Notes under the pieces: generated by a model
Databases searched by the model: none
Told to the model about the DNA's origin: nothing
The model's input: the letters and a program-made list of their open reading frames with translations, nothing else
Shown: piece by piece, positions 1 to 64,000 of the stretch
Position numbering within the stretch: the stretch's first letter is position 1
Layout of the letters: the number at the start of each line of letters is the position of its first letter
Position numbers and translations under genes: made by a program
From: Patescibacteria group bacterium
GTDB taxonomy: Bacteria > Patescibacteriota > Minisyncoccia > Moranbacterales > UBA2206
NCBI GenBank assembly: GCA_022709735.1
Contig: JAKLIG010000002.1
Coordinates: forward strand, 130,028 to 194,027
Length of the DNA stretch: 64,000 nt
Direction: 5' to 3'

Positions 1-449
1 TCTCCTTCGCCAGTGCTTTCGGTTTTAACTTGTTCGTTTTTTGAAAGCTCCATATGCACTAGGCGTCTTTCATATGGCGACATTGGACGCATAACCACTG
101 CTCGTCCTTCACGAATTGCCTGCTCGGCCATATTTTTTGCCAGCGCAAAAACTGATGCATTTTTTTCTTGGCGATAAGAATTAACATCCAAAGTAAAGTT
201 AGCTTTGTTTTGAGTTTTCCCGCGAAAAATTATTCTCGCAATGTGCTGAAGCGCTTGAAGATTTACGCCATATTGCCCGATAAGATAATTCGATTCTTTT
301 GTTTTAATGTTGAAAATTAATTCCGGCTGGTCTTCTGTTTCTGTTTCATTGGCTTCCACCTGGCATTCAAATCCCATTTTTTGAACTAATTCTTCAACAG
401 TTTTTTTGATTTCTTCTTTTGCCTCTTCGCTTATTTTTTCGTTTTCCAT
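1..449 (-). CDS. jag: Jag/KhpB-like RNA-binding protein (KH + R3H domains); N-terminus at 449, C-terminus runs off the window
   Basis: Minus-strand translation from ATG (revcomp of cat 447-449) gives MENEKISEEAKEEIKK...IGQYGVNLQALQHIARI...YERRLVHMEL, a KH-like GxxG region and an R3H-like RRLVH motif. It sits downstream of yidC as in the conserved rpmH-rnpA-yidC-jag cluster. Confidence 0.7.
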   Translation of the reverse strand, partial: MENEKISEEAKEEIKKTVEELVQKMGFECQVEANETETEDQPELIFNIKTKESNYLIGQYGVNLQALQHIARIIFRGKTQNKANFTLDVNSYRQEKNASVFALAKNMAEQAIREGRAVVMRPMSPYERRLVHMELSKNEQVKTESTGEG

Positions 450-459
450 ATATTAAAAT

Positions 460-1218
460 TTAACTATTATTTTTTTCCTTTTGGAGCACTTTCATTTGCT
501 GAATTATAGCAAAAACCGTAGAAACAAGCCAGTAGAGAGAAAGCCCAGCTGGAAATTTTATCCCAATAAAAAGCGTGAGTAGTGGGCCAAAATACATCAT
601 CTGTTTAGACATCACCTGTGAAATATCTGGGGTAGAATTCTTATCTTGCGCCACTGTTTTCGGAGTTATCATTTTTATCTGAACATATTGCGCCACTGCC
701 GCCAAAACTATCAAAATAAGCTGGGGAACAACTTTAATATCCAACTGATTCAGGTTAATTGTTTTTGAAAGATCAATAATTCCCAGAAAATATTGATTGA
801 TTTGACCTGGGTTAGAAACAAAAGAATAAAGTTCTTTTGGATCAACTAGGAGTCCAGCCTTTGAAATATTAAAAAGCACTTGATAAATCGCAATTAAAAA
901 AATGAGCTGAAAAATTGTCGGCAAGCATCCAGAAAAAGGATTGGTTTTGTTTTGCTTATAAAATTCCATCAGCGCCCGGCTTTGCTTTTCCTTGTCGCCC
1001 TTGTGTTTTTCTTGAATTTCTTTGATTTTTGGCTGCATTTCCTGCATTTTTTTCTGTGATTCAATTTGCTTGCGACTAAGCGGTATTAGAATAAATTTCA
1101 AAACTAAAGTCACAATAATAATCGCCACGCCAAAATCATGGAAGGGGATAATGTTATAAACAAAAATTAAGAAGTTATAAATCGGACGATAGACAGTTTC
1201 TCCAAAAAGTAGTGACAT
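460..1218 (-). CDS. yidC: membrane protein insertase YidC (short form)
   Basis: 252-aa multi-TM ORF with a YidC-like C-terminal region (FPAGLSLYWLVSTVFAIIQQ); positioned between rnpA and jag. Confidence 0.85.
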   Translation of the reverse strand: MSLLFGETVYRPIYNFLIFVYNIIPFHDFGVAIIIVTLVLKFILIPLSRKQIESQKKMQEMQPKIKEIQEKHKGDKEKQSRALMEFYKQNKTNPFSGCLPTIFQLIFLIAIYQVLFNISKAGLLVDPKELYSFVSNPGQINQYFLGIIDLSKTINLNQLDIKVVPQLILIVLAAVAQYVQIKMITPKTVAQDKNSTPDISQVMSKQMMYFGPLLTLFIGIKFPAGLSLYWLVSTVFAIIQQMKVLQKEKNNS

Positions 1219-1245
1219 TTTATTTTATAAATTTATTGAAATTAA

Positions 1246-1587
1246 TTATACTAACTTGGCTTTTTCCAGCACTGACATTAAATCTCTTTCCAAGTCTTTG
1301 CTCAAAATTTCTTTTTTACTGCTCTTTTTTAGAGAAATTACCAAATCAAAGCTTTCTTTTATTTTTCCTATATTTTTTCTCACTATTTCCCTAAGTTGTC
1401 TCTTGATCCTATTCCTTTCCACGGCTTTTTTGGAAAATTTTATTCCCACAAGAAATCCTGCCCGAGTTTTTCCAGTGTTATTTTTTTTCACTTTCAAAAA
1501 AACTACTCCAAAAGAAAAAAAGCTGCCCAAGCGGTGGACTTCCTCAAAATCTTTTTTATTAGTGAGGCGGTTTTTGCGAGGAAGCAT
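1246..1587 (-). CDS. rnpA: ribonuclease P protein component
   Basis: 113-aa basic protein MLPRKNRLTNKKDFEEVHRLGSFF...; typical RnpA start and position directly downstream of rpmH. Confidence 0.85.
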   Translation of the reverse strand: MLPRKNRLTNKKDFEEVHRLGSFFSFGVVFLKVKKNNTGKTRAGFLVGIKFSKKAVERNRIKRQLREIVRKNIGKIKESFDLVISLKKSSKKEILSKDLERDLMSVLEKAKLV

Positions 1588-1596
1588 ATAAATAGA

Positions 1597-1731
1597 TTAC
1601 AGAGCTAGTTTTTTTCGGCCTTCTCTTCTTCTTCTTTTCAGGACATTTTTTCCGTTTTTTGTGCGATTTCTTTTTCGAAACCCGTGTCTTTTTTTTCTTT
1701 TAGCGCTTTTTGGCTTGTATGTTATACTCAT
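1597..1731 (-). CDS. rpmH: 50S ribosomal protein L34
   Basis: Not in the ORF track because it is under 60 aa. Manual minus-strand translation gives [44 protein letters not shown], the L34 signature. Start is revcomp of cat at 1729-1731; stop is tta at 1597-1599. Confidence 0.85.
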
Positions 1732-1739
1732 TTTTTTGT

Positions 1740-1950
1740 ACTTAATTAATTTAATTAGATTTTATCAGCTTGAGCGTTAAAAGTCAATTTATTTTGCAAA
1801 TATTTGCATTTATTTTATTTTTATATTATATCTAAATTAAGTTCATGCACATCTTATTAACATTCTTATCCACTTTTTACTTAGACTGATTTTTCTAGTT
1901 GTGATATACTTTTTTTACTGTCCAATTCTTTATTTAATTAACATAATAAA
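1740..1950. other. AT-rich dnaA upstream region with one DnaA-box-like 9-mer (TTATCCACT, 1866-1874); minor origin-associated region
   Basis: 8/9 match to TTATCCACA; very AT-rich spacer between divergent rpmH and dnaA. Confidence 0.3.
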
Positions 1951-3327
1951 ATGACCAACGAGGAGCTTTGGCAAACAGCCCTGGGGGAAATAGAGCTTTC
2001 AATTTCAAAGGCTAATTTCATCACTTGGTTTAAAAACACCGCCGTTCTTTCTATAAAAGACGGCCATGTGGTTGTTGGCGTGCCCAATGGTTTTGCCAAG
2101 GAATGGCTGGAAAATAAATATGACCTTTATATTTTACGCGCGCTTAAAAATATTCAAGAAGATATTAAATCTGTTTCTTGCCTAATTTCTTCCGGATCTC
2201 CCCAAAATTTCCCTAAAATAAGCCAAGAACCAACTGTAGACGCTATTCAAGCGCCGAAAAAAACAACTTCTTTTTTTGAAAAAAAAGCACCAATAAGCCA
2301 AGAAAGTAATCTTAATCATCGCTATACTTTTGAAAATTTCGTTATTGGAGGGAGTAATGAGCTTGCCCGCGCCGCCTGTTTTGCTGTTTCTCAAAGTCTC
2401 GGTAATGTTTATAACCCACTTTTCATTTATGGCGGGGTTGGGCTTGGAAAAACCCACCTTATTCAGTCTATTGGCAACGAAGCCCTAAGATTAAACCCAA
2501 AAATTAGAGTTAAATATATTTCTTCGGAAAGATTCACTAGCGACCTTATTGATTCCATAAAAAACCAAAAAATCAAGGAATTTAAGGAATATTACCAAAA
2601 AATCGACCTTCTTATTATCGATGATATTCAGTTTATTTCCGGCAAAGAAAAAACCCAAGAAGAGTTTTTCCATATTTTCAACTATCTTTATCAATTAAAC
2701 AAGCAAATTGTCCTTTCTAGCGACCGGGCGCCAAAAGCCATCCAAATTCTAGAGGAAAGACTTCGTTCGCGCTTTGAGGGCGGGATGATTGCTGATGTTT
2801 CTAAACCCGACCTTGAAACAAGACTAGCCATTCTCAAAAGAAAAGTAGCTCAAGATGGGGTAGAAATCACCGAAGACGCCCTAGAATTCATCGCCACAAA
2901 CATTAAAAATAACATTCGTGAACTAGAAGGCGCCCTAAACCGTGTTTCTGTGAGCGCCCAATTAACTAAAAAATCAGTAGATTCTGCTTATACAAAGCAA
3001 ATTTTGTCAGATATCATCTCTAGTGGAAAGAAAAAAGGCATTACTCATAAACACATAATTAAGGTTGTTTCTGATTTTTATGAGATAGATCCGAGTGATT
3101 TAATCGCTAAAAACAGAAAGCAAGAAGTGGTAAAGCCCCGTCAAATAGCGATGTTTCTTATGCGAAGCGAGCTTTCCTACTCTTATCCTGGGATTGGCGA
3201 TAAATTAGGCGGAAGAGATCATACTACTGCTATTCATGCTTACGAAAAAATTTCTGAAGCCCTAAAAATAGACGAAAAACTTACTGAAGAATTAGCCACC
3301 ATAAAAGATCTCCTTTATACAATTTAG
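1951..3327 (+). CDS. dnaA: chromosomal replication initiator DnaA
   Basis: 458 aa; Walker A GGVGLGKTHL; AAA+ boxes; C-terminal DNA-binding domain (HTTAIHAYEKI). Confidence 0.95.
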   Translation: MTNEELWQTALGEIELSISKANFITWFKNTAVLSIKDGHVVVGVPNGFAKEWLENKYDLYILRALKNIQEDIKSVSCLISSGSPQNFPKISQEPTVDAIQAPKKTTSFFEKKAPISQESNLNHRYTFENFVIGGSNELARAACFAVSQSLGNVYNPLFIYGGVGLGKTHLIQSIGNEALRLNPKIRVKYISSERFTSDLIDSIKNQKIKEFKEYYQKIDLLIIDDIQFISGKEKTQEEFFHIFNYLYQLNKQIVLSSDRAPKAIQILEERLRSRFEGGMIADVSKPDLETRLAILKRKVAQDGVEITEDALEFIATNIKNNIRELEGALNRVSVSAQLTKKSVDSAYTKQILSDIISSGKKKGITHKHIIKVVSDFYEIDPSDLIAKNRKQEVVKPRQIAMFLMRSELSYSYPGIGDKLGGRDHTTAIHAYEKISEALKIDEKLTEELATIKDLLYTI

Positions 3328-3339
3328 TCAAAATTGGGC

Positions 3340-3605
3340 ATATCCTGTGGATAATCTATTTATATCTACCCCCAAAACCCTGTGGCTAACCCTAAAAATA
3401 AAATGTTTTTAACCTGAAGTATTTTTAAAAAATCAAAAAATACTCCAAAACATACCCCACTAAAAACACCCTCGAAAAACACTTATCCCACACTTATCAA
3501 CACATATTTTAGTTTATATAAAGCAAATTCTAAACTTATCCCCCAAAATACCTTCCATAATAAATAGTAGTAAGTTTATATTAATTAATAAAATATTAAA
3601 ATACT
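3340..3605. other. candidate oriC: DnaA-box cluster plus AT-rich unwinding element between dnaA and dnaN
   Basis: Perfect box TGTGGATAA (3346-3354). Degenerate boxes TGTGGCTAA (3381-3389), TTATCCCAC (3484-3492), TTATCAACA (3495-3503) and TTATCCCCC (3535-3543). Followed by an extremely AT-rich stretch at 3560-3600 just before dnaN. Confidence 0.55.
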
Positions 3606-4763
3606 ATGAAACTAATTTGCACTCAAGAAAATTTTAAAAAGGCTATTTATAATTGTGAGAGAGTAGTTTCTAAAAAAAATACTCTACCAATTTTAAATAA
3701 CATTCTTTTTGAAGCCCAAAAGGGTAGTTTAAAGCTATCTGCCACAAACCTAGAAATAGGTGTTTCTTCAAAAATAGGCGCAAAAATAGAAAAAGAGGGG
3801 AAAATAACCATCCCAGTAAGAATTATTAGTAATTTTTCCACTAATTTGCCAGGTGGTGAAAATATAACTCTAGAGCTTTTGGATAATAATTTGAAAATAA
3901 AAAGCGGGGGAAATAGAGCTGTATTAAAGGGAATTTCTGCGGAAGATTTTCCTCTTATTCCTTCTAAAAAAACCGAAAACCTATTAGATTTGTCTAGTTT
4001 TGAGTTAAAAAACGCCATTTTAAAGGTTATGCCAGCAGTAGCCTTTAATGAAGCGAGGCAAGAATTAACTGGAATTAACCTTATTTTAAGGGAAAAAGAG
4101 CTTTGTTTTGCGGCCACTGATAGTTTTCGTTTGGCGGAATTTAGGCTTAAAATAGAGGAAAAAAACACAAATCCGGTTAATTATAGGGCTTTTATTGAAA
4201 AAAATGAAAATATTATCATTCCTTCAAATGTACTTCTAGAACTTAATCGAATTTTAGCGCCGGAAATTGAAACTAGAGTAAAAATTACAATTGAAGAAGG
4301 GCAGATATTTTTTGAGATTGATGGCACAAAACTAGTTTCCCGGCTTATTAATGGGAAATATCCGGAATATAAACATATAATGCCGACAAATTTCAAAACT
4401 AGGATAGTGGGCGAGAAGCAAGTTTTGCAAAACGCAATCAAAATGGCGAGTGTTTTTTCTTCTGGTGGATCAAATGAGATAACGCTAAAAATTGAGGCAG
4501 AAGAAAAGAAAATATCTATTCTATCCTCGAGTGCAGAAGCAGGAGAAAACACCGCAGAGCTCAAGTTTGACATTACTGGGCCGTCTCAAGAAGTGGTGTT
4601 TAATTCTAAATATCTTTTGGATGGAATTAATTCAATTTCTTCCGGTCAGGTGGCAATTTTATTAAATAGCGAGGCTACGCCAGTGGCCGTTCGGGAAATT
4701 AATGAAAAAACCGGCGAAGTTTTGGATGATTTCACTTACATCGTTATGCCGATTAAGAATTAA
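3606..4763 (+). CDS. dnaN: DNA polymerase III beta sliding clamp
   Basis: 385 aa, MKLICTQENFKKAI... three-domain clamp-like length; immediately after dnaA. Confidence 0.9.
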   Translation: MKLICTQENFKKAIYNCERVVSKKNTLPILNNILFEAQKGSLKLSATNLEIGVSSKIGAKIEKEGKITIPVRIISNFSTNLPGGENITLELLDNNLKIKSGGNRAVLKGISAEDFPLIPSKKTENLLDLSSFELKNAILKVMPAVAFNEARQELTGINLILREKELCFAATDSFRLAEFRLKIEEKNTNPVNYRAFIEKNENIIIPSNVLLELNRILAPEIETRVKITIEEGQIFFEIDGTKLVSRLINGKYPEYKHIMPTNFKTRIVGEKQVLQNAIKMASVFSSGGSNEITLKIEAEEKKISILSSSAEAGENTAELKFDITGPSQEVVFNSKYLLDGINSISSGQVAILLNSEATPVAVREINEKTGEVLDDFTYIVMPIKN

Positions 4764-4789
4764 GAAGAAAGAAGTAGGAAGTAAGATAT

Positions 4790-4905
4790 AAATAAAATCC
4801 AAAGTTCAAAGCTCAAATTCCAAATAAAGCCAAAATGACAAAATTAAAAATTTAGATTTTGGATTTGATTTGGAATAATTTGGATTTTGGAATTTGAATT
4901 TAATA
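4790..4905. repeat. imperfect inverted repeat built from CAAAGTTCAAA/TCCAAAT units (left arm) and their complements TTTGGATTTTGGAATTTGAATTT (right arm)
   Basis: Read directly: aaatccaaagttcaaagctcaaattccaaataaagccaaaatgacaaaat ... attttggatttgatttggaataatttggattttggaatttgaattt. The right arm runs into the annotated trxB start. Confidence 0.5.
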
Positions 4906-5840
4906 TGGTGAATAATAATATTTATGATTTAATAATTATTGGTGCAGGACCAGCGGGACTCTCGGCTTCGATTTATGCTTCGCGCTACGCGATAAAACAT
5001 CTTATTGTCGGCACGGTTTTGGGTGGGCAAATTACCGAGACACATAAAATTGACAACTATCCCGGCATGGAAGATATGAGTGGTTTTGAGTTTGGACAAC
5101 TTTGGGGGAAGCATGCAAAAAAATATGGCGTGGAAATTATTCCATCTTTAGTTCAAGAAATTGAAAAAGAAAATAATATTTTCAGTTTAACTTTAGCGGA
5201 CAAAAACATCTTAAAAGCGCGGACTATTCTTTTAGCCACTGGCACGAAAAAAAGAGAATTAAATATTCTTGGAGAAAAAGAATTTCTTGGCAAAGGTGTT
5301 TCTTATTGCGCCACTTGTGATGGATTTTTTTATAAAAATAAAAATGTCGGCGTAATTGGTGGATCAGATAGCGCCGTTACTTCCGCGTTATACTTGGCTG
5401 ATTTAGCCCAGAAAGTTTTTTTAATTTATCGAAAAAGTGAACTTCGCGCCGAACCGTTTTGGGTGGAGCTGGTTAAGAAAAATAATAAAATTGAAGTAAT
5501 CTATGATACAAATGTTATAGAGATAATGGGCAAAGAAAAATTAGAAAAAGTAAAATTAGATAAAAGTTATAATAATTCAGATGAGTTAAATTTAAACGGA
5601 CTTTTTATTGAAGCCGGATCAGAACCAAGTGTAGATTATATTGAAAATTTAGGCGTTGAAACAGATGAAGGCGGATACATAAAAATCCAAAAAAACGGCG
5701 CGACGAATATTCCGGGAATTTTTTCGGCTGGCGATATTACCGACGGTTCTGACAAATTTAGGCAAGTCATTACCGCTGCTTCCGAAGGGGCAATTTCTGC
5801 CAGAGGAATTTATAATTGGCTTCGAAAAGAAGGGAAATGA
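4887..5840 (+). CDS. trxB: thioredoxin-disulfide reductase
   Basis: FAD motif IIGAGPAGLSASIYA; redox-active CATCDG; NADPH site GGSDSAVTSALYL. The true start is probably the second ATG at 4905 (MVNNNIYDLIII...), because the first 18 nt belong to the upstream repeat. Confidence 0.85.
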   Translation: MEFEFNMVNNNIYDLIIIGAGPAGLSASIYASRYAIKHLIVGTVLGGQITETHKIDNYPGMEDMSGFEFGQLWGKHAKKYGVEIIPSLVQEIEKENNIFSLTLADKNILKARTILLATGTKKRELNILGEKEFLGKGVSYCATCDGFFYKNKNVGVIGGSDSAVTSALYLADLAQKVFLIYRKSELRAEPFWVELVKKNNKIEVIYDTNVIEIMGKEKLEKVKLDKSYNNSDELNLNGLFIEAGSEPSVDYIENLGVETDEGGYIKIQKNGATNIPGIFSAGDITDGSDKFRQVITAASEGAISARGIYNWLRKEGK

Positions 5841-6118
5841 AATCTCTAAAAAATCTTTTATATAAAAGAGAAAAAAAGAAATCCATTGCGCTTACGGACA
5901 AGGATATTTTTTATATTTTTTCTAAAATCATCAAAGAAGAATTTGGAAATGTTGGAGCAGAAAAACTCAAGGCAGATTATTTCAAAAATAAAACTATTTT
6001 TGTGAGGTCTTCGAGCTCCGCTTGGGCGAGCGAACTTTTTTCCAACCGGAATACTATTATTCGGAAAATAAATAAAGAATTAGGAGAGGGGGAAATAAGA
6101 GAAATAAAAATGAAATAA
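5816..6118 (+). CDS. DUF721/DciA-like small protein
   Basis: About 95 aa with ...FVRSSSSAWASELFSNRNTIIRKIN..., typical of DUF721 proteins found near dnaA/dnaN. The likely start is ATG 5837 overlapping the trxB stop (ATGA). Confidence 0.45.
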   Translation: MASKRREMKSLKNLLYKREKKKSIALTDKDIFYIFSKIIKEEFGNVGAEKLKADYFKNKTIFVRSSSSAWASELFSNRNTIIRKINKELGEGEIREIKMK

Positions 6119-6120
6119 AA

Positions 6121-6157
6121 AAGCGAATCGGCTTTGTAATAAATAACCGATTCGCTT
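6121..6157. terminator. bidirectional intrinsic terminator hairpin between convergent genes
   Basis: AAGCGAATCGG (6121-6131) ... CCGATTCGCTT (6147-6157), a perfect 11-bp stem. The A-run on the plus side gives a U-run for the minus-strand transcript. Confidence 0.6.
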
Positions 6158-6185
6158 TCTAAAGAACATATTTTCTCTTCCTTTT

Positions 6186-6455
6186 TTATAAGCGCTGACG
6201 CTGAAAATCATTAATAGCATACTCTTTGAGCGCTTCCCAATGCTCATAAGGCAAAGTAATTCGCTTGCAAAGCACTGTGGTATCAACAAGGCCTGCAATT
6301 GTTAGTTTGAATTCAACGCCGTCTTCCCTAAATTTTACCTCGCGATCTTGAGGTGAAACAAAGATGCTTTTGCAAACATTAAGCGTGACTTCGCCTTTGT
6401 AGTTATAGTCTGAATCGTTTCTTTCGAATAGTACCGGAATTATAAAGTGTGTCAT
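6186..6455 (-). CDS. hypothetical protein (89 aa)
   Basis: ORF with a terminator just downstream; no recognisable family. Confidence 0.45.
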   Translation of the reverse strand: MTHFIIPVLFERNDSDYNYKGEVTLNVCKSIFVSPQDREVKFREDGVEFKLTIAGLVDTTVLCKRITLPYEHWEALKEYAINDFQRQRL

Positions 6456-6633
6456 TTTTTTTCTCCTTTTTCTATGGGTTTTTAAACAACAAGCCTGTTT
6501 TTAGGCTTTGGGTGAGTATAGTATAGTTTAGTTGAGTGGCCAATATGACCATTTGGTGATTAGTATCACCTTGACAAAAGGAAATGTTTAATATAAGCTG
6601 ACAATAATAAACAATACAAGTAAGTTAATAACC

Positions 6634-6717
6634 GTCATTCTGAGTGAAACGAAGAATCTGCCGAAAAATATTACCGGCTATATTATCAAGTAGATCCTTC
6701 ACTGCGTTCAGGATGAC
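6634..6717. repeat. 25-bp imperfect inverted repeat (21/25 pairs including G-U) separated by 34 nt, in the 5' leader region of the TrmB-like gene
   Basis: GTCATTCTGAGTGAAACGAAGAATC (6634-6658) pairs with GATCCTTCACTGCGTTCAGGATGAC (6693-6717). Confidence 0.5.
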
Positions 6718-6729
6718 GACCTTATTTTT

Positions 6730-7476
6730 ATGCTAACAGAAGTTTTGCAAAATTTAGGGCTATCGCCCAATGAAGCTAAAATCTATGAAGCTTTGTTGGA
6801 TTTAAAAGAATCTGGCGTGGGAGAAATTTCTACTCACGCCAAAGTGCACCGGAGAAATGTCTATGATGCTATAAAGCGCCTCATCGACAAAGGCTTGGTT
6901 TTTCCAATTCTCACCAAAGGCGAAAATATTTATGCGCCGGTTGACCCCGGGAAGTTATCGGAAATAATAAAAGAAAAAGAAATTGAACTGAACAAAATAC
7001 TTCCGGAACTTCAAGTGAAATATCAAAAAAAATCAGCGAGCCAGGAGGCCTATATTTATCGGGGCGTGGAAGGATTCAAAAATTTTATGCGGGATATGAT
7101 TAGAGTCGGCGAAGATATTTATGCCATTGGCGCAAAACTGGCGTGGCTTGATCCGGAGATCCAAAATTTTTCCGAGCAGATTATGAAAGAAATAAAACGG
7201 AAAAAAATCAACATGCATATTTTGTTTGATGAAAAAGTGAAAGAGGCTGGCGAAGAAAGTTATAAAAAATTCGGTAATAACTATCGATTTATTCCAAATA
7301 AGTATCTAACCAATTCCACGATTAATATTTTTGGCGACTATGTCGTCAATTACACCGGGCTCTATGTCAAAAAAATAGACGAGAAGGGCACGATGTTTGT
7401 TATTCGCGACCAAAAAATCGCCGACAGCTATCGGAAGTGGTTTGAATTTTTATGGGATAATTGTTCGAAGAAATAA
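6730..7476 (+). CDS. TrmB-family HTH transcriptional regulator (paralog 1 of 3)
   Basis: N-terminal winged HTH ...LGLSPNEAKIYEALLDLKESGVGEIS...; same architecture and length as the ORFs at 31552 and 49345. Confidence 0.7.
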   Translation: MLTEVLQNLGLSPNEAKIYEALLDLKESGVGEISTHAKVHRRNVYDAIKRLIDKGLVFPILTKGENIYAPVDPGKLSEIIKEKEIELNKILPELQVKYQKKSASQEAYIYRGVEGFKNFMRDMIRVGEDIYAIGAKLAWLDPEIQNFSEQIMKEIKRKKINMHILFDEKVKEAGEESYKKFGNNYRFIPNKYLTNSTINIFGDYVVNYTGLYVKKIDEKGTMFVIRDQKIADSYRKWFEFLWDNCSKK

Positions 7477-7561
7477 TTTTAGTAATTTGACATCAATTAA
7501 TAAAAAGTGCTAAGAAAATAATACAAAATCTAAAACATTTTAATTTTCAGGAGGGAAAATT

Positions 7562-7813
7562 ATGCTAACTATTTGCAATGAATCCGGTTGTAATGGAGGG
7601 GCGGTAAAAGGAACCATCCTATTTTCAGAAAAAGGAGCTTGGGTAGATGGAGTGTATTGCAAAAAATGTGGCAGAGTACACAAAAGAAAACCAACTGGTA
7701 TTTTGATCCCAGTTTTCACACAAACAGGTGGAAAAATATTTTACAGTCCGATTTTGGGATCAATTGTTCTTCTAAAACCAAGAATGGCCGAAGAAGAAAA
7801 AAGAAAAAATTAA
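7562..7813 (+). CDS. small zinc-ribbon-like protein (CxxC...CxxC)
   Basis: 83 aa, CNESGCNGG...CKKCGRV; strong SD aggagg 6 nt upstream. Confidence 0.5.
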   Translation: MLTICNESGCNGGAVKGTILFSEKGAWVDGVYCKKCGRVHKRKPTGILIPVFTQTGGKIFYSPILGSIVLLKPRMAEEEKRKN

Positions 7814-7883
7814 AAAAAATTATTCTAACAAAAAAAGAGAACGCCAATGACGCTCCCTTTAATCATTTTTATGGTATAAGCTT

Positions 7884-10445
7884 TTACGGAATTGTTGTCT
7901 TTACGGAAATACTTTTTGAATCAGTGTCGCCGTTCTTATCTTCAATAGTCGCCTTAATTGAAAGGGTGGTATTTTTTTTAGAATCAGGAACGGAATAAGT
8001 ATAACTTAACGAAGAATCAGAGGAAGAGGTAATATTATCGCCCTCAATAGACAGGGTGATTTTTTTAACTCCGAAAGGTGCATTTGCTTTGGCTTTAATA
8101 GTAAAAGAAGATGAGGTGATCGTGTCTCCATTCGAAGGGGAAGAAATATCGACACTAGGTTTGAATTTTTTAAAATCATCCGCCTTGCATTCTTTTTCTG
8201 GTGTTGGTCGAGAAGAATAGCCGTCCTTTTTATCTAGCCACTTTTCAATAGCCTTTTCCCAATTCTTAAATTGCGGATCATCTTCTGGATCTTTTGGAGC
8301 ATCTCCGCGCGGATCATCTTTTTGAACATAATAAAGAATAGAATGAGCATCGGCAAATTTTTTCTTATCTCTTTCGGATTCTGGGCAATTATCATTTGCT
8401 AAGCAATAATCATTAGATCCGGGAATTTTGCAAACAGATATTTCTTTTTTATCATCCAGTTTTCCATCTAAAACATCCTTGCCAGTTTCTTCTTTTTCAT
8501 ATTTAGGAAACTCTTCAATATTATAATTAGCCAAGGCCTTGTCCATAAATTCCCGCCAAATCGGTGCAGCAACATAAGAACCATCGGCCCCCTTGGCCAT
8601 TATGGAATTGTCGTTATTTCCTGCCCAAACACCAGCGACAAGCGAAGGAGTATAGCCGATTGTCCAACCATCTCGCCATTCATTGGTTGTTCCAGTTTTA
8701 GCGGCGACTGGGCGGTCATCAAAACGCAAAGGATTTTTTTCGCCAAAGACTGGAGCGCGAAGATCATTGGTGGATAAAATATAATCTATCATTGACACAT
8801 ATTTTTCTTCAATCACTCTTTGTCCATCACTGGGTTTGTATTGTTCCAGCACATTCCCACTGCCATCCTCTACTTTTAAAATAGAAATAATTGAATGGTG
8901 GATTCCGCCGGTAGCAAAAGTAGAAAAAGCATTCACATGATCAATAAGTTTAACTTCACCTCCGCCAAGCACTAAAGATAAACCATAATCATCAGGATTT
9001 TTAAGCGTGGTTATTCCCATTTTGTGAGCAGTATCGATGGAGTTTTGTACGCCGGCTAAATATAATGTTTCAACGGCCGGGACATTAAGAGACATTGCTA
9101 GGGCGTCTTTCATTTTGAGAAGTCCGCGATTTTCGCCGTCATAATTTTTTGGATTATATTCTTTTCCGCTGTCAGTGGAAAAATTAGTATCCACATCCCA
9201 AAGATTAGTTTCGGGCGTATAACCTTTTTCAAAGGCAGTTAGATAAACATAAGGCTTGAAAGAAGAGCCGGGCTGGCGAAGGGCAGTAGCTACATTGAAA
9301 TTTCCTTCAAACTGGCAATTTTTTCCGGAGATGCAACCAGTTGGCGTTGCTTTTCCGAAATAATCTTTTGATCCAACCATCGCTAAAACTTGGCCAGTTT
9401 TTGGATCCATTGCTACAAGCGCTTGGTTGTTAGATTTATAAACTTTTGCATCTTTTTCGGAATTATTTTTTATCGCTTCTTCAGCAATTTTTTGTTTATC
9501 CCAATCAAGCGTGGTATAAACTTTGAGCCCGCCTTGTTCCACCATTTGCTCGCCGTATTTTTTTTCAAGCATTTCCTTGATGTACATCACAAAATGCGGA
9601 GCGCTGATATTATCCGAGAAGGGTTTTATTTTTGAAAAAACATCTGTTTCTTTGGCAGTGTTCGCTTGATCTTCGGTGATGCATCCAAGCTTAACCATTT
9701 GATCCAGAGCATATTCTTGGCGAGCTTTTAGATTTTCAGTATGACTGCCGTAAGGAGAATAATAAGAGGGTGCTTTGGGAAGTGAAGCTAAGAGGGCGGA
9801 TTCATCAAGCGTGAGCTCGCTGGCATGTTTGCCAAAAAAAGTTTGGGAGGCGGATTCTACGCCATAAGCATTAGAGCCATAAGGAATTTCATTGAGATAC
9901 ATCGCAAGAATTTCATTTTTTTCAAACTTTTGTTCGAGTTCAAGAGCCAGAATAACTTCTTTAATTTTTCGGGTAAAAGTTTTTTCCGAAGTAAGAAGAG
10001 ATTGTTTGATAAGTTGTTGAGTTATAGTTGACCCGCCTTGTGCGGCGCCAAGATTAAAAATGTCTTTGAACGCAGCGCGCAAAATACTTTTCGGCTGAAT
10101 GCCGATATGATTATAAAAAGCCTGGTCTTCGAGAGCAATGGCAGCAAACTTGATTGTGTCAGGCATTTGCTCGAAAGGAATTTCCGTTCTTTTTTCTTCG
10201 CCATGAACTTCATAAAGAAGATGATCTCCGGTGCGGTCGTAAATTTTGGTTGATTGCACGACAAAGCGCTTATTGAGATTTCCTGGGCTTGGAAGATCTT
10301 TGGCAAACCAAGCGAAAACACCGACTGTAAAAAGTAAAATAATTCCAAAGAAAATCAGTGACCATTTTCTCAAGAATTTCCAATTAATCCTAAAATGCTT
10401 TTTCCCAGAAAAATCACTCCTATTTCTATGCTTAAATATATACAT
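7884..10445 (-). CDS. class A penicillin-binding protein (glycosyltransferase + transpeptidase) with a C-terminal Ig-like extension
   Basis: GT51 motifs (EDQAFYNHIGI, GGSTITQQL); transpeptidase SSFKP (SxxK) and KTGTT. Possible own promoter TTGAAA-17-TAAAAT on the minus strand in the 10446-10514 gap. Confidence 0.9.
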   Translation of the reverse strand: MYIFKHRNRSDFSGKKHFRINWKFLRKWSLIFFGIILLFTVGVFAWFAKDLPSPGNLNKRFVVQSTKIYDRTGDHLLYEVHGEEKRTEIPFEQMPDTIKFAAIALEDQAFYNHIGIQPKSILRAAFKDIFNLGAAQGGSTITQQLIKQSLLTSEKTFTRKIKEVILALELEQKFEKNEILAMYLNEIPYGSNAYGVESASQTFFGKHASELTLDESALLASLPKAPSYYSPYGSHTENLKARQEYALDQMVKLGCITEDQANTAKETDVFSKIKPFSDNISAPHFVMYIKEMLEKKYGEQMVEQGGLKVYTTLDWDKQKIAEEAIKNNSEKDAKVYKSNNQALVAMDPKTGQVLAMVGSKDYFGKATPTGCISGKNCQFEGNFNVATALRQPGSSFKPYVYLTAFEKGYTPETNLWDVDTNFSTDSGKEYNPKNYDGENRGLLKMKDALAMSLNVPAVETLYLAGVQNSIDTAHKMGITTLKNPDDYGLSLVLGGGEVKLIDHVNAFSTFATGGIHHSIISILKVEDGSGNVLEQYKPSDGQRVIEEKYVSMIDYILSTNDLRAPVFGEKNPLRFDDRPVAAKTGTTNEWRDGWTIGYTPSLVAGVWAGNNDNSIMAKGADGSYVAAPIWREFMDKALANYNIEEFPKYEKEETGKDVLDGKLDDKKEISVCKIPGSNDYCLANDNCPESERDKKKFADAHSILYYVQKDDPRGDAPKDPEDDPQFKNWEKAIEKWLDKKDGYSSRPTPEKECKADDFKKFKPSVDISSPSNGDTITSSSFTIKAKANAPFGVKKITLSIEGDNITSSSDSSLSYTYSVPDSKKNTTLSIKATIEDKNGDTDSKSISVKTTIP

Positions 10446-10514
10446 AAATTTATTTTTTAAGGCATCTTATATTTTAGTACAAAAGAGAAAGTTTTTCAAG
10501 GCAAAAGACGCGAG

Positions 10515-11786
10515 TTATTTTATAAAGGAGGCTTTAAAATATTTTTTAATATAATGAATTGTTTTTTTATGATTATCCCCGCAAATAATAACGACAATAT
10601 CTCCAGGTTTAGCAAGTTGAGAAGCTCTTTTAATAGCATTTTCTTCAATTATTATGTTTTCAACTAAGCCTCTTTTTTTATTTTTTAAAATTCCTTTGGT
10701 GAAAATACTTGAAACTTCCCCAATTTCTCTTGTAATGCTACAATTTTTTCCTACAAAACGACCCCGATTTATGCCATCAATTTTATCATAGATGATTAAG
10801 TCATCATAGGAATTTGAAATAAACCGTCCTGTTTCGGTAATGACGCTGTCTGTTCTGTCTGGAGCTAGTCTCACAACGCCCAAGAGGCGATTAACTTTTG
10901 GATTTCGTTTTAATTTTTTCCCTAATTTTGCAATTTCGCGAAGGGAATATTTTTCATGAGCATAATCAACCAAAATTTTTACATTTTTTTTATTTTTTAA
11001 CATTGTTAATCTTCCGCCCGTTTCCTCTAGTTTATAATTTCTAATTAAGGTCAGGTCTTTTTTAGTAATTTTTTTGCCATTAAAAGCATATAGGCCACCA
11101 ATTATAAACATTAAATTAAAAATAGATGGGAGAAAAATCCCGCCAAATGTCCAATCAATTTTTTTTACATCAAGAATTTTTTCTATTTTATTTTTTGATT
11201 TGATAATAATAAAATTATCCAGAAGAGTTATGATTTCCCCGTTTTTTGATAAGTGGTTTTTTATGTTAAAGTACTTAAAATTTATTCCAACTGGAAGTAA
11301 AGTGGCTTTTCTTTTTTCGGGAACTTTTTTTAATTGCGAACAAACATATTTGTCGTCAGCATTAAAAATTATAAAGCCATGATCATTGATTCTTTTAAAA
11401 ATAAAACTTTTTGAATTAGCCAAATCGGATTTTTTTTGCAGGTGGCCCATTCCTAAATGGTCTTCGAAAACATTAGTGAATATTCCAATATCATGAAAAC
11501 CATATCCTAAGCCATGAACACCGTTTGAGCCTACGGAAGATTCTAAAATTGCTGTAAAATTAGGAAAATATTTTTTCATAGTAATTAGATATTTCCCTGG
11601 GCATACAGTCGGAGCTTTAACAAATAAATTTCTGCTATCTTGCAATGTGCTTTTTTGCTTTTCATTTATATAATGCCCGTCCGTATCTACTCTAAGGGTG
11701 GTTCCTCCTGAATTTTTTATTATATAACTCAACGCCCTTGTTATAGTTGTTTTCCCTTTTGTTCCTGTTGTTGATATTATTTTCAT
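10515..11786 (-). CDS. Mur-ligase-family protein resembling the C-terminal (M) domain of cyanophycin synthetase CphA
   Basis: STTGTKGKTTITR matches the Mur-ligase P-loop (GTNGKTT); ...GLGYGFHDIGIFTNVFEDHLG matches the CphA M-domain signature. Confidence 0.7.
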   Translation of the reverse strand: MKIISTTGTKGKTTITRALSYIIKNSGGTTLRVDTDGHYINEKQKSTLQDSRNLFVKAPTVCPGKYLITMKKYFPNFTAILESSVGSNGVHGLGYGFHDIGIFTNVFEDHLGMGHLQKKSDLANSKSFIFKRINDHGFIIFNADDKYVCSQLKKVPEKRKATLLPVGINFKYFNIKNHLSKNGEIITLLDNFIIIKSKNKIEKILDVKKIDWTFGGIFLPSIFNLMFIIGGLYAFNGKKITKKDLTLIRNYKLEETGGRLTMLKNKKNVKILVDYAHEKYSLREIAKLGKKLKRNPKVNRLLGVVRLAPDRTDSVITETGRFISNSYDDLIIYDKIDGINRGRFVGKNCSITREIGEVSSIFTKGILKNKKRGLVENIIIEENAIKRASQLAKPGDIVVIICGDNHKKTIHYIKKYFKASFIK

Positions 11787-11796
11787 GATTATTAAG

Positions 11797-12807
11797 TTAA
11801 CTGAATAAATAATTTATTAAATTTTTATGGAGATCTCTTGATTTCCCTCGTGTCGGACTGCTATGAAATTGTATATCGGGAAAAGAGCCGTTAATTTCAA
11901 CTACAATCCCATCATTTTCTGTTAAAGGTTTTGTTATATCTTTGGATATAATATCTATTCCTATTATAGGAAGTTTTAAGTTTTCTGATATTTCCTTTGA
12001 CATATTAATAAAATATGGATGAACACTTTCCGTTACATCGATATATTCTCCTCCATCAAATCCGCTAAAACATAAAGGAATTTTTTTATTTTTTGGAATA
12101 ATTGAATTTAAATTGTAACCTTCTGATGCTAAAAAACGTTCAGTTTTTTCTGAAATTTTTATTTTTTTCAAACGAGCCTTCTTTCTTCTTTCTTTGTTGT
12201 ATTTATTTTCCCAGTTTATAAGTTCTCGAACTGTTCTTTTCCCATCTCCTGAAACATAAGCAGGTAAATTTTTTGTTGCAGCATAGGATCCATCAGCTAT
12301 ATAGGTTATCCTGTAATAATCTCCAGAAATATGTTTTTCCACTATTACTTTATTGTCAGTTTTTTTTGCTATCCTAAAGGAATTAATTAAGAGTTTCTTT
12401 GTAGTTACATTAATTGTAATTCCTTTTCCTTCAGCTGCTCCTATGGGTTTTACCACCACAGGAAATCCAAGCGATTTTATTGCAGAATCCAGCTCTTCTA
12501 ATTTGGAAATGGTTTTGCTTGGAGCAACCGGATATCCTAATTTAGAAAGAAAGTCTTTTGCTGTATGCTTATTTCGAGCAATAGCCATCCCTACCGGATT
12601 TGTTTTAGAGGTCATTGTTTTGTTTAACCAGATAATTTTATTTCCTCGCTTAAATATATATAAATTTTTTTTGCTGAAAATTCTATATACAGCTATATTA
12701 TTTTTTAATGCACATAAAATAAGCTTTTTTGAAATCCCTGCGGGAGATTTTTTTTTATTTTTGAAAGTATCAAGAGTAATTTTTTCAGAACATTTCAATA
12801 TTTTCAT
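11797..12807 (-). CDS. ATP-grasp ligase resembling the central ATP-grasp (G) domain of cyanophycin synthetase CphA
   Basis: PVVVKPIGAAEGKGITIN, VIVEKHISGDYYRI, PAYVSGDGKRTVRELI, IIGIDIISKDITKPLTENDGIVVEINGSFP and C-terminal HSSPTRGKSRDLHKNLINYLF parallel the CphA G-domain including the ...PRDV...LF tail. Confidence 0.7.
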   Translation of the reverse strand: MKILKCSEKITLDTFKNKKKSPAGISKKLILCALKNNIAVYRIFSKKNLYIFKRGNKIIWLNKTMTSKTNPVGMAIARNKHTAKDFLSKLGYPVAPSKTISKLEELDSAIKSLGFPVVVKPIGAAEGKGITINVTTKKLLINSFRIAKKTDNKVIVEKHISGDYYRITYIADGSYAATKNLPAYVSGDGKRTVRELINWENKYNKERRKKARLKKIKISEKTERFLASEGYNLNSIIPKNKKIPLCFSGFDGGEYIDVTESVHPYFINMSKEISENLKLPIIGIDIISKDITKPLTENDGIVVEINGSFPDIQFHSSPTRGKSRDLHKNLINYLFS

Positions 12808-12822
12808 AGTAATATCGCAGCG

Positions 12823-14217
12823 TTATTTATTTACATCAATTAAAAACTTCCCCAAATTTTTCTTACCGATTATTATCGGCATTTTTAAATTCGAGCGATC
12901 TATTATGGAAACTTTTGCTAAAAATTCTATATTATCCATAATAATATTTATATTTACCATCGGTCGATATGTTGTTCCATGGGAAGAATGAATAATGGCA
13001 GTATCGGCTAAATCAGGAATATTTTTAAAAATTTCTTTTCTTTGCTCGGGAGTTAAATTTTTAATTTGTTCATAGCTAATATTCAAATTCTCATATTCTA
13101 AAACCGTATTTTCAAAACCCAACTGTTTAGCTAGCTCTGTATCAATTGAAGAAAATCCTGCTCCAGTGTCAATTTTTGCTTCTACCTCAATTTCTTTTCC
13201 ATCTTTTCCAATGAGTTTCACTTTCTCTACTGTGCCGATGACGCGCCGGCCGGAAATTCCTTCCAATTCTTCTTCGATTTCTCCTCCAAAAAGATCTTTT
13301 CCGACGCGGACGCCTTTTTCGACGGTTTTTATTTTTATTCCGGCTGCTTTCTTGAGTCTTTCTTTGAGGCCGGAAAGATTGGCAATTTGAATGGAAAGTC
13401 CTGGGCGGGCGTTGAGCTCGATAATGGTCGGGCCTTTGATTTTATCAATCGCAATGTCAGCGCCTAAAAAACCAAGACCGGAAAGTTCCTGCGCTCGCAC
13501 AGCTAATTTCAAAATATCATTCCAATAAGGAATTCTAATTCCAGATAACAAAAGGCGAGTATCGGGAGCATATTCGATAAATTTATTTTTCCCCGAAACG
13601 GCGGTAGTAGTTGTGCCAGTAGCCATGTCGATGCCGACCCCAATAGCCCCTTGCTGAAGATTGGCTTTGCCGGAAGAATTTTTGGTTGGAAGGCGAAGCA
13701 TTGCCATAAGGGGAACTTTGTTAAAAACAATTACTCGAATGTCCGGGATGCCTTTGTAACAATAGGGCTTGAAAAGTTTTAGAAGTTGCAATCTTTCTTC
13801 AAAAAAAGCGATGTCCGGCGTTCCGGAAAGAGAAAAAGAACCGTCCAAAATATTTCGAATGTGCGCTTTTAAATCTTCTATAGAAACAAGAGAACGATCA
13901 GCTTTTATCCACACATCAGTTTGATTCTTCTTTTTTCCATAAACCACTAAAATTCCTTCTCCACCGAAACCGCGATTTGGTTTCAGGGCAAAACTTTCTG
14001 GCAATGTTTGCCAGTCAAAATTTTCGAGCTCCGCATAGTTTCTTATTTTTGCCAAAAGTTGTGGGACAGCTAAATTATTATCTTTAAGAATTTTTTTGCT
14101 AAGAAGCTTGTTATCTGCGATTTTTTTGGCGCGCGCCAAATTGAACGGCCTGATATATTCCAGGTTTCGAGAATTCATTCCAAGAATTTGCCGGCTAAGT
14201 TTTAGAAACTCAAACAT
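12823..14217 (-). CDS. RimK-like ATP-grasp (alpha-L-glutamate-ligase-like) fused to a C-terminal retropepsin-like aspartic peptidase domain
   Basis: ATP-grasp core (KPNRGFGGEGI, IIELNARPGLSIQ); C-terminal ~150 aa carries KIDTGAG (D-T-G-A catalytic motif of clan AA peptidases). Confidence 0.65.
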   Translation of the reverse strand: MFEFLKLSRQILGMNSRNLEYIRPFNLARAKKIADNKLLSKKILKDNNLAVPQLLAKIRNYAELENFDWQTLPESFALKPNRGFGGEGILVVYGKKKNQTDVWIKADRSLVSIEDLKAHIRNILDGSFSLSGTPDIAFFEERLQLLKLFKPYCYKGIPDIRVIVFNKVPLMAMLRLPTKNSSGKANLQQGAIGVGIDMATGTTTTAVSGKNKFIEYAPDTRLLLSGIRIPYWNDILKLAVRAQELSGLGFLGADIAIDKIKGPTIIELNARPGLSIQIANLSGLKERLKKAAGIKIKTVEKGVRVGKDLFGGEIEEELEGISGRRVIGTVEKVKLIGKDGKEIEVEAKIDTGAGFSSIDTELAKQLGFENTVLEYENLNISYEQIKNLTPEQRKEIFKNIPDLADTAIIHSSHGTTYRPMVNINIIMDNIEFLAKVSIIDRSNLKMPIIIGKKNLGKFLIDVNK

Positions 14218-14221
14218 AAAA

Positions 14222-14872
14222 TTATAAATGTTTCATTATTTTTCGAAACCGAAAATATTCGCTCACACGAAGCCCGGTCCATTTTCCAAGAAGAATATTA
14301 ATTGGAATAGTGAGGATAACCACCCAAGGATAAAGAGCCAAAAAATGAATGAGAATTTTTGAGCTAGCAATGAAAAATCCTAAAATTGAAATAATCAAAG
14401 TTTCAATGGCCAAAAAAATTGCAGCTTTGTCGCCTTTTTCAATTTGAACGGCGATGAATTTTTCAACTATTGTGATCATAATGAGAATTGGAAAAATAGA
14501 AACCGCTGCGAGACCTGTTCTTTTGAATTCTCCGCCAATCACTAAAATTCCCAAAATTAAGAAAGCGACGATGGTGAGCATGATAGCCACTCTTGGAAGA
14601 TAAAGCAGGCGGAATGGCTTCAAAACAAAACGCATCAGCATCCCGGTAAAAATAACCGTGACAAAAATCGCGATGCCATATTTGAGACCGTTTGTAGCCA
14701 AAAAGGCGAAAGTTACAATGAGCGGAGCATAAATTCCAAAAGCTTTAATACCAACCACTTGTCGAAGAAATGCGATAAAAGTGGCGATGATTGGAAGCAT
14801 CAAAATCAAAATAACCGTGGTGAAAGGCACGCCTTGATTTATGAAAAAGTTAATAATAGGGCTAACATTCAT
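14222..14872 (-). CDS. 7-transmembrane integral membrane protein (partner of the ATP-grasp/peptidase)
   Basis: 216 aa with seven hydrophobic helices; 4-nt gap to the downstream ATP-grasp gene. Confidence 0.6.
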   Translation of the reverse strand: MNVSPIINFFINQGVPFTTVILILMLPIIATFIAFLRQVVGIKAFGIYAPLIVTFAFLATNGLKYGIAIFVTVIFTGMLMRFVLKPFRLLYLPRVAIMLTIVAFLILGILVIGGEFKRTGLAAVSIFPILIMITIVEKFIAVQIEKGDKAAIFLAIETLIISILGFFIASSKILIHFLALYPWVVILTIPINILLGKWTGLRVSEYFRFRKIMKHL

Positions 14873-14889
14873 ATTTTTTAGTTTATAAA

Positions 14890-15393
14890 TTAATGGTTTA
14901 AATTATTTAATTTCCGGCTATTTAAATGACAGATGGCAATCGCAATGGCGTCCGCTGTGTCATCGGGTTTCGGCAGTTTTTCCAAATGCAAAATATTTTT
15001 TGTCATCATTTGCATTTGTTTTTTCTCGGCTCGGCCATATCCGGTGATCGCTTGCTTTACTTGGAGCGGAGTATAACTCGAAACTCTAACATTATTTTGC
15101 TTTAAAGTCAAGAGAATTGCGCCTCTGGCTTGGGCCACAGTGATGATTGTTTTTTGATTTTTAAAAAAGAAAATTTCTTCCACTCCCGCTTCCTGTGGTT
15201 TATATTTTGCAATTATCTTTTCAATATCCCTCGAAATTTCCAAAATCCTTTCCGCGTCAGTTTTTTGAGGCGAAGTAGCAATATGCCCATAAGAAACCGG
15301 TTCTATTTTTCCGTTTTTTTCTTCTAGTATCGCCCAGCCAGTGGTGGCGGTGCCAGGATCAATTCCTAAGACGCGCAAGTTATCATTTTTCAT
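14890..15393 (-). CDS. ruvC: crossover junction endodeoxyribonuclease RuvC
   Basis: MKNDNLRVLGIDPGTATTGWAILEE... catalytic Asp in GIDPG; 167 aa. Confidence 0.85.
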   Translation of the reverse strand: MKNDNLRVLGIDPGTATTGWAILEEKNGKIEPVSYGHIATSPQKTDAERILEISRDIEKIIAKYKPQEAGVEEIFFFKNQKTIITVAQARGAILLTLKQNNVRVSSYTPLQVKQAITGYGRAEKKQMQMMTKNILHLEKLPKPDDTADAIAIAICHLNSRKLNNLNH

Positions 15394-15451
15394 AGCTTAA
15401 TTATACTTCCAAAACGAGTTTTTTAAAAGTTTTTTGAGACAAAAAAATAAC
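15323..15451. repeat. direct repeat copy 1 (ruvC 5' end + upstream); about 96% identical to 16217-16344
   Basis: tctagtatcgcccagccagtgg...gacaaaaaaataac is present twice, with 5 mismatches over ~128 nt. Confidence 0.85.
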
Positions 15452-15538
15452 CTGAAAGGCTATTGGTTGAGATTTTGGCACAAATAATCCAGCTGGGACG
15501 ACTTTTCGATGTTGTTTAGTTGATTATGATTGAAATTT

Positions 15539-16153
15539 CTAATTGGGTATGATAGAAAAATATCCGACGGGTGTTTTAATAATTTTACCGCCCCAAGACT
15601 CAACTTCTTTTTTTGAATAGCGCTTTATAGCGGTGAAATCTTCCATTATAAAACTATCATTTTTGATACAATTAATTTTTAAATTAATTGATTTAAAATA
15701 TTCTTGAGCCAAGCCATTATCAAATTCTTCTCCGTATACAGAAATAATGATGACTTTGCCAAGCTCCTTCATTTTCGCAATGGATTTGTCCTGTTCTGGA
15801 ATGTATCCCAATGTGTTGTTGAGACAAATCACATAATCAAAATGAGGCAAGGCCGGAGGATTAGTAATATCGCCATGAATAAAATTTACACAGAGACCTG
15901 CTATGGCGATTTTTTGTTTTGCGAGTTCTACTAAAGAAGCTTCAATTTCAAGGCCAGTAATTTTCAAATCAGGACGAACTTCAAGTAAACGAATAGCTCT
16001 TGCTCCATCCATACTGCCAACTTGCAAAACACGAGCATTTTTTGGGAGCATAAGACGTAGCAGGTCAATTTCTTTGAGCCAATTATCTCTATTTGGTTTT
16101 GGTATATTTTCTAAAACGTCACAGTTTACATACACATCTTTTAATGAGGGCAT
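15539..16153 (-). CDS. class I SAM-dependent methyltransferase (cargo of the insertion)
   Basis: Motif I VLQVGSMDGARAI; acidic post-I LEIE; 204 aa. Confidence 0.7.
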   Translation of the reverse strand: MPSLKDVYVNCDVLENIPKPNRDNWLKEIDLLRLMLPKNARVLQVGSMDGARAIRLLEVRPDLKITGLEIEASLVELAKQKIAIAGLCVNFIHGDITNPPALPHFDYVICLNNTLGYIPEQDKSIAKMKELGKVIIISVYGEEFDNGLAQEYFKSINLKINCIKNDSFIMEDFTAIKRYSKKEVESWGGKIIKTPVGYFSIIPN

Positions 16154-16216
16154 ATTGAATTAATGAAAAAATGAGTTTTTACAAATTATCGAAAATTTCT
16201 TCTATTTTAATTTTTT

Positions 16217-16344
16217 CTAGTATCGCCCAGCCAGTGGTCGCTGTGCCGGGATCAATTCCCAAGACGCGCAAGTTATCATTTTTCATAGCTTAATTATACT
16301 TCCAAAACGAGTTTTTTAAAAGTTGTTTGAGACAAAAAAATAAC
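16217..16344. repeat. direct repeat copy 2. It carries a fossil ruvC start fused to a fossil yebC 3' end (16172-16200 copies the yebC stop region).
   Basis: Minus-strand reading from ATG (cat at ~16288-16290) gives MKNDNLRVLGIDPGTATTGWAILEKIKIEEIFDNL*: ruvC N-terminus joined to the yebC C-terminal residues EEIFDNL. Confidence 0.8.
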
Positions 16345-16562
16345 TCAAGAAGGTTATTAATAAAAATTTTTATTTATTTCGCTTAACATATGAGTATATC
16401 AAATGTTTGCCGAAGCGAAGAGAATATAAATAAAAGTGAGGGAGTTTTGCGTTTCTTTGCGTTTGGTCCGTCCGCCTTGACAGATTGATTGTTTTTCGCT
16501 TTACTACTACGATGTTTAGTATGTATTTTTGATAAATTATACCAATCAAAGGAGGTGAGAAA

Positions 16563-16785
16563 TTTGGAAAAATTTACACGCGAACATCTTTTAAATGTAT
16601 GTAAGTTAGGACAACGCGCAGAAACCTGCAGTTATTTAGTTCTTGGAGTTGATGGTATGGAGTGTGCTAAAGGATCGGCAACTTCTGGACTTACAACAGA
16701 AATCTTTTTGAAAAGAGAGCAGGGGTCCATGACGGCTATGGGCGATAACTGTGAAGGAAGAGAGGGGTCGGTCAAAAACGCTTGA
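16563..16785 (+). CDS. small Cys-containing hypothetical protein in a locally higher-GC segment
   Basis: Strong SD aaggagg followed by TTG/ATG; ...NVCKLGQRAETCSYLVLGVDGMECAKG...; composition noticeably more GC-rich than the flanks. The start is uncertain; the track ORF begins at 16489. Confidence 0.4.
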
Positions 16786-16852
16786 GCAACGCTTGGGCCA
16801 AATCAATTTGCCCGTTCGTTAATGTTGATATACAACACACGAGCGGGCTTTT

Positions 16853-17566
16853 TTACAAATTATCAAAAATTTCTTCCACATCTTCCTGCTCGTCCAATGC
16901 TTCGAGAAGTTTTTCGTAGTCTAAGCGCGTGGTGTTGTCAATAGAAAGAGTGGATTTTGGGAGATAAGAAAGACCGGATTCTAAAACTTTCAAATTATTT
17001 TGCACTAATTTTTCTTGAACTTTTTGCAAATTATTTTGTTCAGTAAAAACTAGCAAATTATCAGCGTCTATTTTTATATCTTTCGCTCCGGCATCAATCG
17101 CGATCATTTCAAGTTCGTCAATATTTTTGTCCTTTGCATCGATAATAATATTTCCGACTTGTTCGAAATTCCACATTGCACTGCCGGCCTCGCCGAATTT
17201 CCCGCCGGATTTTGTGAGAATGGTTTTGATTTCACTCACTGTCCGATTTTTGTTGTCGGTCACGGCTTTGATAAGCATCATTATTCCTCCCGGTCCCATC
17301 GCTTCATAAGTTATTTCTTCTATTGCATTGCCCTTGAGTTCTCCCGTTCCGCGCTTAATAGCTTTGTCAATGTTGTCTTTGGGCATATTAAATTCGCGGG
17401 CTTTATCCATAGCCATTCGAAGTTTGAAATTTGTGTCTGGGTTGCCGCCGCCTTCCTGCGCAGCGATGACGATTGGTTTGGCAAGGCGAGTGAAAATTTT
17501 AGCGCGCTTGGCGTCATTCACGCCTTTTCTTTGCTTAATTCCCGCCCAATGAGAGTGTCCTGACAT
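16853..17566 (-). CDS. yebC: YebC/PmpR-family transcriptional regulator
   Basis: MSGHSHWAGIKQRKG... canonical YebC N-terminus. I place the start at 17566 rather than the track's 17593. Confidence 0.85.
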   Translation of the reverse strand: MSGHSHWAGIKQRKGVNDAKRAKIFTRLAKPIVIAAQEGGGNPDTNFKLRMAMDKAREFNMPKDNIDKAIKRGTGELKGNAIEEITYEAMGPGGIMMLIKAVTDNKNRTVSEIKTILTKSGGKFGEAGSAMWNFEQVGNIIIDAKDKNIDELEMIAIDAGAKDIKIDADNLLVFTEQNNLQKVQEKLVQNNLKVLESGLSYLPKSTLSIDNTTRLDYEKLLEALDEQEDVEEIFDNL

Positions 17567-17585
17567 ATAAATAAAATTAATTGTA

Positions 17586-17607
17586 GGGAACAAAAATTTT
17601 TGTTCCG
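17586..17607. repeat. perfect palindrome GGAACAAAAATTTTTGTTCC between the LTD-protein gene and the yebC start
   Basis: Read directly; could be an RNA hairpin, a terminator for the upstream minus-strand gene, or an operator. Confidence 0.4.
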
Positions 17608-17660
17608 TACGGATTTATAATTTAATGGTAGCATTTTGAGGCGGAAAATTCAAGGGAAAA

Positions 17661-19463
17661 TTATATTTTCAAAATCAGATAATTTAAGAAAGAATTTGTT
17701 TTTGTCCAAATATTTTCTGAAAAATTTAGAGCCCAGTGTTTTTTGTTTTCAGGCTTTGTAAAAGTATAAAAATTTTCTTGGAATCTTAAATTTTCTGCAC
17801 CTAAAACCCGTTTATTCTGATCTAATAATTTTTCTGGTAAATTTATATTATGGCTTGAATAGGCTAATTTTTGGCGGTTTTTTTGCCTTTTTTGCCAATC
17901 CGATGAAAGGCTGTATTTGCCAAGATTGGTTTGGATTTCGGAAGCGGAAATATTAAAATTTGTTTCTTCTTGTGGAAGAGAAGGAGTTGCTATTTTATTT
18001 ATTTCTGTTGTAGAGAAGCCCAAATTGGGCGTCTCTACATTTCCGGCATTCCACACCCATTTATTATTTTTATTTTTTTCATAAATTTCATCTTCTGCGA
18101 TTTTATCTTTTTTTCGATCATATTTTATTTTTTGCACGACTTTTCCGGATGGATCACGAAGCTCGATTTTAGTTTTTTCATTTCCTAGCGTGAAAGCGCA
18201 AATTTTTTTAGTGAGCTTTTTTGTTTTGCCTTTTTTGATTTTGAAATCTTCTCGAATCGGGTGATTGACTAACTTCTCTTTGCCGGTAGCAATCGACCAA
18301 TTTTTAAGATTAATTTTGTCTTTAGATTCATTTTTAATTTCAATCCACTCATTTTTTGTGTCGCTTCCTTTTGGATTAGGCGAGATGCTTTTTATTCTAA
18401 TTTTTGGAGCATTATATTTTTCAACTTTAACTTCGAATTCATAAACCTTATCTTCTCCATCTCCGGTGATTTTGAGGCTACCTTTATATTTCCCAGTTTT
18501 TTCATATTTATGCTTGGTTTTTTTGAGATAGCTTTTATGGTCGTCGCCGAAATTCCAAGTAAATTTTTTTGCGTCATCATCAGCCAAAACATCGAAATAG
18601 GCATAAGTATTTTTGTATATTTTTTTAGGTAAGATTATTTTTCCTGACAAAATTTTGTCAAAACTATTTTCTCCACCGGGAGTAGATAGCGATGTCCAGC
18701 GCCAGGAAGAGCCATCGAAAGAAAAGGAATGAGCAGATTTTGTTGAGGAATATTTTTGGCTATCAACCAAGTTGCCATTTTTATCATGAAGAAAAACAGT
18801 ATCGCCGTTAGAATCATTGTTTAGGGAAAACGACCCATAAAAAACATAAAAGTTTCCATTTTTTTCATGTTTGGAAATTTTCCCTTTTGTTCCTTTGGAA
18901 TCTTTTATGACCCAGTCAGAGAAATCAATTTCTTTTCCGCTCGAATTTATTATTTCCACAAATTCCTCCTCTCCATTTTTGGTATCCGGCGCGGGATAAA
19001 TCTCATTGATTTTTATTCCAGAATAATTTGGTTTTTCTTCTTCTTCGGAATCGTCATCTTCTTCCCAGTTTATACTGTCAATAATTATTCCAGAATCCGT
19101 ATTGCCAAGAATTATGGCAATACCATTGTCTTCAGAAATAACACTACTTTTACTCGTATTGGCCCAAAGATAAATTTCTTTGGCAGGGATAATATCCTTA
19201 CTTCCGAATGATTTTATGCTAGTTTTTGTTCCAGTGGATGCTTTTTTAACAAGTCTATATCCATCTAGTTTAATTTCCTTGTCTGTTGTGTTGGTAATTT
19301 CTATAAAATCTTCTTCAGTTTTTCCGGGTCCTCCTGTATATTGCACATTTGTAATTTTTAAAACTGGCTCGGCCAGACAAATTTTTCCCAAAATAAAAAA
19401 GCTAGCTAAAATAACCAGCCCATAAATAAAAAAACAATAAAAATTATTTTTGTTTTTATCCAC
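17661..19463 (-). CDS. membrane-anchored secreted protein with three lamin-tail-domain (LTD)-like repeats
   Basis: N-terminal TM; repeated motifs EDFIEITNTTDKEIKLDGYRL, EEFVEIINSSGKEIDFSDWVI, NEWIEIKNESKDKINLKNWSI. Confidence 0.55.
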   Translation of the reverse strand: MDKNKNNFYCFFIYGLVILASFFILGKICLAEPVLKITNVQYTGGPGKTEEDFIEITNTTDKEIKLDGYRLVKKASTGTKTSIKSFGSKDIIPAKEIYLWANTSKSSVISEDNGIAIILGNTDSGIIIDSINWEEDDDSEEEEKPNYSGIKINEIYPAPDTKNGEEEFVEIINSSGKEIDFSDWVIKDSKGTKGKISKHEKNGNFYVFYGSFSLNNDSNGDTVFLHDKNGNLVDSQKYSSTKSAHSFSFDGSSWRWTSLSTPGGENSFDKILSGKIILPKKIYKNTYAYFDVLADDDAKKFTWNFGDDHKSYLKKTKHKYEKTGKYKGSLKITGDGEDKVYEFEVKVEKYNAPKIRIKSISPNPKGSDTKNEWIEIKNESKDKINLKNWSIATGKEKLVNHPIREDFKIKKGKTKKLTKKICAFTLGNEKTKIELRDPSGKVVQKIKYDRKKDKIAEDEIYEKNKNNKWVWNAGNVETPNLGFSTTEINKIATPSLPQEETNFNISASEIQTNLGKYSLSSDWQKRQKNRQKLAYSSHNINLPEKLLDQNKRVLGAENLRFQENFYTFTKPENKKHWALNFSENIWTKTNSFLNYLILKI

Positions 19464-19496
19464 CCTTTTATCTATTTGAAAAAAATAAATAGAAAG

Positions 19497-20090
19497 CTAA
19501 ACAACATCTTCGTGATGAATTTTTTCTCGAAGCATTTTTCCAAATTCATTTTCTTCCTTATTTTCCAATTCTTTTTGTAGTTTCATGATTAAATCTTTAA
19601 CAGAATAAGGATCTGGAATTTGTCTGAATCTAAATCTTTCTCGTTCACCGGCAGTTTGGACTAAAAGGTCGCCATAATTGAAAAAAGTTGGAATAATTCC
19701 TCGAACATCAGTAGTGACATCTTGAATTTTTTCCAGTTCTAGTTCGCTTACGACTCTTGTGAAGAGACCCTTTTGCTCAACATTGATTATTCTTTCATTA
19801 GTGACTATCCAAACGTCAAAATAGAAATCAATCCAAATAACAAAGAAAAGCAACCAAACAAAAAGGAAGAAAAGACTGCGGACAAAAGAAGCAAGACTGA
19901 AAAAAATTTGGGGGCTAAACTCATTGAAAAAATAAGAAGAGAGGGTATAGCTACCAAGGATAATCGCTAATATTAAAAAAACAATGGAAAAATGACCAAG
20001 AATATTTAACCAGTGGCGGTGAAGAACTGCCAGAATTTCTTCGTCATCTTTTTGTCCTTCAAAATGATAATGAGTAAAATTCAATTGCAT
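19497..20090 (-). CDS. membrane protein with a bacterial PH-like (YdbS/YdbT-type) domain
   Basis: Two N-terminal TM helices followed by a ~100-aa soluble domain. Confidence 0.4.
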   Translation of the reverse strand: MQLNFTHYHFEGQKDDEEILAVLHRHWLNILGHFSIVFLILAIILGSYTLSSYFFNEFSPQIFFSLASFVRSLFFLFVWLLFFVIWIDFYFDVWIVTNERIINVEQKGLFTRVVSELELEKIQDVTTDVRGIIPTFFNYGDLLVQTAGERERFRFRQIPDPYSVKDLIMKLQKELENKEENEFGKMLREKIHHEDVV

Positions 20091-20095
20091 ATGAA

Positions 20096-20323
20096 TTAGC
20101 TAAAAAAAAGAATTTTTGAAAATAAAGATTCCCAATCTATGGAGAAAAAAAATATTATATTCGCGAAAAAAAGTATAGCAGAAATTATTATAAAAATAGG
20201 AAGCATTATTTTATTTATTTCTGCATGGATGGAATAGCGATGAAGATGATAAACAATAAAGATAGCGATAAAAATAAAAGAAACAAGAAGAATAGTATAA
20301 AGGGTAAGAATTATGTAAAACAT
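20096..20323 (-). CDS. small hydrophobic membrane protein (75 aa)
   Basis: Two predicted TM helices; weakly supported. Confidence 0.3.
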   Translation of the reverse strand: MFYIILTLYTILLVSFIFIAIFIVYHLHRYSIHAEINKIMLPIFIIISAILFFANIIFFFSIDWESLFSKILFFS

Positions 20324-20329
20324 AGATTT

Positions 20330-21334
20330 TTATAAAAGCTTATTTTCGCTGTTATATTTTATGCCTAAATGCAAATAAGCAGCTTCGGTCGCGATTCGAC
20401 CCCGCGGAGTTCTGGCTAAAAATCCGATTTGGATTAGATACGGTTCATAAACATCTTCAATAGTTTTGATTTCTTCCGAAGTAGCGGCGGCGATTGTTCC
20501 AAGTCCGACTGGTCCGCCATGAAATTTTTCAATAATGGTTCGAAGAATTTGTTTGTCCGCCGGTTCGAGGCCCAATGGATCAACATCAATCATTGCTAAT
20601 GCTTCCTCGGCTACAGCTTCATTTATAATATCATGATTTTTTATTTGCGAAAAATCACGTACTCGTTTCAAAAGCCGGTTAGCCACTCTTGGAGTGCATC
20701 TGGCGCACTCGGAAATTTTTGAAAGACCGGTGTCATCGGCTTTGACTCCCAAAATTTTTGCGGAGCGCTCTAATATTTTTTTAATCTCCGGATTAGTATA
20801 AAATTCCAAGCGATGCACTGCGCCAAAACGGTTTCGAAGGGGATTAGAAATTGAACCAAGCTTGGTTGTTGCTCCAATCAAAGTAAACTTCGGCAGATCA
20901 AGTTGAATTGTTCGGGCTGATGGACCTTTGCCGATAATAATGTCTAGCTTATAGTCTTCCATCGCAGGGTAGAGAATTTCTTCGATTGACTTATTGAGTC
21001 TATGAATTTCATCGATAAACAAAATATCGCCATCGGAAAGATTGGTGAGAATTGATCCGAAATCGCCGACACGTTCAATTGCTGGTCCGGAAGTAGTTTT
21101 TATCGCCACGCCCATTTCCTTGGCGATGATATTGGCCAAAGTTGTTTTTCCCAGTCCCGCCGGGCCATATAAAAGTACATGCTCGATAGATTCCTTTCTT
21201 TTTTTAGCAGCCTGGATCAAAATATCCAAATTTTTCTTAACCTTAATCTGTCCGACATATTCATCGAAATTTTGCGGTCGAAGCGTAACATCAAAAGTCA
21301 AATCTTCCGGTTGTTCATTGGAGGTTGTAATCAT
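20330..21334 (-). CDS. ruvB: Holliday junction branch migration ATPase RuvB
   Basis: [22 protein letters not shown] Walker A; sensor motifs; 334 aa. Confidence 0.95.
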
Positions 21335-21356
21335 AATAATTGCATTATACAGCTGT

Positions 21357-21385
21357 TTGACAAATTTTCCAAGTTATGCTATGCT
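21357..21385 (+). promoter_or_regulatory. sigma70-like promoter TTGACA-17-TATGCT followed by a ~245-nt structured leader
   Basis: ttgaca aattttccaagttatgc tatgct. The downstream leader contains long-range complementarity TGCAGGCAA (21443-21451) / TTGCCTGCA (21567-21575). Confidence 0.35.
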
Positions 21386-21637
21386 CCGGGGTCATCTAAT
21401 TTAACCATTTTTTATGGTCAAATTGGTGGCTAGCAGTAAATTGCAGGCAATTGGTGGCTTCTATCTTTTGTCATCAATATAGAAACAGCTTTCAAGACAT
21501 GGGTAGGGTGGGTTCGTCCTGCGCTATTCCTCGATATTGTTTCTTTTCTCGGGGTCCTACTTCGAGTCCTTGCCTGCAGATTAGTGTAACTTTTAATTTA
21601 AAATAAAACAGTTTTTTGACAACCGAAAGGGGAAAAT

Positions 21638-21922
21638 ATGAAATCATTAATATTAATATTTAGTTTTAGTCAAGCTGACTTGATCAGTTTTATTTTTTTT
21701 CTAGGTTTTTTTCTTTATCTTTTAATTAAATGGGTTAGAGAAGAAAAGGGAAATTTTTTGATAAAAATAATTGCATCCATCGCAACCCCGCTAATTGTGG
21801 GTGCAACGTTATTTTTGTTGGGAGCATTGGGATTTCTGGCCTGCTCATGGATTTTAAGTATTTTAGGAATTAAAGGCTGGATCGTTGCTAAAACAATCTG
21901 GTTTTTACAATTAATAAAATAA
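21638..21922 (+). CDS. small membrane protein (94 aa)
   Basis: SD aaagggga; three TM segments. Confidence 0.5.
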   Translation: MKSLILIFSFSQADLISFIFFLGFFLYLLIKWVREEKGNFLIKIIASIATPLIVGATLFLLGALGFLACSWILSILGIKGWIVAKTIWFLQLIK

Positions 21923-21938
21923 AAAAAACTCTTTAAAA

Positions 21939-22199
21939 ATGAAAGGACGGTGTTTTATGAAAAAAATCATTTTGGTTGTAGTGTTATTAAGTATGTTTTT
22001 GCTTGTAGGTTGCAGTGACAATCCACAGGAAAGAAACATGCAAGGTATGTCGGTCATGCTGGCTGGTATAATGGTTAATATCTGGTTAGGAATTATGGCC
22101 ACACATAATTATTCAAGAGAACTCAAAAAATTATTAATTTTTTTATGCAAGAAAAATGGGGCATCAGAAAAAGATATTAAAGAAATACTCAAAAAGTAA
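21939..22199 (+). CDS. lipoprotein (signal peptide + lipobox LLVGC)
   Basis: MKKIILVVVLLSMFLLVGCSDNPQ... Confidence 0.55.
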   Translation: MKGRCFMKKIILVVVLLSMFLLVGCSDNPQERNMQGMSVMLAGIMVNIWLGIMATHNYSRELKKLLIFLCKKNGASEKDIKEILKK

Positions 22200-22232
22200 C
22201 CAGGCGCGGAGGGCCTGGCGAGAAAAATAAAA

Positions 22233-22268
22233 AGGACTGAGCTATTCAGATAGACAGTCCTTTTTTTA
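22233..22268 (+). terminator. rho-independent terminator
   Basis: AGGACTG(22233-22239)...CAGTCCT(22255-22261) followed by TTTTTTT. Confidence 0.7.
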
Positions 22269-22410
22269 ATGTCTAATTTTAATATAAGGCTAAAGGCTAA
22301 ATATAATTTTTAATTTTTGAATTTTTAATTTTATAAATAAATCTTAATTCTTAAATTTTTAAACATTAGAAATTAAAGCATTATTTAAAAATTATAAAAT
22401 TAAAAATTTT

Positions 22411-25400
22411 CTAAAGATCTGTTACTCTTTCCACTTCTTCCAGAGAAGTTTCGCCTTCCAAAACTCGCAAAATTCCATCTTGCGTCATGGTGAGCATGCC
22501 AAGTTCAACTGCTTTTTCTTCGAGCTCGGCTGTGATGGCACCTCTAGTGATAAGATCTTGAATTTCACGAGAAATTTGGAAAACTTCGCTTACAGTCATC
22601 TGACCCTTGTAGCCAAGTCCATTGCATTTCGGACAGCCTTTCGGTTTATATATTTCCAAAACTTTCGGAATTTCCACGCCTGATTTTTGACTAATAGTTT
22701 TCAAAACTTTTTCAATTTTTTCTTTTTCTTCTGCGCTTGGAGAAATTTTTTCTTTGCAATCGCAAAGTCTTCGCACTAATCTTTGCGCCATAAAAGCATT
22801 GACGGCGGTGGCAATGTCTGATGGAGCCACGCCCATATTGATCATTCGAGCGACAGCGCCAGCAGCGTTGTTAGTGTGGATTGTTGACAAAACCAAATGG
22901 CCAGTAAGAGAGGCTTGCACGGCCACTTGCGCAGTTTCGTCATCTCGAATTTCACCGATCATCATAATGTCTGGGTTTTGGCGAAGAAGGGCACGAAGAG
23001 CGGTGGCAAAAGTATAGCCTTCCTTTTCACTTACAGGAGTCTGTAAAATCCCAGGTAGTTGATATTCAATTGGATCTTCCACGGTGATTATTTTTACTTC
23101 GGGCTTGTTGAGAAGACTAAGGATACTATAAAGCGTGGTGGTTTTTCCAGATCCAGTCGGACCAGTATTAAGAATGACTCCATTAGGTTTTTTAATCTCA
23201 CTTATTATTTTTTCCAAATTTTCTTTTCTAATCCCAAGTTTTGTAAGATCTAGTTCTATCGAAGATCCACGAAGAAGGCGCATCACAATTGTTTCACCAT
23301 AACCGCCGAGAATTATTGAAATACGCACATCAATATTTTTTTCGGTTATTTCCTTAATATCATCATCAAACATTATGCTAAAGCGACTGTCAATCACGCC
23401 TTGACGAACTTCTGTTTTTACGCCAGAAAGCATTTTTATTTCTCCTAAAAGTGCTGGATATTCATTGAGTGGAAGTGTGGCAACATTTTGCAAAATTCCA
23501 TCGATTCGAAATCGTATTTTCACATCATCTTTTTCCGGTTCGATATGAATGTCGCCAACATTAAGAATTGTGGCAGCAGAAAAAATAATTTTATTAATAT
23601 CCATTGTCTTTGAAGCGCGCAAAACTTCTTCTAATTTTTTGAAATCTACTATATTTTCTTTAGCGCTTGAATAATTTTTTTCTTCGATTAGAATTTTTTT
23701 GCCAAGTGTTTGCGACATCAATTTTTCATAAATGCTTTCCAAAAATTCTCCTTGTCCGGTAGCTTCCTCGACTTCATCGATAGAGGTGACACCGCTAATT
23801 GCTTTCAAAATCCCGTCTTGAAGCATGGTGATCATACCAGATTCCAAGGCGGCAATGGCCAGATCAGTTTCGCCAGCCATTTCCAAAATTAATTTTTCAA
23901 TATCTTCATTGATTGTGAGAACTTCAAAAATTCCAATTCGCCCCTTGTATCCCAATCCACTGCATTTTGGACAGCCTTTTGGCCGATAAAGTTTTTCGAT
24001 ATTTTTTGGAATTTCTATTTTGGATTTCGGGGAGATAATTGAAAGAATTTTTTGAATGGATTCAATTGATTCCTTAGCGGGAACATAACTTTCTTTGCAG
24101 TCACAAAGTTTTCGCACCAAACGCTGACCGATTATGGCATTAATTGCAGGGGACATCAAAGTTGGCTTCACTCCAAGCTCAACGAGCCGTGGAATAGTTC
24201 CGATAGCATTATTAGTGTGGAGTGAAGATAAAACTAAATGTCCAGTGAGAGAGGAATTTACCGCAATGTCAGCGGTTTCATCGTCTCGAATTTCACCAAC
24301 TAAAATTACATCTGGGTCTTGGCGGACGATAGCGCGAAGCCCTTGGGCGAAAGTATAACCCCTTTCTTTTTCTACTTGGGTTTGAGAAATGCCTGATAAC
24401 TCATATTCAATTGGATCTTCAATAGTGATTATTTTTTTATCCGGTGTATTTAATTTGTTGATGATGGAATAAAGTGTTGTAGTTTTCCCCGATCCAGTTG
24501 GTCCGGTGTTCAAAATCATTCCGTTTGGTGCTTGCATTTCTTTTTGGACTATTTCATAAGCCAAGCCCTGAAGTCCTAAATTTTCTACGCTCACCTTGAT
24601 TGAATCTGGATCGAGAAGTCTCATTACAACTGATTCGCCGAAATTTCCTGGAATAACGGAAACACGAAGGTCAATTTTTTTGTCAGCTAAATTTATTTCG
24701 AAAGTTCCATCCTGAGCAATGTCGCGAAGATTGAGTTTCATTCCAGACATTAACTTTATGCGGGAAAGAATAGTGTTAAAAACATTGAGTGGCAAAAAGG
24801 CTATGTCCTGAAGCGTTCCGTCAATGCGATACCTAAGACGAAGTTTGTTTTCTTGTGGCTCAATATGAACATCGCTCGCGCCAAGCTTGTAGGCGCCAGC
24901 CATCATAATATTCAAAATTTGAGTGGTTGGCAGTTCGCCGATGCGCTGTTTCAGAGTAATAAGATCTTTCATTTCTTTCTCAAATTCGGAAAGTTCTTCT
25001 CCGCTAAGATTCAAGCTCATTTGATCCAAAACATCCACAAAAACAATCTGTTTGTATTTTTCAAAAACTCGGTTCAAGTTTGACGCAGAGACAACAAAAA
25101 TTTTTATCTGCCAGCCTTTTTCTTGCTTGAGTTTTTCCAAGAAATCTGTAGCTTCTTTATTTTCCGGATCAGAGGATATGATTGTAATCACTCTTCCATT
25201 TCGATGGATCACTGCTATCCGAAATTTCCGCGCTTCTTCTTCAGAGAGAAGTCGAATATCATCTTTAGAAATTGGGATGAGATTAGTATCGATATAAGGG
25301 AGATTAAGCTCGGCAGCCAGTTTTGAAGCTGTTTCTTCTTCCTCTTTTTTTCGGAATTGAGAAAGAATTTTAGCAGTCTTTGTTGTTTCCTGGATCTCAT

Positions 25401-25443
25401 CTTGGTTTTTATTTTGAATTTTAGGTTTGAGAATTTTTATCAT
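22411..25443 (-). CDS. tandem fusion of two complete GspE/PilB-type secretion ATPases (type IV pilus / T2SS assembly ATPase)
   Basis: Two full copies: Walker A GPTGSGKTTTLYS twice; tetra-Cys zinc motifs CDCK...CPKC twice; two GspE_N-like N-domains. Nucleotide-level internal similarity is also visible as paralogous antisense ORFs at 22754-23017 and 24134-24358. Confidence 0.85.
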   Translation of the reverse strand: MIKILKPKIQNKNQDEIQETTKTAKILSQFRKKEEEETASKLAAELNLPYIDTNLIPISKDDIRLLSEEEARKFRIAVIHRNGRVITIISSDPENKEATDFLEKLKQEKGWQIKIFVVSASNLNRVFEKYKQIVFVDVLDQMSLNLSGEELSEFEKEMKDLITLKQRIGELPTTQILNIMMAGAYKLGASDVHIEPQENKLRLRYRIDGTLQDIAFLPLNVFNTILSRIKLMSGMKLNLRDIAQDGTFEINLADKKIDLRVSVIPGNFGESVVMRLLDPDSIKVSVENLGLQGLAYEIVQKEMQAPNGMILNTGPTGSGKTTTLYSIINKLNTPDKKIITIEDPIEYELSGISQTQVEKERGYTFAQGLRAIVRQDPDVILVGEIRDDETADIAVNSSLTGHLVLSSLHTNNAIGTIPRLVELGVKPTLMSPAINAIIGQRLVRKLCDCKESYVPAKESIESIQKILSIISPKSKIEIPKNIEKLYRPKGCPKCSGLGYKGRIGIFEVLTINEDIEKLILEMAGETDLAIAALESGMITMLQDGILKAISGVTSIDEVEEATGQGEFLESIYEKLMSQTLGKKILIEEKNYSSAKENIVDFKKLEEVLRASKTMDINKIIFSAATILNVGDIHIEPEKDDVKIRFRIDGILQNVATLPLNEYPALLGEIKMLSGVKTEVRQGVIDSRFSIMFDDDIKEITEKNIDVRISIILGGYGETIVMRLLRGSSIELDLTKLGIRKENLEKIISEIKKPNGVILNTGPTGSGKTTTLYSILSLLNKPEVKIITVEDPIEYQLPGILQTPVSEKEGYTFATALRALLRQNPDIMMIGEIRDDETAQVAVQASLTGHLVLSTIHTNNAAGAVARMINMGVAPSDIATAVNAFMAQRLVRRLCDCKEKISPSAEEKEKIEKVLKTISQKSGVEIPKVLEIYKPKGCPKCNGLGYKGQMTVSEVFQISREIQDLITRGAITAELEEKAVELGMLTMTQDGILRVLEGETSLEEVERVTDL

Positions 25444-25520
25444 TTCCTTACGAATTACGAATTGGTACGAATGTACAAATAAGTAAAAAATTATAATATT
25501 ATCTTATCATAAAATGATAA

Positions 25521-25547
25521 ATTAAAAAACTGCCTAAATTAAGGCAG
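25521..25547 (-). terminator. terminator for the DHH phosphoesterase gene
   Basis: On the minus strand CTGCCTTAATTTAGGCAG is followed by TTTTTT. Confidence 0.6.
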
Positions 25548-25567
25548 TGTAAAATTTTAAGTAGAGA

Positions 25568-26701
25568 TTATTTTATTGCTATATTTTTTATTTTTTCTGC
25601 AATGGATTTTCCAGCCTCGATTAGGTTTGAATTTTCAATTTTTATCTCCAAAAATCCGCGCTTAAAATTTTCCGGAAATTCGGAAATTATTTTCTTGGCC
25701 GTTTCGGAGTTGGAAATTCTAATCAGGGCTACGGAACTTTGGGGCGTATCATTATAAACAGCCATAAAAATTTGTCCTTCGCTAAAATTTTCTTCGAGTT
25801 TTGAAATTATAAGCGACAAATCTTCTATGCTTGATCGGCTTTGCACGAAGTCTTCAACTGTTAGCGCTGACCAAATAAGCTGGCTTTCCTCGTCCCAATT
25901 TATTTTTGCCATTGCTCGTCCCCAAAGTTTCAAAATATGAAGCGGATGAGTTTTATACAGGAAGCGTACGATTTCTTGTTGGTCAGCACCTTTGTCCATA
26001 AGCGCGGCTGAAGCCGAAAGAGCTTTAGGTGTAGTATTTTTTTTCTGAAAACTGTCAGTTGCGCCGATAAGACCGGTGAGAAGGCAAGTGGCAATTTTTT
26101 TATCAATTAATTCTGGATTTATTTCTTCAAAAGTCCGAGCTAAAATTTCAGAAGAAGAGGAAGCGGTGATATCAGTGAGATTGATTTGCCCGAAATTGTC
26201 ATTATCGCTTTTATGATCAATGTTCACAATTGGCACTTCAAAAAATAAATCCGTATTGTCGAGATAAAGTTTTCCAAGTTTTTCCAAATCCGAGCAACCA
26301 ATAACGATAGCTAAGTCATATTTGAATTTTGCCAAAATAAAAGAAAAATCGCGCGGATCGATGGAGCCTTTTTCCGGCGTGACCAAGATATTGAAAATAT
26401 CGCCTTTTTCTTCGTGGCGAACTCGCATAATTTTATTTTGCGCGGTGTTGAATGAAAGCACAAAATCGCGCGCGCCGGAAATTTCCGAAAGTATATTTTG
26501 GGGACGCGGAAGAAAAGTAAATTTTTCTGACAAATGGTTAGAGAAAGCGATGGCCGGAAGAATATTCAGCTTTTCTAAAAAATAATAAAGCGCCCAGGCC
26601 GAGCCAACAGCATCAGCCGATGGATTTTCTGGAATAAGAATCAAAACTTCTTTGGAAGTTTCCAGAAATTTTTTAAATTGTTCTTGGGAAGATAGGGACA
26701 T
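25568..26701 (-). CDS. DHH/DHHA1 phosphoesterase (NrnA-like nanoRNase / pAp phosphatase)
   Basis: 377 aa; DHH-family N-terminus with metal-binding Asp/His clusters (NIDHKSDND); DHHA1-like C-terminus. Confidence 0.7.
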   Translation of the reverse strand: MSLSSQEQFKKFLETSKEVLILIPENPSADAVGSAWALYYFLEKLNILPAIAFSNHLSEKFTFLPRPQNILSEISGARDFVLSFNTAQNKIMRVRHEEKGDIFNILVTPEKGSIDPRDFSFILAKFKYDLAIVIGCSDLEKLGKLYLDNTDLFFEVPIVNIDHKSDNDNFGQINLTDITASSSSEILARTFEEINPELIDKKIATCLLTGLIGATDSFQKKNTTPKALSASAALMDKGADQQEIVRFLYKTHPLHILKLWGRAMAKINWDEESQLIWSALTVEDFVQSRSSIEDLSLIISKLEENFSEGQIFMAVYNDTPQSSVALIRISNSETAKKIISEFPENFKRGFLEIKIENSNLIEAGKSIAEKIKNIAIK

Positions 26702-26870
26702 GATAGGTAGCTTTTAGGAATTAGCTGTTAGCTTTTAGTTAGTTTAGTAAAATAGCATCTGAAAAATGTATTGTCAATGCTTAGCAGAAAGAAAAGGGCT
26801 GTCCGGATGAAAAACAAGAGGTGTATTTTTATTAATTTGGCTTATTTTAGCCTAAAATAGGCTAATGCGC

Positions 26871-26899
26871 TTGACTTTTTTGCTATTTGGGTGTATAAT
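26871..26899 (+). promoter_or_regulatory. sigma70-like promoter TTGACT-17-TATAAT
   Basis: ttgact(26871-26876) + 17 nt + tataat(26894-26899), about 80 nt upstream of the 26979 ORF. Confidence 0.6.
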
Positions 26900-26978
26900 A
26901 CAAAGTTAAAAAATATAGGTTTATTTTTTATCCAAAAACAAAAAACAGTGCTATAAAGGCACAAAAAAGGAGACGACC

Positions 26979-27350
26979 ATGAAAAAAATCACCACAGTTC
27001 TTTCAACAATTTTAATGCTCACACTTTCTGTTCCTGCTTTTGCTGGCGACCATAATCGGCATCGTGGTGACCATGCGCTTGAAACGGTTGTTATATTAAC
27101 CGGCGCTTGGGTGGCATGTGAGACAGTAAATCAACTTTTAAAGGATTCATCTTCAGAAGTGAAAGTATACCACTATGAAGTTCGTGAGCCATCACATGCG
27201 TATCGTCATCATGAACGCGAAAGCGACACATATGAAGACGCATACGATGAGCGTATGCGAAGGATGGAAAAAGAGGAGCGGCAAATGCGGGAATTCAATG
27301 ATCAGCAACGCGGGAACCGCGATGCTGAGCGAGATTTCTATTCTCGCTAA
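26979..27350 (+). CDS. secreted His/Arg/Glu-rich small protein (possible metal-binding)
   Basis: Signal peptide MKKITTVLSTILMLTLSVPAFA; GDHNRHRGDH...HAYRHHERESD. Confidence 0.5.
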   Translation: MKKITTVLSTILMLTLSVPAFAGDHNRHRGDHALETVVILTGAWVACETVNQLLKDSSSEVKVYHYEVREPSHAYRHHERESDTYEDAYDERMRRMEKEERQMREFNDQQRGNRDAERDFYSR

Positions 27351-27376
27351 ATCCCGCTAAAAGCGGAAAACAAGTG

Positions 27377-27416
27377 GCCAGATGATTCGTTGAATCATCT
27401 GGCTACTTTTATTTTT
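27377..27416 (+). terminator. rho-independent terminator
   Basis: GCCAGATGATTC..GAATCATCTGGC, a 12-bp stem, then TACTTTTATTTTT. Confidence 0.7.
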
Positions 27417-27441
27417 CTCAAAATCCAGTTAAGATAATATT

Positions 27442-27939
27442 ATGCAAAAAATAACTTATATAACTGAAAATTCTAAACAAACTCAAAAGCTTGGCGAAAC
27501 TTTAGCCAAGGAATTAAAAGGCGGGGAAATAATCTGCCTTGTCGGTGAGCTTGGCGGAGGAAAGACAACTTTTACGCAAGGTTTTCTCAAAGGCTTGAAA
27601 GTCAAAGGGCCATATACAAGCCCAACCTTTCTTGTAATTAAAAATTACAAGAAAGAAATCTCAATTTCCAAATCCCAAATTCCAAATAAATCTCAAAATC
27701 CAAAATCTAAAACCTTGCCTACCGGCAGGCAGGTCCAAAATATTTATCACATAGATACTTATAGGATCAATGCGCAAGATATAATAAATCTTGGCTGGGA
27801 AGAAATGGTGGCTGATAAAAAAAATATTATTATAATAGAATGGGCGGATAGGATAAAAAAGATAATTCCAAAAAATAGTTTATGGATTGAGTTTAGTTGG
27901 GTTGATGAGAAAAAGAGAAAAATAACACTGAAAGACTAA
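27442..27939 (+). CDS. tsaE: tRNA t6A37 biosynthesis ATPase TsaE with an in-frame low-complexity insert
   Basis: GELGGGKTTFTQGF P-loop; the insert KSQIPNKSQNPKSKTLPTGRQ is encoded by CCAAAAT-type heptamer repeats plus the palindrome TTGCCTACCGGCAGGCAGG. Confidence 0.8.
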   Translation: MQKITYITENSKQTQKLGETLAKELKGGEIICLVGELGGGKTTFTQGFLKGLKVKGPYTSPTFLVIKNYKKEISISKSQIPNKSQNPKSKTLPTGRQVQNIYHIDTYRINAQDIINLGWEEMVADKKNIIIIEWADRIKKIIPKNSLWIEFSWVDEKKRKITLKD

Positions 27940-27951
27940 GGGCTAAAACTT

Positions 27952-27993
27952 AAAACAGGATAAATTATTAGATAATTTAGACCTGTTTTTTTT
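27952..27993 (+). terminator. rho-independent terminator (long hairpin + T-run)
   Basis: AAAACAGG...CCTGTTTT with an inner TAAATTAT/ATAATTTA stem, then TTTTTTT. Confidence 0.55.
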
Positions 27994-28018
27994 GTGTCTT
28001 TTGTAATATACTAGGAAT

Positions 28019-30766
28019 ATGAAAAATAAACCTAAAAAACTCATTCTGATTGACGGCAATGCGATAATTCATCGGTCATATCATGCGCTTCCACCACTTA
28101 CGACTAAAAGCGGGGAATTGGTCAACGCCGTTTATGGTTTTGCCTCTACCATACTTAGCGTGATTTCAAAATTCAAGCCAGACTATATTTTGGCGACTTT
28201 TGATTTGGCCGGACCGACTTTTCGCCACAAGGAATATGCGGATTATAAAGCCACCAGAGTCAAAGTTGATCAGGAACTTTATGACCAAATTCCGCGCGTG
28301 AAAGAATTGGTTCGCGCGATGGGAATTCCAATTTATGAGCATGCTGGATTTGAAGCGGACGATGTGATTGGAACGATGGTTAAAAAAACAGAAAATAATT
28401 TTGGGGATATTGAAAATATAATTGTGACAGGGGATCTTGATACTGTTCAATTAGTGAGTCCGAAAACTAAAGTTTATACAATGCGCCGGGGGCTCACTGA
28501 TTCAGTAATATACGATGAGGAGAAAGTTTTTGAAAGATATGGTCTGAAACCGGATCAAATAATTGATTATAAAGGACTTCGTGGTGATCCATCGGACAAT
28601 ATTTTGGGCGTCAAAGGTATCGGCGAAAAAACAGCTTCGGAATTATTACAAAAGTATAAAACGCTGGAAGGAGTTTATGAAAATATTTCTGAAATTAAAG
28701 GCACAGTCAAAGAAAAATTGGAACGAGACAAAATGCAGGCCATTCAAAGCAAGCATTTGGCGACAATTCATCAGGAAGTTCCAGTAGAGCTGAATTTAGA
28801 AGAAGCCAAGACCCACGAATTCGACAGAGAAAAGCTGGTAAGACTTTTTCAGGAGTTGAATTTTTATTCGCTAATAAAGCGTATTCCGCAAGGCGACTCG
28901 AATATTGCGAATGAACACTCGAATGATTCGAATAAAGTAAGTGGTATAAAAGACTTTAAATACGAGTTGGTTAATGAAAAAAATAGCGAAGAATTTCTTA
29001 AGATGCTTGGCGAGCAAAAAGAAATTGCCATAAAGTTAAAATTTATTGGGGACAGAATTTTAGAAAAAAAATTAATCGGAATTGCTTTTTCTTGGAAAAC
29101 CGGAAGAGCAGGTTTTATAGCAGGAATTAGGAATCAGGAATTAGGAATCAGGAATATTTTAGAAAATGGAAATATAAAAAAGATTGGATATGATCTCAAG
29201 AGTGACATTGAAATATTGAAACAAAATGGAATAAATTTGAAAGGAGAATTATATGATGTAATGCTCTCGGCTTATGTGTTGAATCCTGGAGCGAAAATGG
29301 AATTTTCAAGATTAGTCTTGGAGCAATTGGGCGAGGAAATGGCAGAAGAAAAAAAGAAAGGACAGCTGGGACTTCAAATGGAAACTGAAAAAGAAATTTC
29401 AGAGAAAGAATGCCGGAATGCAGATTATATTTTTAAGCTTAAGGAAATTTTTTCTGAAAAGATTTCAAAGATATCAGAAGAACAAAAAAGCGAAAATAAT
29501 TTAGAAAATATATTAAATAAAGTCGAAATTCCGCTGGTCAAAATTTTGGCAGAAATGGAAATAGCGGGCGTGAAATTGAACACGCTTATATTTGAAGGCA
29601 TCGCGGAAAAAATAAATGGACGCGTAAAAAATTTAGAAAAAAATATTTATGAACTCGCTGGCGAGGAGTTTAATATTAATTCTCCAAAACAATTGAAAGA
29701 AATTCTTTTTGAGAAATTAAAAATCTCGACGGATAATATCAAAAAAGGCAAGACTGGTTTTTCTACCGCTTCATCGGAACTGGAGAAATTAAAAGGGGAA
29801 TATAAAATTGCCGAAAAAATTGAAGAGTATCGCGAAGTTTTCAAACTGAAAACTACATATTTAGATGCCCTTCCGCTACTCGTGGATAAAAATTCTCGGA
29901 TTCACACGACTTTCAATCAAGCGGTGACAGCCACTGGACGGTTGTCTTCTTCTGATCCAAATTTGCAAAATATTCCCATTCGAACTGATCTTGGACAGCT
30001 TCTTCGCGTGGCTTTTGAAGCGGAAGAAGGCTATAAACTTGTCAGCGCTGACTATTCGCAAATTGATCTTCGCGCGGTGGCGCATGTATCAGGCGACAAA
30101 AAAATGATTGAACTTTTTCATGCGGGTCATGATATTCACACGGCTACAGCTTCAGAAATAAATAAAGTTTCATTTTCTCAAGTGACGCAAAAAATGAGAA
30201 GTTCGGCTAAGGCTTTGAATTTCGGAGTGATTTATGGTATGAGCGTATTTGGTTTTTCCGCTTCGGCTGGAATTTCCCGAGACGACGCCAAAAAATTTAT
30301 TGATGCTTATTTTGAAAAATTCACCGGCGTGGCGGAATATATGAAATCAACTAAGGAATTTGCGAAAATCAATGGCTATGTCGAAACTGAAATGGGACGC
30401 CGGCGTTATATTCCAGAAATTAATTCACCAAATTTTATGGTGCAAAATGCGGCCGAACGGATGGCGATTAATATGCCGATTCAAGGCATGTCAGCGGACA
30501 TTGTGAAGCTAGCAATGATAAAAGTTCATGAGGAATTTTTTAGAAGCTCAACTTCTTTCGACCAAAACGACCGAGAGAAGTTGAGCTTCCAGCCGGGCGA
30601 TGTAAAAATAATTCTGCAAGTGCATGACGAAATAATTTTGGAAGTTAAAGAGACATTAGCCGAAGAAGTCGGAAAGAAAGTCAAAGAAATTATGGAAGGT
30701 GTTTATAAACTCAAAGTTCCGCTGGTGGTGGATGTGAAGATTGGGGATAATTGGGGAGAAATATAA
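28019..30766 (+). CDS. polA: DNA polymerase I (5'-3' exonuclease + polymerase domains)
   Basis: N-terminal 5' nuclease LILIDGNAIIHRSYHA; polymerase motifs RRRYIPEINS and QVHDEIILEV. Contains an in-frame AGGAATY x5 heptamer repeat at 29122-29156. Confidence 0.95.
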   Translation: MKNKPKKLILIDGNAIIHRSYHALPPLTTKSGELVNAVYGFASTILSVISKFKPDYILATFDLAGPTFRHKEYADYKATRVKVDQELYDQIPRVKELVRAMGIPIYEHAGFEADDVIGTMVKKTENNFGDIENIIVTGDLDTVQLVSPKTKVYTMRRGLTDSVIYDEEKVFERYGLKPDQIIDYKGLRGDPSDNILGVKGIGEKTASELLQKYKTLEGVYENISEIKGTVKEKLERDKMQAIQSKHLATIHQEVPVELNLEEAKTHEFDREKLVRLFQELNFYSLIKRIPQGDSNIANEHSNDSNKVSGIKDFKYELVNEKNSEEFLKMLGEQKEIAIKLKFIGDRILEKKLIGIAFSWKTGRAGFIAGIRNQELGIRNILENGNIKKIGYDLKSDIEILKQNGINLKGELYDVMLSAYVLNPGAKMEFSRLVLEQLGEEMAEEKKKGQLGLQMETEKEISEKECRNADYIFKLKEIFSEKISKISEEQKSENNLENILNKVEIPLVKILAEMEIAGVKLNTLIFEGIAEKINGRVKNLEKNIYELAGEEFNINSPKQLKEILFEKLKISTDNIKKGKTGFSTASSELEKLKGEYKIAEKIEEYREVFKLKTTYLDALPLLVDKNSRIHTTFNQAVTATGRLSSSDPNLQNIPIRTDLGQLLRVAFEAEEGYKLVSADYSQIDLRAVAHVSGDKKMIELFHAGHDIHTATASEINKVSFSQVTQKMRSSAKALNFGVIYGMSVFGFSASAGISRDDAKKFIDAYFEKFTGVAEYMKSTKEFAKINGYVETEMGRRRYIPEINSPNFMVQNAAERMAINMPIQGMSADIVKLAMIKVHEEFFRSSTSFDQNDREKLSFQPGDVKIILQVHDEIILEVKETLAEEVGKKVKEIMEGVYKLKVPLVVDVKIGDNWGEI

Positions 30767-30849
30767 TCTTTCCTAAAGCGAAGCTTTAGGAAGCACTGAC
30801 AATAATAAAACGGCTTTGGATTTTTCCAAGGCCGTTTTTGCTTGTTAGT

Positions 30850-31425
30850 TTAAATTGCTTGCTTTTGGATTACTTTTTCCCATTCAAGTTTTTGATGTAT
30901 TTTAACTATGTCGCTTTCTTGCATGCTAACAATTACTCCGTAATGGGCAAAAAACTTGCCCATATCCTTGACTTGGATCGTGCCACTACAATCGATCCAG
31001 ATAAACGCATTCTTCTCTCTCCTGAATAGTGTATGCGCAAACATATAGTAGGCTGTTACATGTTCAAATTCTTTTCCTTCAAAACCTGATCCAAGTCCTC
31101 TATTTCTGTAGAGAGCCAGCTTTTCCGACCATTCCATTCTCAGCCATAGATAGGCCTCGAGTGAATCAATCAATCTAGCTGATGTTCCAAACCTCTCGTT
31201 GAATGTTTCCACAATTCCAAGGGCATTGTTCATATTAATGTTTACTCCTGAGTCTGTTTTAATACGATAAAGCGTCACCCTTTTTCCCTGGCATTTTCCT
31301 GCATCTAATATATCCAGTACATTCCCAAAATAGCACCACTTATTTAAATTTATAATCCAATAAATAAAGGACGCAACACCAATGGCAAGCATTACTCCAA
31401 CGGCAATATAATAGAAATAGTTCAT
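30850..31425 (-). CDS. hypothetical membrane-anchored protein (191 aa)
   Basis: N-terminal TM; no recognised family; locally higher GC than the flanks. Confidence 0.45.
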   Translation of the reverse strand: MNYFYYIAVGVMLAIGVASFIYWIINLNKWCYFGNVLDILDAGKCQGKRVTLYRIKTDSGVNINMNNALGIVETFNERFGTSARLIDSLEAYLWLRMEWSEKLALYRNRGLGSGFEGKEFEHVTAYYMFAHTLFRREKNAFIWIDCSGTIQVKDMGKFFAHYGVIVSMQESDIVKIHQKLEWEKVIQKQAI

Positions 31426-31506
31426 AGTTAACCTCCTGTTTTATGATTTTAAAGATCTTGCTCATCCCAATGATGAACCGAGAATGATAGAAGAAACGGG
31501 GAATAA

Positions 31507-31544
31507 TGTCAAACTGTTGACAAATTTTGACAAAAGAGTATAAT
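31507..31544 (+). promoter_or_regulatory. promoter with a palindromic operator over the -35 (TGTCAAACTGTTGACA), TTGACA-16-TATAAT; leaderless start
   Basis: tgtcaaactgttgaca(31507-31522); tataat 31539-31544; ATG 7 nt later. Confidence 0.5.
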
Positions 31545-31551
31545 TTAGGGT

Positions 31552-32286
31552 ATGAATACATATTTAAATGACAATGAAAAAAAGGTTTTGGCGAGTTTGT
31601 ATAATTTGGAAGACGGAGCAGTAAATAAGATTGCCAAAGAAACTCTCATAAATAGAACGACCCTCTATCCTATTTTGGAAAAGCTGGCTGAAAAGGGCTT
31701 GGTTTCCAAGATTAAAGCAGAAGGAAAAATTCGATTTCAGCCGATTTCCAAGGAAGAATTTAGTTTGTGGGCGGAAAGGAAAGAGAAAGAATTGAAAGAA
31801 AATAATAAAGAACTTTTATGCTGGATTGATCGACAAGGCGAAAACAAAAAAACCTCCCTAGCTTCAGAGATAAAATATTTTGAAGGAATGGAAGGAATAA
31901 AAAGTTTATATGCTGATACTTGGCGAGAGAACAGGGAAAAGATAATTTATGCTATTACTGATTACAAAAGCGCTTATGAAAATATGGGTAATTTTTTCCG
32001 GAAAGATTATTTTCCAGCCAGAATTGGGCACGGGGTCTGGATAAAAAACCTAATTCCGGAAAGTCCGGAGGGGAGAAAAGATTTAAAAACTGCCAAAGAA
32101 ATGCTTCGCGAAATGAAATTTATCAAACTCTTTCGCGATTTGGATATTGAAGTTAATATTTATAACGATAAAATAGCAATCGTAGCTTTTGACAAGAAAA
32201 ATCCATCGGGTGTTATTATTAAAAATGAAAAAATCGCCGAAGCGATGAAAAATATTTTTGAATATTTGTGGAAAACAGCGAAATAA
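31552..32286 (+). CDS. TrmB-family HTH transcriptional regulator (paralog 2)
   Basis: ...LEDGAVNKIAKETLINRTTLYPILEKLAEKGLVSK... wHTH; same length as the other paralogs. Confidence 0.7.
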   Translation: MNTYLNDNEKKVLASLYNLEDGAVNKIAKETLINRTTLYPILEKLAEKGLVSKIKAEGKIRFQPISKEEFSLWAERKEKELKENNKELLCWIDRQGENKKTSLASEIKYFEGMEGIKSLYADTWRENREKIIYAITDYKSAYENMGNFFRKDYFPARIGHGVWIKNLIPESPEGRKDLKTAKEMLREMKFIKLFRDLDIEVNIYNDKIAIVAFDKKNPSGVIIKNEKIAEAMKNIFEYLWKTAK

Positions 32287-32320
32287 TATAATCTTTTAAT
32301 GTAAATTATTAAATTTTTTT

Positions 32321-33187
32321 ATGCCAGAATTACCTGAAGTGGAAACTGTCGTTAGCGACTTAAATAAAAAAATCAAAGGCGATATGATCGCTTCTTTTTG
32401 GAGTGAATGGGGGAAAGCAATTAAGGGCAAAAGCATAGAAACTTTTAAAAAAGAAATTAAGAATAGAAAAATTTTAGGCGCGAGAAGGATTGGAAAAAAT
32501 ATTTTTATTGATTTATCCGGCGGAAAAACTTTATATATACATTTGAAGATGACAGGACATCTTTTGGTAAAGAAGAAAGAAGAAAGAAGTAAGAATAAAG
32601 AAAAATCAGATTATTTTTCTGACAGGGTTAATCAGTATATTAGGCATAAATTTTTTCTTAAATCCGGGCGGACGCTGGAATTTTCGGATTTGAGGAAATT
32701 CGGGAAAATTGTTTTGGATTCAACGGAAAAGATAAATAATCTCAAAGAAATAAAAGCGCTAGGAGTTGATGCGCTGGATCCAAAATTTACTTTTCAAAAA
32801 TTTCAAGAAATTTTGAGAAAAAAATCAAGCGCCAAAATTGGAATAATCCTTATGGATCAAGATCTGATTGCGGGTATTGGAAATATTTATCGAAGCGAAA
32901 TTCTATATGATGCGGGAATTTTGCCGGAAAGAATTATAAAATCAATTTCAGAAAAAGATTTGAGAAAAATTTACGATGCAACCAAAAAAATCTTGAAAAA
33001 AGCCATAAAAATGCGGGGAACATCGGACAGTGATTACCGCGATACTTCCGGTGCGCCGGGAAATTTTCAAAAAATTTTAGCTGTGTATAATCGGGAGAAG
33101 CGAGGATGCAAAAGGTGTGATACAATAATTCAGAGAAAAGTACTAGGGCAAAGAAGCGTGTTTATTTGTTCCAAGTGTCAAAAATAA
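32321..33187 (+). CDS. mutM: formamidopyrimidine-DNA glycosylase (Fpg/Nei family)
   Basis: N-terminal MPELPEVETV; C-terminal zinc finger CKRCDTIIQRKVLGQRSVFICSKCQ. Contains the purine-rich insert KKKEERSKNKEKS at 32572-32610. Confidence 0.85.
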   Translation: MPELPEVETVVSDLNKKIKGDMIASFWSEWGKAIKGKSIETFKKEIKNRKILGARRIGKNIFIDLSGGKTLYIHLKMTGHLLVKKKEERSKNKEKSDYFSDRVNQYIRHKFFLKSGRTLEFSDLRKFGKIVLDSTEKINNLKEIKALGVDALDPKFTFQKFQEILRKKSSAKIGIILMDQDLIAGIGNIYRSEILYDAGILPERIIKSISEKDLRKIYDATKKILKKAIKMRGTSDSDYRDTSGAPGNFQKILAVYNREKRGCKRCDTIIQRKVLGQRSVFICSKCQK

Positions 33188-33275
33188 ATTTAATTTACGA
33201 ACTACGAAAATAATACGAAATACTAAAATACGAAAAAATGTTTCGTATTTCGCTCATTTCATATTTCGTAAAACA
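33186..33275. repeat. TACGAAA/TTTCGTA palindromic leader element (copy 1)
   Basis: tttacgaactacgaaaataatacgaaatactaaaatacgaaaaaatgtttcgtatttcgctcatttcatatttcgta; CGAAATAC/GTATTTCG inverted repeats. Confidence 0.5.
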
Positions 33276-33280
33276 TAAAC

Positions 33281-34438
33281 ATGAACAAGAAACAAAAAAT
33301 AATCATTGCTATTCTGATAATAGCAATCGTAGCAGGAGGATTCTATTTCCTCAAGAAAAATAGTTCTACTAAGGTGAAGCAAATAGATTTGGAAAAAGTT
33401 CAACAGAATGCTGGTCCGGCGAACACTGGTCCCGTGAGTCCAATTTCTGGAATAAGTTGTGATAATTGGAATCGCCGTCCAGTAGCAGTTATGCAACCAT
33501 CTGATGTGCAGGCTCGTCCAGCCGCCGGATTTTCCGAGGCTGATATGGTAGTTGAAATGCCAGCGTATACTTCATCAGTTACGCGTCTTATGGGAGTTTA
33601 TGTTTGCAATATTCCCAAAGAAATCGGAGCGATTAGAAGTTCCCGTCATGACTACATTGCTATCGCTAAAGGGCTAGATGCATTTTTTATTCATTGGGGT
33701 GGTTCGCATTTTGCGCTTGATCTTTTAGGAAAAAATATTATAGATAGAATTGATTGTATGACAACCAGTTATTGCGGAAGATGGCCAGTTTCCGGAAAGA
33801 TGAGATTGGAAGACACCGGGCACATCACCGGAGAAAAAGTTTTGGAAGCGATGAAAAACTTGAACCTTAGAATGGAAAGCAATTTTTCCGGTTACCCTCA
33901 TCAGGATGAAGTGCCAATTGATCAACGGCCAAGCGGAGGACACCTTCAAGTATCTTTTGCTAATCCTTATGATGCCCAGTATGATTATGATAAAAATTCC
34001 AACTCGTATCTTAGGGTTTGGGGAGGAGAAAATGATACCGATCGGAATAATAATCAGAGATTGGCTCCAAAAAATATAGCGGTGATTTTTGCCAAATCAG
34101 AACAAATAGTTAATACAAAAGATTATAAGGGTCTTGGACTTTCTGATCCTTGGGAAGGCGTGGAGGCTGTGAAAAATACCGGAGTAGAAAGTATTAGCGG
34201 ACGATACAATAATGTTGAGATTGGTGATCCTTGGTATGATGAAACTGACAATGGACCAGCAAAATATTATTTCAATGGAAAAGAATATAGTGGTACTTGG
34301 AAAAAAGACAAAGCGAAAATTGACAGTAAGATGTTTTTCTATAATGAAAGTGGTCAGGAAATACGATTTGTTCCGGGACAAATTTGGTTGGAAATTTTGG
34401 AGCCCGGGCAGACGCTTAAATGGGAACCAGTTAATTAA
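33281..34438 (+). CDS. DUF3048-family secreted protein
   Basis: N-terminal TM/signal; ...RRPVAVMQPSDVQARPAAGFSEADMVVEM..., typical of the DUF3048 N-domain. Confidence 0.55.
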   Translation: MNKKQKIIIAILIIAIVAGGFYFLKKNSSTKVKQIDLEKVQQNAGPANTGPVSPISGISCDNWNRRPVAVMQPSDVQARPAAGFSEADMVVEMPAYTSSVTRLMGVYVCNIPKEIGAIRSSRHDYIAIAKGLDAFFIHWGGSHFALDLLGKNIIDRIDCMTTSYCGRWPVSGKMRLEDTGHITGEKVLEAMKNLNLRMESNFSGYPHQDEVPIDQRPSGGHLQVSFANPYDAQYDYDKNSNSYLRVWGGENDTDRNNNQRLAPKNIAVIFAKSEQIVNTKDYKGLGLSDPWEGVEAVKNTGVESISGRYNNVEIGDPWYDETDNGPAKYYFNGKEYSGTWKKDKAKIDSKMFFYNESGQEIRFVPGQIWLEILEPGQTLKWEPVN

Positions 34439-34460
34439 GAAGTAAGAATAAAGAAGTAAA

Positions 34461-35438
34461 ATGATTATTTTTCTCTTTGGCGAAGACTCTTTCCGGTCTT
34501 CCCAAAAAGTGCTTGAAATAAAAAAGAAATTTCTATCTACTGACAAGTCCGGCTCTGGCTTGTCAGTTTTTGACTGTGAAAATGAGAAAGAAGAGGCGAG
34601 AAAAATTATTAATGCCATAAATACATCAAATCTTTTAGCTCCAAAGAGGCTAGTTATTTCCAGAAATTTAATTTCAAAATCAACTGACGATGAACAAAAG
34701 AAAATATTAGAATTTTTGAAAAGCAAAAAGAAACTTAGTGAAGATAAGGATGCAGTCTTGATTTTTTGGGAAGGAGAAATGCCGAGAAAAAATAATGCGC
34801 TGTATAAATTTTTGGATTCCAAAAAGGGTGAAGTTAAAAGTCAGAATTTTGAAAAACTAGCTGGAATAAAATTGGAAGCCTGGGCGCTGAAAACAATAAA
34901 AGAAATTAATCCGGAAGCGAAAATTTCAAAAATATCTCTTTCTAAGCTTATCGCTTTTTGCGCGGAGGATAATTTTTTGCTATTTCAGGAAATTCAAAAG
35001 CTTGTGTCTTATGCCGACAAAGAAATGATTAGCGAAAAAGATGTTGACCTTCTGGTGAAAACTAATTTAAACAGTAATATTTTTCAAATGGTGGATGCAA
35101 TTGGGGCGAATAATAAAAAAGAAGCGCTCGCGCTTTTCCACAATCATTTGCAAAAAGGCGACGATCCTTTTTATTTATTATCAATGTTTTTCTATCAATT
35201 TAGAAATATGCTCAAAGTGGCTGATTTATATGACCGTGGTACAAGATCAGAATATGAAATTGCGCGCGTCGCCAAGCTTCACCCATTTGTGGTCAAGAAA
35301 ACCTTGTCCCAAATGCGAAATTTTGATTTTTCCAAACTCAAAAATATCTACAACAAACTTTCAAAGCTGGATACGGCTGTTAAGACGGGGAAGATTGAAA
35401 TAAAACTGGCGATGGACAAGTTTATAGCGGAATTATAA
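34461..35438 (+). CDS. holA: DNA polymerase III delta subunit-like
   Basis: 325 aa with MIIFLFGEDSF... N-terminus and AAA+-lid-like C-terminal helices. Confidence 0.55.
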   Translation: MIIFLFGEDSFRSSQKVLEIKKKFLSTDKSGSGLSVFDCENEKEEARKIINAINTSNLLAPKRLVISRNLISKSTDDEQKKILEFLKSKKKLSEDKDAVLIFWEGEMPRKNNALYKFLDSKKGEVKSQNFEKLAGIKLEAWALKTIKEINPEAKISKISLSKLIAFCAEDNFLLFQEIQKLVSYADKEMISEKDVDLLVKTNLNSNIFQMVDAIGANNKKEALALFHNHLQKGDDPFYLLSMFFYQFRNMLKVADLYDRGTRSEYEIARVAKLHPFVVKKTLSQMRNFDFSKLKNIYNKLSKLDTAVKTGKIEIKLAMDKFIAEL

Positions 35439-35440
35439 TT

Positions 35441-35775
35441 GTACTTTTTCTCGCCGTGAGAAAAAGTACCAAAAAGAACTCTCAGCCCAATTTTGTCTCT
35501 GACAAATTTTCAGCTGGCTCGCTAAAATTTATGTTCCGCTTCGCTCCATAATAAATTTTTTAACGCTCGCCAGTTTCAATTTGCCTGCCTGCCGGTAGGC
35601 AGGTATCATCGCCAAAATAGGCTGAATGAAAATTAGAAAAATAAAATTTACAGCGAAGGGAGCAGAAAAGTTGAGCTTTAATGGGAAGCCTAAGATTTTC
35701 AAAAAGCTCAACTTTAATGAAGCGCAATTTTTTCAAAATAAAAACACTCCCTTTGCAGGGAGTGTTTATTTTTAC
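35441..35775. repeat. ~330-bp non-coding repeat element, copy A (5' hairpin, conserved 130-nt core, variable middle, conserved hairpin, 3' terminator hairpin)
   Basis: About 85-90% identical to 48386-48707 across aactctcagccYaattt...cgcttcgctccataataaattttttaacgctcgc and gttgagcttta...aaagctcaactttaatgaag...ttttttcaaaataaaaac. Terminal hairpin CACTCCCT-TTGC-AGGGAGTG (35745-35764). Confidence 0.6.
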
Positions 35776-35781
35776 AGAATA

Positions 35782-36051
35782 TTATTTTTTCGCGGCATTC
35801 TTTACTTGCTTATTAAGTCTAGATTTCATTCGGGCGACGGCGTTTTTGGTGAGAACTTTCTTTTGAGCGGCCTTGTCCAAAGCTTGAATAGATTTCTTGA
35901 GATATTCCTGGGCTTTGTCAATTTCTCCGCCAGCGAGCGCTGATTTTGTGATTTTTATCGCGCTTCGAAATTGCCCTTTAATCTTGTTATTTTTCAGGGT
36001 TTTTCTTTTTGTCACCCGCATATACTTTTTAGCAGCTTTGATGATTGGCAT
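35782..36051 (-). CDS. rpsT: 30S ribosomal protein S20
   Basis: MPIIKAAKKYMRVTKRKTLKNNKIKGQFRSAIK... Confidence 0.9.
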   Translation of the reverse strand: MPIIKAAKKYMRVTKRKTLKNNKIKGQFRSAIKITKSALAGGEIDKAQEYLKKSIQALDKAAQKKVLTKNAVARMKSRLNKQVKNAAKK

Positions 36052-36095
36052 GAAAATGAATCGCGAATCGACTCTAATTTTTCTCGAATTATCTC

Positions 36096-36135
36096 AAATT
36101 CGTGAAGATTAGTGTTAAATTCGTGCAGATTAGTG
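36096..36135. repeat. tandem direct repeat AAATTCGTG(A/C)AGATTAGTG x2 in the divergent rpsT/ruvA promoter region
   Basis: aaattcgtgaagattagtg tt aaattcgtgcagattagtg. Confidence 0.4.
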
Positions 36136-36208
36136 ATTTAGATACTTACTATTTTTAGCATAGCGTGAGAGTTTTGGCAAGAGCTTAGTTAAGTGGTAAA
36201 ATAAGACT

Positions 36209-36781
36209 ATGATTGCAAAACTCAAGGGGAAAATTGAATATCTTAAAAATAACTATGCCGTAGTGGATGTGAATAATATTGGATATAAGGTATATTTATC
36301 AGCTTATACTTTTGGAAAAGTCGCCGGAATGCCAGAGGTCGATTTGTTTATCCATACTTATGTTCGCGAAGATACGCTCGCACTTTATGGTTTTTTGACG
36401 CAGGAGGAGCTCGAAATGTTTGAACTTTTGATTTCCATTTCTGGCATTGGCCCAAAAGCCGGCATGGGAATTCTTTCTATTGCTACGCCGAAAACTATTC
36501 GAACGGCAATACTCAACGAAGACCCGTCAATTCTCACCAAAGTTTCCGGCATTGGAAAAAAAACTGCCGAACGAGTTATACTTGAGCTTCAAAATAAAGT
36601 CGCTGATCTGACAACCAGCGAAAAGGATGAAGTTTCAGTGGATGCCGATGCGCTTGAAGCGCTGATTTCAATGGGCTACACTATCACGGAAGCGCGGGAC
36701 GCTTTGAAAGCCGTGCCGAAAGACGTGAAGGACGTTGGTCAGAGAGTCAAAGAAGCGCTGAAAGTTCTCGGGAAAAGATAA
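36209..36781 (+). CDS. ruvA: Holliday junction DNA helicase RuvA
   Basis: MIAKLKGKIEYLKNNYAVVDVNNIGYKVYL...; HhH motifs GIGPKAG and GIGKKTAERV. Confidence 0.9.
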   Translation: MIAKLKGKIEYLKNNYAVVDVNNIGYKVYLSAYTFGKVAGMPEVDLFIHTYVREDTLALYGFLTQEELEMFELLISISGIGPKAGMGILSIATPKTIRTAILNEDPSILTKVSGIGKKTAERVILELQNKVADLTTSEKDEVSVDADALEALISMGYTITEARDALKAVPKDVKDVGQRVKEALKVLGKR

Positions 36782-36786
36782 ATTAT

Positions 36787-36857
36787 GCGAGTGTAGTATA
36801 GTGGCAATACGCGACCTTCCCAAGGTTGAATCGTGGGTCCGATTCCCATCACTCGCT
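36787..36857 (+). tRNA. tRNA-Gly (anticodon CCC)
   Basis: Manual fold: acceptor GCGAGTG/CACTCGC; D-arm GTAT-AGTGGCA-ATAC; anticodon stem CGACC/GGTTG with loop TTCCCAA; T-arm GTGGG-TCCGATT-CCCAT; discriminator T; no encoded CCA. Confidence 0.7.
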
Positions 36858-36936
36858 CAAGGTAATTAAGGGTTCCTTGTCCGCCTTTGGCGGAGACTCC
36901 CGTTACCCGCTCATTTCATAATTAATAAATAAAAAA

Positions 36937-37614
36937 ATGGAAAATGATATTAATAATCAAGAAATAAAAAAAGAATATAATCCAAATTCTGTTTTTGAAA
37001 AACAATTATCTGATTCAAATATAGTTATTTCTAATCCATCAGAGAAAAATAATAGTTTTAACTCAAAGAAAAAAATTATAGTTGCTATTATAATTGCTAT
37101 ACCGGTCATCACACTTGCTTTAATTGGATTTAAAGTTTATTCTGATTTAAAAAATCAAAGGGAAAAAACTAATGAATTTGTTCAAAAACAAATAGAAAAA
37201 CAATCGCCTGATTATAAGGTGCAAAATAATGTAGATGATTTATCAAGTTATTCAAATGAACTCAAAGCTTGTTTTAAGGAGTGTTTAAAAATACCTGCTG
37301 CAGCTCAACAATCTTGTAATAATGGTTGTTGGTTAGAAGAAGCTAGGAGGATTCAGGATATGTCGCTTTGTTTGAAATGGAAGGTCGAAACTGATATTGT
37401 TGGTTCTCAAGCGATTTGCCAAATGGAAGTTGCTATTGCTTCGGGAAATTTGGACAATTGCGAAAAGATACAAAGTTCAAACAAAGATGATACTTATTTT
37501 AAAAAATATAAATGTTATGAGGAAATAGCCAAAGCGAAAAAAGACACATCAATTTGCGAGAAAATACCAAGAGATTATTTATTAGGAAGTATGTATAACG
37601 ATTGTATAAAATAG
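36937..37614 (+). CDS. membrane-anchored Cys-rich hypothetical protein
   Basis: TM at ~47-65; 13 Cys in the C-terminal half with repeated C-x-K-I motifs. Confidence 0.45.
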   Translation: MENDINNQEIKKEYNPNSVFEKQLSDSNIVISNPSEKNNSFNSKKKIIVAIIIAIPVITLALIGFKVYSDLKNQREKTNEFVQKQIEKQSPDYKVQNNVDDLSSYSNELKACFKECLKIPAAAQQSCNNGCWLEEARRIQDMSLCLKWKVETDIVGSQAICQMEVAIASGNLDNCEKIQSSNKDDTYFKKYKCYEEIAKAKKDTSICEKIPRDYLLGSMYNDCIK

Positions 37615-37633
37615 AAAAATTTATAAAAATAAA

Positions 37634-38065
37634 ATGGATGATAATAAAAAAATCTGGCCTACTTTATTTTCTTGGGGATATTTTTTACTTTCTTTGATTA
37701 TCTCATCATTTGTCCCAGAAGTAGGACAGGCTTTTTCAAACTTTACAATTATTAAAAAGTTCAGAGAAGCATATGCTTTTGATTATCGTGCAACATTGAT
37801 GATTTTCGGCTCTCTTATTTTTATTTTTGCACTTATGTACTTAATTGATTTTCTCAGGAAGAAATACTTAAATTATTCACCCCCACCTGATACAACGGAA
37901 AAACAATTAAAATCGGGGCTATATTCATTTTGGCTTATACTAGAAATGTGGAGAATATATGCAGTTATTATAGGAACTATAATTTTGATAGCCAGTCTTT
38001 TTAAGCTCAATATGTCTTCTTTATTAGAGCACCTTAAGTTTGAATTATTTATTGATAAGCTTTAA
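37634..38065 (+). CDS. hypothetical membrane protein (143 aa)
   Basis: Four predicted TM helices. Confidence 0.45.
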   Translation: MDDNKKIWPTLFSWGYFLLSLIISSFVPEVGQAFSNFTIIKKFREAYAFDYRATLMIFGSLIFIFALMYLIDFLRKKYLNYSPPPDTTEKQLKSGLYSFWLILEMWRIYAVIIGTIILIASLFKLNMSSLLEHLKFELFIDKL

Positions 38066-38107
38066 TTGGCAACAATCTCAGTTCTAACTAAATGAACTAA
38101 AGAGCTC

Positions 38108-39079
38108 ATGGATAGCAATTTTCTTCAATCAAAAGAATGGCGGGGATTTCAGGAGGTGGTGGGGCGAAAGACGTCTTGTATTGATAGTGAAAATTTTTCT
38201 GCCAGTATAATTGAACATAATCTTCCAATTGTTGGAAAGTATTTTTATATTCCGAAAGGACCAATTATAGAAAATCAAAATGCAAATCTCAAAAATAAAA
38301 ATGACAATGCAAAATTAAAAAATAATTTAAATGAATTAATAGATTTGGCGGAAAAAGAAAAAGCGGGATGGATTAGGATTGAGCCGGAGAATGAGGAAAT
38401 TTTGGAAATGATTAAAAAAAATATAAAAAATAAAATAACTAAGGCTCCGCATGAAATGCAACCGAGAGAAAGTCTAATTCTTGATATTACAAAAACCGAA
38501 GAAGAATTATTGGCAGAGATGAAAAGTAAAACTCGATATAACATTAAAGTTGCTGAAAAACATGGAGTAAAGATTAAGAAACAAGAAAAAAGCGAGGAAT
38601 ATATCGAAGAATTTTTGAGGCTAACAAAAATAATGGCCAAAAGACAAGGAATCGAAACGCACAGTGGAGAATATTATCAAAAAATGTTTGAGATAATTCC
38701 GGGCGATGTTATTAAATTATATGTGGCGGAATATAAAAATAGAGTAATCGCCGCGAATATTATGATATTCTTTGGCGACACTGCGACTTATCTTCACGGC
38801 GCATCGGATGACCAGTATAGAAATGTTATGGCGCCGTATCTTCTTCAGTGGCAAGCGATAAAAGATGCGAAAGCTGAAGGATTTAAAAAATATGATTTCT
38901 TTGGAGTGAAAGTTAAAAACAAGTCTGGAAAATCCTGGGAAGGAATAACCAGATTTAAGACTGGATTTTCTCCAAGCACAGATCCTATTGAATTTCCGGG
39001 CTGTTATGATATAGTGATTAATCCAATAAAATATTGGGTATATAGAATAATTCAGAAAACAAAGAGTTTTGTAAGATAA
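38108..39079 (+). CDS. FemAB-family (FemX-like) peptidoglycan peptide-branch aminoacyltransferase
   Basis: MDSNFLQSKEWRGFQ... GNAT-like FemAB N-terminus; contains a low-complexity insert NQNANLKNKNDNAKLKNN. Confidence 0.65.
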   Translation: MDSNFLQSKEWRGFQEVVGRKTSCIDSENFSASIIEHNLPIVGKYFYIPKGPIIENQNANLKNKNDNAKLKNNLNELIDLAEKEKAGWIRIEPENEEILEMIKKNIKNKITKAPHEMQPRESLILDITKTEEELLAEMKSKTRYNIKVAEKHGVKIKKQEKSEEYIEEFLRLTKIMAKRQGIETHSGEYYQKMFEIIPGDVIKLYVAEYKNRVIAANIMIFFGDTATYLHGASDDQYRNVMAPYLLQWQAIKDAKAEGFKKYDFFGVKVKNKSGKSWEGITRFKTGFSPSTDPIEFPGCYDIVINPIKYWVYRIIQKTKSFVR

Positions 39080-39084
39080 TTTTT

Positions 39085-40395
39085 ATGAAAAAGTTGGTCC
39101 CACAATCCATCAAAAATATCTATCATCTTTTCCAAGCCGTCTTGGCTAATTTGATTTATGGCTTTCCTTCAAAAAATATAAAAGTTATTGGAGTAACAGG
39201 AACAAATGGCAAGACTACGACTGTGCAGATGATCACAAAGATTCTGGAAGAATCGGAGAAGAAAGTTGCCATGGCGTCAACGATCAATTTTAAGCTAGGT
39301 GAAAAAGAATGGGTAAATGCAACAAAATTTACCACTCTCTCCAGTTTCAAAGTACAGAAATTTATTAAAGAGGCGGTTAAAACTGGTTGCGAATATTTAG
39401 TTTTAGAAACTTCTTCCCATTCATTAGATCAATTCAGAACTTGGGGAATAAAATATGACACGGCTGTTATTACAAATATAACTCGCGAGCATTTGGACTA
39501 TCACAAAACGATGGAAGAATATCGCCGAGCTAAATTGAAATTATTTAAAAATGCGAGAGTAGTAGTGGTTAATTTGGATATGGAAAAGCCGCAAAATTTT
39601 ATTAAATTTGGTGAAGAGAATATTTTCGGATACACTATGGAAAATCAAAAATCAAAAATCAAAAATCAAAATGACAATATAAAATTTAAAATTATTCAAG
39701 CCAAAGATATTGAATTAGGAATTGATTATGCTAAATACAAAATATCCGCCCAAGGCGGACCAGCCTTTGGCTGGCAAGATACAAACTTCAGGCTTAATTT
39801 GCTTGGCAAATTTAATATTGAAAACGCTTTGGCAGGGACCTGTGTTGGCTTGGCCTATGGAATTTCTTTAGAAACAATAAAAAACGCGCTTGAAAAAATT
39901 AAAGGCGTGCCGGGAAGAATGGAGCGAGTGCCAAACGATGAAGGAATTGAAATTATTATTGATTATGCGGTGACGCCAGATAGCTTGGAAAAGGTGTATA
40001 GTCTTATTTCTCAAAGTAAAAAAGAAAATGCAAAAATTATTTCAGTCTTTGGTTCTTGCGGAGAGCGTGATCGTGGGAAGCGGCCAATTATGGGCGAAAT
40101 TGTTTCGCGCTATGCGGATTATATAATTCTCACTAACGAAGATCCGTACGGAGAAGATCCAGAACAAATAATTGGGGAAGTTGAATCAGGAATTAAGAAG
40201 CATGAATTAGGAAAAAATTACTGGATAATTATGGATAGAAGAGAAGCAATTAAAAAGGCCTTGCAAATTGCAAAGCCTGGAGATATTTTTGTGATTACTG
40301 GAAAAGGAGCGGAAGAGGTTATGGCAATCGGCGAAAAAAGAATTCCGTGGAATGAAAAAAAAGTTATCCAAGAAGTCTTGCAAGAATTAGTGTAA
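39085..40395 (+). CDS. murE: Mur ligase (MurE-like UDP-MurNAc-tripeptide synthetase)
   Basis: VIGVTGTNGKTTTVQMI P-loop; DNAANP-like and C-terminal Mur-ligase domains; in-frame AAAATCA x4 heptamer at 39640-39675. Confidence 0.75.
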   Translation: MKKLVPQSIKNIYHLFQAVLANLIYGFPSKNIKVIGVTGTNGKTTTVQMITKILEESEKKVAMASTINFKLGEKEWVNATKFTTLSSFKVQKFIKEAVKTGCEYLVLETSSHSLDQFRTWGIKYDTAVITNITREHLDYHKTMEEYRRAKLKLFKNARVVVVNLDMEKPQNFIKFGEENIFGYTMENQKSKIKNQNDNIKFKIIQAKDIELGIDYAKYKISAQGGPAFGWQDTNFRLNLLGKFNIENALAGTCVGLAYGISLETIKNALEKIKGVPGRMERVPNDEGIEIIIDYAVTPDSLEKVYSLISQSKKENAKIISVFGSCGERDRGKRPIMGEIVSRYADYIILTNEDPYGEDPEQIIGEVESGIKKHELGKNYWIIMDRREAIKKALQIAKPGDIFVITGKGAEEVMAIGEKRIPWNEKKVIQEVLQELV

Positions 40396-40813
40396 GGATA
40401 AAACCTAAAATTCCGCCAACAATCACTTCACTGATTCGATGTCCCATTCTTTCATGAAGACGAGGAAATTGCTCGTCTTTTATATTTAGTTGTCGAATAA
40501 GCATATTTAGATATCTTCCTTGATCACCCATATACATTCTAAGGCGCGCGGCGTCATCAATAACGATGACGGCAAGAGCGATTGCAACTGCAAAAGCTCC
40601 AGAGCTTAGGCCTTCATAATATCCGACAGAAGTTACGAGAGACACTATGAATCCAGTGTGAGCAGATGGCATATGGCCGTGCGTCATGGCATAACCGATA
40701 TTCCAGCCGTGCTTTATTGAATAGACAATAAATTTTATCACCTGAACGATGCACCCGATGGCTATCGGGATTAGAAAAATGTAGTAAGGTTTTATTGGAT
40801 CTAATATGTCCAT
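40364..40813 (-). CDS. divergent PAP2-family membrane phosphatase (DUF212-like)
   Basis: GHMPSAHTG motif; four TM helices; overlaps the murE 3' end by 32 nt on the opposite strand. Confidence 0.55.
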   Translation of the reverse strand: MDILDPIKPYYIFLIPIAIGCIVQVIKFIVYSIKHGWNIGYAMTHGHMPSAHTGFIVSLVTSVGYYEGLSSGAFAVAIALAVIVIDDAARLRMYMGDQGRYLNMLIRQLNIKDEQFPRLHERMGHRISEVIVGGILGFILTLILARLLG

Positions 40814-40917
40814 AGATTTGAGATTAATTTTTTATGTTTTAATTATAGCATATTTTTGCTATTTTACACATCAAGCGAAAAGCGGTATAATAAAAAAGTA
40901 ATTATTAAGTAAAAAAT

Positions 40918-41469
40918 ATGATAGGAGTATTAATTTTAATTGGTGTTATAGCAATAATTGTGATTGCAATAATCACAATGTATAACGGTCTTATTACTCT
41001 AAAAAATAGAGTGGATGAAGCATGGAGTGACATCGATGTCCAGCTAAAAAGGCGCTATGATTTGATTCCGAATTTAATAAATACAGTCAAAGGTTATGCG
41101 GCGCACGAAAAAGAAGTTTTTGAAAAGGTGACGCAGGCGCGGACCCAGGCAATGAATGCCGGATCAACAGAGGAGAAAGCTCAAGCGGAAAATATGCTTA
41201 GCGGAACTCTAAAATCATTGTTTGCAGTTTCAGAAAACTATCCAGACCTTAAGGCGAATCAAAATTTCTTGGAACTTCAAAGAGAACTTTCTGATACGGA
41301 AGACAAAATTATGGCTAGCCGTCGATTTTACAACGGCAATGTTCGCGATTTCAATACTAAGCTTCAAGTTTTTCCAACCAATATGATTGCCGGAATGCTG
41401 AAATTTAGCGCGCGGGAATTTTTTGAGGCGGATGAAAAAGAAAAAGAAGCGGTGAAGGTGGAATTCTAG
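40918..41469 (+). CDS. lemA: LemA-family protein
   Basis: N-terminal TM followed by ...NGLITLKNRVDEAWSDIDVQLKRRYDLIPNLINTVKGYAAHEKEV... Confidence 0.8.
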   Translation: MIGVLILIGVIAIIVIAIITMYNGLITLKNRVDEAWSDIDVQLKRRYDLIPNLINTVKGYAAHEKEVFEKVTQARTQAMNAGSTEEKAQAENMLSGTLKSLFAVSENYPDLKANQNFLELQRELSDTEDKIMASRRFYNGNVRDFNTKLQVFPTNMIAGMLKFSAREFFEADEKEKEAVKVEF

Positions 41470-41506
41470 TTTTCCATTTAAAATAAAAAATTTTTAAAAT
41501 AAAAAA

Positions 41507-43318
41507 ATGGAAATAAAAATAAGTAAAAAGGAGATTATCGGAGCCATACTGATTGTTTTTTCAGTTGGCTCTTTGTTTTATGGCGCTTATTATTTTGGTC
41601 GGAAAGAAGCGGGGAAAAAATATGCCCAAAATTCTGACACTGTAAATAAATCAGCGGTTAATGCTAATAATGTAAATCAAAGCGAAACTGGCGTAGTTGA
41701 TTTGGCCAGCGATACAATTAAAAAAGGCTGGATAAAATGGCAAGAACCGCAAGATTTGGGCGATATTGGCCTAACTCTCAAAGAACTTTATACTGGCGCA
41801 GGCAATGATACGGTCAATTCAGAAGGAGTGAAATATTTGAAAGTTGGGGCAGTAGAAAAAGGCAAATATGCGACTGCAGAAATTTTAGATGTTGTTTCTT
41901 GGGTTTATGAAGGGCCAGGGCTTTCAAGCCCGAGCATTCTTCGAGTGTTGAAATTGAATGGTGAATTTATTTTTCTGACTAAAAATATTGAAAATTTTGA
42001 TGAATACACCAATGATTTCATCAAAACTTATTTTTTCTCCGGTTCGGCAGTCAAAAAAATAAACAATGAAATTGTGATTGAAGAATTGGTTTATCCAAAA
42101 GAATTAAGAGGAGAGAATGAAAGGCAAAATTTCGTGCGCAATGATTATGAAAATAGTTTTTTTGTTGGAGACAAGCTGAAACCAGTTTTTGTCCATTCAC
42201 AATTTGGGCAGGTTTGGACAACAGATGAGAAAAAAAATATAAATCCAGAAGTATCTGCATTCGAACTTAATAGCCATTTGGGTTATCTGATGGGGGAAAG
42301 AAAAAAAGTTTATCAAGATATTTTTGGCAGATACGGATTTTATCTGAAAGCGCCAGATGGAACGGCGGTTAGCTATAAATCAGTAATAGATATTTTTGAA
42401 AAACAAGAAAGATTTTCCAAGCTTCAAGCAACTTGGAATAATGGCAAAGTAAATGAGGCAGAATATGAAATTAATCCGAGTGGTTGCGGTGCTGGCGATT
42501 ATGTTTATAATGAAACGCTAAATGTCGATGTGGAAAAAAATTTAGTGCTAGTTGGAAAATCACAAAAGGGGGATAATCTTTATGGTTATAAAGACGCGAC
42601 ACTCGCAGGATTTTCCAAACTTTACAATGATATTTATTGGACAAAAGATGGCAAGAAAAAAACAGCCGAAGAGTTTTTAAAAATAAATCCTAAGGTTTTT
42701 TGGGTGGATCCATACGGCCGAACATTGGCATTTTATCGAGCTGATATTATCAGTCCAGCAGAGTGTGGTAAGCCGGTAATCTATCTTTATCCGGAAAATG
42801 ACAAAAATGTTCATGTCGAAGTGGCGCCAGGCAATGGTTTGAGCTTCACTGATCCGCAGTATAAAAATGGCTGGAATGTGTTGGCTCGCAAAAATGGAGA
42901 GTTAGTAAATACAGAAGATGGAAAAACTTATCCATATCTTTTTTGGGAAGGCGCGGGCGATGTCTATTATGAAACTCCGACGCAAGGATTTGTGGTAGCG
43001 AAAAATGACTTGAATTCTTTTTTGGATGAAAAATTAGCCAAGCTTGGCTTGATTTCCCAAGAAATTTCTGATTTCAAGGAATTTTGGATTCCTGAAATGA
43101 AAAAAGAAAATAAGCCATATTATTTTGTGACATTTTTGTCAAAAAGATACATTGATTCTTTAGCGCCACTTTCCATTTCGCCTGCACCGGATACTATTAT
43201 TCGCGTTATGATGGATTTTAAGGGCTTGGAAAAACCAGAAAAGGTGTTTGAGTTAAAAATAAATACACCCGAGCGAAAAGGATTTACGGTCGTTGAATGG
43301 GGAGGAATGCTTAAGTAA
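41507..43318 (+). CDS. large membrane-anchored hypothetical protein (603 aa)
   Basis: Single N-terminal TM; no recognised domain; follows lemA. Confidence 0.5.
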   Translation: MEIKISKKEIIGAILIVFSVGSLFYGAYYFGRKEAGKKYAQNSDTVNKSAVNANNVNQSETGVVDLASDTIKKGWIKWQEPQDLGDIGLTLKELYTGAGNDTVNSEGVKYLKVGAVEKGKYATAEILDVVSWVYEGPGLSSPSILRVLKLNGEFIFLTKNIENFDEYTNDFIKTYFFSGSAVKKINNEIVIEELVYPKELRGENERQNFVRNDYENSFFVGDKLKPVFVHSQFGQVWTTDEKKNINPEVSAFELNSHLGYLMGERKKVYQDIFGRYGFYLKAPDGTAVSYKSVIDIFEKQERFSKLQATWNNGKVNEAEYEINPSGCGAGDYVYNETLNVDVEKNLVLVGKSQKGDNLYGYKDATLAGFSKLYNDIYWTKDGKKKTAEEFLKINPKVFWVDPYGRTLAFYRADIISPAECGKPVIYLYPENDKNVHVEVAPGNGLSFTDPQYKNGWNVLARKNGELVNTEDGKTYPYLFWEGAGDVYYETPTQGFVVAKNDLNSFLDEKLAKLGLISQEISDFKEFWIPEMKKENKPYYFVTFLSKRYIDSLAPLSISPAPDTIIRVMMDFKGLEKPEKVFELKINTPERKGFTVVEWGGMLK

Positions 43319-43321
43319 GAT

Positions 43322-45082
43322 ATGAAAAAAAGAAAAGTTTTAATTTTTATCGCGGTTATCTTTATTCTTTTTTTTGGAATTTTTAGAGCAACAAAATTAG
43401 GCACAAGTAACAAAAAAGTTTATTTTGAAACGGCTTCTCATGCGGAGGCCGTTTCTTTGATTGTCCCGCACCATTTAGTGGCGGAAGAATTAATTGACGA
43501 AGCTTTTGCTTTGACGGCGCAAAAAAATAAAGCCGTCAAAATTGACAGAGCTATTCTTATTAGTCCAAACCATTTTAATTTGGGGCATGGCTGGGTGAAT
43601 CTAAGTGACGAAAATTGGGAGACAAAAAATGGGAAAATTGAAGTGGATGTGCTAGGTCTGGAAAAAATAAAAAATATTGAAGGGTTAAATGTTGAAAATG
43701 AAGCTTTTCAAAAAGAGCATGGGGTTGAAAATATTATGCCATTTATTGCCAGATATTTTCCTGAAACTAAAGTCATTCCACTTATGGTAAAAGACGGCTT
43801 TCCCCTAGAAAAATCAGAAAAATTAGCGGATGATTTAGCGAAAAATTTTCCTCAAAACACGCTGATTATTTTGTCATCCGATTTTTCTCATGAATTGGAA
43901 AAAAATATGGCCAAGTTTCATAATCAAAAAACTATTGAAGTAATTAGGAATAAAGAATATAAGAAGATTGGAAATTTAGATACTGATTGTGCGCCGGGGC
44001 TTGTGATTTCGACAAAATATGCGCAAAATTTGGGGTATGAAAATTTTGAATTGTTTGGAGATTCCAACTCCTCGGAAATTTATGGCAAGAATTTTATCGG
44101 GGAAACAACGAGCTATATCACGGGAATTTTTTCGGAAGGGAAACAAATAAATCAAATCAAGGCAGTGCAACTGATGTTTTTTGGCGATTGGATGCTAGAC
44201 AGAAACAATCGAATGCTATCTGAAAAAAACAGTGCTCCATGGCTAAGTGAAAAATTGCGCCGGATTTTTTGGAGCCAGGATGAAAATATTTTGAATTTAG
44301 AAGGAACGATAACAGACAAGCCTTCGGTTTCGGTCGGGACTAATGAAACTCAAAAGGGTCATTTTCTGTTTACTTTTTCACCGGAAAAAACCAAAACTTT
44401 TTTGGCAGAGAATAAAATTGGCCTAGTAAGTCTTGGCAATAACCATAGCTTGAATTTTGGGCCAGATGGACTGGTAGAGACGAAAAATAATCTCAAAAAT
44501 TTTGGCGTTGAATATTTTGGTGATCCTACGAATGAAAATAATTTTTTGATTAAAGATATCAATGGGCAAAAAATCGGCTTTGTGAATTATAATCAATTTT
44601 TTGGTCCGGATGAAGAAAAAACTGTTGAGAATATAAAAGAGACAAAAAAGCGCTCGGAGTTTGTAGTAGTTTATACTCATTGGGGGACCGAGTATCAATT
44701 ATCAGAAAATGAAAAACAAAAAAAGTTAGCGCATCAATTTATCGATAGTGGGGCGGATTTGATTATCGGGTCGCATCCGCATGTAGTGGAGCCAATTGAA
44801 ATTTATCAAAACAAAGCGATTTTTTATTCGCTGGGAAATTTTATTTTTGACCAATATTTCAGCGAAGATGTGAAAACTCGGCTAGCGGTGGCGGTTTCAA
44901 TTTCAAAAGAAAAAACAGAATTTGTTCTAGAACCACTTTATACCCAAAAAAACGGGCAAGTGATCTTGGCGGAGGAAATAAAAAGAAATGAATTACTAGA
45001 TAGAATAGCAGAGAACAGCACAGTTTCTAGCGAAATTAAAGAAGGCCTGAAATCAGGACATTTTCAGATAAAAAATAATTAG
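43322..45082 (+). CDS. fusion protein: N-terminal Memo1/AmmeMemoRadiSam-B-like domain + C-terminal CapA/PgsA-type metallophosphatase (poly-gamma-glutamate capsule family)
   Basis: N-terminal ...VPHHLVAEELIDEAF...ILISPNHF; C-terminal LMFFGDWMLDR...VSLGNNHSLNFGPDGL...VVYTHWGTEYQ...GADLIIGSHPHVVEP...SLGNFIFDQ (CapA motifs). Confidence 0.6.
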   Translation: MKKRKVLIFIAVIFILFFGIFRATKLGTSNKKVYFETASHAEAVSLIVPHHLVAEELIDEAFALTAQKNKAVKIDRAILISPNHFNLGHGWVNLSDENWETKNGKIEVDVLGLEKIKNIEGLNVENEAFQKEHGVENIMPFIARYFPETKVIPLMVKDGFPLEKSEKLADDLAKNFPQNTLIILSSDFSHELEKNMAKFHNQKTIEVIRNKEYKKIGNLDTDCAPGLVISTKYAQNLGYENFELFGDSNSSEIYGKNFIGETTSYITGIFSEGKQINQIKAVQLMFFGDWMLDRNNRMLSEKNSAPWLSEKLRRIFWSQDENILNLEGTITDKPSVSVGTNETQKGHFLFTFSPEKTKTFLAENKIGLVSLGNNHSLNFGPDGLVETKNNLKNFGVEYFGDPTNENNFLIKDINGQKIGFVNYNQFFGPDEEKTVENIKETKKRSEFVVVYTHWGTEYQLSENEKQKKLAHQFIDSGADLIIGSHPHVVEPIEIYQNKAIFYSLGNFIFDQYFSEDVKTRLAVAVSISKEKTEFVLEPLYTQKNGQVILAEEIKRNELLDRIAENSTVSSEIKEGLKSGHFQIKNN

Positions 45083-45990
45083 TGTATAATTTATTTATGA
45101 GCACGCTTTATACTCAAGCTGACAAGAATACCCGCCTAACCTGGATTTATATCACCGGATTTTTGATTTTTGTCATTGGCGTGGGTTATGTTTTTGCCGG
45201 AGCGATGAATAATAGCGTGATTTTATACATTGCAGTAATCTTCTCTGTTGTGATGAGTTTTGCATCATACTGGTGGAGCGATAAAATTGTTCTGGCGATG
45301 TCGAGCGCAAAAGAATTGAAGCATGAAGACAACCCGCAAATTTATCATCTTGTTGAAAATCTTTGCATCACGGCGGGACTTCCAATTCCAAAAATTTATA
45401 TAATTCAAGACACCGCGATGAATGCTTTCGCGACGGGAAGAGATCCGGCGCACGGCGTAATTTGTCTCACAACCGGTATAATTTCCCGCCTAGAAAAAAC
45501 GGAACTCGAAGGCGTGATTGCGCACGAGCTTTCGCACATCGGGAATCGCGATATTTTGCTTTCTACGGTGGTTGTAATTTTAGTTGGATTTGTCACACTT
45601 CTAGCGGATTGGTTTCGTCACTGGGCTTTTTTTGGAAAAAAAGGGTCGGACAGCGAAGGCGGAGGACAGCTTAGAATGATTCTTATAATTTTAGCAATAG
45701 TTCTTTCAATCCTGGCGCCGATTGCGGCGACGCTAATGCAACTCGCGATTTCTCGAAAAAGAGAATTTCTAGCCGATGCTGATGGAGCGCTACTCACTCG
45801 CTATCCCGAAGGACTGGCTAATGCACTTTCAAAAATTTCTACTGATACTGAACCGCTGGAAGCCGCCAATCGCGCCACGGCCCATCTTTTTATTGCCAAT
45901 CCTTTCAAAGGCAAAAAAGTAATGAAATTTTTTATGACCCACCCACCAATCGAAGAGAGAATAAAGGCGCTAAAAGGGATGAATGTTTAA
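45082..45990 (+). CDS. htpX: M48 zinc metalloprotease HtpX
   Basis: HELSHIGNRD (HExxH); four TM helices. Confidence 0.85.
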   Translation: MYNLFMSTLYTQADKNTRLTWIYITGFLIFVIGVGYVFAGAMNNSVILYIAVIFSVVMSFASYWWSDKIVLAMSSAKELKHEDNPQIYHLVENLCITAGLPIPKIYIIQDTAMNAFATGRDPAHGVICLTTGIISRLEKTELEGVIAHELSHIGNRDILLSTVVVILVGFVTLLADWFRHWAFFGKKGSDSEGGGQLRMILIILAIVLSILAPIAATLMQLAISRKREFLADADGALLTRYPEGLANALSKISTDTEPLEAANRATAHLFIANPFKGKKVMKFFMTHPPIEERIKALKGMNV

Positions 45991-46042
45991 TCAGATAAAT
46001 AATTATTTTTATTTTATTTTGAAATAGGTAGGCGGGCAGGCC

Positions 46043-46095
46043 CACCCACCAATCGAGGAGAGAATAAAAGCGCTTCGAGACATGAATGTCTAACA
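46043..46095 (+). repeat. fossil duplicate of the htpX 3' end (~85% identical to 45938-45990), ending in its own TAA
   Basis: cccacccaccaatcgaGgagagaataaaAgcgct... versus the htpX tail ...cccacccaccaatcgaAgagagaataaaGgcgct... Confidence 0.5.
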
Positions 46096-46168
46096 TTAAA
46101 AAAATATGCTAGTATATAGTTAAGGAGAAAGTTATTTCTTAAATATAAAAATAGATTGGAGGTGCACT

Positions 46169-46687
46169 ATGGAAGAACAAAAAAAAGAAGAACAAACAAC
46201 AGGAGAAGAATCCAAAAAAGCTGATCTTAAGGAAAGCGCAAATAAGCTGGAAGCATTGTTGGATGAGTATATGGTCAAAAAAGCGCCGTTTGCTTTGCCA
46301 ACGGGAGTCAAGGAATTTATCGTAGCTGTAGCGCCATATTTGACTATTATTTTCGCTATTATGGCTATTCCGATTATTTTAGCAGCTTTGGGCCTTTCCG
46401 CTTTTCTTACCCCATTTGCAATGCTCGGAGGATTCGGATATGGACTTGGGTGGGGATTTGGCATGATTGTTTCGCTAGTTGTGGCGGTTATCACGCTAGT
46501 TATGGAATTAATGGCAGTGCCGGGAATGTTCAAAAGAAAGAAAAGCGCCTGGAGACTACTATTTTATGCTAGTATCGTAAGTTTCATCGGAGGAATTCTT
46601 TCTATTCATGGAATTGTTGGCGCTATCATCGGAGCTATCATCGGTTGGTATATCTTGTTTCAAGTTAAGGATATGTATAAAAACTAG
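46169..46687 (+). CDS. hypothetical membrane protein (172 aa)
   Basis: Acidic/Lys-rich N-terminus then 3-4 TM helices; SD ggaggtg. Confidence 0.5.
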   Translation: MEEQKKEEQTTGEESKKADLKESANKLEALLDEYMVKKAPFALPTGVKEFIVAVAPYLTIIFAIMAIPIILAALGLSAFLTPFAMLGGFGYGLGWGFGMIVSLVVAVITLVMELMAVPGMFKRKKSAWRLLFYASIVSFIGGILSIHGIVGAIIGAIIGWYILFQVKDMYKN

Positions 46688-46751
46688 TGTATTTTTTCTG
46701 TTAAAACAGGCAAATTCTTTTTGGGTTTGTCTGTTTTTGTTTAGCATTTAA

Positions 46752-46760
46752 TGGTATAAT
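46752..46760 (+). promoter_or_regulatory. extended -10 promoter element TGgTATAAT for pyk
   Basis: tggtataat read directly; the TACGAAA element lies between it and the pyk ATG. Confidence 0.4.
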
Positions 46761-46780
46761 TCAAATATAAGCTTATTAAT

Positions 46781-46870
46781 AAATTTACGAACTACGAAAT
46801 TAACGAAATACGAAACAAGAAGAAATATTTTTCGTATTTTTGTATTTCGTATTAAATTCGTATTTTGTAA
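46781..46870. repeat. TACGAAA/TTTCGTA palindromic leader element (copy 2)
   Basis: tttacgaactacgaaattaacgaaatacgaaacaag...tttttcgtatttttgtatttcgtattaaattcgtatttt; shares the TTTACGAACTACGAAA start with copy 1. Confidence 0.5.
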
Positions 46871-46874
46871 ACAT

Positions 46875-48374
46875 ATGAAAAGAACCAAGATTGTCGCGAC
46901 TATTGGACCAGCGACTGATTCCAAGGAAAAACTAAAAAAATTAATCAAGGCCGGGATGAATGTCGCCCGAATTAATTTTTCTCATGGCGATCAAAAATCT
47001 AATGGGAAATTAATAAAGTATATAAAAGAACTTAGAAAAGAATTAAAAACTCCAATTGGGATTATGGCTGATCTTCAAGGGCCGAGGATTAGAACATTGG
47101 TTGAACAGGATATTAAGGTAGAGAAAGGGGAAACTATCTTGGTAGGAGACACTTCTTTTGGATCTCAAAATCCAAAATCCAAATTTCAAATTTCAAATAA
47201 AATCCAAAATCTCAAATCCAAAAATAATACTAAATCCAAAATCCAAAATCCAAAATATTTTCTTTTGGATTGGCCAGGAATAATTAAAAATATAAAAATC
47301 AAAAACGAAATTTTGATTGAAGACGGGCTAATCAAACTCAAAGTAATTGGAAAAGAAAAAGATTTTCTGAAAGCTGAAGCGATAAACGGCGGAGTTATCA
47401 AAAATCACAAAGGCGTGAATATTCCGGATACTAATTTGAAATCCGGCGCGGTGACGAAAAAAGATTTGGATGATTTGGAATTTGCACTTTTGCAAGATGT
47501 GGATTTTATCGCGCTGTCTTTTGTGAGTAATGCCAAGGAAATAATTAATATTAAAAATAAAATTGGAAAAATTCTTGGACGGAAAAATCAATTGCCTCAA
47601 GTCGTGGCAAAAATTGAAAGAAAAGAAGCGATAAAAAATATTTCTGAAATAATCAAAGCAACGGATGCAATTATGGTGGCGAGAGGCGATCTCGGAATTG
47701 AAATGAATGAAAGCAAAGTCGTGATTTACCAAAAAGAAATAATTGCCAAATGCTTGCGTTCAGCGACTCCCGTAATTGTGGCAACCCAAATGTTAAATTC
47801 CATGATTGAAAATCCTCGCCCGACGCGAGCGGAAGTAGGCGATGTCTCAAACGCGGTTATTGATCATACTGATGCGGTAATGCTTTCCGGAGAAACAGCC
47901 AATGGCAAATATCCGATTCAAGCGGTAGAAACAATGACGGAAATTATAAGAAACACAGAAAAATCGCCTTTTGACAATTTGGAACATGGCTTTTTGGGAG
48001 ACAAAAAAAACAGTGCTTCAGCCGCGATTGCCCACAGCGCCCATGAACTTTTGAAAGACACAGCTTCCAAGGCAATTGCAGTGGCAAGCGTTTCTGGTTT
48101 TACGGCGCGAATGATTTCGAGGCATCGTCCGGAAAGTTTGATTTTTGTCATGACTAACAATGAAAAAACTCATCAGCAACTAAGTTTGATTTGGGGAGTG
48201 CAAAGTTTTGTTTTGCCAGATTGCAAAACGATGGACGAACTTATTGATAGATCAATGGAAACTTTGAAAAAAGAAAAGATGGTAAAAATTGGAGATAAAT
48301 TGATTGTAGTTATGGGTCGTCCGCATAAAACCAAAGAACATATGAGTCTCGTGAAGGTGGAGGAAGTGAGATAA
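46875..48374 (+). CDS. pyk: pyruvate kinase with a ~35-aa in-frame low-complexity insert
   Basis: MKRTKIVATIGPAT...; the insert SFGSQNPKSKFQISNKIQNLKSKNNTKSKIQNPKY is encoded by CCAAAAT heptamer repeats at 47164-47254. Confidence 0.9.
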   Translation: MKRTKIVATIGPATDSKEKLKKLIKAGMNVARINFSHGDQKSNGKLIKYIKELRKELKTPIGIMADLQGPRIRTLVEQDIKVEKGETILVGDTSFGSQNPKSKFQISNKIQNLKSKNNTKSKIQNPKYFLLDWPGIIKNIKIKNEILIEDGLIKLKVIGKEKDFLKAEAINGGVIKNHKGVNIPDTNLKSGAVTKKDLDDLEFALLQDVDFIALSFVSNAKEIINIKNKIGKILGRKNQLPQVVAKIERKEAIKNISEIIKATDAIMVARGDLGIEMNESKVVIYQKEIIAKCLRSATPVIVATQMLNSMIENPRPTRAEVGDVSNAVIDHTDAVMLSGETANGKYPIQAVETMTEIIRNTEKSPFDNLEHGFLGDKKNSASAAIAHSAHELLKDTASKAIAVASVSGFTARMISRHRPESLIFVMTNNEKTHQQLSLIWGVQSFVLPDCKTMDELIDRSMETLKKEKMVKIGDKLIVVMGRPHKTKEHMSLVKVEEVR

Positions 48375-48385
48375 TTCTTTTTTTT

Positions 48386-48707
48386 ACTTTTTCTTTCCGC
48401 AAGAAAAAGTAACAAAAAGAACTCTCAGCCTAATTTCGTCTCTGACAAATTTTCAGCTGTCTCGCTAAAATTTATGTTCCGCTTCGCTCCATAATAAATT
48501 TTTTAACGCTCGCTAGCTTCAATTTGTGTCATCGTCGAAATGGGCTGAAATAAAATACAAGGAAATTCTTGAAATAAATTTAGAATATATTTGGAAAAGT
48601 TGAGCTTTAGGGCGGAGCCTAAACTGTTCAAAAAGCTCAACTTTAATGAAGAGCCAGAATTTTTTCAAAATAAAAACCCCGGGCGGATGGTGATCACGCT
48701 CGGGGCC
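48386..48707. repeat. ~330-bp non-coding repeat element, copy B
   Basis: See copy A. 5' hairpin TACTTTTTCTT-TCCGC-AAGAAAAAGTA; 3' hairpin CCCCGGGCG...CGCTCGGGG (48677-48705). Confidence 0.6.
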
Positions 48708-48720
48708 TTAAGACAAGTTT

Positions 48721-49131
48721 CTATAACTTGACAAACTCTCCCTTAACACGAAAAATAATTTCAGGAAAGTTTTTTGTGTCCAAATAAAAGCTTTTCTTCC
48801 CTATAAATACAGACCCTTCCTTGCCGTTCAAAATAGCATCTTCAGAAATTTTTAATGGTGAAGGAAATTGCGCACGATTCAGAAAGGTATGTATAGTTTC
48901 TTTTGGAGAGGCATCTCCCGAAAAAAGATCTGAAAGTTCTAACCCAGGCATTCCCTTTGCGGGAACAGAGAATATTAACGGATATACTGTACTTCCATTT
49001 TTAAGAACAATTCCGATTTTTCCCGTTTCAGGCATGTAACGCAAACGATATAAGAGCTCAAATTTTTTTAATTTTTCACCCTCAACTTTTAAGATAATGT
49101 CTATTTCCTCTAAAGTGGTAATATTTTTCAT
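48721..49131 (-). CDS. hypothetical protein (136 aa)
   Basis: ORF followed on the minus strand by hairpin + U-run. Confidence 0.45.
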   Translation of the reverse strand: MKNITTLEEIDIILKVEGEKLKKFELLYRLRYMPETGKIGIVLKNGSTVYPLIFSVPAKGMPGLELSDLFSGDASPKETIHTFLNRAQFPSPLKISEDAILNGKEGSVFIGKKSFYLDTKNFPEIIFRVKGEFVKL

Positions 49132-49297
49132 GACGTATTCTCCCTTTTCTTTATATTGTTAATTTGCAATTATTACCTTAATAACAACACAATATAAAAC
49201 AAAAATAATATTTTGTCGATAGATTATTTCAAATGTTTTATTATTAAAACCAAATAAACCCTTAAATCAGCCATTATTTATTTAATAATATTAAAAT

Positions 49298-49338
49298 AAT
49301 GTCATAATTATTGACATTTTAGGTATTCTTGCTATGCT
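49298..49338 (+). promoter_or_regulatory. promoter with a perfect palindromic operator AATGTCATAATTATTGACATT over the -35; TTGACA-16-TATGCT; leaderless start
   Basis: Palindrome 49298-49318; tatgct 49333-49338; ATG at 49345. Confidence 0.5.
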
Positions 49339-49344
49339 ATTGGC

Positions 49345-50088
49345 ATGAGCGAACAAGAAAAAATGTTAATAGAATACGGGCTAAGCCCTAATGAAGCTAA
49401 GGTTTATTTGGCAATGCTCCTTTTTGGACATAATACGGTTTTATCAATTTCACAAGAAACAGAGATAAAAAGGCCGACAGTTTATATCACACTCGAAGGC
49501 TTGCTCAAAAAGGGTTTGGCGAAAATTATTGTTAAAGGCAAGAAAAAAACATATCTGCCGGAAGAACCAGAAAAATTAGTTCAGCTTTTAGAAACCAAGA
49601 AAAGATCTATCGAAGAAATTTTGCCGGAATTAAAAAATAATTATTTTAGCCAGAAAGAAAAACCTAAAATAATTTCTTATGAAGGAAAAGACGGGATTAG
49701 AAAAATATACCGAGAAACATTAAGAAGTAAAACAGAAGTTCTTTGGTTCGGTTCGGTTAAGGATATTTTCGAAGAATTTATGGAAAGCTTTGAGACTGAA
49801 AAGAAAAGATTGGCGAACCCCAATGGCTCCAGGGAAATTATAAATAATATTACTTTTGATAAGAGCTATGCCAAAAGAATTAATGCACAAAAAAATCCTA
49901 AAGAAAGGGTAAAAATATTGCCAAATAGTCAATTTTTCCCCAGTGTTGATAACATCATATATGAAGACAGGGTTGTAATTCTTTCAGTTAAAAAAAATTT
50001 CTATGGAGTAGTCATAGAAAACAGTGATATAGCCAATGCCTATAGAACAATGTTTGAACTGGCATGGAAATCAGCTGTAGAGCCTTAA
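49345..50088 (+). CDS. TrmB-family HTH transcriptional regulator (paralog 3)
   Basis: ...YGLSPNEAKVYLAMLLFGHNTVLSISQETEIKRPTVYITLEGLLKKGL... Confidence 0.7.
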   Translation: MSEQEKMLIEYGLSPNEAKVYLAMLLFGHNTVLSISQETEIKRPTVYITLEGLLKKGLAKIIVKGKKKTYLPEEPEKLVQLLETKKRSIEEILPELKNNYFSQKEKPKIISYEGKDGIRKIYRETLRSKTEVLWFGSVKDIFEEFMESFETEKKRLANPNGSREIINNITFDKSYAKRINAQKNPKERVKILPNSQFFPSVDNIIYEDRVVILSVKKNFYGVVIENSDIANAYRTMFELAWKSAVEP

Positions 50089-50149
50089 AAAACTTAGCGG
50101 AAAAATTATTTTTGTGGTATAATAATTTTATAAAACATAAAACAAAAAA

Positions 50150-52609
50150 ATGTTTAAAAGAAAAAGCAAAACAGAAAACAAAAAAGATAAATTCGTATTG
50201 TGGTTTAAGGAGCTAGGGATAAAAGACATTGAATTTGCCGGCGGGAAAAATGCGTCGCTGGGTGAGATGTATTCCAATCTAAAAAACAAGGGGATAAAAA
50301 TTCCCGACGGTTTTGCGATTACCTCCAAGGCGTATCGTCATTTTATTTCTAAAAACCAGCTGGATGGAAAAATAAAAAAGATACTCAAAGGTCTGAATAC
50401 CGGGAATATGGTAAATCTGGCGAAACGCGGACACCAAATCCGAGAAGCGATTCTTTCGGCGCAATTTCCGGAAGATTTGCGAAACGAAATTGTGGAAAAT
50501 TATGCCAAACTTTCCAAAGAATATGCTCGGCATAAAGATTTTAGAATTACTTGGGATCGTGATGATCACACTAATCATTTTGCGGGTGGAGTGGATGTGG
50601 CAGTGCGATCAAGCGCGACAGCGGAAGACTTGGTAGACGCATCTTTTGCGGGGCAACAGGAATCATATTTGAATGTGATCGGCGAATATAATCTTTTGGA
50701 ATCAGTCAAAAAATGTTTTGCTTCGCTTTTTACCGATCGGGCGATATCATACCGCGTCGACAAAAAATTTGATCATTTCAAAATTGCGCTTTCAGTCGGT
50801 GTGCAAAAAATGATCAGGTCAGATGAAGCCGTGAGCGGAGTAATGTTCACGATTGACACTGAATCAGGTTTTTCTGATGCCATTGTGATAAATGGTTCTT
50901 GGGGACTCGGGGAAAATATTGTGAAAGGAAAAGTTACGCCGGATGAATTTATCGTGCATAAGCCAACTCTCAAAGCCGGATTTAGGCCAATTATTGGGAA
51001 GAAATTAGGGAGTAAGGAAAATAAACTGATTTATAGCGTTGGAGGAAATTCTTCCACGCAAAGCGTTTCTGTGCCAATGGAGGATCGAAAAAAATTCGCG
51101 CTCACTGACGAAGAAGTTTTGCAGTTAGCAACTTGGGGAATGAAAATTGAAGAACATTATAAAAAACCAATGGATATCGAATGGGCAAAAGACGGAAGAA
51201 CCAAAGAACTTTATATCGTCCAAGCTCGGCCGGAAACGGTGGAGTCGCAAAAAGATAAAAATGTTTTGGAAGAATATTCACTCAAGGAAAAAGGCAAATT
51301 GCTTTGCCAAGGTTCGGCCGTTGGAGGGAAAATCGGACAAGGCGAAGCGAATGTGATAAAAGACGTGGCAAAAATTGCCCAGTTCAAGAAAGACCAAGTG
51401 CTAGTCACGGAAATGACTGATCCAGATTGGGAGCCGATTATGAAAATTGCGAGCGCGATTGTAACAAATTCCGGCGGGCGGACATCGCATGCGGCAATTG
51501 TAAGCCGAGAACTCGGGATTCCGTGTATCGTGGGAGTGGGGAATGCGACGCACGCGATAAAGGACGGGCAAAATGTTACCGTGAGTTGCGCGGAAGGGGA
51601 AGAAGGAAAAATTTATGATGGAATGTTGAAATATGAAATCAAAAAAACTAATCTCAAACACCTTCGAAAAACCAAAACCAAAATAATGATGAATGTTGGA
51701 AATCCTGACCAGGCTTTTGATCTTTCCTTTATCCCAAATGACGGAGTGGGGCTCGCTCGAGAAGAATTTATTATCACGGAATACATAAAAATTCATCCGA
51801 TGGCGCTTAAGCATTTTGAAAAAATAAAAGATCGAGAAGAAAAAAAGAAAATAGAAGAAATCACGGAAGGATATCCTGGCAAGGAAGAATTTTTTGTGGA
51901 CAAGTTAGCGGAAGGCATCGGGAGAATTGCGGCGGCTTTCTATCCGAAAGATGTGATTGTTCGACTTTCCGATTTCAAAACCAATGAATATTCCACGCTT
52001 ATCGGCGGTAAAATTTTTGAACCAGCCGAAGAAAACCCAATGATTGGCTGGCGTGGAGCATCGCGTTATTATGATCCGGATTACATGGATGGTTTTGCCT
52101 TGGAGTGCCGGGCGTTTAAAAAAGTTCGTGAAATTATGGGGCTCACAAATGTCAAAATTATGGTGCCGTTCTGCCGAACAATTAAAGAAGGCGAAGAAGT
52201 TTTGGCGCAAATGAAAAAACATGGACTGGAACGAGGAAAAAACAAACTGGAAGTTTATGTGATGTGCGAAATTCCATCGAATGTTATTTTAGCTCATGAA
52301 TTTGCTAAAATTTTTGATGGTTTTTCAATCGGTTCCAATGACCTAACCCAGCTTACGCTTGGAGTAGATCGCGATAGCGCCAAGGTTGCGCATGTTTATG
52401 ATGAAAGAAATGAAGCGGTCAAGGAACTTATCCGGCAAGTTATTTCTAAGGCGCATATCTCAAAAAGAAAAGTCGGCATTTGCGGACAAGCACCATCAGA
52501 CTTTCTGGATTTTGCCAAATTTTTGGTGGAAGAAAAAATTGATTCGATTTCCCTAAATCCTGACACAGTCATAAAAACGACGATTGAGATTGGGAAGATG
52601 GAAAAATAG
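50150..52609 (+). CDS. ppsA: phosphoenolpyruvate synthase (pyruvate, water dikinase)
   Basis: 819 aa; PEP-utilising phospho-His domain GGRTSHAAIVSRELGIPCIVG; N-terminal ATP-grasp-like domain and C-terminal PEP/pyruvate-binding domain. Confidence 0.9.
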   Translation: MFKRKSKTENKKDKFVLWFKELGIKDIEFAGGKNASLGEMYSNLKNKGIKIPDGFAITSKAYRHFISKNQLDGKIKKILKGLNTGNMVNLAKRGHQIREAILSAQFPEDLRNEIVENYAKLSKEYARHKDFRITWDRDDHTNHFAGGVDVAVRSSATAEDLVDASFAGQQESYLNVIGEYNLLESVKKCFASLFTDRAISYRVDKKFDHFKIALSVGVQKMIRSDEAVSGVMFTIDTESGFSDAIVINGSWGLGENIVKGKVTPDEFIVHKPTLKAGFRPIIGKKLGSKENKLIYSVGGNSSTQSVSVPMEDRKKFALTDEEVLQLATWGMKIEEHYKKPMDIEWAKDGRTKELYIVQARPETVESQKDKNVLEEYSLKEKGKLLCQGSAVGGKIGQGEANVIKDVAKIAQFKKDQVLVTEMTDPDWEPIMKIASAIVTNSGGRTSHAAIVSRELGIPCIVGVGNATHAIKDGQNVTVSCAEGEEGKIYDGMLKYEIKKTNLKHLRKTKTKIMMNVGNPDQAFDLSFIPNDGVGLAREEFIITEYIKIHPMALKHFEKIKDREEKKKIEEITEGYPGKEEFFVDKLAEGIGRIAAAFYPKDVIVRLSDFKTNEYSTLIGGKIFEPAEENPMIGWRGASRYYDPDYMDGFALECRAFKKVREIMGLTNVKIMVPFCRTIKEGEEVLAQMKKHGLERGKNKLEVYVMCEIPSNVILAHEFAKIFDGFSIGSNDLTQLTLGVDRDSAKVAHVYDERNEAVKELIRQVISKAHISKRKVGICGQAPSDFLDFAKFLVEEKIDSISLNPDTVIKTTIEIGKMEK

Positions 52610-52640
52610 GAAGCAAGAATAAAGAAAAAAGAAGAAAGAA

Positions 52641-52670
52641 AAAATCCGTGGTTTATCTACGGATTTTTTT
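52641..52670 (+). terminator. rho-independent terminator
   Basis: AAAATCCGT..ACGGATTTT, a 9-bp stem, followed by TTTTT. Confidence 0.7.
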
Positions 52671-52719
52671 AAATCTTGATATTTATAAGATAGTTAGGTA
52701 TTCTTATAATATTAAATTC

Positions 52720-52804
52720 GGAGAGTTCGCATAGTGGTCTAGTGCGCACGCTTGGAAAGCGTGTGTGTCGCAAGGCACCGAGGGTTCAAATCCCTCACTC
52801 TCCG
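52720..52804 (+). tRNA. tRNA-Ser (anticodon GGA), long variable arm
   Basis: Acceptor GGAGAGT/ACTCTCC + discriminator G; anticodon stem CACGC/GCGTG with loop TTGGAAA; long variable arm; T-arm GAGGG-TTCAAAT-CCCTC. A TATAAT lies 9 nt upstream (52705-52710). Confidence 0.75.
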
Positions 52805-52808
52805 CTAA

Positions 52809-53420
52809 TCATATTTTAACTTCGCCCTGCCTTAAAATCTTAATTTTCTCATTTTTTATTTCAATGAGTGTTGAGGGCAAAGATTCTAATTTTCCTTCGT
52901 CGATATAAATATCAACTTTCTTGCCGAAATATTTTTTAGCATCAGTGATGGTTTTGGCTGGAAGCAAACTTTCGGGATTGGCACTAGCAGAAACAAGCGG
53001 GCCGGTGCTTTTAAGTAATCTTTTTAAATTAGCTTTATCCGGAAGGCGGAAAGCTAAAGATTTTTGCCCGCGATGAAGATAACGAAATTTTTTGTTAGGG
53101 CATGGCAAAATTACGCTTACTTTCCCCGGCCAGATTTTTTCTAGAATTTTTTTAGTTTTCGCGTCAATTTTAATCTTAAATAATTCTAAATCATCGATGC
53201 CAGAAATAATGATAATCAAAGGTTTTTTTAGGTTTCTTTTTTTAAGGCGATAAATTTTTTCTATTGAATATGGCAAAAAAGCGCTGGCTGACAAGCCGTA
53301 AATTGTGTCAGTTGGAATAATGGCAATTTTGCCCTCATTAATATTTTGCGCTAATTTTTTATTGTTCAGTTTCATACTCTTCTTATTAGCATAGAAAGGC
53401 GAAAATTTCAAATTTTGCAA
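52809..53420 (-). CDS. tsaC: L-threonylcarbamoyladenylate synthase (YrdC/Sua5 family, short form)
   Basis: ...KIAIIPTDTIYGLSASAF...; 203 aa. Confidence 0.75.
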   Translation of the reverse strand: MQNLKFSPFYANKKSMKLNNKKLAQNINEGKIAIIPTDTIYGLSASAFLPYSIEKIYRLKKRNLKKPLIIIISGIDDLELFKIKIDAKTKKILEKIWPGKVSVILPCPNKKFRYLHRGQKSLAFRLPDKANLKRLLKSTGPLVSASANPESLLPAKTITDAKKYFGKKVDIYIDEGKLESLPSTLIEIKNEKIKILRQGEVKI

Positions 53421-53459
53421 TTTTTTGCAAGATTTTATGTATTATAGTAGGATAACTTC

Positions 53460-55256
53460 ATGAATACAGATGTCGAAGAAATAAAATCTAGGCTCAATAT
53501 TGTTGATGTTTTGGGCGAATATATCCGACTAGATAAGGCAGGAGCGAACTGGCGGGCTCTCTGCCCTTTTCATAATGAAAAATCGCCCTCTTTTATGGCA
53601 AGTGAAGAAAAACAAATCTGGCATTGTTTTGGTTGCCAGAAGGGGGGAGACATTTTTGGTTTTGTGATGGAAATGGAAGGCTTGGAGTTTCGCGAAGCAT
53701 TGAAAATTCTCGCGGAAAAAGCTGGAGTAAAATTGCAATCATACAGTCCGGAAAAAACAGAAGAAAAAAGCAGAACCTTGGAAATTTTGGAACTTGCTAC
53801 CAAGTTTTATGAAGTGCAACTTTGGAAAGGTGAAGGCAAGGAGAAAATTCTTAAATATTTACATGATCGGGGATTGAAAGACGAAACAATCAAAGAATTT
53901 CGCTTAGGCTATGCGCCGAACGGCTGGCGAAATATGCTAACTTTTTTGACTGGCAGAGGCTTCAAAGTAGAAGAAATAATTAAAACGGGTCTTTTAGTGA
54001 AAAAAGAAAATTCAGGAGATTTCTATGACCGGTTCCGTGATCGGATAATGTTTCCAATCGCAGATTATTCGGGAAAAATTTTAGGCTATAGCGCTCGAGT
54101 GGCGCCAGGTGGAGATGAATCACAGGCAAAATATGTAAATACTCCCGAAACAGAAGTTTATCATAAAAGCCGAGTGCTTTATGGCATAGATAAGGCTCGA
54201 AGTGAAATGAAACAAAAAGACAGCGTCCTTCTTGTCGAAGGCAATATGGATGTGATTGCCTCGCATCAAGCGTGGATAAAAAATACCGTAGCAGTTTCTG
54301 GAACGGCGCTCACGCAAGAACAGATTGGAACAATAAAAAGATATACTAAAAATATTCAAATGTTTTTTGATATGGACAGCGCCGGAGAACAAGCGACAAA
54401 AAAGAGTGTCAAATTATGCCTGGCAAGTGATATGTCAGTAAAAATTGTAAGTTTGGCGCAAGGCAAGGATGCGGCCGATATGGCCAAAGACAATCCGGAA
54501 GAACTTCGAAAAAATGTCGCCGAAGCTTTGCCAGCAATGGAATATTTTTTCCAGAAAACTTTTCAAAAATTTGATAAAAACAAAATTGAAGACAAGAAAA
54601 AAATAACCGAAGAACTTTTGGCGCTAATTTCTAGTTTGGAAAATGAAGTGGAAAAAAATTATTGGATAAAAAAACTGGGAGAAGGGCTGAATATAGCAGA
54701 GTCAGCATTGACGGATGAGTTTAAAAAGATTAGTCTTAAGAGTAAGATTAGAATAAGTGAAAAATCTGAAAATATTCCCGAAAAAAATATTCCTTTAGCG
54801 AAAAAAGAAATGTTAACGCGCGAGCTGATTGGGCTGATGCTTACGAGCAGTTTTGCTTGGAAAAAAGCGGCGGAAGAAGCGCGTGAGGGCAAATTTGATT
54901 TAGAGGATAATCTTTTTAGTTTGATGATTGAAAAAGGAGAAAAGGCAGATTTTGATTTTTCTGTCTTTATGGGTGAAATAGCAGAAAATCGGGAACTTAG
55001 TGAAAAAGCGGAAAAGATTTTTTCCCAGAAGAAATACCGCCTTGATCTTAATAATAATTTAGAAGAAATAGTTGTTGAAGAACCACTCAAAGATTTTCAA
55101 TTGTATGCCAATGAACTTCTAAAAGAGAATAAAAAAGAAGAGCTTAACCGCATAAGCAATGATCTTAGGGTTGCGGAAGAAAGGAAAGACAAAAACGCGG
55201 TAATGTTTCTGCGCCAGGAATTTGATCGAATTTCCAAAGAACTTGCAAAACTATAA
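53460..55256 (+). CDS. dnaG: DNA primase
   Basis: CHC2 zinc finger CPFHNEKSPSF...WHCFGCQKGGD; Toprim LVEGNMDVIA. Confidence 0.9.
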   Translation: MNTDVEEIKSRLNIVDVLGEYIRLDKAGANWRALCPFHNEKSPSFMASEEKQIWHCFGCQKGGDIFGFVMEMEGLEFREALKILAEKAGVKLQSYSPEKTEEKSRTLEILELATKFYEVQLWKGEGKEKILKYLHDRGLKDETIKEFRLGYAPNGWRNMLTFLTGRGFKVEEIIKTGLLVKKENSGDFYDRFRDRIMFPIADYSGKILGYSARVAPGGDESQAKYVNTPETEVYHKSRVLYGIDKARSEMKQKDSVLLVEGNMDVIASHQAWIKNTVAVSGTALTQEQIGTIKRYTKNIQMFFDMDSAGEQATKKSVKLCLASDMSVKIVSLAQGKDAADMAKDNPEELRKNVAEALPAMEYFFQKTFQKFDKNKIEDKKKITEELLALISSLENEVEKNYWIKKLGEGLNIAESALTDEFKKISLKSKIRISEKSENIPEKNIPLAKKEMLTRELIGLMLTSSFAWKKAAEEAREGKFDLEDNLFSLMIEKGEKADFDFSVFMGEIAENRELSEKAEKIFSQKKYRLDLNNNLEEIVVEEPLKDFQLYANELLKENKKEELNRISNDLRVAEERKDKNAVMFLRQEFDRISKELAKL

Positions 55257-55282
55257 TTTTATTTAATATTATCTAAATATTT

Positions 55283-56596
55283 ATGGCTAAAGCCAAGAAA
55301 AAAAAGAAAAAAATTTCTAAGAAAAAACCTGCTTCCAAAAAACTCAGAAAAAAAGCATCCGTTCGAAGAAAGAAAATCGCTAAGAAAAAAACTAAACTCA
55401 AGCGCAAGGTCAAAAAAGTTTTTCGCAAAAAAAAGCGCGAAGAGAAGAAAGTAAAAAAGATTTCAAAATCGACGGAAGAAAAAAACGCTAAAAGGCGCGA
55501 TGATATTGACGAGTTAGTTTATCGTGGGAAACAGAGAGGTTTTATCACGGAAGACGAAATTTTGCATGCTATTCCGGACGCGGAAAGAGAAATTGAAAAA
55601 TTAGAAGAACTTTATGAAAAGTTGGAAAAGAAAAGTATCCGGGTGATCAATTCTGATGAGATGATACGAATGGAAACGGACAAAATTTCTGAAAATCTGG
55701 ACAAGCAAAAATCCAGCAAGAGAAAAGCAAAAAAAGATACGCTGGATGTTGGCGCTTCCGAGGAAGCTTCCTCGGATCTTGTGCAAATGTATCTTCGGGA
55801 AATCGGCCGAGTAGATCTTTTGAGCACTGAAGAAGAAATATCTTTGGCAAAAAGAATTGAAAAGGGAGATCTTATGGCCAAGCAAAGACTCACTGAAGCC
55901 AACCTTCGCTTAGTAGTGAGTATCGCCAAAAAATATGTTGGAAGATCACACAATCTTTCTCTTTTGGATTTGATCCAGGAAGGAAATATCGGGCTTTTTC
56001 GGGCGGTCGAAAAATTTGATTATCGAAAGGGGTATAAATTTTCTACTTATGCGACTTGGTGGATTCGTCAAGCAGTGACAAGAGCGCTGGCTGATCAATC
56101 TCGAACAATTCGCATTCCAGTGCATATGGTGGAGACAATTAATAAGTATACGCAGGTAACAAGGAGGCTCGTGCAAGATCTTGGAAGAGAACCACTACCA
56201 GAAGAAATCGCAGTGGAAATGGGAATCGAGGTGGATAAAATTCGCCACATTCAAAAAATTTCTCAAGAGACAGTATCGCTGGAAACTTCTGTCGGTGACA
56301 GCGATGATGACAGCGTACTTGGAGATTTTATCGAAGATACAGAAACAGTAATGCCAAATCAAATCGCTTCGAGAAAAATGCTCAAGGAACATGTAGCGGA
56401 AATTCTAAAAGATCTTACCCCAAGAGAACAAAAAATTCTAAAAATTCGTTTCGGCTTGGAAGACGGCGTGACACATACTTTGGAAGAAGTGGGGCAGGAA
56501 TTTGGCGTAACGAGGGAAAGAATTCGGCAGATTGAAGCCAAAGCGCTGGAAAAAATTCGTGATCATGGGACGATCAAAAAGCTTAGAGATTACTAA
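55283..56596 (+). CDS. rpoD: RNA polymerase sigma-70 factor RpoD with a Lys-rich N-terminal extension
   Basis: Region 2 [40 protein letters not shown]; region 4 ...[14 protein letters not shown]... Confidence 0.95.
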
Positions 56597-56620
56597 AAAG
56601 ATATCCACATATCCGCATTT

Positions 56621-56646
56621 GACAAAAAATGTAGGTATGCTAAATT
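56621..56646 (+). promoter_or_regulatory. sigma70-like promoter TTGACA-16-TAAATT driving leader ORF 1 (transcript essentially leaderless)
   Basis: ttgaca(56621-56626) aaaaatgtaggtatgc taaatt(56641-56646); ATG at 56656. Confidence 0.5.
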
Positions 56647-56655
56647 AGCCTTGTT

Positions 56656-56754
56656 ATGAAGAACATGCAAACTAAATTTTATTTTATATTGTCTTTGATT
56701 ATTATTCTGGTCCTCAAGACCGGTCTTGGTTTGCATGAAATGAAAAAGGCATAA
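56656..56754 (+). CDS. 32-codon leader peptide, Ile/Leu/Val-rich (MKNMQTKFYFILSLIIILVLKTGLGLHEMKKA)
   Basis: Frame conserved with the paralog at 57575; three consecutive ATT Ile codons plus Leu/Val codons sit just 5' of the region-1/2 stems. Confidence 0.5.
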   Translation: MKNMQTKFYFILSLIIILVLKTGLGLHEMKKA

Positions 56755-56810
56755 AAGTAAATCCATTTCAAATAAACCAAGGCCGATCTCGTAAAAAGGA
56801 TCGGTTTTTT
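56714..56810 (+). promoter_or_regulatory. transcription attenuator: palindrome 1:2 (CAAGACC/GGTCTTG), antiterminator 2:3 (56718-56732 with 56774-56788, 14/15 bp), terminator 3:4 (CCGATC 56783-56788 / GATCGG 56799-56804 + TTTTTT)
   Basis: Mutually exclusive pairings read directly from the sequence; a U-run follows the terminator. Confidence 0.55.
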
Positions 56811-56826
56811 AGTTCTTTGAGAAAAA

Positions 56827-56881
56827 TTTGATAGCTAAAATAGGGTTTTAATAAATTTAAATCTTTATTTTGGCTATCAAA
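56827..56881. repeat. 15-bp inverted repeat TTTGATAGCTAAAAT ... ATTTTGGCTATCAAA (one G-U) with a 25-nt spacer, between the attenuator and the next SD
   Basis: Read directly. Confidence 0.5.
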
Positions 56882-56907
56882 TAAAACAATTTTAAAGGAA
56901 GGTAATT

Positions 56908-57099
56908 ATGATAATAAATATATTAGATGAAAAAGTAGGTGCGCCAGCTGGAGAATATGATGTATGGGGAGAAGATCAAACAGAAACATTATTATTTCTT
57001 AAACCTAAATCAAAAAAAAGTTGCAGAGAAACCTTATTGTATATAAATAAAATTAATCTGCAATCATTAAAGGATAGAGGAATGATAAAAGTTGACTAG
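56908..57099 (+). CDS. small hypothetical protein (63 aa)
   Basis: Strong SD aaggaagg 5 nt before ATG; no known family. Confidence 0.45.
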   Translation: MIINILDEKVGAPAGEYDVWGEDQTETLLFLKPKSKKSCRETLLYINKINLQSLKDRGMIKVD

Positions 57100-57157
57100 A
57101 AGAGTGTGTGGAGGTATAGCATAAACAAGAAAAGAAAAATAAAAAGGAGAGGCGAAA

Positions 57158-57361
57158 ATGAAGCAAAAGACAGTAGGTGCAGATGAGGATAGCACCCCCG
57201 GGATTAAAAGATCAAAAAACCTGGTGTCTCTTTTTGGCAAAAGAGTGATTCCAGGGGTAAGAGTTATTGGCATAGCAGGGCTCGGAAACGAGGAATCTGA
57301 CGAAAATAATGCAGGAGTGGCAAACTTATCGCCACCTCCTGGCAGAGAACCTTTCTTCTAA
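57158..57361 (+). CDS. small hypothetical protein (67 aa), Gly/acidic-rich C-terminus ending PPPGREPFF
   Basis: Strong SD aaaaggagagg; no known family. Confidence 0.45.
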   Translation: MKQKTVGADEDSTPGIKRSKNLVSLFGKRVIPGVRVIGIAGLGNEESDENNAGVANLSPPPGREPFF

Positions 57362-57528
57362 AAAATGAGAGAAAATCCTCTCGAAAAATTTTGGCAGGGC
57401 CTCGATGTCTACAAGACATTCTATGTCTGATGGGGCTTAACCATAAGCTCCAGTGCCAAAAAAACAAGGGGAAAGGTGACACAATCACTTTTTCCCTTGC
57501 ATCTAAAATCAAATTAAATTTTTATATA

Positions 57529-57556
57529 TTGACAGAATCTCAGCAGATGATAAACT
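57529..57556 (+). promoter_or_regulatory. sigma70-like promoter TTGACA-16-TAAACT driving leader ORF 2
   Basis: ttgaca(57529-57534) gaatctcagcagatga taaact(57551-57556). Confidence 0.5.
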
Positions 57557-57574
57557 GATAAAGTAAAAAAAGAA

Positions 57575-57673
57575 ATGTCAAAACAAACCAGCCAAAAATT
57601 TTATAGCTTTAATTACTTTTATTTCTGGTTTAGCCAGATCGGTTTTGTTTTGCATAAAATGAAAAAAATATAA
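57575..57673 (+). CDS. 32-codon leader peptide, Phe/Tyr/Trp-rich (MSKQTSQKFYSFNYFYFWFSQIGFVLHKMKKI)
   Basis: Same length, same C-terminal motif (LH.MKK.*) and same position relative to the stems as leader 1; 6 Phe + 3 Tyr + 1 Trp codons clustered before the stems. Confidence 0.5.
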   Translation: MSKQTSQKFYSFNYFYFWFSQIGFVLHKMKKI

Positions 57674-57727
57674 GACATTATTCATTTTAGATAAACCAAA
57701 GCCGATCTCACGCGAGACCGGTTTTTT
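57624..57727 (+). promoter_or_regulatory. transcription attenuator, paralog of 56714-56810: 1:2 TCTGG/CCAGA, antiterminator 57635-57651 with 57693-57709, terminator CCGATCTC-acgc-GAGACCGG + TTTTTT (57702-57727)
   Basis: Antiterminator 3' strand overlaps the terminator 5' arm; a compensatory C-G to U-A change relative to copy 1. Confidence 0.55.
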
Positions 57728-57812
57728 AGTTCTTTAAAACAATACACCAAAATTTTAAAATATTTGTTTAAATTACAAAAACACAACAAATAAAAGAAAG
57801 AAAGGAGTACAG

Positions 57813-58709
57813 ATGAGCACACTAATTGAATTTCAAGGATGGAGATTTACTACTTCAAATGTAACGGAAATTTTTTCGAAAGAAGCAGAGGGGCAAGCAA
57901 TCAGTGAGCTAAATAACTGGAAAGGCAATTTTCCGGTTGAAGAAACATGGGTGCAAAGGACTCTTGGTATTCCATCTCTGATTGTTCGCCTAGATTGCGT
58001 TGTTAAAAACGGGAAATTATTAATCTTTGAGATTGAAGAACGTCCCGCTGGAATTGGCGTAACGACCATATTAAATCCAGTTTTTTCCAAAAAATTCAAC
58101 AATTTAAGGAATGGCTGGCCAGAAATTAAATCAGTAGTAACAAAAGAGAGAAGTTCATGCGACGATTATTTATGGACGGAGTGCATCCCTATTGAAGTAG
58201 CTGAAAAAGATGATTGCTTGCTTCTCGTTCGTGCTGAACCGGAAGAAACGCAATTTCATAAATTTGTTTCTCGCTCTGTTAGCACGGTAATTACCAAGGG
58301 CGATAAACAATATGGCAAAGAAATGGGGTTGTGGGAAGAGGTGTCAATAACCGATTTTTATCGATTGCCATGGGATTCTGGATTTTGCTTGAAGCCTCTT
58401 AAGGGCTCAAAATGCAGAAATGTTGAAATCTGGCATCCTATTTTTGCGAAAAAGAAGAGTGGCATAGGTGGCATATCAACAAAATCCCGAATCCAGAAAG
58501 TCTTGGGATCCTATGGCAAGATGTATCTGCAAAAATTTATCGAACCCATGGAAAAACCTGGTGACAAATCCCTAATGATGGCCTATCGAGTTTTTTTTGG
58601 TTATGATTTATCAATCAAAGAGTATAGATATTTAGGTGGCGCTTGGAATGCCAGAGCAAATATTAAAATTCACGGAACACCGGATACTATAATGGGTGCT
58701 GTGAACTGA
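57813..58709 (+). CDS. hypothetical protein (298 aa), no recognised family
   Basis: SD aaaggag; immediately downstream of the aromatic-leader attenuator. Confidence 0.5.
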   Translation: MSTLIEFQGWRFTTSNVTEIFSKEAEGQAISELNNWKGNFPVEETWVQRTLGIPSLIVRLDCVVKNGKLLIFEIEERPAGIGVTTILNPVFSKKFNNLRNGWPEIKSVVTKERSSCDDYLWTECIPIEVAEKDDCLLLVRAEPEETQFHKFVSRSVSTVITKGDKQYGKEMGLWEEVSITDFYRLPWDSGFCLKPLKGSKCRNVEIWHPIFAKKKSGIGGISTKSRIQKVLGSYGKMYLQKFIEPMEKPGDKSLMMAYRVFFGYDLSIKEYRYLGGAWNARANIKIHGTPDTIMGAVN

Positions 58710-58782
58710 TTGGTGTATAATTGCTAGGAGGTGGCTCAAGCCACTTCCTAGCACAATCTAAAAATTTAATTTTAAAATAGCA

Positions 58783-59859
58783 ATGGACAATATAGCTAAA
58801 TTAGCATCAGAATTGATTAAGTTTAAATCAATTAAGGAAAATATTTCAGAAAGAAAAAGAATAGTTTCATTTGTAAAAACACAATTTAAAAATGTTCCTG
58901 TTTTTATAAAGGAATTTGATAAAAATAATAATCCTTCGATAATTATAACTTTAAAAAAAGAAAAATGCCCAAAGATTTTTTTAATTGGGCATCTTGATGT
59001 AGTCCTTGCTAATGATTCACAATTTCAATCTAAGATTAAAGATAAAAAATTGTTCGGAAGAGGCGCGGGTGATATGAAATTAGCAGATGCAGTTATGATA
59101 GAAGTAGTAAAATATTTTGCAAAAAAGAAAAGAAAACTTTCTCTGGGATTGATGTTAACTACTGATGAAGAAACAGGTGGATTTAATGGTGTGAATTTTT
59201 TATTAAATAATAAAAAATATTCTTCAAAGTTGGCGATTATACCTGATGGAGGACCAAATTTAAAAAATATTATAGTAAATCAAAAGGGTGTATTACATCT
59301 AAAGCTAAAATCTTTTGGGATATCAGCACATGCCTCTAGGCCTTTTTTGGGACAAAATGCCATAGATGATTTATATTTAAAATATTTAAAAATTAGAAAA
59401 ATTATTCCATTTACTGAGAAAAATGAATGGAAAGATACCATGAGTCTGGGAAAATTTTATGGCGGGGAAGCAATAAATAAAGTGCCTGATTATGCAGAAA
59501 TGTTTATAGATATAAGATATATAAAGGATAATGGGAAGAAAATAATTTTAAAAAAAATAAGCAACATTGTTAATTGGGAACTTATTTCTCATGGAAAGTC
59601 TCTTGTTCAGAGTACGAAGAATATTTATTTAAAAGAATTTAAAAAATTGTTAAAAAGCGAAACAGGCGATGAAGTTTTTTTCAGCAAGGTTGAGGGCTCT
59701 TCTGACGCAAGATTTTTTTCCGAAAATAAAATTCCTGTTATTATAACAAGAATAAATTGTGGCAATATACATGGTGAAAATGAATGGGGCGATTTGGAAG
59801 AAGCTAATATTTTTCAAGATGTTTTAAAAAAATTTATAAATAAAATTTGTGATCATTAA
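58783..59859 (+). CDS. M20-family metallopeptidase (ArgE/DapE/dipeptidase-like)
   Basis: IFLIGHLDVV...GRGAGDMK...LTTDEETGG metal-binding and catalytic motifs of the M20 family. Confidence 0.7.
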   Translation: MDNIAKLASELIKFKSIKENISERKRIVSFVKTQFKNVPVFIKEFDKNNNPSIIITLKKEKCPKIFLIGHLDVVLANDSQFQSKIKDKKLFGRGAGDMKLADAVMIEVVKYFAKKKRKLSLGLMLTTDEETGGFNGVNFLLNNKKYSSKLAIIPDGGPNLKNIIVNQKGVLHLKLKSFGISAHASRPFLGQNAIDDLYLKYLKIRKIIPFTEKNEWKDTMSLGKFYGGEAINKVPDYAEMFIDIRYIKDNGKKIILKKISNIVNWELISHGKSLVQSTKNIYLKEFKKLLKSETGDEVFFSKVEGSSDARFFSENKIPVIITRINCGNIHGENEWGDLEEANIFQDVLKKFINKICDH

Positions 59860-59897
59860 ATATTTTTTAATAAACATCTGGAGAAAAGAATTGAAAT

Positions 59898-60497
59898 TTA
59901 GTAAACCTTTTTATAATAGAAGTCGACATCAGCGATCCATTTGGAAACACTTTCATCACTATGTGTGGAGCAATCCCAACCGCATTTCCAAACAATCATT
60001 TTTGCTGGCGTATTAAGGTCGGAATTATCAGCTAATTCATTTATTCTTCGAGAAACGGTGCTTACTGCTTCTCTCGGATTTCTAAAGCAAGTATAACCGC
60101 TTGGAGTTACATTTTCGCCCTGTCCTCGATAACCCCAATAATTATAACAATCCTTTCCATTAAGGTGCGGAGAATATTTTCCCCAGTTACTTTCCTTTTT
60201 GGCGATGCCAATGAGAAAAGCAGCCGTTGATTTTTTTTGAGCGGAAATATATGGCACCATTTTTTCCATTGGATAGCCGGAAATCAAGCTTTGAATATTT
60301 TTTTCCAGAGGAGTTATAATTTTTTCTTTGACTTCATCGTTAAAGCCCAAAAATGATTTAGTCGCGCCTAAGATCAAAAGATCGAAAGAAAAGGCTAAAA
60401 AAATCATGGCAAAAAGAAAAGCTTTTTTGTTAAAAAACTCTTCTGGCGAAGGGATAATTACTTTTTTTGAAAATATTTTTTTAACCTTTTTCCACAT
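59898..60497 (-). CDS. membrane-anchored putative peptidoglycan hydrolase (lysozyme/glucosaminidase-like ESNWG motif)
   Basis: N-terminal TM; IAKKESNWGKY resembles the GH73/GH23 catalytic-Glu region; weak assignment. Confidence 0.35.
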   Translation of the reverse strand: MWKKVKKIFSKKVIIPSPEEFFNKKAFLFAMIFLAFSFDLLILGATKSFLGFNDEVKEKIITPLEKNIQSLISGYPMEKMVPYISAQKKSTAAFLIGIAKKESNWGKYSPHLNGKDCYNYWGYRGQGENVTPSGYTCFRNPREAVSTVSRRINELADNSDLNTPAKMIVWKCGWDCSTHSDESVSKWIADVDFYYKKVY

Positions 60498-60517
60498 AAA
60501 TTTGGCTTAATAAAAGC

Positions 60518-60546
60518 ACAAAACGGGCTTTCACCCGTTTTTTTTA
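60518..60546. terminator. bidirectional intrinsic terminator
   Basis: AAACGGG-ctttca-CCCGTTT flanked by A-run and T-run. Confidence 0.65.
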
Positions 60547-60597
60547 TTCTTTCATTACAACCTCATTATAGCATAATTTAGGCCAAAATGCAAGGAT

Positions 60598-61524
60598 TTA
60601 GAAATTACAAGTTCCGGAGTTTGCACAGCCAGAATAATCCAGCTTATTTTGATCTCGGACGATATCTTTTTTTGTGCTGATTTTATAGCGATAGGTGGGG
60701 GAAGGATTGGCGCTATAATTGTTAGCTTGAGAATCGGAAACCGATTGATTTGATGAAGAATTACTATTAGTTGATGAAACAACTTGATTGTTCACGACAG
60801 TCAAAACAGTATTGCCATTTTGAGCTTCGTAGGTGAATTTTGATCCGTCATCGGAAAAAGAAAAACTCAAAACATCATCGTAGCCTTGGCTTTTTTGCCC
60901 ATTGACTACGACATAGATTTTATCATTTTCTTTTATAACATAGGCAATTTTGCTTCCATCATCATTCATAATTATGGCCGAAGAATTTCCATTGGCATCT
61001 TTCGCTACGGCTATTTCTTTGAAAGATTTGCTTTCTTTTAGCGTTTCGGTAATATTTTGAATTTCAGCGCTAATGACCACATAGGAATTTTCATCTTTAG
61101 TGGCGACAAAGGCGATTGTTTTTCCGTCTTTGCTGAAAGTAATATAATTGGATTTTTGATAGGCATTTATTTCCTGGGTATTATTAATGACAACATAAGC
61201 TTGGCCGCCAACCTCGGCGTTATAAGCGATTTGGCTTCCGTCAGAACTAAAAACCGGGTTGGAAACAAAATCATAAGATTTTCCTTCTTCGCCGTTCCAA
61301 ATCACCGACCATTGGTCGCCCTTTTTAATTTTGTAAACTGTGCTTTTACCGTTTGAGGCGAAAAAAATATCCGGATTTTCCTGGGCGGGTGTATTTTGAG
61401 TAGCTATTGGAGCGCTGACTTCAGCTGGTTTTTTTGATTTGCTCCAAATAATTGCAAAAATAACCAGGGCGGAAAATAAAACAATTAGAAGCACGGGCAA
61501 CACTATATTTTTATTTTTTTCCAT
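60598..61524 (-). CDS. secreted/membrane-anchored beta-propeller-repeat protein (TolB/PD40-like repeats DGS.IAY...YVV x4) with a Cys-rich C-terminus
   Basis: Repeats DGSQIAYNAEVGGQAYVV, DGKTIAFVATKDENSYVV, DGSKIAYVIKENDKIYVV, DGSKFTYEAQNGNTVLTV. Confidence 0.5.
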   Translation of the reverse strand: MEKNKNIVLPVLLIVLFSALVIFAIIWSKSKKPAEVSAPIATQNTPAQENPDIFFASNGKSTVYKIKKGDQWSVIWNGEEGKSYDFVSNPVFSSDGSQIAYNAEVGGQAYVVINNTQEINAYQKSNYITFSKDGKTIAFVATKDENSYVVISAEIQNITETLKESKSFKEIAVAKDANGNSSAIIMNDDGSKIAYVIKENDKIYVVVNGQKSQGYDDVLSFSFSDDGSKFTYEAQNGNTVLTVVNNQVVSSTNSNSSSNQSVSDSQANNYSANPSPTYRYKISTKKDIVRDQNKLDYSGCANSGTCNF

Positions 61525-61627
61525 TTTATTTTTTAATAATTTACGCTTTTATAATAGCACAAAAAACATTGTCAGAAAAACTAACTTTTGGAACGAGTTG
61601 ACGATATTTAAGGAAAGGTGGTAAATT

Positions 61628-62308
61628 GTGAAAATGGAAAAGAAAAATTTCAAATATTTTGATATTATAATGGCTGTCTTTGTGGCAGTGCTTTTGATAT
61701 CTAATATTGCTTCAACGAAGATTCTGGTGCTTTGGAAATTTACTTTCGATGGTGGAACAATTTTGTTTCCCTTGAGTTATATTTTTGGAGATATTTTAAC
61801 CGAAGTCTATGGCTACAAAAAATCGCGAAAAGTTATTTGGACGGGATTTTTTTGTTCTGGCCTTATGTCTTTGATTTTAATGATTGTAAATTTTTTGCCA
61901 GCGGCTAGCGATTGGCCTTATCAAGAGGCTTTCAATGATATTTTGGGGCTGACGCCTCGGATTGTATTAGCCAGCCTCATCGCATACTTTGCGGGGGAAT
62001 TTTCTAATTCATATATACTAGCGAAAATAAAAATATTGATGTCTGGAAAAAGTCTTTGGGTGAGAACAATTGGTTCAACTTTGGCAGGGGAATTAGTAGA
62101 CACATTATTTTTTATTCTAATTGCTTTTTATGGAATATTACCAAACGGACTTTTGTTGGCAGTCTTTGTTTCAAATTATATATTCAAATGCGGAGTAGAA
62201 ATTTTGTTCACTCCTGTTACTTATAAAGTTGTTAGGTTTTTGAAAAAAAATGAAGAAGAAGATTATTATGATTATGATACTAATTTTAATCCTTTCTCGT
62301 TGAGATAA
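61628..62308 (+). CDS. yhhQ: queuosine-precursor transporter (YhhQ/DUF165, VUT family)
   Basis: ...YFDIIMAVFVAVLLISNIASTKIL...FPLSYIFGDILTEVYGYKKSRKVIWTGF... typical of the DUF165 family. Confidence 0.6.
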   Translation: MKMEKKNFKYFDIIMAVFVAVLLISNIASTKILVLWKFTFDGGTILFPLSYIFGDILTEVYGYKKSRKVIWTGFFCSGLMSLILMIVNFLPAASDWPYQEAFNDILGLTPRIVLASLIAYFAGEFSNSYILAKIKILMSGKSLWVRTIGSTLAGELVDTLFFILIAFYGILPNGLLLAVFVSNYIFKCGVEILFTPVTYKVVRFLKKNEEEDYYDYDTNFNPFSLR

Positions 62309-62394
62309 TGCTTTTTTCCTTGACAAAAATGCTTTTTTGCTATATGTTAGTGAGACTGAAAAATTAGGTTTTAGCTTATAGTTTTTAGCTGATA

Positions 62395-62432
62395 AATATT
62401 TTTCTAAAAGCTAACAGCTAATACCTAAAAGC
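62395..62432 (+). promoter_or_regulatory. conserved 30-nt motif CTAAAAGCTAACAGCTAATNCCTAAAAGCTA immediately upstream of a start codon (second copy on the minus strand at 26705-26745, upstream of the DHH phosphoesterase gene)
   Basis: Both copies are in the same orientation relative to their gene and end 6-9 nt before the ATG. Confidence 0.45.
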
Positions 62433-62442
62433 TATAAATATT

Positions 62443-63672
62443 ATGTCAAAAGTGTTAATTATTGGCGCAGGAGGAGTTGGTTCAGTTGTGGCGCATAAAT
62501 GTGCGCAGGTTCCGGAAGTTTTTTCGGAAATAGTTCTGGCTAGCCGGACGGTTTCTAAATGCCAAAAAATTGCCGATTCAGTTTTGGAAAAAATTGGAAG
62601 AAAAATTGAAGTTCGAGAAATTGACGCGATGAATGTCTCTGATTTGGTAAAACTTATTCAGGAAATTAAGCCTAACATTATTATTAATGTGGCTTTGCCT
62701 GGGCAAGATTTGGCGATAATGGCGGCGTGCGCAGAAACGGGAGTGCCGTATCTTGACACGGCGAATTATGAACCGCCCCATCGCGCGGAATTTCGCTATG
62801 AATGGCAATGGGGGATGAATCCGCTGTTTAAGTATAAAAATAATCAGGCGGTTTTAGGTTGTGGATTTGATCCAGGCGTGACGGGCGTGTTTTGCGCTTA
62901 TGCTAAAAAACACTTATTTGATAAAATTTATAATATTGATATTGTTGATTGTAATGCTGGAAACCATGGTCATGCTTTTGCCACAAACTTTGATCCGGCC
63001 ACAAATATTCGTGAAGTAACTCAAGTGGGGCGATATTTCGAAAATGGCAAGTGGGTTGAAACTGCTCCGATTATAAATAAAGATGGAAGCCGCCAGGATT
63101 TTCGCCAAACTTTTGATTTTCCGGGAGCCGGACCGAAAGAAATGTTTCTCATTTATCATGAAGAACTTCAATCGCTGGTTGATTATCTTCCAGAACTAAA
63201 AAGAATTAGATTTTGGATGACTTTTGGCGAACAATATCTCACACATCTTCGAGTTTTGCAAAATGTTGGCCTCACTCGAATTGATCCGATAAATTTTCAA
63301 GGCAAAGAAATTATTCCTCTGGATTTTCTCTCGGCGCTTTTGCCGGATCCGGCGTCGCTGGCTAAAAATTATACTGGAAAAACTAGTATTGGTGTTCGAT
63401 TCGAAGGGGAAAAAGACGGAAAACCAAAGACTGCTTTTATTTACAATATTTGCGATCACGCCAAGTGCTACAAAGAAGTTGGATCGCAAGCTATTTCCTA
63501 TACAACTGGCGTGCCGGCCATGATTGGTGCAAAAATGATTTTGACCGAAAAATGGAAAGGCAGCGGAGTAATGAATGTGGAAAATTTTGATCCAGATCCT
63601 TTTATGGAAGATCTAAATAAATTCGGTTTACCTTGGGAAATTGCGCAGGATGAAAATGTTCCAAAGATATAA
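62443..63672 (+). CDS. carboxynorspermidine/carboxyspermidine dehydrogenase (saccharopine-dehydrogenase-like)
   Basis: MSKVLIIGAGGVGSVVAHKCAQ...ASRTVSKCQKIA matches the CANSDH N-terminal Rossmann signature; 409 aa. Confidence 0.75.
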   Translation: MSKVLIIGAGGVGSVVAHKCAQVPEVFSEIVLASRTVSKCQKIADSVLEKIGRKIEVREIDAMNVSDLVKLIQEIKPNIIINVALPGQDLAIMAACAETGVPYLDTANYEPPHRAEFRYEWQWGMNPLFKYKNNQAVLGCGFDPGVTGVFCAYAKKHLFDKIYNIDIVDCNAGNHGHAFATNFDPATNIREVTQVGRYFENGKWVETAPIINKDGSRQDFRQTFDFPGAGPKEMFLIYHEELQSLVDYLPELKRIRFWMTFGEQYLTHLRVLQNVGLTRIDPINFQGKEIIPLDFLSALLPDPASLAKNYTGKTSIGVRFEGEKDGKPKTAFIYNICDHAKCYKEVGSQAISYTTGVPAMIGAKMILTEKWKGSGVMNVENFDPDPFMEDLNKFGLPWEIAQDENVPKI

Positions 63673-63678
63673 AAAAAT

Positions 63679-63712
63679 AAAACTGTCCCGACTAAATTGG
63701 GGCAGTTTTTTA
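63679..63712 (+). terminator. rho-independent terminator
   Basis: AAAACTGTCCC..GGGGCAGTTTT + TT. Confidence 0.7.
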
Positions 63713-63753
63713 AATTTAGCTTTTGAGTTATAATATAAATATTGAATAATTTT

Positions 63754-64000
63754 ATGTTGAATTTTTTAGACGCGATAATTTTAGGAATAGTCGAAGGCAT
63801 AACAGAATTTTTGCCGATTTCTTCGACGGCGCATTTGATCTTGGCTTCGGATATTTTGAAGCTAACGCAGACGGAATTTTTGAAAAGTTTTGAAATAATA
63901 ATCCAGCTCGGGGCGATTTTAGCGGTGGTAATTTTGTATTGGAAGGAACTTCTAAAATTAGAAATTATAAAAAAATTAATTGTAGCTTTCATTCCGACTG
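63754..64000 (+). CDS. uppP: undecaprenyl-diphosphatase (UppP/BacA), 5' part; continues beyond the window
   Basis: [30 protein letters not shown]... canonical UppP N-terminus. Confidence 0.8.

Follow-up and report, generated by a model that had tools for sequence, protein, structure and literature searches.

The window analyzed here, a 64,000-nt stretch of DNA from an uncultured member of the Moranbacteria (CPR), carries a compact row of genes on its minus strand, with the following features.

15427-15400, minus strand: promoter-like site before ruvC (consensus match only).
14890..15393, minus strand: ruvC, the conserved left-hand border, with 17 nt to the 7TM gene downstream of it.
14222..14872, minus strand: 7TM membrane protein, 216 aa; PF14402 (7TM_transglut) 108 bits over profile positions 58-247; NF052267 (RloB) 79 bits over profile positions 313-507 of 508.
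12823..14217, minus strand: RloC-like ATP-grasp ligase fused to a RimB/RloA-like retropepsin, 464 aa; matches to PF14397, TIGR02291, PF05618, and NF052264.
11797..12807, minus strand: G-like gene, a stand-alone ATP-grasp ligase of 336 aa, homolog of the G domain of CphA; public record HRY82543.1, "ATP-grasp domain-containing protein".
10515..11786, minus strand: M-like gene, a stand-alone Mur-type ligase of 423 aa, homolog of the M domain of CphA; public record HRY82542.1, "Mur ligase family protein".
10471..10499, minus strand: promoter-like hexamers TTGAAA and TAAAAT with a 17-nt spacer, in the M-PBP1A spacer; 10/12 positions agree with the consensus (consensus match only).
7884..10445, minus strand: class-A PBP, 853 aa (transglycosylase, transpeptidase, and Big_7); TIGR02074 523 bits (cutoff 509); PF00912 and PF00905.
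7834..7860, minus strand: terminator-like hairpin, a 12-bp stem followed by a T run, directly past the PBP1A stop codon.

The initial annotation had placed the 336-aa and 423-aa open reading frames at exactly these coordinates, 10 nt apart and with 69 nt between the M-like and PBP genes, and we found both positions and spacers to be so. It had described their surroundings as a RimK-like ligase and PBP1A, and had missed that they form part of a widespread Rlo-like cassette with a hypervariable ligase slot. Spacers within the row of genes are short (4 to 17 nt), no terminator-like site comparable to the hairpin at 7834..7860 occurs from the 7TM gene to the M-like gene, and ruvC, which adjoins the 7TM gene in all loci, may be cotranscribed with it. 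The hexamers at 10471..10499 may, by their fit to the consensus, act as an internal promoter ahead of the PBP gene. The GC contents of the G-like gene (29.4%; GC3, 19%) and of the M-like gene (29.8%) are low compared to the 37 to 39% of the core genes, which fits a recent exchange. PADLOC models of antiphage defense gave no match to the four cassette proteins.

By its profile coverage, the 216-aa protein is equivalent to the C-terminal 7TM half of RloB, devoid of the N-terminal inactive transglutaminase domain, and its gene was found in 100% of the cassette loci examined. The 464-aa fusion forms the enzymatic core of the cassette and is conserved. Its ATP-grasp part (residues ∼9 to 293) scores 233 bits with PF14397 (cutoff, 31) and 284 bits with TIGR02291 (cutoff, 314), its retropepsin part (residues ∼324 to 463, with a D-T-G-A motif) scores 34 bits with PF05618 and 37 bits with NF052264 (RloA3), and the protein has no signal peptide. 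Such ligase-retropepsin fusions are the rule in CPR bacteria; with at least 5582 clusters at E ≤ 1e-20, the top 120 of which share 70 to 84% identity, the core fusion is far more common and better conserved than the G-like or M-like proteins.

CphA1 (PDB 7LG5 and 7WAE) is the best match of both smaller ligases by sequence, profile, and fold, and the order of the genes, G then M, is that of its domains. The best NCBIfam match of the G-like protein is cyanophycin synthetase, TIGR02068 (E = 5e-74, 249.7 bits, residues 19 to 335 aligned to profile positions 153 to 471), ahead of GshAB (147 bits; cutoff, 425) and Ngg (124 bits; cutoff, 569). The Ddl model yields 45.7 bits (cutoff, 243), and TIGR00768 (RimK) yields 33 bits for the G-like protein and 39 bits for the 464-aa ligase, both under its cutoff of 143.4 bits. 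Among PDB sequences, the G-like protein matches CphA1 7lg5 (E = 4e-41), against which its family profile scores 202 bits. With the AlphaFold model (pLDDT, 91.4), Foldseek ranked CphA1 and CphA2 first (E ∼1e-28; TMq, 0.77 to 0.80) and returned Ddl at E = 1e-11 and TMq <0.5. The M-like protein aligns over residues 3 to 415 with positions 481 to 860 of TIGR02068 (E = 7e-56, 189.8 bits), compared to 80 bits for the best MurE model (cutoff, 373; the MurE model cutoffs range from 257 to 373). It matches CphA1 7lg5 among PDB sequences (E = 3e-25), and its family profile scores 148 bits against 7wac. Its model (pLDDT, 91.5) was matched first to the M domain of CphA1 (TMq, 0.82; rmsd, 2.9; E = 4e-26), with MurE behind (4e-20). 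The assignments to the G- and M-domain types made in the initial annotation are thereby confirmed.

The ATP/Mg and acyl-phosphate machinery of CphA1 appears to be conserved at both active sites. In the G-like protein, the catalytic scaffold K220, K261, E300, R309, E450, and N452 of CphA1 corresponds to K80, K120, E157, R166, E304, and N306, so that the residues predicted to bind ATP and Mg and to stabilize the acyl-phosphate are retained. Apart from R309, the set of residues that recognizes the aspartate or the primer is changed throughout: H267 is replaced by E126, R323 by N180 (invariant in the family), S396 by F250, R458 by Q313, and E215 by A75, N394 is deleted, and G456 is replaced by D, in sequence alignments that run through loop regions. 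R323, N394, and R458 touch the substrate aspartate in CphA1, H267 and R309 mutants are inactive in both CphA1 enzymes studied, E215A inactivates TeCphA1, and S396W abolishes SuCphA1 activity (PMC9427784, from which the residue roles are taken). All aspartate-contacting residues, together with the primer-arginine contact E215, are thus exchanged in the G-like family, and the CphA chemistry assumed in the initial annotation differs in detail. The nucleophile pocket, which is acidic, no longer has either of the carboxylate-binding arginines and shows an additional, invariant F-x-G-x-D-G-G-E-Y loop, hinting at a cationic or neutral amine as the incoming substrate.

The M-like protein holds both the Mcore and the Mlid parts and possesses the Mur_ligase_M and Mur_ligase_C domains together with the P-loop, Mg, and NxxxDH motifs of the Mur ligases (MurC-F, MurT, and FolC). 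Unlike these, it has no N-terminal UDP-MurNAc-binding domain, since its P-loop begins at residue 7. T7-G-T-K-G-K12, E82, N105, D109-H110, G258-R259, and D274-x-A-H277 are invariant in the family, and, compared to CphA1, the ATP/Mg site (K12/T13, T35, E82, N105/D109/H110, R259, and H277) is invariant or nearly so; the protein is apparently an active enzyme. Both families are more basic than the CphA1 domains and the window background, which hints weakly at an anionic substrate.

Are the two genes a cyanophycin synthetase cut in two, as the initial annotation proposed? The break between the genes does fall at the G/M domain boundary of CphA1, and both products are of the CphA type. In a crude NJ tree, however, their family adjoins the clade of fused CphA1 proteins and lies outside it. 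The separation is not an assembly artifact, because stand-alone proteins of constant length exist in at least 43 clusters for the G-like and more than 227 clusters for the M-like family. Furthermore, the N domain (∼160 aa; PF18921 or other) has no match in any cassette protein, the G-like alignment beginning at profile position 153, so that the pair in the window has no means of polymer tethering or primer generation. The summed TIGR02068 score (249.7 + 189.8 = 440 bits) falls short of the equivalog cutoff of 850 bits. Of the genomes that have both cphA1 and a recognizable cyanophycinase, 81% show a genomic association of the two (PMC10206079); here, the genes sit in a 7TM/RloC-like/retropepsin cassette, and no cyanophycinase or other peptidase S51 occurs among window ORFs of ≥150 aa or in the annotated related loci. 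A genuine two-subunit synthetase, storing nitrogen as cyanophycin or a close Asp/Arg(Lys) analog, would account for the top database matches, for the position of the gene boundary, and for the automatic JGI name "cyanophycin synthetase" on several relatives. Given the missing N domain, the seven replaced residues, scores of 250 and 190 bits, the lack of a cyanophycinase, and partner genes that vary between relatives, we find it highly improbable. G and M most likely do not make cyanophycin, in agreement with the initial annotation, which had judged a storage role unlikely.

An ordinary cell-wall identity was likewise rejected. The weak matches to Ddl (45.7 bits) and MurE (80 bits) could suggest cell-wall ligases that merely look CphA-like, yet they lie far under the cutoffs of 243 and 373, CphA scores are 3 to 5 times higher, CphA ranks first by fold, and a canonical MurE is encoded elsewhere in the window (39085-40395; 424 bits; cutoff, 257). 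Neither Ddl nor MurC-F, the outcome that the initial annotation had named as fatal to its proposal, was the best match, and this explanation is refuted. The evidence instead supports well the conclusion that the two ORFs encode free-standing representatives of the CphA-G-type ATP-grasp and CphA-M-type Mur-ligase clades.

The order ruvC, RloB-like 7TM gene, RloC-like ATP-grasp/retropepsin gene, a slot of one to four ligases, and class-A PBP gene is conserved in 18 distinct loci, a biased sample in that most were retrieved via G or M and three via the core gene. The slot contents, in which G2 denotes a second G-type ATP-grasp, are as follows.

G+M: the window and L082.
G2+M: L087.
G2+RimK-like+M: L092.
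M+RimK: L017 and L008.
G with one to three RimK-type or other ATP-grasp ligases: L001, L003, L088, L083, L080, and the P0042 contig.
G+RimK-like+GNAT: L079.
G+RimK-like+MATCAP-like peptidase: L081.
G2 alone: L089.
G2 with two RimK-like ligases: L090.
One RimK-like ligase: L091.
Two RimK-type ligases and a divergent Mur ligase: L018.

The G+M combination is therefore confined to 2 of the 18 loci, or 2 of the 11 in which the genes downstream of a G-like gene are visible, and the two proteins do not form the unit that had been supposed. The closest relative of the G-like protein (79% identity, L088) has two RimK-type ligases behind it, and that of the M-like protein (76%, L087) lies after another G-type ATP-grasp of only 26% identity. 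The search for the same pair beside a PBP gene, suggested in the initial annotation, did recover it once more, in L082, the other loci holding other slot ligases. Slot ligases of several relatives pass the TIGR00768 RimK cutoff of 143.4 bits (among them those of L088 at 158.5 bits and L017 at 153.4 bits), and several match TTL. The PBP gene is the conserved right-hand border of the slot, directly following it in 15 of the 16 cassettes whose downstream side is visible; the M-containing L008 lacks the PBP. Further M-like genes lie outside the cassette (L005-L007 and L009-L011). It is well supported that G and M are interchangeable accessory ligases in the variable slot of a conserved cassette of Parcubacteria-type CPR bacteria.

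A close parallel to the cassette core is RloABC of Pseudomonas aeruginosa (mBio 2025, PMC12239564), which combines a 7TM_transglut membrane protein, a TIGR02291/PF14397 ATP-grasp, and a retropepsin, and whose genetics tie it to hypo-osmotic tolerance (lysis under hypo-osmotic conditions), β-lactam resistance, and cell shape. A Shewanella homolog of RloB affects membrane-vesicle production (PMC12096838). The CPR version comprises the 7TM part only (PF14402, 108 bits; NF052267, 79 bits against a cutoff of 900), without the periplasmic inactive transglutaminase domain, and adds one to four ligases and a class-A PBP. The analogy is imperfect because RloA is a separate, secreted protein with a signal peptide, whereas the CPR retropepsin is the C-terminal domain of a cytoplasmic ligase. 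RimK and RimB, which act in S6 glutamylation, likewise pair an ATP-grasp α-L-glutamate ligase with a product-trimming retropepsin, RimB removing the Glu tails that RimK adds (PMC12239564), and M-like genes of Saccharimonadia directly adjoin a RimB+RimK pair (L006 and L011). The 464-aa core ligase, however, belongs to the PF14397 branch rather than to RimK proper and has a membrane partner. CphA2 (PDB 7TA5 and 8FXH), an equally good fold match of the G-like protein (E = 1.5e-28; TMq, 0.78), shows that a G domain can work with a single active site; it is one chain with an N domain and a truncated, inactive M domain that polymerizes β-Asp-Arg, whereas M is a separate gene in the window. The GshAB (GshF) ATP-grasp and Ngg resemble the G-like protein in adding an amino acid to the α-carboxylate of a short peptide, yet they score about half as high as CphA, come as fusions with GshA or GNAT modules, and produce di- or tripeptides of defined composition.

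Based on these comparisons, we propose, with a probability of about one half, that the locus is a mix-and-match, ribosome-independent cassette that builds or tails peptides and acts on the envelope, with G and M as accessory modules. Beyond the homology, residue, and synteny evidence, we infer its steps as follows. The cassette would build or extend a short peptide or peptide tail, probably acidic, independently of ribosomes and NRPS. As RimK/RimB and RloC/RloA suggest by analogy, the RloC-like ligase would make or lengthen an α-linked acidic chain, which the fused retropepsin would trim. The G-type ligase would phosphorylate the C-terminal α-carboxylate of the acceptor and add one nonaspartate residue, and the M-type ligase would then couple a further amine to a carboxylate, in the manner of MurE and the M domain of CphA, so that the product becomes branched or capped. 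CphA1 would share this logic of chain growth at a C-terminal carboxylate by an ATP-grasp ligase and amidation of another carboxylate by a Mur-type ligase. The 7TM protein may link the product to the membrane or export it, and the effect would fall on the envelope that the adjacent PBP makes. Since the accessory components (G, G2, M, RimK types, GNAT, and MATCAP-like peptidase) are swapped between lineages, the product is probably lineage specific. The envelope link that the initial annotation had drawn is plausible, although the adjacency of PBP1A may reflect synteny inherited near oriC rather than a functional link.

Other readings of the cassette have to be weighed against this proposal. The slot ligases might tailor peptidoglycan precursors, adding residues to free carboxylates or amines in the stem of a UDP-MurNAc-peptide or of lipid II as a cross-bridge or stem variant, and the PBP would then polymerize and cross-link the product. 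ATP-grasp and Mur-type precedents for such tailoring exist in the D-aspartate ligase Aslfm and in MurT. The nearly constant PBP1A neighbor agrees with this scheme, as do an acidic G-like pocket compatible with the side-chain amine of Lys or DAP and a FemX-like transferase adjoining MurE in the window, which indicates that stem-peptide decoration occurs in this organism; the β-lactam and cell-shape phenotypes of Pseudomonas rlo mutants (PMC12239564) also point this way. The M-like protein lacks the UDP-binding domain of MurC-F, however, and the retropepsin, the RimK-family α-Glu ligases, and the MATCAP-like carboxypeptidase resemble the building and trimming of peptide tails rather than stem synthesis. 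Moreover, M-like genes of Magasanikbacteria, Saccharimonadia, and Andersenbacteria have no PBP nearby, and a promoter-like site precedes the PBP gene. We consider such tailoring possible but not probable.

The tail-building enzymes could alternatively serve the reversible C-terminal tailing of one protein with a short, lineage-specific stretch of amino acids, like RimK on S6 or the tubulin tyrosine ligase with MATCAP, the tail being removed by the retropepsin and, in slots that have one, by the MATCAP-like peptidase. This agrees with slot RimK-family ligases above the family cutoff, with the TTL matches, with the MATCAP-type carboxypeptidase in L081, and with a RimB-type retropepsin fused to the core ligase. 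We deem it unlikely: inspection of the translations revealed no target with a conserved acidic C terminus among the cassette proteins, the ever-present 7TM protein is unaccounted for unless it is itself the target, and, to our knowledge, there is no precedent for a Mur-type ligase acting on a protein. Very unlikely, finally, is a small cytoplasmic osmolyte or metabolite peptide, such as a di- or tripeptide like N-acetylglutaminylglutamine or glutathione. GshAB and Ngg are the next-best families of the G-like protein, a GNAT is present in the L079 slot, and Rlo systems are linked to osmotic stress (PMC12239564), yet the GshAB and Ngg scores lie well under their cutoffs, a soluble dipeptide would need neither membrane protein nor protease, and up to four ligases per slot suggest longer products.

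Within our preferred reading of a mix-and-match peptide cassette, we tentatively suggest, as a less probable specification, that the kit between ruvC and the class-A PBP gene assembles a lineage-specific branched peptide, cyanophycin-like but chemically different, that is displayed on or built into the envelope; an acidic α-linked backbone with decorated side-chain carboxylates is one possibility. Next to NRPS and single-enzyme polymerases, this would constitute a third non-ribosomal route to peptides, with gene swaps in one slot as its source of diversity. Stand-alone modules of this kind may, once fused, also have given rise to CphA1 itself. More generally, if our interpretation is correct, both active-site chemistries of CphA also exist in independent enzymes that can be exchanged and whose substrate pockets differ, which would widen the known uses of the two CphA folds, G and M, and suggest how CphA1 could have been assembled. 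The poorly understood Rlo/RimK-type cassettes, which in Pseudomonas affect antibiotic resistance and osmotic survival, would gain a new and richer form, and the accessory ligases of CPR bacteria could reveal their product. The G and M proteins, small, soluble, and confidently modeled, are good candidates for direct biochemistry. The interpretation would also point to a conserved, envelope-linked, and fast-evolving CPR locus in organisms whose cell surfaces mediate episymbiosis and are almost unstudied biochemically.

The two genes under study lie in a row on the minus strand, for which the ORF listing gives, from ruvC to the class-A PBP (PBP1A):

15393-14890, minus: ruvC
14872-14222, minus: 216-aa membrane protein
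14217-12823, minus: 464-aa protein
12807-11797, minus: 336-aa G-like protein (G), a stand-alone ATP-grasp protein of the CphA G-domain type
11786-10515, minus: 423-aa M-like protein (M), a stand-alone Mur ligase of the CphA M-domain type
10445-7884, minus: 853-aa class-A PBP

The row is tight, with successive gaps of 17, 4, 15, 10, and 69 nt, and the initial annotation, which had described the pair as a split cyanophycin synthetase (CphA), is right about the coordinates, the gaps of 10 and 69 nt, and the motifs that it quotes. Within the row, a terminator-like hairpin is found after the PBP gene only, and promoter-like sites (consensus matches only) precede ruvC and the PBP gene. A class-I SAM methyltransferase gene (204 aa, 15539-16153) is inserted between ruvC and yebC, which are adjacent in most related loci, unlike in the window. 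The exact proteins have public records, HRY82543.1 (G, "ATP-grasp domain-containing protein") and HRY82542.1 (M, "Mur ligase family protein"), both from the 200.7-kb contig of a Candidatus Moranbacteria MAG; annotation in public databases is generic, and the automatic name at JGI is "cyanophycin synthetase."

TIGR02068 (cyanophycin synthetase) is by far the best NCBIfam family for both proteins, and the two matches are complementary, with G covering profile positions 153 to 471 (249.7 bits, E 5e-74) and M positions 481 to 860 (189.8 bits, E 7e-56). For G, the next families are GshAB at 147 bits and N-acetylglutaminylglutamine synthetase at 124 bits, with Ddl at 45 bits; for M, MurE follows at 80 bits. 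A search of solved-structure sequences returned CphA1 (7lg5) at E 4e-41 for G and 3e-25 for M, and the family profiles scored 202 bits (G) and 148 bits (M) against CphA1 structures, compared with 44 for Ddl and 52 for MurE. AlphaFold models built from the family alignments were confident (pLDDT of 91.4 for G and 91.5 for M). In Foldseek searches of the PDB, the G model ranked CphA1/CphA2 first (E about 1e-28, TMq 0.77-0.80; Ddl, E 1e-11, TMq below 0.5), and the M model ranked the CphA1 M domain first (7lgj, TMq 0.82, rmsd 2.9 A, E 4e-26; MurE, E 4e-20). Since profile, solved-structure, and fold searches agree on CphA, the CphA-type character of both ORFs is confirmed, far beyond chance; the opposite outcome, a best score against Ddl for G and against MurC-F for M, was not obtained. 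An ordinary Ddl or MurE identity is firmly excluded by the family scores, by the fold ranking, and by a canonical MurE elsewhere in the window (436 aa; TIGR01085, 424 bits versus a cutoff of 257), so that M is not the MurE of the cell. A frameshift or assembly artefact behind the split is ruled out by the many stand-alone members of constant length and by the same arrangement in a related locus, L082, and a defence-system reading was rejected on the lack of a PADLOC match.

Residue roles in CphA1 come from the TeCphA1 substrate complex (PMC9427784) and were carried to G by pairwise and profile alignments that agreed with each other, so the assignments are alignment-based rather than drawn from a ligand-bound superposition. 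K220, K261, E300, R309, E450, and N452 of CphA1 are preserved in G as K80, K120, E157, R166, E304, and N306, R309 being the residue that contacts the C-terminal carboxylate and the acyl-phosphate (PMC9427784). H267 of P-loop G is replaced, by E126. With the catalytic scaffold kept, the phosphoryl-transfer machinery of G is, as judged from the alignments, intact. R323, which contacts the Asp beta-carboxylate (PMC9427784), is replaced by N180, invariant across the G family, and R458, which contacts the Asp alpha-carboxylate (PMC9427784), by Q313. N394 is deleted because the large loop is shorter by 2 residues, S396 and G456 become F250 and D311, and E215, a contact of the primer Arg (PMC9427784), becomes A75; the A-T-A-N-L-S-T-G-G stretch of CphA1 gives way to an invariant loop, F247-x-G-x-D251-G-G-E254-Y255. 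In the predicted pocket for the incoming residue, the two arginines that bind carboxylates are therefore gone, and acidic and aromatic residues have been added; Asp is very unlikely as the substrate of G, and we infer a cationic or neutral amine. M looks like an active enzyme, given that its catalytic residues are invariant or nearly so (P-loop K12/T13, T35, E82, N105/D109/H110, R259, and H277).

In working mode, the two proteins are closest to the CphA1 active sites of the G and M domains; they differ from CphA1 in the N domain, in the single-chain architecture, in the substrate residues, and in falling short of the curated cutoff. The N domain is absent from G and M and, in profile searches, is carried by no cassette protein, and no peptidase S51 was found among window ORFs of at least 150 aa. 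These absences and the replaced Asp contacts of G bear out the view in the initial annotation that storage cyanophycin is an unlikely product; the pair is unlikely to carry out true cyanophycin synthesis.

A full HMMER search across 1.84 billion representatives returned 8041 matches. Per domain, the other stand-alone proteins of about 330 aa scored 248 to 303 bits, CphA1-type fused G domains 200 to 232, and giant proteins with ATP-grasp domains in tandem, in which acylphosphatase or AMP-binding modules are frequent, 80 to 180. The giants are not the closest relatives of G: the whole-protein ranking that suggested so had summed their tandem domains, and CphA1-type G domains are higher per domain. 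In a neighbor-joining tree of 219 domains, which is midpoint-rooted, without support values, and only a crude indication, the CPR G clade and three other stand-alone sequences form a sister group to the fused CphA1 clade rather than nesting within it, and a second CphA-G-type ATP-grasp, G2 (177 bits on TIGR02068, only 26% identity to G), belongs to another clade of stand-alone proteins, placed more distantly. To the extent that such a tree is indicative, it does not support the "split" as a recent fission of a CphA gene. Such giants are numerous (P0296-P0311, P0328, and others; 750-2400 aa). They have CphA-G-type ATP-grasp domains in tandem, two or three per protein, and fusions to acylphosphatase, AMP-binding (adenylation), or LPG_synthase_C domains are frequent; they resemble an assembly line of several ligases fused together, and we know of no characterised member.

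Stand-alone G-like proteins form at least 43 clusters (331-347 aa, 44-79% identity), of which all that bear a name are CPR. M-like proteins that stand alone (about 415-435 aa) fall into more than 227 clusters, in Moranbacteria, Magasanikbacteria, Andersenbacteria, Saccharimonadia, and Parcubacteria; the M of the window is missing from these matches because its 90% cluster is represented by a 30-aa fragment. The ligase/retropepsin fusion represented by the 464-aa protein occurs far more often, in at least 5582 clusters (E<=1e-20), and is much better conserved, the best 120 clusters lying at 70 to 84% identity. From annotated loci and our own phmmer/tblastn maps, we mapped 18 distinct cassette loci, a small sample mostly anchored on G or M, in which the window genome is seen over 64 kb; the genome-contig scan, whose matches were mostly MurE-like genes, gave at least about 11 useful loci, and the metagenome scan gave 10. 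The frame that stays constant is (yebC)-ruvC-7TM-ligase/retropepsin-slot-class-A PBP; the genes downstream of the slot can be seen in 16 loci, and in 15 of these the PBP comes directly after it. One to four ATP-dependent carboxylate-amine ligases always occupy the slot, at times with another enzyme, and the slot content varies even among close relatives.

Content of the ligase slot in the 18 cassette loci (L numbers and the P0042 contig are related loci)
G + M: window, L082
G2 + M: L087
G2 + RimK-like + M: L092
M + RimK: L017, L008
RimK (590 aa) + G: L001
G + two RimK-type: L003, L088, L083
Two RimK-type + G: L080
G + RimK + 487-aa ATP-grasp + RimK: P0042 contig
G + RimK-like + GNAT: L079
G + RimK-like + MATCAP-like peptidase: L081
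G2 alone: L089
G2 + two RimK-like: L090
One RimK-like: L091
Two RimK-type + divergent Mur ligase: L018

The G-M pair sought in relatives thus recurs in L082, but the other sampled cassettes have different slot content. L087, the nearest relative by core genes (RuvC 81%, 7TM 88%, ligase fusion 75%, M 76%), has G2 in place of G, and L088, which holds the nearest relative of G (79%), has no M. In the window, G and M have a GC content of 29.4% and 29.8% (GC3 19-22%), well below that of every neighboring gene (35-41%); the flanking core genes are at 37 to 39% (GC3 32-38%) and the entire window at 35.7%. Such low values fit a recent exchange of slot content and suggest that G and M arrived, or were exchanged, later than the cassette core. 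The MATCAP-like (PF08014) metallocarboxypeptidase of L081 (2168-3487) and the GNAT acetyltransferase of L079 (10982-11467) hint that the product may be trimmed at its C-terminus or N-acetylated.

Beyond the cassette, M-like genes adjoin a RimK-type ligase (L005), form a contiguous M-RimB-RimK trio in Saccharimonadia (L006, 8001-10658; L011, 9983-12637), occur as two tandem copies with overlapping stop/start codons (L009, 9935-12474; L010, 8015-10548; contigs binned "Gammaproteobacteria" that are probably misbinned CPR), or accompany a RimK-like ligase and a deacetylase amid glycosyltransferases (L007). In L014 and L015, also Saccharimonadia, a RimB-RimK pair lies a few kb from the M-like gene. 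No 7TM protein or PBP was seen near the M-like genes of the Saccharimonadia loci L006, L011, L014, and L015.

Iyer et al. (2009) reportedly predicted Rlo/RimK-RimB-type amidoligase systems by computation, and the window cassette is a reduced, fused form of such a system. The 464-aa protein consists of a ligase of PF14397, "ATPgrasp_ST" (233 bits), fused to a retropepsin of the RimB/RloA type whose motif is D-T-G-A (PF05618, NF052264); it also reaches 284 bits on TIGR02291 (alpha-L-glutamate-ligase-like), slightly below the cutoff of 314. The 216-aa protein corresponds to the 7TM part of PF14402, and its match to the RloB profile is confined to positions 313 to 507. The rloABC operon of Pseudomonas aeruginosa has the same parts as these two proteins. 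There, cells that lose all three secreted RloA proteases die under hypo-osmotic conditions, become sensitive to beta-lactams, and have abnormal shapes, and deletion of rloB or rloC suppresses these defects (PMC12239564). In Shewanella, an RloB homologue has an effect on the production of membrane vesicles (PMC12096838).

The cassette is near the replication origin, about 6 to 9 kb away, as judged from yidC (460-1218, minus), dnaA (1951-3327), and dnaN (3606-4763), which span 460 to 4763, and from a sign change in GC skew near 4 kb; DciA lies at 5816-6118. Elsewhere in the window, a FemX/FemAB-family transferase gene (323 aa) is directly upstream of murE (38108-40395 for the pair), which suggests stem-peptide branching in this organism; the MurE match begins at profile position 68, and the N-terminal domain looks shortened. 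Another possible poly-amino-acid or envelope locus (41507-45990) comprises a 603-aa ORF with no Pfam or NCBIfam match, a 586-aa protein in which a Memo/AmmeMemoRadiSam-B-like domain is joined to a PGA_cap domain (CapA, poly-gamma-glutamate capsule), and an M48 peptidase. Three TrmB-family regulators are encoded in the 64 kb (6730-7476, 31552-32286, and 49345-50088), one just past the PBP1A gene, and in L001 and L091, too, the cassette has a TrmB gene beside it. A 1010-aa protein with two tandem T2SSE (type II/IV secretion ATPase) domains (22411-25443) adjoins ruvB in related loci too (L001, L088, and L089).

A link to the envelope is supported by the conserved PBP adjacency, by the envelope phenotypes in Pseudomonas and Shewanella, and by the modestly more basic character of the G and M families (net charges per 100 aa of +5.3 and +4.1; CphA1 domains, 0.2 and -1.6; window background, +1.2), an effect that is real but modest, is confounded by AT-richness, and gives a weak hint of an anionic substrate. 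The PBP adjacency could instead be inherited origin-proximal synteny, since the whole ruvC...PBP1A-DciA...dnaN-dnaA neighborhood is syntenic in many Parcubacteria. Less probably, the activity might be the tailoring of peptidoglycan precursors, the synthesis of a small osmolyte peptide, or the reversible C-terminal tailing of a protein; for the last, an unsystematic reading of the window translations revealed no conserved acidic C-terminus, as a tailing target, among the cassette proteins.

We found no paper tying CPR bacteria to cyanophycin-synthetase-like genes or describing the ligase slot, and nothing relevant on a Mur ligase together with RimK; with public annotation generic or automatic, the arrangement, known here from sequence analysis alone, is real, reproducible, and previously unremarked. 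Our working hypothesis is that the product of the cassette is a short, probably acidic peptide or peptide tail, which the core ligase would start or extend, by analogy with RimK and RloC, and which the fused retropepsin would trim, by analogy with RimB and RloA. G would add a non-Asp residue onto the C-terminal alpha-carboxylate, and M would amidate a further carboxylate. The 7TM partner would tie the product to the membrane, and the biological effect would fall on the envelope.

Follow-up and report, generated by a model that had tools for sequence, protein, structure and literature searches.

A fused ATP-grasp ligase-peptidase and its seven-helix membrane partner in Candidatus Moranbacteria, a putative variant of the Rlo system

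A 64,000-nucleotide stretch of a genome of Candidatus Moranbacteria, tiny uncultured bacteria of the CPR, here called the window, encodes a seven-helix membrane protein followed by a single polypeptide in which an ATP-grasp ligase is joined to a retropepsin-like peptidase. We lean, with modest confidence, towards reading this module as a CPR variant of the Rlo cell-envelope stress system, with a two-protein core that would be docked at the membrane and would build and trim an acidic peptide for the cell envelope. The gene anatomy, the folds, and the conservation of residues and neighbourhood are established for the module below.

A conserved neighbourhood of ligase, retropepsin and 7TM protein, invoked in the original prediction, does exist, and since 2025 it has had a name, RloABC, and phenotypes in Pseudomonas aeruginosa (Lormand et al., mBio 2025, PMC12239564). 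P. aeruginosa RloA cuts runs of at least eight glutamates. Deletion of rloA1-3 leads to death in hypo-osmotic medium, altered cell shape and sensitivity to beta-lactams, phenotypes that are suppressed by deletion of rloB or rloC; in Pseudomonas, tolerance of antibiotics, biofilm formation and cell shape are all influenced by the system (PMC12239564). The Vibrio cholerae orthologues belong to the VxrAB cell-wall stress regulon.

Results

Organisation of the locus

The 216-aa membrane protein (14222..14872) and the 464-aa fusion (12823-14217, stop codon at 12823-12825) were both found on the minus strand exactly as predicted, separated by a 4-nt gap (14218-14221). The fusion consists of an ATP-grasp ligase domain of the RloC type, related to RimK (aa 1-310; 13288..14217), an acidic linker, GGEIEEELEGISGRR (aa 311-325; 13243..13287), predicted from the translation and pLDDT to be disordered, and a retropepsin-like aspartic peptidase domain of the RimB/RloA type (aa 326-464; 12826..13242). 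Two accessory ligase genes follow on the same strand after 15 and 10 nt, encoding a 336-aa ATP-grasp protein (11797..12807) and a 423-aa Mur-ligase-like protein (10515..11786). The downstream neighbour, also on the minus strand, is a class-A PBP gene (7884..10445) with transglycosylase, transpeptidase and Big_7 domains according to Pfam. Upstream, 17 nt from the membrane protein gene, lies ruvC (14890..15393, minus strand; NF000711, 219 bits), which is functionally unrelated to the module and is probably co-transcribed with it.

Promoter-like sites were found on the minus strand near ruvC (15427-15400) and in the 69-nt gap 5' of the PBP gene (10499-10471). A terminator-like hairpin with a 12-bp stem and a T run (7834..7860, minus strand) sits directly 3' of the PBP gene and, as a consensus match only, possibly marks the 3' end of the transcription unit. 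Profile matches bore out the proposed identities of the flanking genes (RuvC, CphA-like ATP-grasp, CphA-like Mur ligase and class-A PBP). The claim that all gaps measure 4-17 nt is right for the four junctions from ruvC to the second accessory ligase and wrong for the PBP gene, with its 69-nt gap and promoter-like site.

The ligase domain belongs to the RloC type

The N-terminal ATP-grasp domain was confirmed by PF14397 (ATPgrasp_ST), which matched residues 17-290 with an E value of 4e-69 and 233 bits against a cutoff of 31. TIGR02291 aligned over 282 of its 317 model positions with 284 bits, under its curated cutoff of 314. By these profile matches the domain is a member of the RloC type at the family level, not the equivalog level, and the domain calls for both the fusion and the 7TM protein are far beyond chance. 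The original description of the ligase as RimK-like survives as a statement of relationship but not of subfamily, as rimK_fam (TIGR00768) reached 39 bits where its cutoff is 143 and aligned with no more than aa 233-275, while the profile search returned no match to the RimK_N domain. Nor did the ATP-grasp domain group with D-Ala-D-Ala ligase or glutathione synthetase.

The peptidase domain retains catalytic and polyglutamate-binding residues

The C-terminal part of the fusion (aa 324-463) matched PF05618 (3.8e-8) and NF052264, RloA3 (3.4e-9; 37 bits against a cutoff of 210). Of the two profiles suggested for the fusion, TIGR02291 therefore matched as described above, whereas TIGR02281 (clan_AA_DTGA) gave no match at E below 0.01. 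The predicted aspartic peptidase signature is present as KIDTGAG at aa 348-354, in which the catalytic DTGA (aa 350-353; 13159..13170, minus strand) aligns with the DTGA of RloA-type structures. The late hydrophobic-hydrophobic-Gly motif of clan AA is represented by IIIG at aa 448-451, with G451 invariant, and the modelled domain has the retropepsin fold.

Residues K348, D350, R418 and R441 of the fusion align with K46, D48, R114 and R137 of RloA, and the spacing from the catalytic aspartate to the two arginines is 68 and 91 residues in the fusion and 66 and 89 in RloA. The catalytic residues of both domains and the equivalents of the polyglutamate-binding basic residues were invariant in all 83 fusions compared, with position 348 being K or R. 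Hydropathy analysis detected neither a signal peptide nor a hydrophobic segment in the fusion; being fused to the ligase and lacking a signal peptide, the peptidase is assigned to the cytoplasm.

The linker is modelled with a pLDDT below 50 for aa 313-325. The fusions retain its motif, GGE[IV]EEE[IV]E[ED]ISG, and 82 of the 83 have four to six acidic residues there; stand-alone RloC-like proteins lack the motif. The linker was rejected as a standard RimB or RloA substrate, since it has at most three contiguous glutamates where RimB needs five to six and RloA eight. With so few contiguous glutamates, it is speculation that the protein's own peptidase might cut the acidic linker and leave an acidic C-terminus to prime the ligase.

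The membrane protein corresponds to the 7TM half of RloB

The seven-helix assignment of the 216-aa protein was supported by PF14402 (7TM_transglut; E 6e-31, 108 bits) and by hydropathy, which indicated about seven transmembrane segments, an uncharged N-terminus and a C-terminal tail rich in K and R. With the positive-inside rule, the N-terminus is predicted to lie outside and the C-terminus inside. The RloB profile NF052267 aligned over no more than positions 313-507 of 508 and scored 79 bits, its cutoff being 900; only the 7TM half of RloB is present and the extracellular, inactive transglutaminase domain is missing. Some relatives do bear extracellular PKD or transglutaminase-like domains on their 7TM proteins.

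Within Moranbacteria the 7TM protein is 72-92% identical and about 90 positions never vary, among them the intramembrane pairs E137-K138 and E157-T158. Conserved loops predicted to face the cytoplasm lie at aa 85-94, 143-149 and 196-209. Comparison of its AF2 model (pLDDT 68) with solved structures found no homologue. Natural single polypeptides exist that join 7TM to ATP-grasp (P0261) or transglutaminase to 7TM and ATP-grasp (P0268), and these place the 7TM C-terminus, and hence the ligase, in the cytoplasm.

The core is conserved across CPR lineages and is followed by a variable cassette

Conservation was assessed in 82 related CPR loci from several CPR classes, using a locus scan built from a 7-sequence alignment. 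The predicted conservation of the neighbourhood was evident, as in 77 of 79 related loci the gene immediately before the fusion encodes the 7TM protein, and this adjacency persists in lineages that have lost the adjacency to ruvC and PBP genes. After the fusion come zero to four extra ligase genes, in 25 compositions among 59 loci, and this cassette usually ends at a class-A PBP gene. Of 54 loci, 48 have a PBP gene no more than 8 kb downstream, 45 of them on the same strand, and in Dojkabacteria loci this adjacency is lost; ruvC lies upstream in 65 of 76, and yebC and ruvC are equally conserved neighbours. PBP adjacency is thus no better conserved than that of the unrelated ruvC, so synteny was rejected as proof of a PBP link. 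Overall, the domain identities and the conserved neighbourhood of the original prediction stand and the 4-17 nt gap at the PBP gene does not, whereas a short chain, its attachment to an envelope component and a functional link to the PBP are putative parts of that prediction.

In relatives, the core is fused to or adjoins a MATCAP carboxypeptidase, ligases resembling TTL or RimK, a Mur-type ligase or a YdjC deacetylase. All of these enzymes have peptide C-termini or amino sugars as substrates. The literature searched contained nothing on bacterial MATCAP together with ATP-grasp, and no description of the CPR module in its fused, transglutaminase-less form with a variable ligase cassette.

The accessory ligases resemble the G and M domains of CphA

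Accessory ligase 1 matched TIGR02068 over model positions 153-471 (250 bits), and accessory ligase 2 over positions 481-860 (190 bits), each against a cutoff of 850. The closest PDB relatives of the first are CphA1 (4e-41) and CphA2, and the second has no PDB relatives under an E value of 1e-3 other than CphA1 M domains; the two are accordingly homologues of the CphA G and M domains. The pair was rejected as a true cyanophycin synthetase, being split, without the N domain and far under the cutoff. Accessory ligase 1 sits in the variable cassette slot seen in relatives, and a CphA-M-like gene occupies the identical slot in two other loci (L085 and L006). The CphA-M-like gene also adjoins RimB-RimK in L087; its occurrence with a separate RimB and RimK pair in a Saccharimonadales genome ties this ligase to acidic-peptide chemistry.

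Discussion

For the substrate, product, export and envelope link of the module, we infer the following scheme. The 7TM protein would dock the ligase on the cytoplasmic side of the membrane, as strict adjacency and the natural 7TM-ATP-grasp fusions suggest. From its family membership, the ATP-grasp domain is expected to activate a carboxylate as an acyl-phosphate and to add amino acids serially, most likely glutamate, giving an acidic peptide or tail; this glutamate specificity is extrapolated from RimK, RimB and RloA. Two fusion molecules would come together via their peptidase domains, since retropepsins act as homodimers to which each chain contributes one Asp. Conservation of the residues for catalysis and glutamate binding suggests that the paired peptidase cuts the acidic chain, setting its length or releasing it, and that it may also stimulate the ligase, as RimB does RimK. 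The accessory ligases, in the window the CphA G and M homologues, may extend or branch the chain, and since the accessory set differs between genomes the product would be lineage-specific. It would then be handed to or through the 7TM protein and act in the cell envelope. Counted against reading the module as an Rlo variant are the profile scores, which lie under the NCBIfam cutoffs for TIGR02291, RloA3 and RloB, and the PBP adjacency, which is no stronger than that of ruvC and is lost in Dojkabacteria.

A bolder reading, which we regard as doubtful, takes the locus for a previously unrecognised route to a cell-surface polymer, in which a conserved core of the fusion and the 7TM protein, acting as translocase or dock, serves a fast-evolving mix-and-match cassette. 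The cassette enzymes would be the ATP-grasp, Mur-type, TTL-like, MATCAP and YdjC proteins, and their products lineage-specific non-ribosomal peptides, probably anionic and possibly branched in the manner of cyanophycin, delivered to the wall beside the class-A PBP. If so, the locus would be for peptides what diversity loci are for O-antigen or capsule.

It is unlikely that the module instead edits protein tails in the cytoplasm as RimK and RimB do, with the ligase extending a soluble protein, ribosomal protein S6 for instance, at its C-terminus, the fused peptidase removing the added residues, and the 7TM protein only localising or regulating the pair. Although ligase and peptidase are paired as in the Rim systems, the ATP-grasp domain is of the RloC type and not RimK, the domain order is reversed relative to RimBK, and the membrane partner is near-constant and sometimes fused to the ligase. 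In addition, none of the 320 open reading frames in the window encodes an acceptor with an acidic C-terminus like that of S6 or LysW.

Rather less probable is the decoration of peptidoglycan precursors, in which the ligases would add cross-bridge or side-chain residues to lipid II or nascent peptidoglycan, the 7TM protein would present the lipid-linked substrate and the PBP would use the modified precursor. Enzymes that decorate precursors include the D-aspartate ligase Aslfm and the amidotransferase MurT/GatD. The PBP gene after most cassettes would fit such a role, as would a ligase number and type that vary like cross-bridge enzymes between Gram-positive species, the Mur-type ligases and YdjC sugar deacetylases in the cassettes, and the cell shape and beta-lactam phenotypes of Rlo mutants. 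However, cross-bridge synthesis has no use for an invariant, polyglutamate-tuned peptidase, the PBP gene is preceded by a promoter-like site of its own, and its synteny, no better than that of ruvC, is absent from Dojkabacteria loci.

The name Rlo derives from hypo-osmotic sensitivity, and its authors raised glutamate/polyglutamate homeostasis as a possibility (PMC12239564). Here, a 7TM sensor of membrane or envelope state would switch between glutamate polymerisation and polyglutamate hydrolysis in the cytoplasm, altering the osmotically active solute. A ligase and hydrolase within one cytoplasmic protein, and the extracellular domains on some relatives' 7TM proteins, are consistent with this; but no external sensor domain is present on the 7TM protein of the window, a simple buffer leaves little place for the accessory ligases, MATCAP and YdjC, and the peptidase is periplasmic in Pseudomonas, leaving such buffering a distant prospect. 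That the genes are mere neighbours and not one system is already very unlikely, for although CPR genomes pack unrelated genes tightly and ruvC and yebC are conserved equally, operon structure and genetic suppression tie the same three families together in Proteobacteria, the families also occur as single fused polypeptides, and the 7TM gene and the fusion stay adjacent in lineages where the ruvC and PBP genes no longer adjoin them.

The 7TM domain, the ligase and what appears from its sequence to be a catalytically intact, polyglutamate-tuned peptidase always occur together, in several hundred species-level CPR genomes. Read as an Rlo variant, the CPR version suggests that both the external transglutaminase-like domain and secretion of the peptidase are dispensable. 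A single 464-aa soluble protein with both predicted activities is convenient for biochemistry, and the variable ligase cassette and recurring PBP neighbour provide testable leads to the product. Should that product be a wall-associated peptide polymer, it would count as a new component of the envelope, in a very large section of the bacterial tree that is poorly understood.

Comparison with known systems

Iyer, Abhiman, Burroughs and Aravind (Mol Biosyst, 2009), a study cited in PMC12096838, reportedly predicted a neighbourhood of ATP-grasp, 7TM/inactive transglutaminase and aspartic peptidase across bacteria, and are said to have proposed it for peptide or amide modifications of proteins or polysaccharides. 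The module has the same domain trio, but its fused CPR form with a cassette differs.

The accessory pair jointly aligns to CphA1 residues 153-860, covering the G ATP-grasp and M Mur-ligase-like domains, and CphA1 is the closest solved relative of both proteins. Unlike CphA1, the pair is divided between two genes where the G and M domains meet, lacks the N-terminal domain and is embedded in an Rlo-type locus.

RimB stimulates RimK fourfold in making poly-alpha-Glu, and a hybrid of the two, RimBK, exists and is active (Little et al., JBC 2025, PMC11957791). The Rim systems likewise pair or fuse a cytoplasmic ATP-grasp glutamate ligase with a polyglutamate-specific, retropepsin-like endopeptidase, and stimulation of polymer synthesis by the peptidase is a RimB feature. 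In contrast to the window fusion, however, their ATP-grasp is of another subfamily, they have no 7TM partner and their target is ribosomal protein S6, which ends in Glu-Glu. The peptidase is N-terminal in RimBK and C-terminal in the fusion; this order and the ATP-grasp subfamily rule out a RimBK hybrid.

RloABC shares with the module the same three families (TIGR02291/PF14397 ATP-grasp, PF14402 7TM and PF05618 retropepsin), a peptidase with DTGA and the polyglutamate-coordinating basic residues, and the gathering of all genes in one operon-like cluster. It differs in that its host is a gammaproteobacterium and not a CPR bacterium, and in that RloA of P. aeruginosa stands alone and is secreted, whereas the window peptidase is cytoplasmic, without a signal peptide, and forms one polypeptide with an N-terminal ligase; the two systems may therefore work differently. 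The window 7TM protein also lacks the inactive transglutaminase domain, all NCBIfam Rlo scores of the window proteins are under the curated cutoffs, and extra ligase genes follow the CPR core.

Gene organisation of the locus

The ORF of the 216-aa 7TM membrane protein lies at 14222-14872 on the minus strand of the window and is followed after 4 nt by that of the 464-aa fusion protein (12823-14217, minus strand). A profile match placed ruvC upstream of the 7TM gene, and homology to cyanophycin synthetase identified, downstream of the fusion, homologues of the CphA G-domain and then the CphA M-domain, after which comes a class-A PBP, all on the minus strand. The original prediction had described a 216-aa 7TM protein and, 4 nt on, a 464-aa ligase-peptidase carrying KIDTGAG (DTGA), an anatomy that ORF calls and profile matches bear out. 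It had also proposed gaps of 4-17 nt. Those between ruvC, 7TM, fusion, G-like and M-like genes are 17, 4, 15 and 10 nt, but the PBP gene is preceded by a 69-nt gap with a promoter-like site, and is followed by a terminator-like hairpin.

The likely origin of replication is a few kb from the locus, with yidC (minus strand), then dnaA and dnaN (plus strand), at 460-4763; the same holds in the related loci L001 and L003. A class-I methyltransferase gene (15539-16153, minus strand) and a stretch of roughly 700 nt with poor coding character (16154-16852) separate yebC from ruvC. No match to the methyltransferase was found in any of 84 related loci (L001-L084), where yebC and ruvC usually adjoin, and the two elements are probably a local insertion. 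A 1010-aa protein with two tandem T2SSE (type II/IV secretion or pilus ATPase) modules and an MshEN domain (22411-25443, minus strand) is kept upstream in relatives. A second Mur-ligase-family ORF (39085-40395, plus strand) matches the CphA-M-like protein weakly (E 5e-9); we guess that it is a peptidoglycan Mur ligase of the ordinary kind.

Domains and conserved residues of the fusion protein

Residues 17-290 of the fusion match ATPgrasp_ST (PF14397, E 4e-69), and the protein matches TIGR02291 'alpha-L-glutamate ligase-like' with 284 bits. Residues 324-463 match PF05618 and RloA retropepsin models, with DTGA at residues 350-353. No signal peptide or hydrophobic segment was found in the fusion. 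In an AlphaFold model made from 60 homologues (mean pLDDT 82), residues 313-325 are disordered and connect two folded domains.

Conservation was scored over 83 fusions, down to approximately 45% identity. K79, E140, D159, R161, D254, E267 and N269 of the ATP-grasp domain and DTGA, R418, R441 and G451 of the peptidase domain are invariant, indicating that both predicted activities are under strong purifying selection. Position 348 is lysine or arginine throughout. Alignment to the RloA-type structure 9g58 identifies K348, R418 and R441 as counterparts of RloA K46, R114 and R137, which coordinate polyglutamate; R114 and R137 are required for activity in vitro and complementation in vivo. With these residues retained, the substrate of the fusion is likely to be acidic. 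Three more distant fusions in the alignment (P0143, P0152 and P0190) have lost the catalytic aspartate (NTGD, DSSN and NTTR) and retain the ligase residues; in such lineages the peptidase domain may have no role beyond binding or regulation.

The linker of the window fusion, GGEIEEELEGISGRR (residues 311-325; 13243-13287, minus strand), is acidic, and the motif GGE[IV]EEE[IV]E[ED]ISG is conserved among fusions despite the predicted disorder. Only fused proteins have the motif, which is absent from stand-alone ligases. The linker might act as a pseudo-substrate or a site of self-cleavage for a peptidase preferring glutamate runs, but its contiguous glutamates are too few for the known RimB/RloA rules.

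The 7TM protein

For the 216-aa protein, the Pfam match is 7TM_transglut (E 6e-31), and the match to NCBIfam RloB covers the C-terminal 7TM half of RloB. Hydropathy indicates about seven membrane segments; the N-terminus is uncharged and the C-terminal tail has five lysine or arginine residues, so the N-terminus is predicted to lie outside and the C-terminus inside. Its structural model is moderately confident (pLDDT 68), and no relative among solved structures was found.

Longer 7TM proteins of about 530 aa occur in five loci, and both of those scanned, from Kerfeldbacteria (L069, 8410-10017) and Falkowbacteria (L079, 3377-4960), have a PKD domain as their extracellular N-terminus, where RloB has its transglutaminase-like domain. 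A 600-aa protein upstream in the window (17661-19463, minus strand) also has a PKD domain, plus a lamin-tail domain.

Relatives and conservation of the neighbourhood

A Candidatus Moranbacteria MAG encodes a protein with 100% identity to the fusion. Identity to the fusion is 70-84% in the 120 top-ranking clusters, nearly all of which have the two domains (PF05618 recorded in 117). An exhaustive search over cluster representatives at 50% identity returned 2143 relatives, including 432 at E ≤ 1e-30. Pfam scans of ten longer representatives, together with the lengths of the relatives, revealed the fusion itself (about 465 aa), the fusion with a MATCAP carboxypeptidase (about 790 aa), with YdjC or with a second ATP-grasp, single polypeptides of 7TM and ATP-grasp or of transglutaminase, 7TM and ATP-grasp, and stand-alone ligases of about 310 aa, assigned only from their length and the range matched.

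Scanning a single genome for each species gave over 500 loci, and the 80 top-scoring ones are all CPR-type (Moranbacteria, Paceibacterota, Kerfeld-, Falkow- and Dojkabacteria, and others). Many MAGs (those of L005, L006, L012, L047, L055 and others) are recorded as 'uncultured Bdellovibrionales', 'Micavibrio' or 'Fimivivens' despite a CPR-type locus; gene content and 60-70% identity to Moranbacteria proteins suggest that these labels are wrong.

The neighbourhood was examined in 82 non-redundant loci by searching their six-frame ORFs with the window proteins. The 7TM gene is directly upstream of the fusion in 77/79 loci, ruvC is upstream in 65/76, an ATP-grasp gene is directly downstream in 57/74, and a class-A PBP lies within 8 kb downstream in 48/54 (same strand in 45). 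Dojkabacteria loci showed no ruvC or PBP adjacency; L072, L073 and L078 from this group keep the 7TM-fusion pair, and no 7TM ORF was found upstream of the fusion in L084.

Between fusion and PBP stand zero to four extra ATP-grasp genes of CphA-G-like, RimK/GshB-like and TTL/YheCD-like types, with YdjC, MATCAP or a Mur-type ligase added in some loci. With gene classes assigned coarsely by best phmmer match, this cassette (10515-12807, minus strand, in the window) has 25 distinct compositions in 59 loci from the set L001-L085. When loci are paired by fusion proteins of 80% identity or more, 14 of 20 pairs have unlike cassettes. The cassette therefore turns over rapidly beside a stable core. The window's Mur-type (CphA-M-like) ligase recurs in the same slot of L085 and L006. 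In a Saccharimonadales locus (L087, 8001-10658) the gene for such a ligase sits immediately before unfused RimB-like and RimK genes, without a 7TM gene, and on a Magasanikbacteria contig (L086) one is paired with a RimK/GshB-like ATP-grasp; the CphA-M-like ligase seems to go with acidic-peptide systems generally.

Proposed function

In the mechanism that we favour by a modest degree, the ligase, docked at the membrane by the 7TM protein, would build an acidic chain, dimerised peptidase domains would trim or release it, accessory ligases would diversify it, and the product would act in the envelope. The original prediction of membrane-linked chain building and trimming for the envelope is reasonable but unproven. 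Three things point to the putative envelope link: the phenotypes known for Rlo, an obligatory partner in the membrane, and the recurrence of a PBP gene nearby. The PBP gene is weak support because ruvC is equally conserved as a neighbour. Cytoplasmic editing of protein tails is the foremost alternative, albeit an unlikely one; decoration of a peptidoglycan precursor is less likely again, and an osmotic buffer of glutamate is improbable. That the genes are merely adjacent, as the equal conservation of ruvC might suggest, is very hard to credit.

Comparison with Rlo and Rim systems

RloABC of Pseudomonas aeruginosa comprises secreted retropepsins (RloA1-3), an inactive-transglutaminase/7TM protein (RloB) and a cytosolic ATP-grasp (RloC). 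Cells that lose the RloA peptidases die under hypo-osmotic conditions, have shape defects and are sensitive to beta-lactams, and these effects are suppressed by losing RloB or RloC (Lormand et al., mBio 2025, PMC12239564). Polyglutamylation of ribosomal protein S6 is the work of the related RimK/RimB pair; RimB cuts runs of at least 5-6 glutamates and stimulates polyglutamate synthesis, and a RimB-RimK hybrid with an N-terminal peptidase is known (Little et al., JBC 2025, PMC11957791). No description of the CPR form was found in the searchable literature. RloABC is the closest described system. The ligase and 7TM domain of the window module are Rlo-type; its peptidase, cytoplasmic and physically coupled to the ligase, recalls Rim systems. 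Two features that define Rlo, secretion of the peptidase and a transglutaminase domain, are missing from the module, and it departs from RimBK in two defining features as well, ligase subfamily and domain order. The module is therefore classed as a variant of the Rlo kind that belongs to neither family.

Follow-up and report, generated by a model that had tools for sequence, protein, structure and literature searches.

Two accessory-gene cassettes in tandem between yebC and ruvC of a Moranbacteria genome, and their possible origin by stacking of islet alleles

CPR bacteria (Patescibacteria) have tiny genomes with few recognisable mobile elements, genetics is mostly lacking for them, and their gain of accessory genes is largely inferred. 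The locus described here, in a Moranbacteria (CPR) genome, raises the question of how such genes come to lie between two core genes, yebC and ruvC. The original prediction, made on a 64-kb window (the whole stretch of DNA under analysis), was of a single 1.4-kb insertion flanked by direct repeats; we find in its place two small single-gene cassettes, set in tandem and head to tail.

Layout of the locus, its repeats and the chimeric joint

The islet is ordered as yebC, cassette X (plus strand), the ruvC promoter and 5' end fused to the yebC 3' end, the methyltransferase cassette M, and ruvC (Table 1). With A denoting the yebC-3' element and B the ruvC-5' element, the anatomy is A1-X-B2::A2-M-B1, each cassette being bounded by an A element on one side and a B element on the other. 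The similarity stops exactly at the islet borders; the left one falls 5 nt past the yebC stop codon, and the right one is the hairpin upstream of the ruvC promoter. On comparison of its parts, we read the locus as two alternative islet alleles stacked head to tail, and not as one insertion.

Table 1. Features of the yebC–ruvC islet, in window coordinates
Feature	Position	Strand	Evidence or remark
ruvC, intact, 167 aa	14890..15393	-	Pfam RuvC PF02075 at 2e-49, full length
B1, functional repeat copy: 58 nt upstream of ruvC and first 76 nt of ruvC	15318..15451	-	
Terminator-like hairpin and T-run, downstream of the methyltransferase	15452..15477	-	-6 kcal/mol (folding)
Cassette M: class I SAM-dependent methyltransferase-fold protein, 204 aa	15539..16153	-	Pfam, AlphaFold2
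Short spacer, fossil yebC stop codon to methyltransferase ATG	16154..16175	-	homology to L083-L086
A2, fossil yebC end: last 8 codons, stop codon, 5 nt	16176..16202	-	1 mismatch to A1
Chimeric mini-ORF, 35 codons	16179..16286	-	translation MKNDNLRVLGIDPGTATTGWAILEKIKIEEIFDNL
Junction filler AAAATTAAAATA (- strand), between clear ruvC and clear yebC parts of the scar	16203..16214	-	
B2, fossil repeat copy: ruvC promoter and first 24 codons; now upstream of mini-ORF and methyltransferase	16211..16344	-	
Clade-typical hairpin and T-run beside B2; marks the conserved right islet border	16345..16370	-	
Cassette X gene: 73-76 aa protein, four invariant Cys	16555/16564-16785	+	AGGAGG ribosome-binding site upstream
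Strong stem-loop then T-run, terminator of cassette X ORF	16810..16848	+	between convergent small ORF and yebC
A1, functional yebC 3' end, original of A2	16850..16876	-	
yebC, intact, 238 aa	16853..17569	-	Pfam PF20772 and PF01709

A repeat search and BLAST gave 134 nt, 95.5% identity and 6 mismatches for the main direct repeat (B1 and B2), essentially the 128 nt with 5 mismatches that had been predicted; only two other direct repeats of at least 100 nt occur in the window. Beyond it the homology runs ~26 nt further upstream, through the hairpin, at ~62% identity only. The near-copy of the yebC stop region expected left of the second repeat copy is present, 27 nt long with 1 mismatch (A2 compared to A1), and the match extends to GAAGAAATTTT(C/T)GATAATTTGTAAAAA. 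The exact RuvC protein of the window is annotated as RuvC of Candidatus Moranbacteria. The upstream part of B1 is promoter-like (TTTAAA-16-TATAAT), with the -10 box just 6 nt from the ATG. The hairpin beside B1, a diverged homologue of the one beside B2, is atypical for the clade.

At the joint of the two cassettes lies the ruvC–yebC chimeric mini-ORF that the prediction had named, reading as RuvC residues 1-24, a filler of 3-4 residues and the last 7-8 residues of YebC. The motif GAAGAAA is common to ruvC codons 24-26 and yebC. The 12-nt A/T filler aligns only weakly to ruvC codons 26-33 (113 of 2000 shuffles match equally well), and the ruvC breakpoint is therefore ambiguous: it may fall at codon 24-26, if the filler is real, or as far in as codon 33, if there were small deletions. 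The mini-ORF is most likely a by-product of the joint. The equivalent scar in the related locus L011 is out of frame, and the chimeric peptide is thus not conserved.

As predicted, no transposase or integrase was found in the islet or in ~6 kb on each side of it. ARAGORN detected no tRNA or tmRNA near the insertion as a possible attachment site, and an Rfam scan of 13000-19500 at E<=1 gave one chance snoRNA match only, with no RNA gene in the G+C-richer patch. This patch, noted in the prediction, is real but modest: 16600-16799 has 47.5% G+C, which puts it at the 98th percentile among 200-nt windows, compared to a mean of 35.7% for the whole window. A transposon or IS was considered and rejected, there being no transposase and no terminal inverted repeats found, with the 134-nt and 27-nt repeats being copies of the neighbouring genes.

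The prediction had itself allowed for an assembly artefact, which in the present case would be the erroneous concatenation of an X-bearing and an M-bearing strain variant. We hold this to be highly improbable. The genome is metagenome-assembled, and an independent Logan assembly (L163, from SRR5007146; 100% identical to 16295-22332) ends inside the repeat, as the artefact might have it and as a true repeat also predicts; against the artefact, X is linked in the same assembly to the base specific to B2. At 6 sites the two repeat copies differ, the B2::A2 joint holds unique sequence that reads must contain, and the last k-mer size of the assembly, 141 by the contig name, is greater than the ~64 nt of the longest identical stretch. 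The structure recurs on ENA contig k141_889471 (194 kb), 100% identical over 12.6 kb, and several long NCBI, JGI and ENA contigs carry the exact proteins of the window.

The cargo of the two cassettes

The methyltransferase does lie between the 134-nt repeats, as had been claimed, whereas the small ORF of cassette X lies outside that pair, between the two yebC-end copies. The X protein has the pattern C-x8-C-x11-C ... GDNC, with C16, G19, C25, C37, D64, N65 and C66 invariant. A word-index search had left this ORF an orphan, a status overturned by an exhaustive HMMER search, which returned 422 representatives at E<=1e-3; the protein is thereby a member of a widespread, uncharacterised 4-Cys family. 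It gave no match in Pfam, PHROGs, NCBIfam, PADLOC, PDB sequence or fold searches; its AlphaFold2 model (pLDDT 87) has no fold match. The motif CTTCGCTTCGGCAAACAT of the cassette has no second occurrence in the window. The stem-loop that follows the ORF folds at -22.7 kcal/mol (z = -4.8), a stability that none of 200 shuffles reached. X and M have no sequence in common. The claim of foreign DNA stands as far as acquisition is concerned and fails as to composition: the GC3 values of both cargo genes are within the host range (0.34, host-like, for the X ORF), and compositional foreignness was rejected.

The methyltransferase of cassette M matched Pfam Methyltransf_25/31/12/11 above cutoffs (PF13649, PF13847; 44.9 bits vs a cutoff of 27 for PF13649), and its NCBIfam matches were all far below cutoffs. 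Its 148 homologues, at 47-78% identity, are found in Patescibacteria and DPANN archaea, and it belongs to an uncharacterised CPR/DPANN family. Motif I is the glycine-rich VLQVGSMDGxR. The AlphaFold2 model (pLDDT 95.8) alternates strands and helices, and among solved folds AzeJ and small-molecule methyltransferases come nearest to it. We take the protein to be a small-molecule-type class I SAM enzyme, and not a DNA methyltransferase.

The idea of an orphan DNA or RNA modification enzyme found no support. No DNA-methyltransferase family matched, the top structural neighbours were all small-molecule enzymes, and no DNA methyltransferase was among the top 50 folds for the model. The motif check for the DNA N6/N4/C5 type was negative: (D/N/S)PP(Y/F) is missing after strand 4, where the invariant sequence is CLNNTLGYI, and the 'NPP' at residues 98-100 belongs to a GDITxPP loop before strand 4, with no aromatic residue after it. 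Pfam found no N6_Mtase, N6_N4_Mtase or MethyltransfD12. A C5-cytosine enzyme was likewise rejected, with no DNA_methylase Pfam match and the PCQ and ENV motifs missing from the homologue alignment. A role in defence, raised by a PADLOC mad2 match (2.7e-10), was set aside, that match covering the generic SAM-binding region alone.

The spacer upstream of the gene is covered, up to 16185, by nucleotide homology to loci that hold methyltransferase homologues (L083-L086), and it came in with cassette M. A 75%-identical homologue adjoins a Fic gene whose product is 75% identical to the Fic encoded directly downstream of yebC in the related locus L007, which indicates that the methyltransferase family travels in such islets. 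Its neighbours elsewhere include Fic, a second methyltransferase, GNAT/DUF192 and thioredoxin reductase/glutaredoxin; no neighbour is conserved across the contexts of five homologues, and therefore no function can be assigned through guilt by association. No relatives were found in IMG/VR. In the window, the gene now sits behind the second ruvC promoter copy and the short chimeric upstream ORF.

The yebC–ruvC site in related genomes

The gap between yebC and ruvC is <300 nt, an empty site, in 84 of 99 related loci. This agrees with the claim of an ancestral yebC–ruvC adjacency, the empty site being the ancestral state. At least 900 nt of differing cargo separate the two genes in 13 of the 99. 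An islet of at least 1 kb (1-4.5 kb), with different cargo, is present in all 11 loci whose RuvC is at least 80% identical to that of the window, and in only 2 of the 88 with a more distant RuvC. The islets of relatives carry AbiEii/AbiEi, Fic, zeta toxin, AAA_14/DUF4143, transporters, TrmB regulators and flavodoxin; Pfam revealed no integrase, transposase or relaxase in 20 ORFs of these islets, in the genes of the window or in the loci L164 and L168. In Moranbacteria loci, yebC and ruvC are kept in synteny with LTD upstream and 7TM_transglut/ATP-grasp downstream. As in a core-gene-flanked hotspot, the flanks are the same and conserved, the content is variable, empty sites occur and self-mobility genes are absent. 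By these comparisons, the yebC–ruvC intergenic site is a clade-wide hypervariable hotspot, an islet of accessory genes, in this Moranbacteria clade.

Such integration hotspots or islets between core genes, devoid of mobility genes, are a concept reportedly set out by Oliveira, Touchon, Cury and Rocha in 2017. The present site resembles them in that conserved core genes bracket a variable content rich in toxin-antitoxin and defence-type genes, without an integrase, and in that turnover is presumed to proceed via homologous recombination in the flanks. It differs in that the scar of one acquisition is kept here, as duplicated gene ends and a chimeric joint, and in that the host is a streamlined CPR bacterium.

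Scars like that of the window are seen clearly in L011 and L006, and possibly in L009. In L011 a zeta-toxin gene comes 17 nt after a ruvC5'::yebC3' chimera, and the locus ends with a second ruvC promoter region, which probably belongs to the intact ruvC. The AAA_14/DUF4143 gene of L006 is flanked by a 45-nt yebC 3' duplication, and a fossil of the ruvC 5' end is present in L009. Three genomes have such a ruvC fossil; in each of them the breakpoint falls within the first 70-95 nt of ruvC, and the yebC part of the scars, where seen, comes from the last ~30 nt of yebC. This recurrence of breakpoint positions is not explained by simple random illegitimate recombination. The breakpoints differ among the window, L011 and L009, the cargo is not shared, and no scar was noted in the closer relatives L005-L008, L164 and L168. 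Look-ups by exact protein returned only the same arrangement, and IMG/VR viral contigs gave no chimeric junction of this pattern.

A possible origin by stacking, and its alternatives

The differences between the copies bear on how they arose. All five coding differences are synonymous third-position changes, four in ruvC codons 9-16 and one in yebC. Random changes are synonymous in 22-27% only, which gives P ~0.0005-0.0014 for five of five, or an estimated P ~0.01 if half of the changes arose in a selected copy. Both copies would therefore have evolved within working genes and, as they differ solely at synonymous or non-coding sites, the source would be a close relative. The A2 mismatch is a synonymous TTT to TTC, TTC being derived compared to the relatives whose yebC ends were read. 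B2 combines the clade-typical hairpin with derived states at -39 and at codons 9, 13 and 16 (vs 11 relatives), whereas B1 combines the atypical hairpin with typical states at -39 and at the coding third positions (GCC in 11 of 11 relatives). The derived states thus form one contiguous, circularly permuted block of the B2 coding part, the joint, A2, M and the B1 hairpin, which points to a circular or already tandem donor allele of a close relative. The density of differences changes sharply at the edge between hairpin and B, from 10 in 26 nt to 6 in 134 nt (Fisher p = 1e-5), and this edge would mark a recombination breakpoint. The mosaic fits B2 and B1 as reciprocal hybrids of donor and recipient, a polarity that draws on ~6 point differences and one hairpin, with synonymous sites nearly saturated among the outgroups.

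We consider it probable that the two islet alleles, X and M, were stacked by one microhomology joint and one homologous crossover, as part of a turnover anchored in the flanking genes. A close relative would have carried yebC-M-hairpin-promoter-ruvC. A ~0.9-kb piece of this donor, beginning 27 nt ahead of the yebC stop codon and reaching ~76-95 nt into ruvC, would have had its ends joined at an A-rich microhomology (GAAGAAA or GAA), so that a circular molecule or, in the donor, a tandem array bore the ruvC5'::yebC3' joint. One RecA-type crossover may then have taken this product into the resident chromosome (yebC-X-ruvC) at the ruvC promoter and 5' segment common to both, doubling that segment (B2 and B1) around the insert and leaving both essential genes intact; no recombinase of its own would be required. 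The donor and recipient are inferred: no single-allele genome (yebC-M-ruvC or yebC-X-ruvC) was found, and a search for nearly identical strains with one cassette missing returned none, the nearest other RuvC being just 85% identical. As direct repeats, B2 and B1 flank A2 and the methyltransferase, which is what Campbell-type integration expects. In E. coli, a single crossover with a circular molecule was found to duplicate the homologous anchor, over 109-950 bp, while true homology-facilitated illegitimate recombination (HFIR) deleted recipient DNA (Amarir-Bouhram et al. 2011, PMC3240628). Patescibacteria are reported to keep genes for homologous recombination and machinery for DNA uptake (PMC12455944).

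An in-situ tandem duplication of the whole islet, by unequal exchange or slippage at GAAGAAA, with differential loss or replacement of cargo and gene conversion of the B copies, is an unlikely source of the same arrangement; its scaffold might be an old one that L011 and L009 have in common with the window. The exact 7-nt direct repeat GAAGAAA is indeed found in the right places of yebC and ruvC, 134-nt repeats 0.9 kb apart are a plausible substrate for gene conversion, and the similar scar in L011, possibly also in L009, would be accommodated, independent random events being unlikely in the same ~30-nt windows. Such a history requires at least three events (a duplication plus two complementary losses or one replacement) vs one joint and one crossover. 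It also sits poorly with the absence of shared sequence between X and M, with similarity that ends exactly at the islet borders, and with coding differences that are synonymous even where derived in the non-functional copy; the differing breakpoints, the lack of common cargo and the scar-free closer relatives argue against it as well.

One-step HFIR with a linear yebC-3'-M-ruvC fragment, anchored in ruvC and with its yebC end joined illegitimately within the recipient ruvC at ~+76 to +95, would produce the same gene order from one event. Its joint would have 3-7 nt of microhomology, like described HFIR joints (PMC5361080 and references cited there), and competence is plausible in Patescibacteria. 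It predicts, however, a B1 that is all donor and a B2 that is all recipient, the opposite of the mosaic seen in the coding part, and it is this polarity that makes the linear route quite doubtful; linear HFIR also deletes recipient DNA in experiments, whereas anchor duplication came from circular molecules (PMC3240628). Very unlikely, to our judgement, is a dedicated site-specific system, with an integron-like or integrative-element recombinase encoded elsewhere and the ruvC 5' and yebC 3' ends as attachment sites. The single-gene cassettes set head to tail, the hairpin after each and the scars at nearly the same positions in three genomes are what it would lead one to expect; against this, no integrase, transposase or recombinase domain occurs in the examined islets or in the ~6-kb flanks of the window locus, the repeats copy the flanking genes with lengths that vary (27-45 nt, 70-134 nt) and lack a common core, and the junction pattern is missing from viral contigs.

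Stacking by joint and crossover keeps the part of the original prediction that invoked duplication by recombination, which is best explained as homologous plus illegitimate. No mark of transposition was found, as had been proposed, and the homology-facilitated mechanism in its classical form is disfavoured, the anchor being duplicated and nothing deleted. HFIR (de Vries and Wackernagel 2002; Prudhomme et al. 2002; both as cited in PMC5361080) and single-crossover integration share with this locus one homologous exchange and one microhomology joint, with a duplicated anchor flanking the insert. Of the classical HFIR features, the microhomology joint (GAA or GAAGAAA) beside the anchor is present, and deletion in the recipient is absent. 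Those systems were laboratory selections with engineered substrates, whereas here a natural event is deduced from sequence. The orphan immunity and toxin-tip arrays of the Vibrio cholerae T6SS, Rhs and CDI loci grow by sequential displacement (Kirchberger et al. 2017, PMC5361080), with conserved upstream sequence as the anchor and old modules pushed along. They too have a homologous anchor, an illegitimate joint, fossil gene fragments and no integrase; their anchor, however, is part of a polymorphic toxin gene and their cargo is functionally linked, whereas here the anchors are unrelated housekeeping genes, the cargo has no tie to them and nothing was displaced or truncated. Integron arrays resemble the islet in their promoter-proximal, head-to-tail single-gene cassettes, in the structured element after each and in insertion behind a promoter. 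Here, in contrast, no IntI lies within ~6 kb, the borders are copies of neighbour-gene ends with terminator-like hairpins, and no attI or attC sites were seen at the locus (attC by inspection only).

A further reading, which we regard as a long shot, is that the ruvC5'::yebC3' chimera is more than a scar and acts as a portable homology handle plus promoter, which would turn the yebC–ruvC site of this clade into a cassette array that propagates itself without an integrase (a 'poor man's integron'). If this were true, RecA could recombine the repeats and release a chimera-bearing cassette as a circle, and the cassette could re-insert in any relative at the universally conserved ruvC 5' end, with its own promoter and stop/restart signals; it would explain the same kind of joint in the window, L011 and possibly L009.

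Mechanisms of this sort have already been described in other bacteria, and the advance is incremental. The locus keeps the joints of what would be one acquisition event at base resolution, a natural footprint of integrase-free gene capture. It flags two conserved, uncharacterised families, the CPR/DPANN methyltransferase-fold enzyme and the 4-Cys protein of 70 aa. The yebC/ruvC pair would serve as a landing pad at which toxin-antitoxin, defence-type and orphan genes are swapped and stacked, with host recombination and a microhomology joint being sufficient and the essential flanking genes staying intact, and it may thus offer a concrete site for engineered insertions in Moranbacteria.

Repeat architecture of the yebC-ruvC interval

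Every gene of interest at this locus is encoded on the minus strand save one, the small open reading frame (ORF) on the plus strand. A repeat search returned a 134-nt direct repeat (96% identity; six mismatches by BLAST), one of three direct repeats of at least 100 nt in the whole 64-kb window, and a 27-nt repeat, also at 96% identity. The copies of the longer repeat (B1, functional; B2, fossil) comprise a hairpin, a promoter-like TTTAAA-16-TATAAT and codons 1-24 of ruvC, in this order. Those of the shorter one (A1, functional; A2, fossil) consist of the final eight codons of yebC, its stop codon and 5 nt, past which the likeness ends. The homology of the B copies extends approximately 26 nt further upstream across the hairpin, where identity drops from 95.5% to about 62%; past the hairpin it is no higher than background (46%).

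Features of the yebC-ruvC interval (window coordinates)
Feature	Position	Strand	Remark
ruvC	14890-15393	-	Pfam RuvC, 2e-49
B1, ruvC promoter and 5' end	15318-15451		134-nt repeat
Class I methyltransferase gene	15539-16153	-	204 aa
A2, yebC 3' end	16176-16202		27-nt repeat
Mini-ORF	16179-16286	-	35 codons; B2::A2 joint read through
B2, ruvC promoter and 5' end	16211-16344		134-nt repeat
Small ORF	16555/16564-16785	+	
A1, yebC 3' end	16850-16876		27-nt repeat
yebC	16853-17569	-	

In gene-strand order the elements are yebC(A1), X, B2::A2, M, B1-ruvC, where M is the methyltransferase cassette and X the cassette with the gene for a small four-cysteine protein. In both, the cargo sits between a yebC-end element and a ruvC-start element. 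They share no sequence, and ruvC and yebC are both intact despite the stacking. The repeats and the chimeric mini-ORF of the original prediction were confirmed by repeat search, BLAST and translation. The small ORF, which had been placed between the long repeats, lies outside the 134-nt pair, and the single insertion that had been proposed gives way to two cassettes, each with its own yebC-end and ruvC-start borders. This arrangement would be the look expected of two alternative yebC-cargo-ruvC alleles of an islet (the variable DNA between the two genes), set head to tail.

The TATAAT -10 box is invariant in the clade and sits 6 nt from the ruvC ATG (alignment; window 15394-15427 and 16287-16320), which suggests a leaderless ruvC mRNA. 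Through B2, this promoter also occurs upstream of the mini-ORF, which is probably non-functional, since the corresponding joint in a relative's locus (L011) is out of frame. The mini-ORF stop lies 23 nt before the methyltransferase ATG, which equals the distance at which M would have followed yebC. The methyltransferase gene is followed by a hairpin and a T-run and then by B1, which presumably drives ruvC.

Elsewhere in the window, a further pair of long direct repeats some 12.9 kb apart (35439-35583 and 48382-48526; 145 nt, 92% identity) and a companion pair (35665-35725 and 48594-48654; 61 nt, 87% identity) suggest paralogous genes or a further duplicated segment. A tandem-like direct repeat of 53 nt (45938-45990 and 46041-46093; 85% identity, spacing of 103 nt), each copy of which ends in a stop codon, may represent duplicated gene ends.

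Divergence of the copies and authenticity of the locus

Four of the six differences between B1 and B2 fall in ruvC codons 9, 13, 15 and 16, and every one is a synonymous third-position change; the others are a non-coding difference at -39 and one at the edge of the joint. The sole difference between A1 and A2 (TTT/TTC) is synonymous as well. Random substitutions in the 32 copied codons would be synonymous in only 22-27% of cases. The probability of five out of five is approximately 0.0005-0.0014, or about 0.01 by our estimate if selection is allowed to filter changes in the functional copies. The synonymous-only differences argue that both copies diverged as parts of working genes, i.e. in two different genomes.

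The polarity of the changes was judged against 11 relatives. B2 has a clade-typical hairpin and derived states at -39 and at codons 9, 13 and 16 (GCG versus GCC in 11/11 relatives); B1 has an atypical hairpin and the typical states at these positions. The TTC of A2 is derived. Taken together, the derived states form one contiguous block, which runs from -39 in B2 through the joint, A2 and the methyltransferase gene to the hairpin beside B1. This block matches a yebC-M-ruvC islet allele in circularly permuted order. The jump in divergence (10/26 in the hairpin versus 6/134 in the repeat, Fisher p = 1e-5) would put the crossover point in the stretch from the hairpin to -39.

Several records make a duplication of the junction by misassembly very unlikely. 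A 194-kb ENA contig (k141_889471) matches the window at 100% over 12.6 kb, and a Logan assembly made independently from run SRR5007146, identical (100%) to 16295-22332, stops within B2 and has the B2-specific base. Six sites distinguish the B copies, and unique sequence is present in the joint. The exact window proteins are recorded on several long NCBI, JGI and ENA contigs. The original prediction had also pointed to a G+C-rich patch and proposed that the DNA was foreign. The small ORF is indeed richer in G+C, but the codon check excludes foreign codon usage of the cargo, as GC3 for the small ORF (0.34) and the methyltransferase gene (0.28) is within the host range (0.27-0.41). The higher G+C of the small ORF reflects amino-acid content.

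The junction in relatives and its cargo

The source organism is a Candidatus Moranbacteria (Patescibacteria) MAG. Among 99 other loci with both yebC and ruvC, taken from genome and metagenome collections, the gap between the genes is below 300 nt in 84, often with overlap, and at least 900 nt in 13. The predicted ancestral adjacency is therefore borne out by the empty site in these 84 junctions, and the 1.46 kb in the window is acquired DNA. An islet of 1.0-4.5 kb is present in every one of the 11 loci with a RuvC at least 80% identical to that of the window, and in only two of the 88 more distant loci; the site is a clade-specific hotspot. The cargo varies from genome to genome: one islet (L168) has an AbiEii/AbiEi toxin-antitoxin pair alone, and others carry several Fic/DOC proteins, a zeta toxin, an AAA_14/DUF4143 ATPase, Vut_1 and NMN transporters, YdjM, flavodoxin and TrmB regulators. 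The window's methyltransferase and small ORF were found in none of the relatives' islets examined. Neither these islets nor the flanks of the window locus (approximately 6 kb each) contain an integrase, transposase or relaxase, in agreement with the lack of transposase and integrase noticed from the sequence.

The methyltransferase matched only generic class I families in Pfam and no NCBIfam model above cutoff. Its family is tightly conserved (65% mean column identity), occurs in Patescibacteria and DPANN archaea, and has the invariant motifs VLQVGSMDGxR, GDITxPP and DYVICLNNTLGYI. The (D/N/S)PP(Y/F) motif after strand 4 and the C5 motifs are absent. The fold closest to the AlphaFold2 model (pLDDT 95.8) is that of AzeJ (TM 0.75-0.79), a SAM-cyclising azetidine-2-carboxylate synthase, followed by small-molecule methyltransferases such as RebM, TylM1, LahSB and NmbA; no DNA or RNA methyltransferase is among the top 50 structural matches. 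The motifs and structures leave the proposed orphan DNA or RNA modification enzyme unsupported, and the protein may not be a methyltransferase at all. A 75%-identical homologue adjoins a Fic gene, itself 75% identical to the Fic gene directly downstream of yebC in another relative (L007), which indicates that the family circulates in such islets.

The small ORF (73-76 aa) is a real gene: an AGGAGG ribosome-binding site precedes it and a strong terminator (-22.7 kcal/mol, z = -4.8) follows. Its 422 relatives (65-90 aa, typically about 70 aa) share the invariant Cys16/25/37/66 and a GDNC motif. The protein had no match in Pfam, PHROGs or PDB, and its confident AlphaFold2 model had no fold neighbour. 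One homologue (P0245, in L172) adjoins a ZIP zinc transporter.

Scars are seen in other genomes. L011 (UBA4824, contig DHFM01000046) has a ruvC-start::yebC-end chimera at 8886-8939 and a zeta-toxin gene 17 nt further on; the ruvC promoter region occurs again at the locus end, this copy probably being that of the intact ruvC. In L006 the yebC 3' end is duplicated (45 nt) around an AAA_14/DUF4143 gene. L009 (contig JBAQNM010000006) retains about 31 codons of a fossil ruvC 5' end, possibly ending in a degenerate yebC end, and then a terminator. These scars and that of the window look like independent events, since their breakpoints differ. All ruvC breakpoints fall within the first 70-95 nt of the gene, and the yebC part, where seen, is its last approximately 30 nt. 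Candidate causes of this clustering are the A-rich microhomology, selection that removes truncated genes of greater length, and horizontal spread of joint-carrying cassettes.

Several side features of these loci are of note. Insertion of the AAA_14/DUF4143 gene in L006 (5690-5720) changed the functional YebC C-terminus from ...FDNL* to ...FDNIAS*, and the original end persists as a downstream fossil. Islet-internal direct repeats in L006 (9071-9134 and 9759-9822; 64 nt, 100% identity) and L011 (8245-8308 and 9912-9976; 65 nt, 85% identity) enclose small ORFs and hint at additional duplication or stacking events. G+C-rich sequences of the CCGCTACGCTTCG...GGCAAAC type flank cassettes in several islets (L083-L086 flanks; L006 about 9836-9860; L007 and L011 upstream of ruvC; window 16403-16420, where the motif is single-copy) and may be an intergenic repeat family marking cassette borders. 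The L089 contig (10,119 nt) has a perfect 129-nt terminal inverted repeat (1-129 and 9991-10119), probably an assembly artefact and possibly the mark of a hairpin-ended molecule.

Proposed route of stacking

The anatomy, the ancestral empty site, the lack of mobility genes and the synonymous-only divergence are observed; the donor, the circularity of the molecule and the succession of steps are inferred. The simplest history has three steps. A close relative would have had the arrangement yebC-M-hairpin-promoter-ruvC. A 0.9-kb piece of its locus would have self-closed, or been tandemly duplicated, through an illegitimate joint of ruvC codons 24-33 to yebC codon -8. One homologous crossover in the common ruvC promoter and 5' region would then have integrated the molecule. 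GAAGAAA is present in both genes at the joint positions, and the exact ruvC breakpoint is ambiguous because of a 12-nt A/T filler at the joint. In E. coli, single crossovers with circular molecules gave anchor duplications of 109-950 bp, and deletions are expected from genuine homology-facilitated illegitimate recombination (PMC3240628). Patescibacteria are reported to retain genes for DNA uptake and homologous recombination (PMC12455944). Among natural systems, the sequential displacement model of the Vibrio cholerae T6SS effector-immunity arrays and the Rhs/CDI orphan arrays comes nearest (PMC5361080).

In the most likely reading, one microhomology joint and a single homologous crossover stacked two islet alleles here, without calling on a dedicated recombinase. 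The footprint of recombination is real and well preserved; the processes behind it are already known, and the locus adds an example from a phylum that has been little studied.
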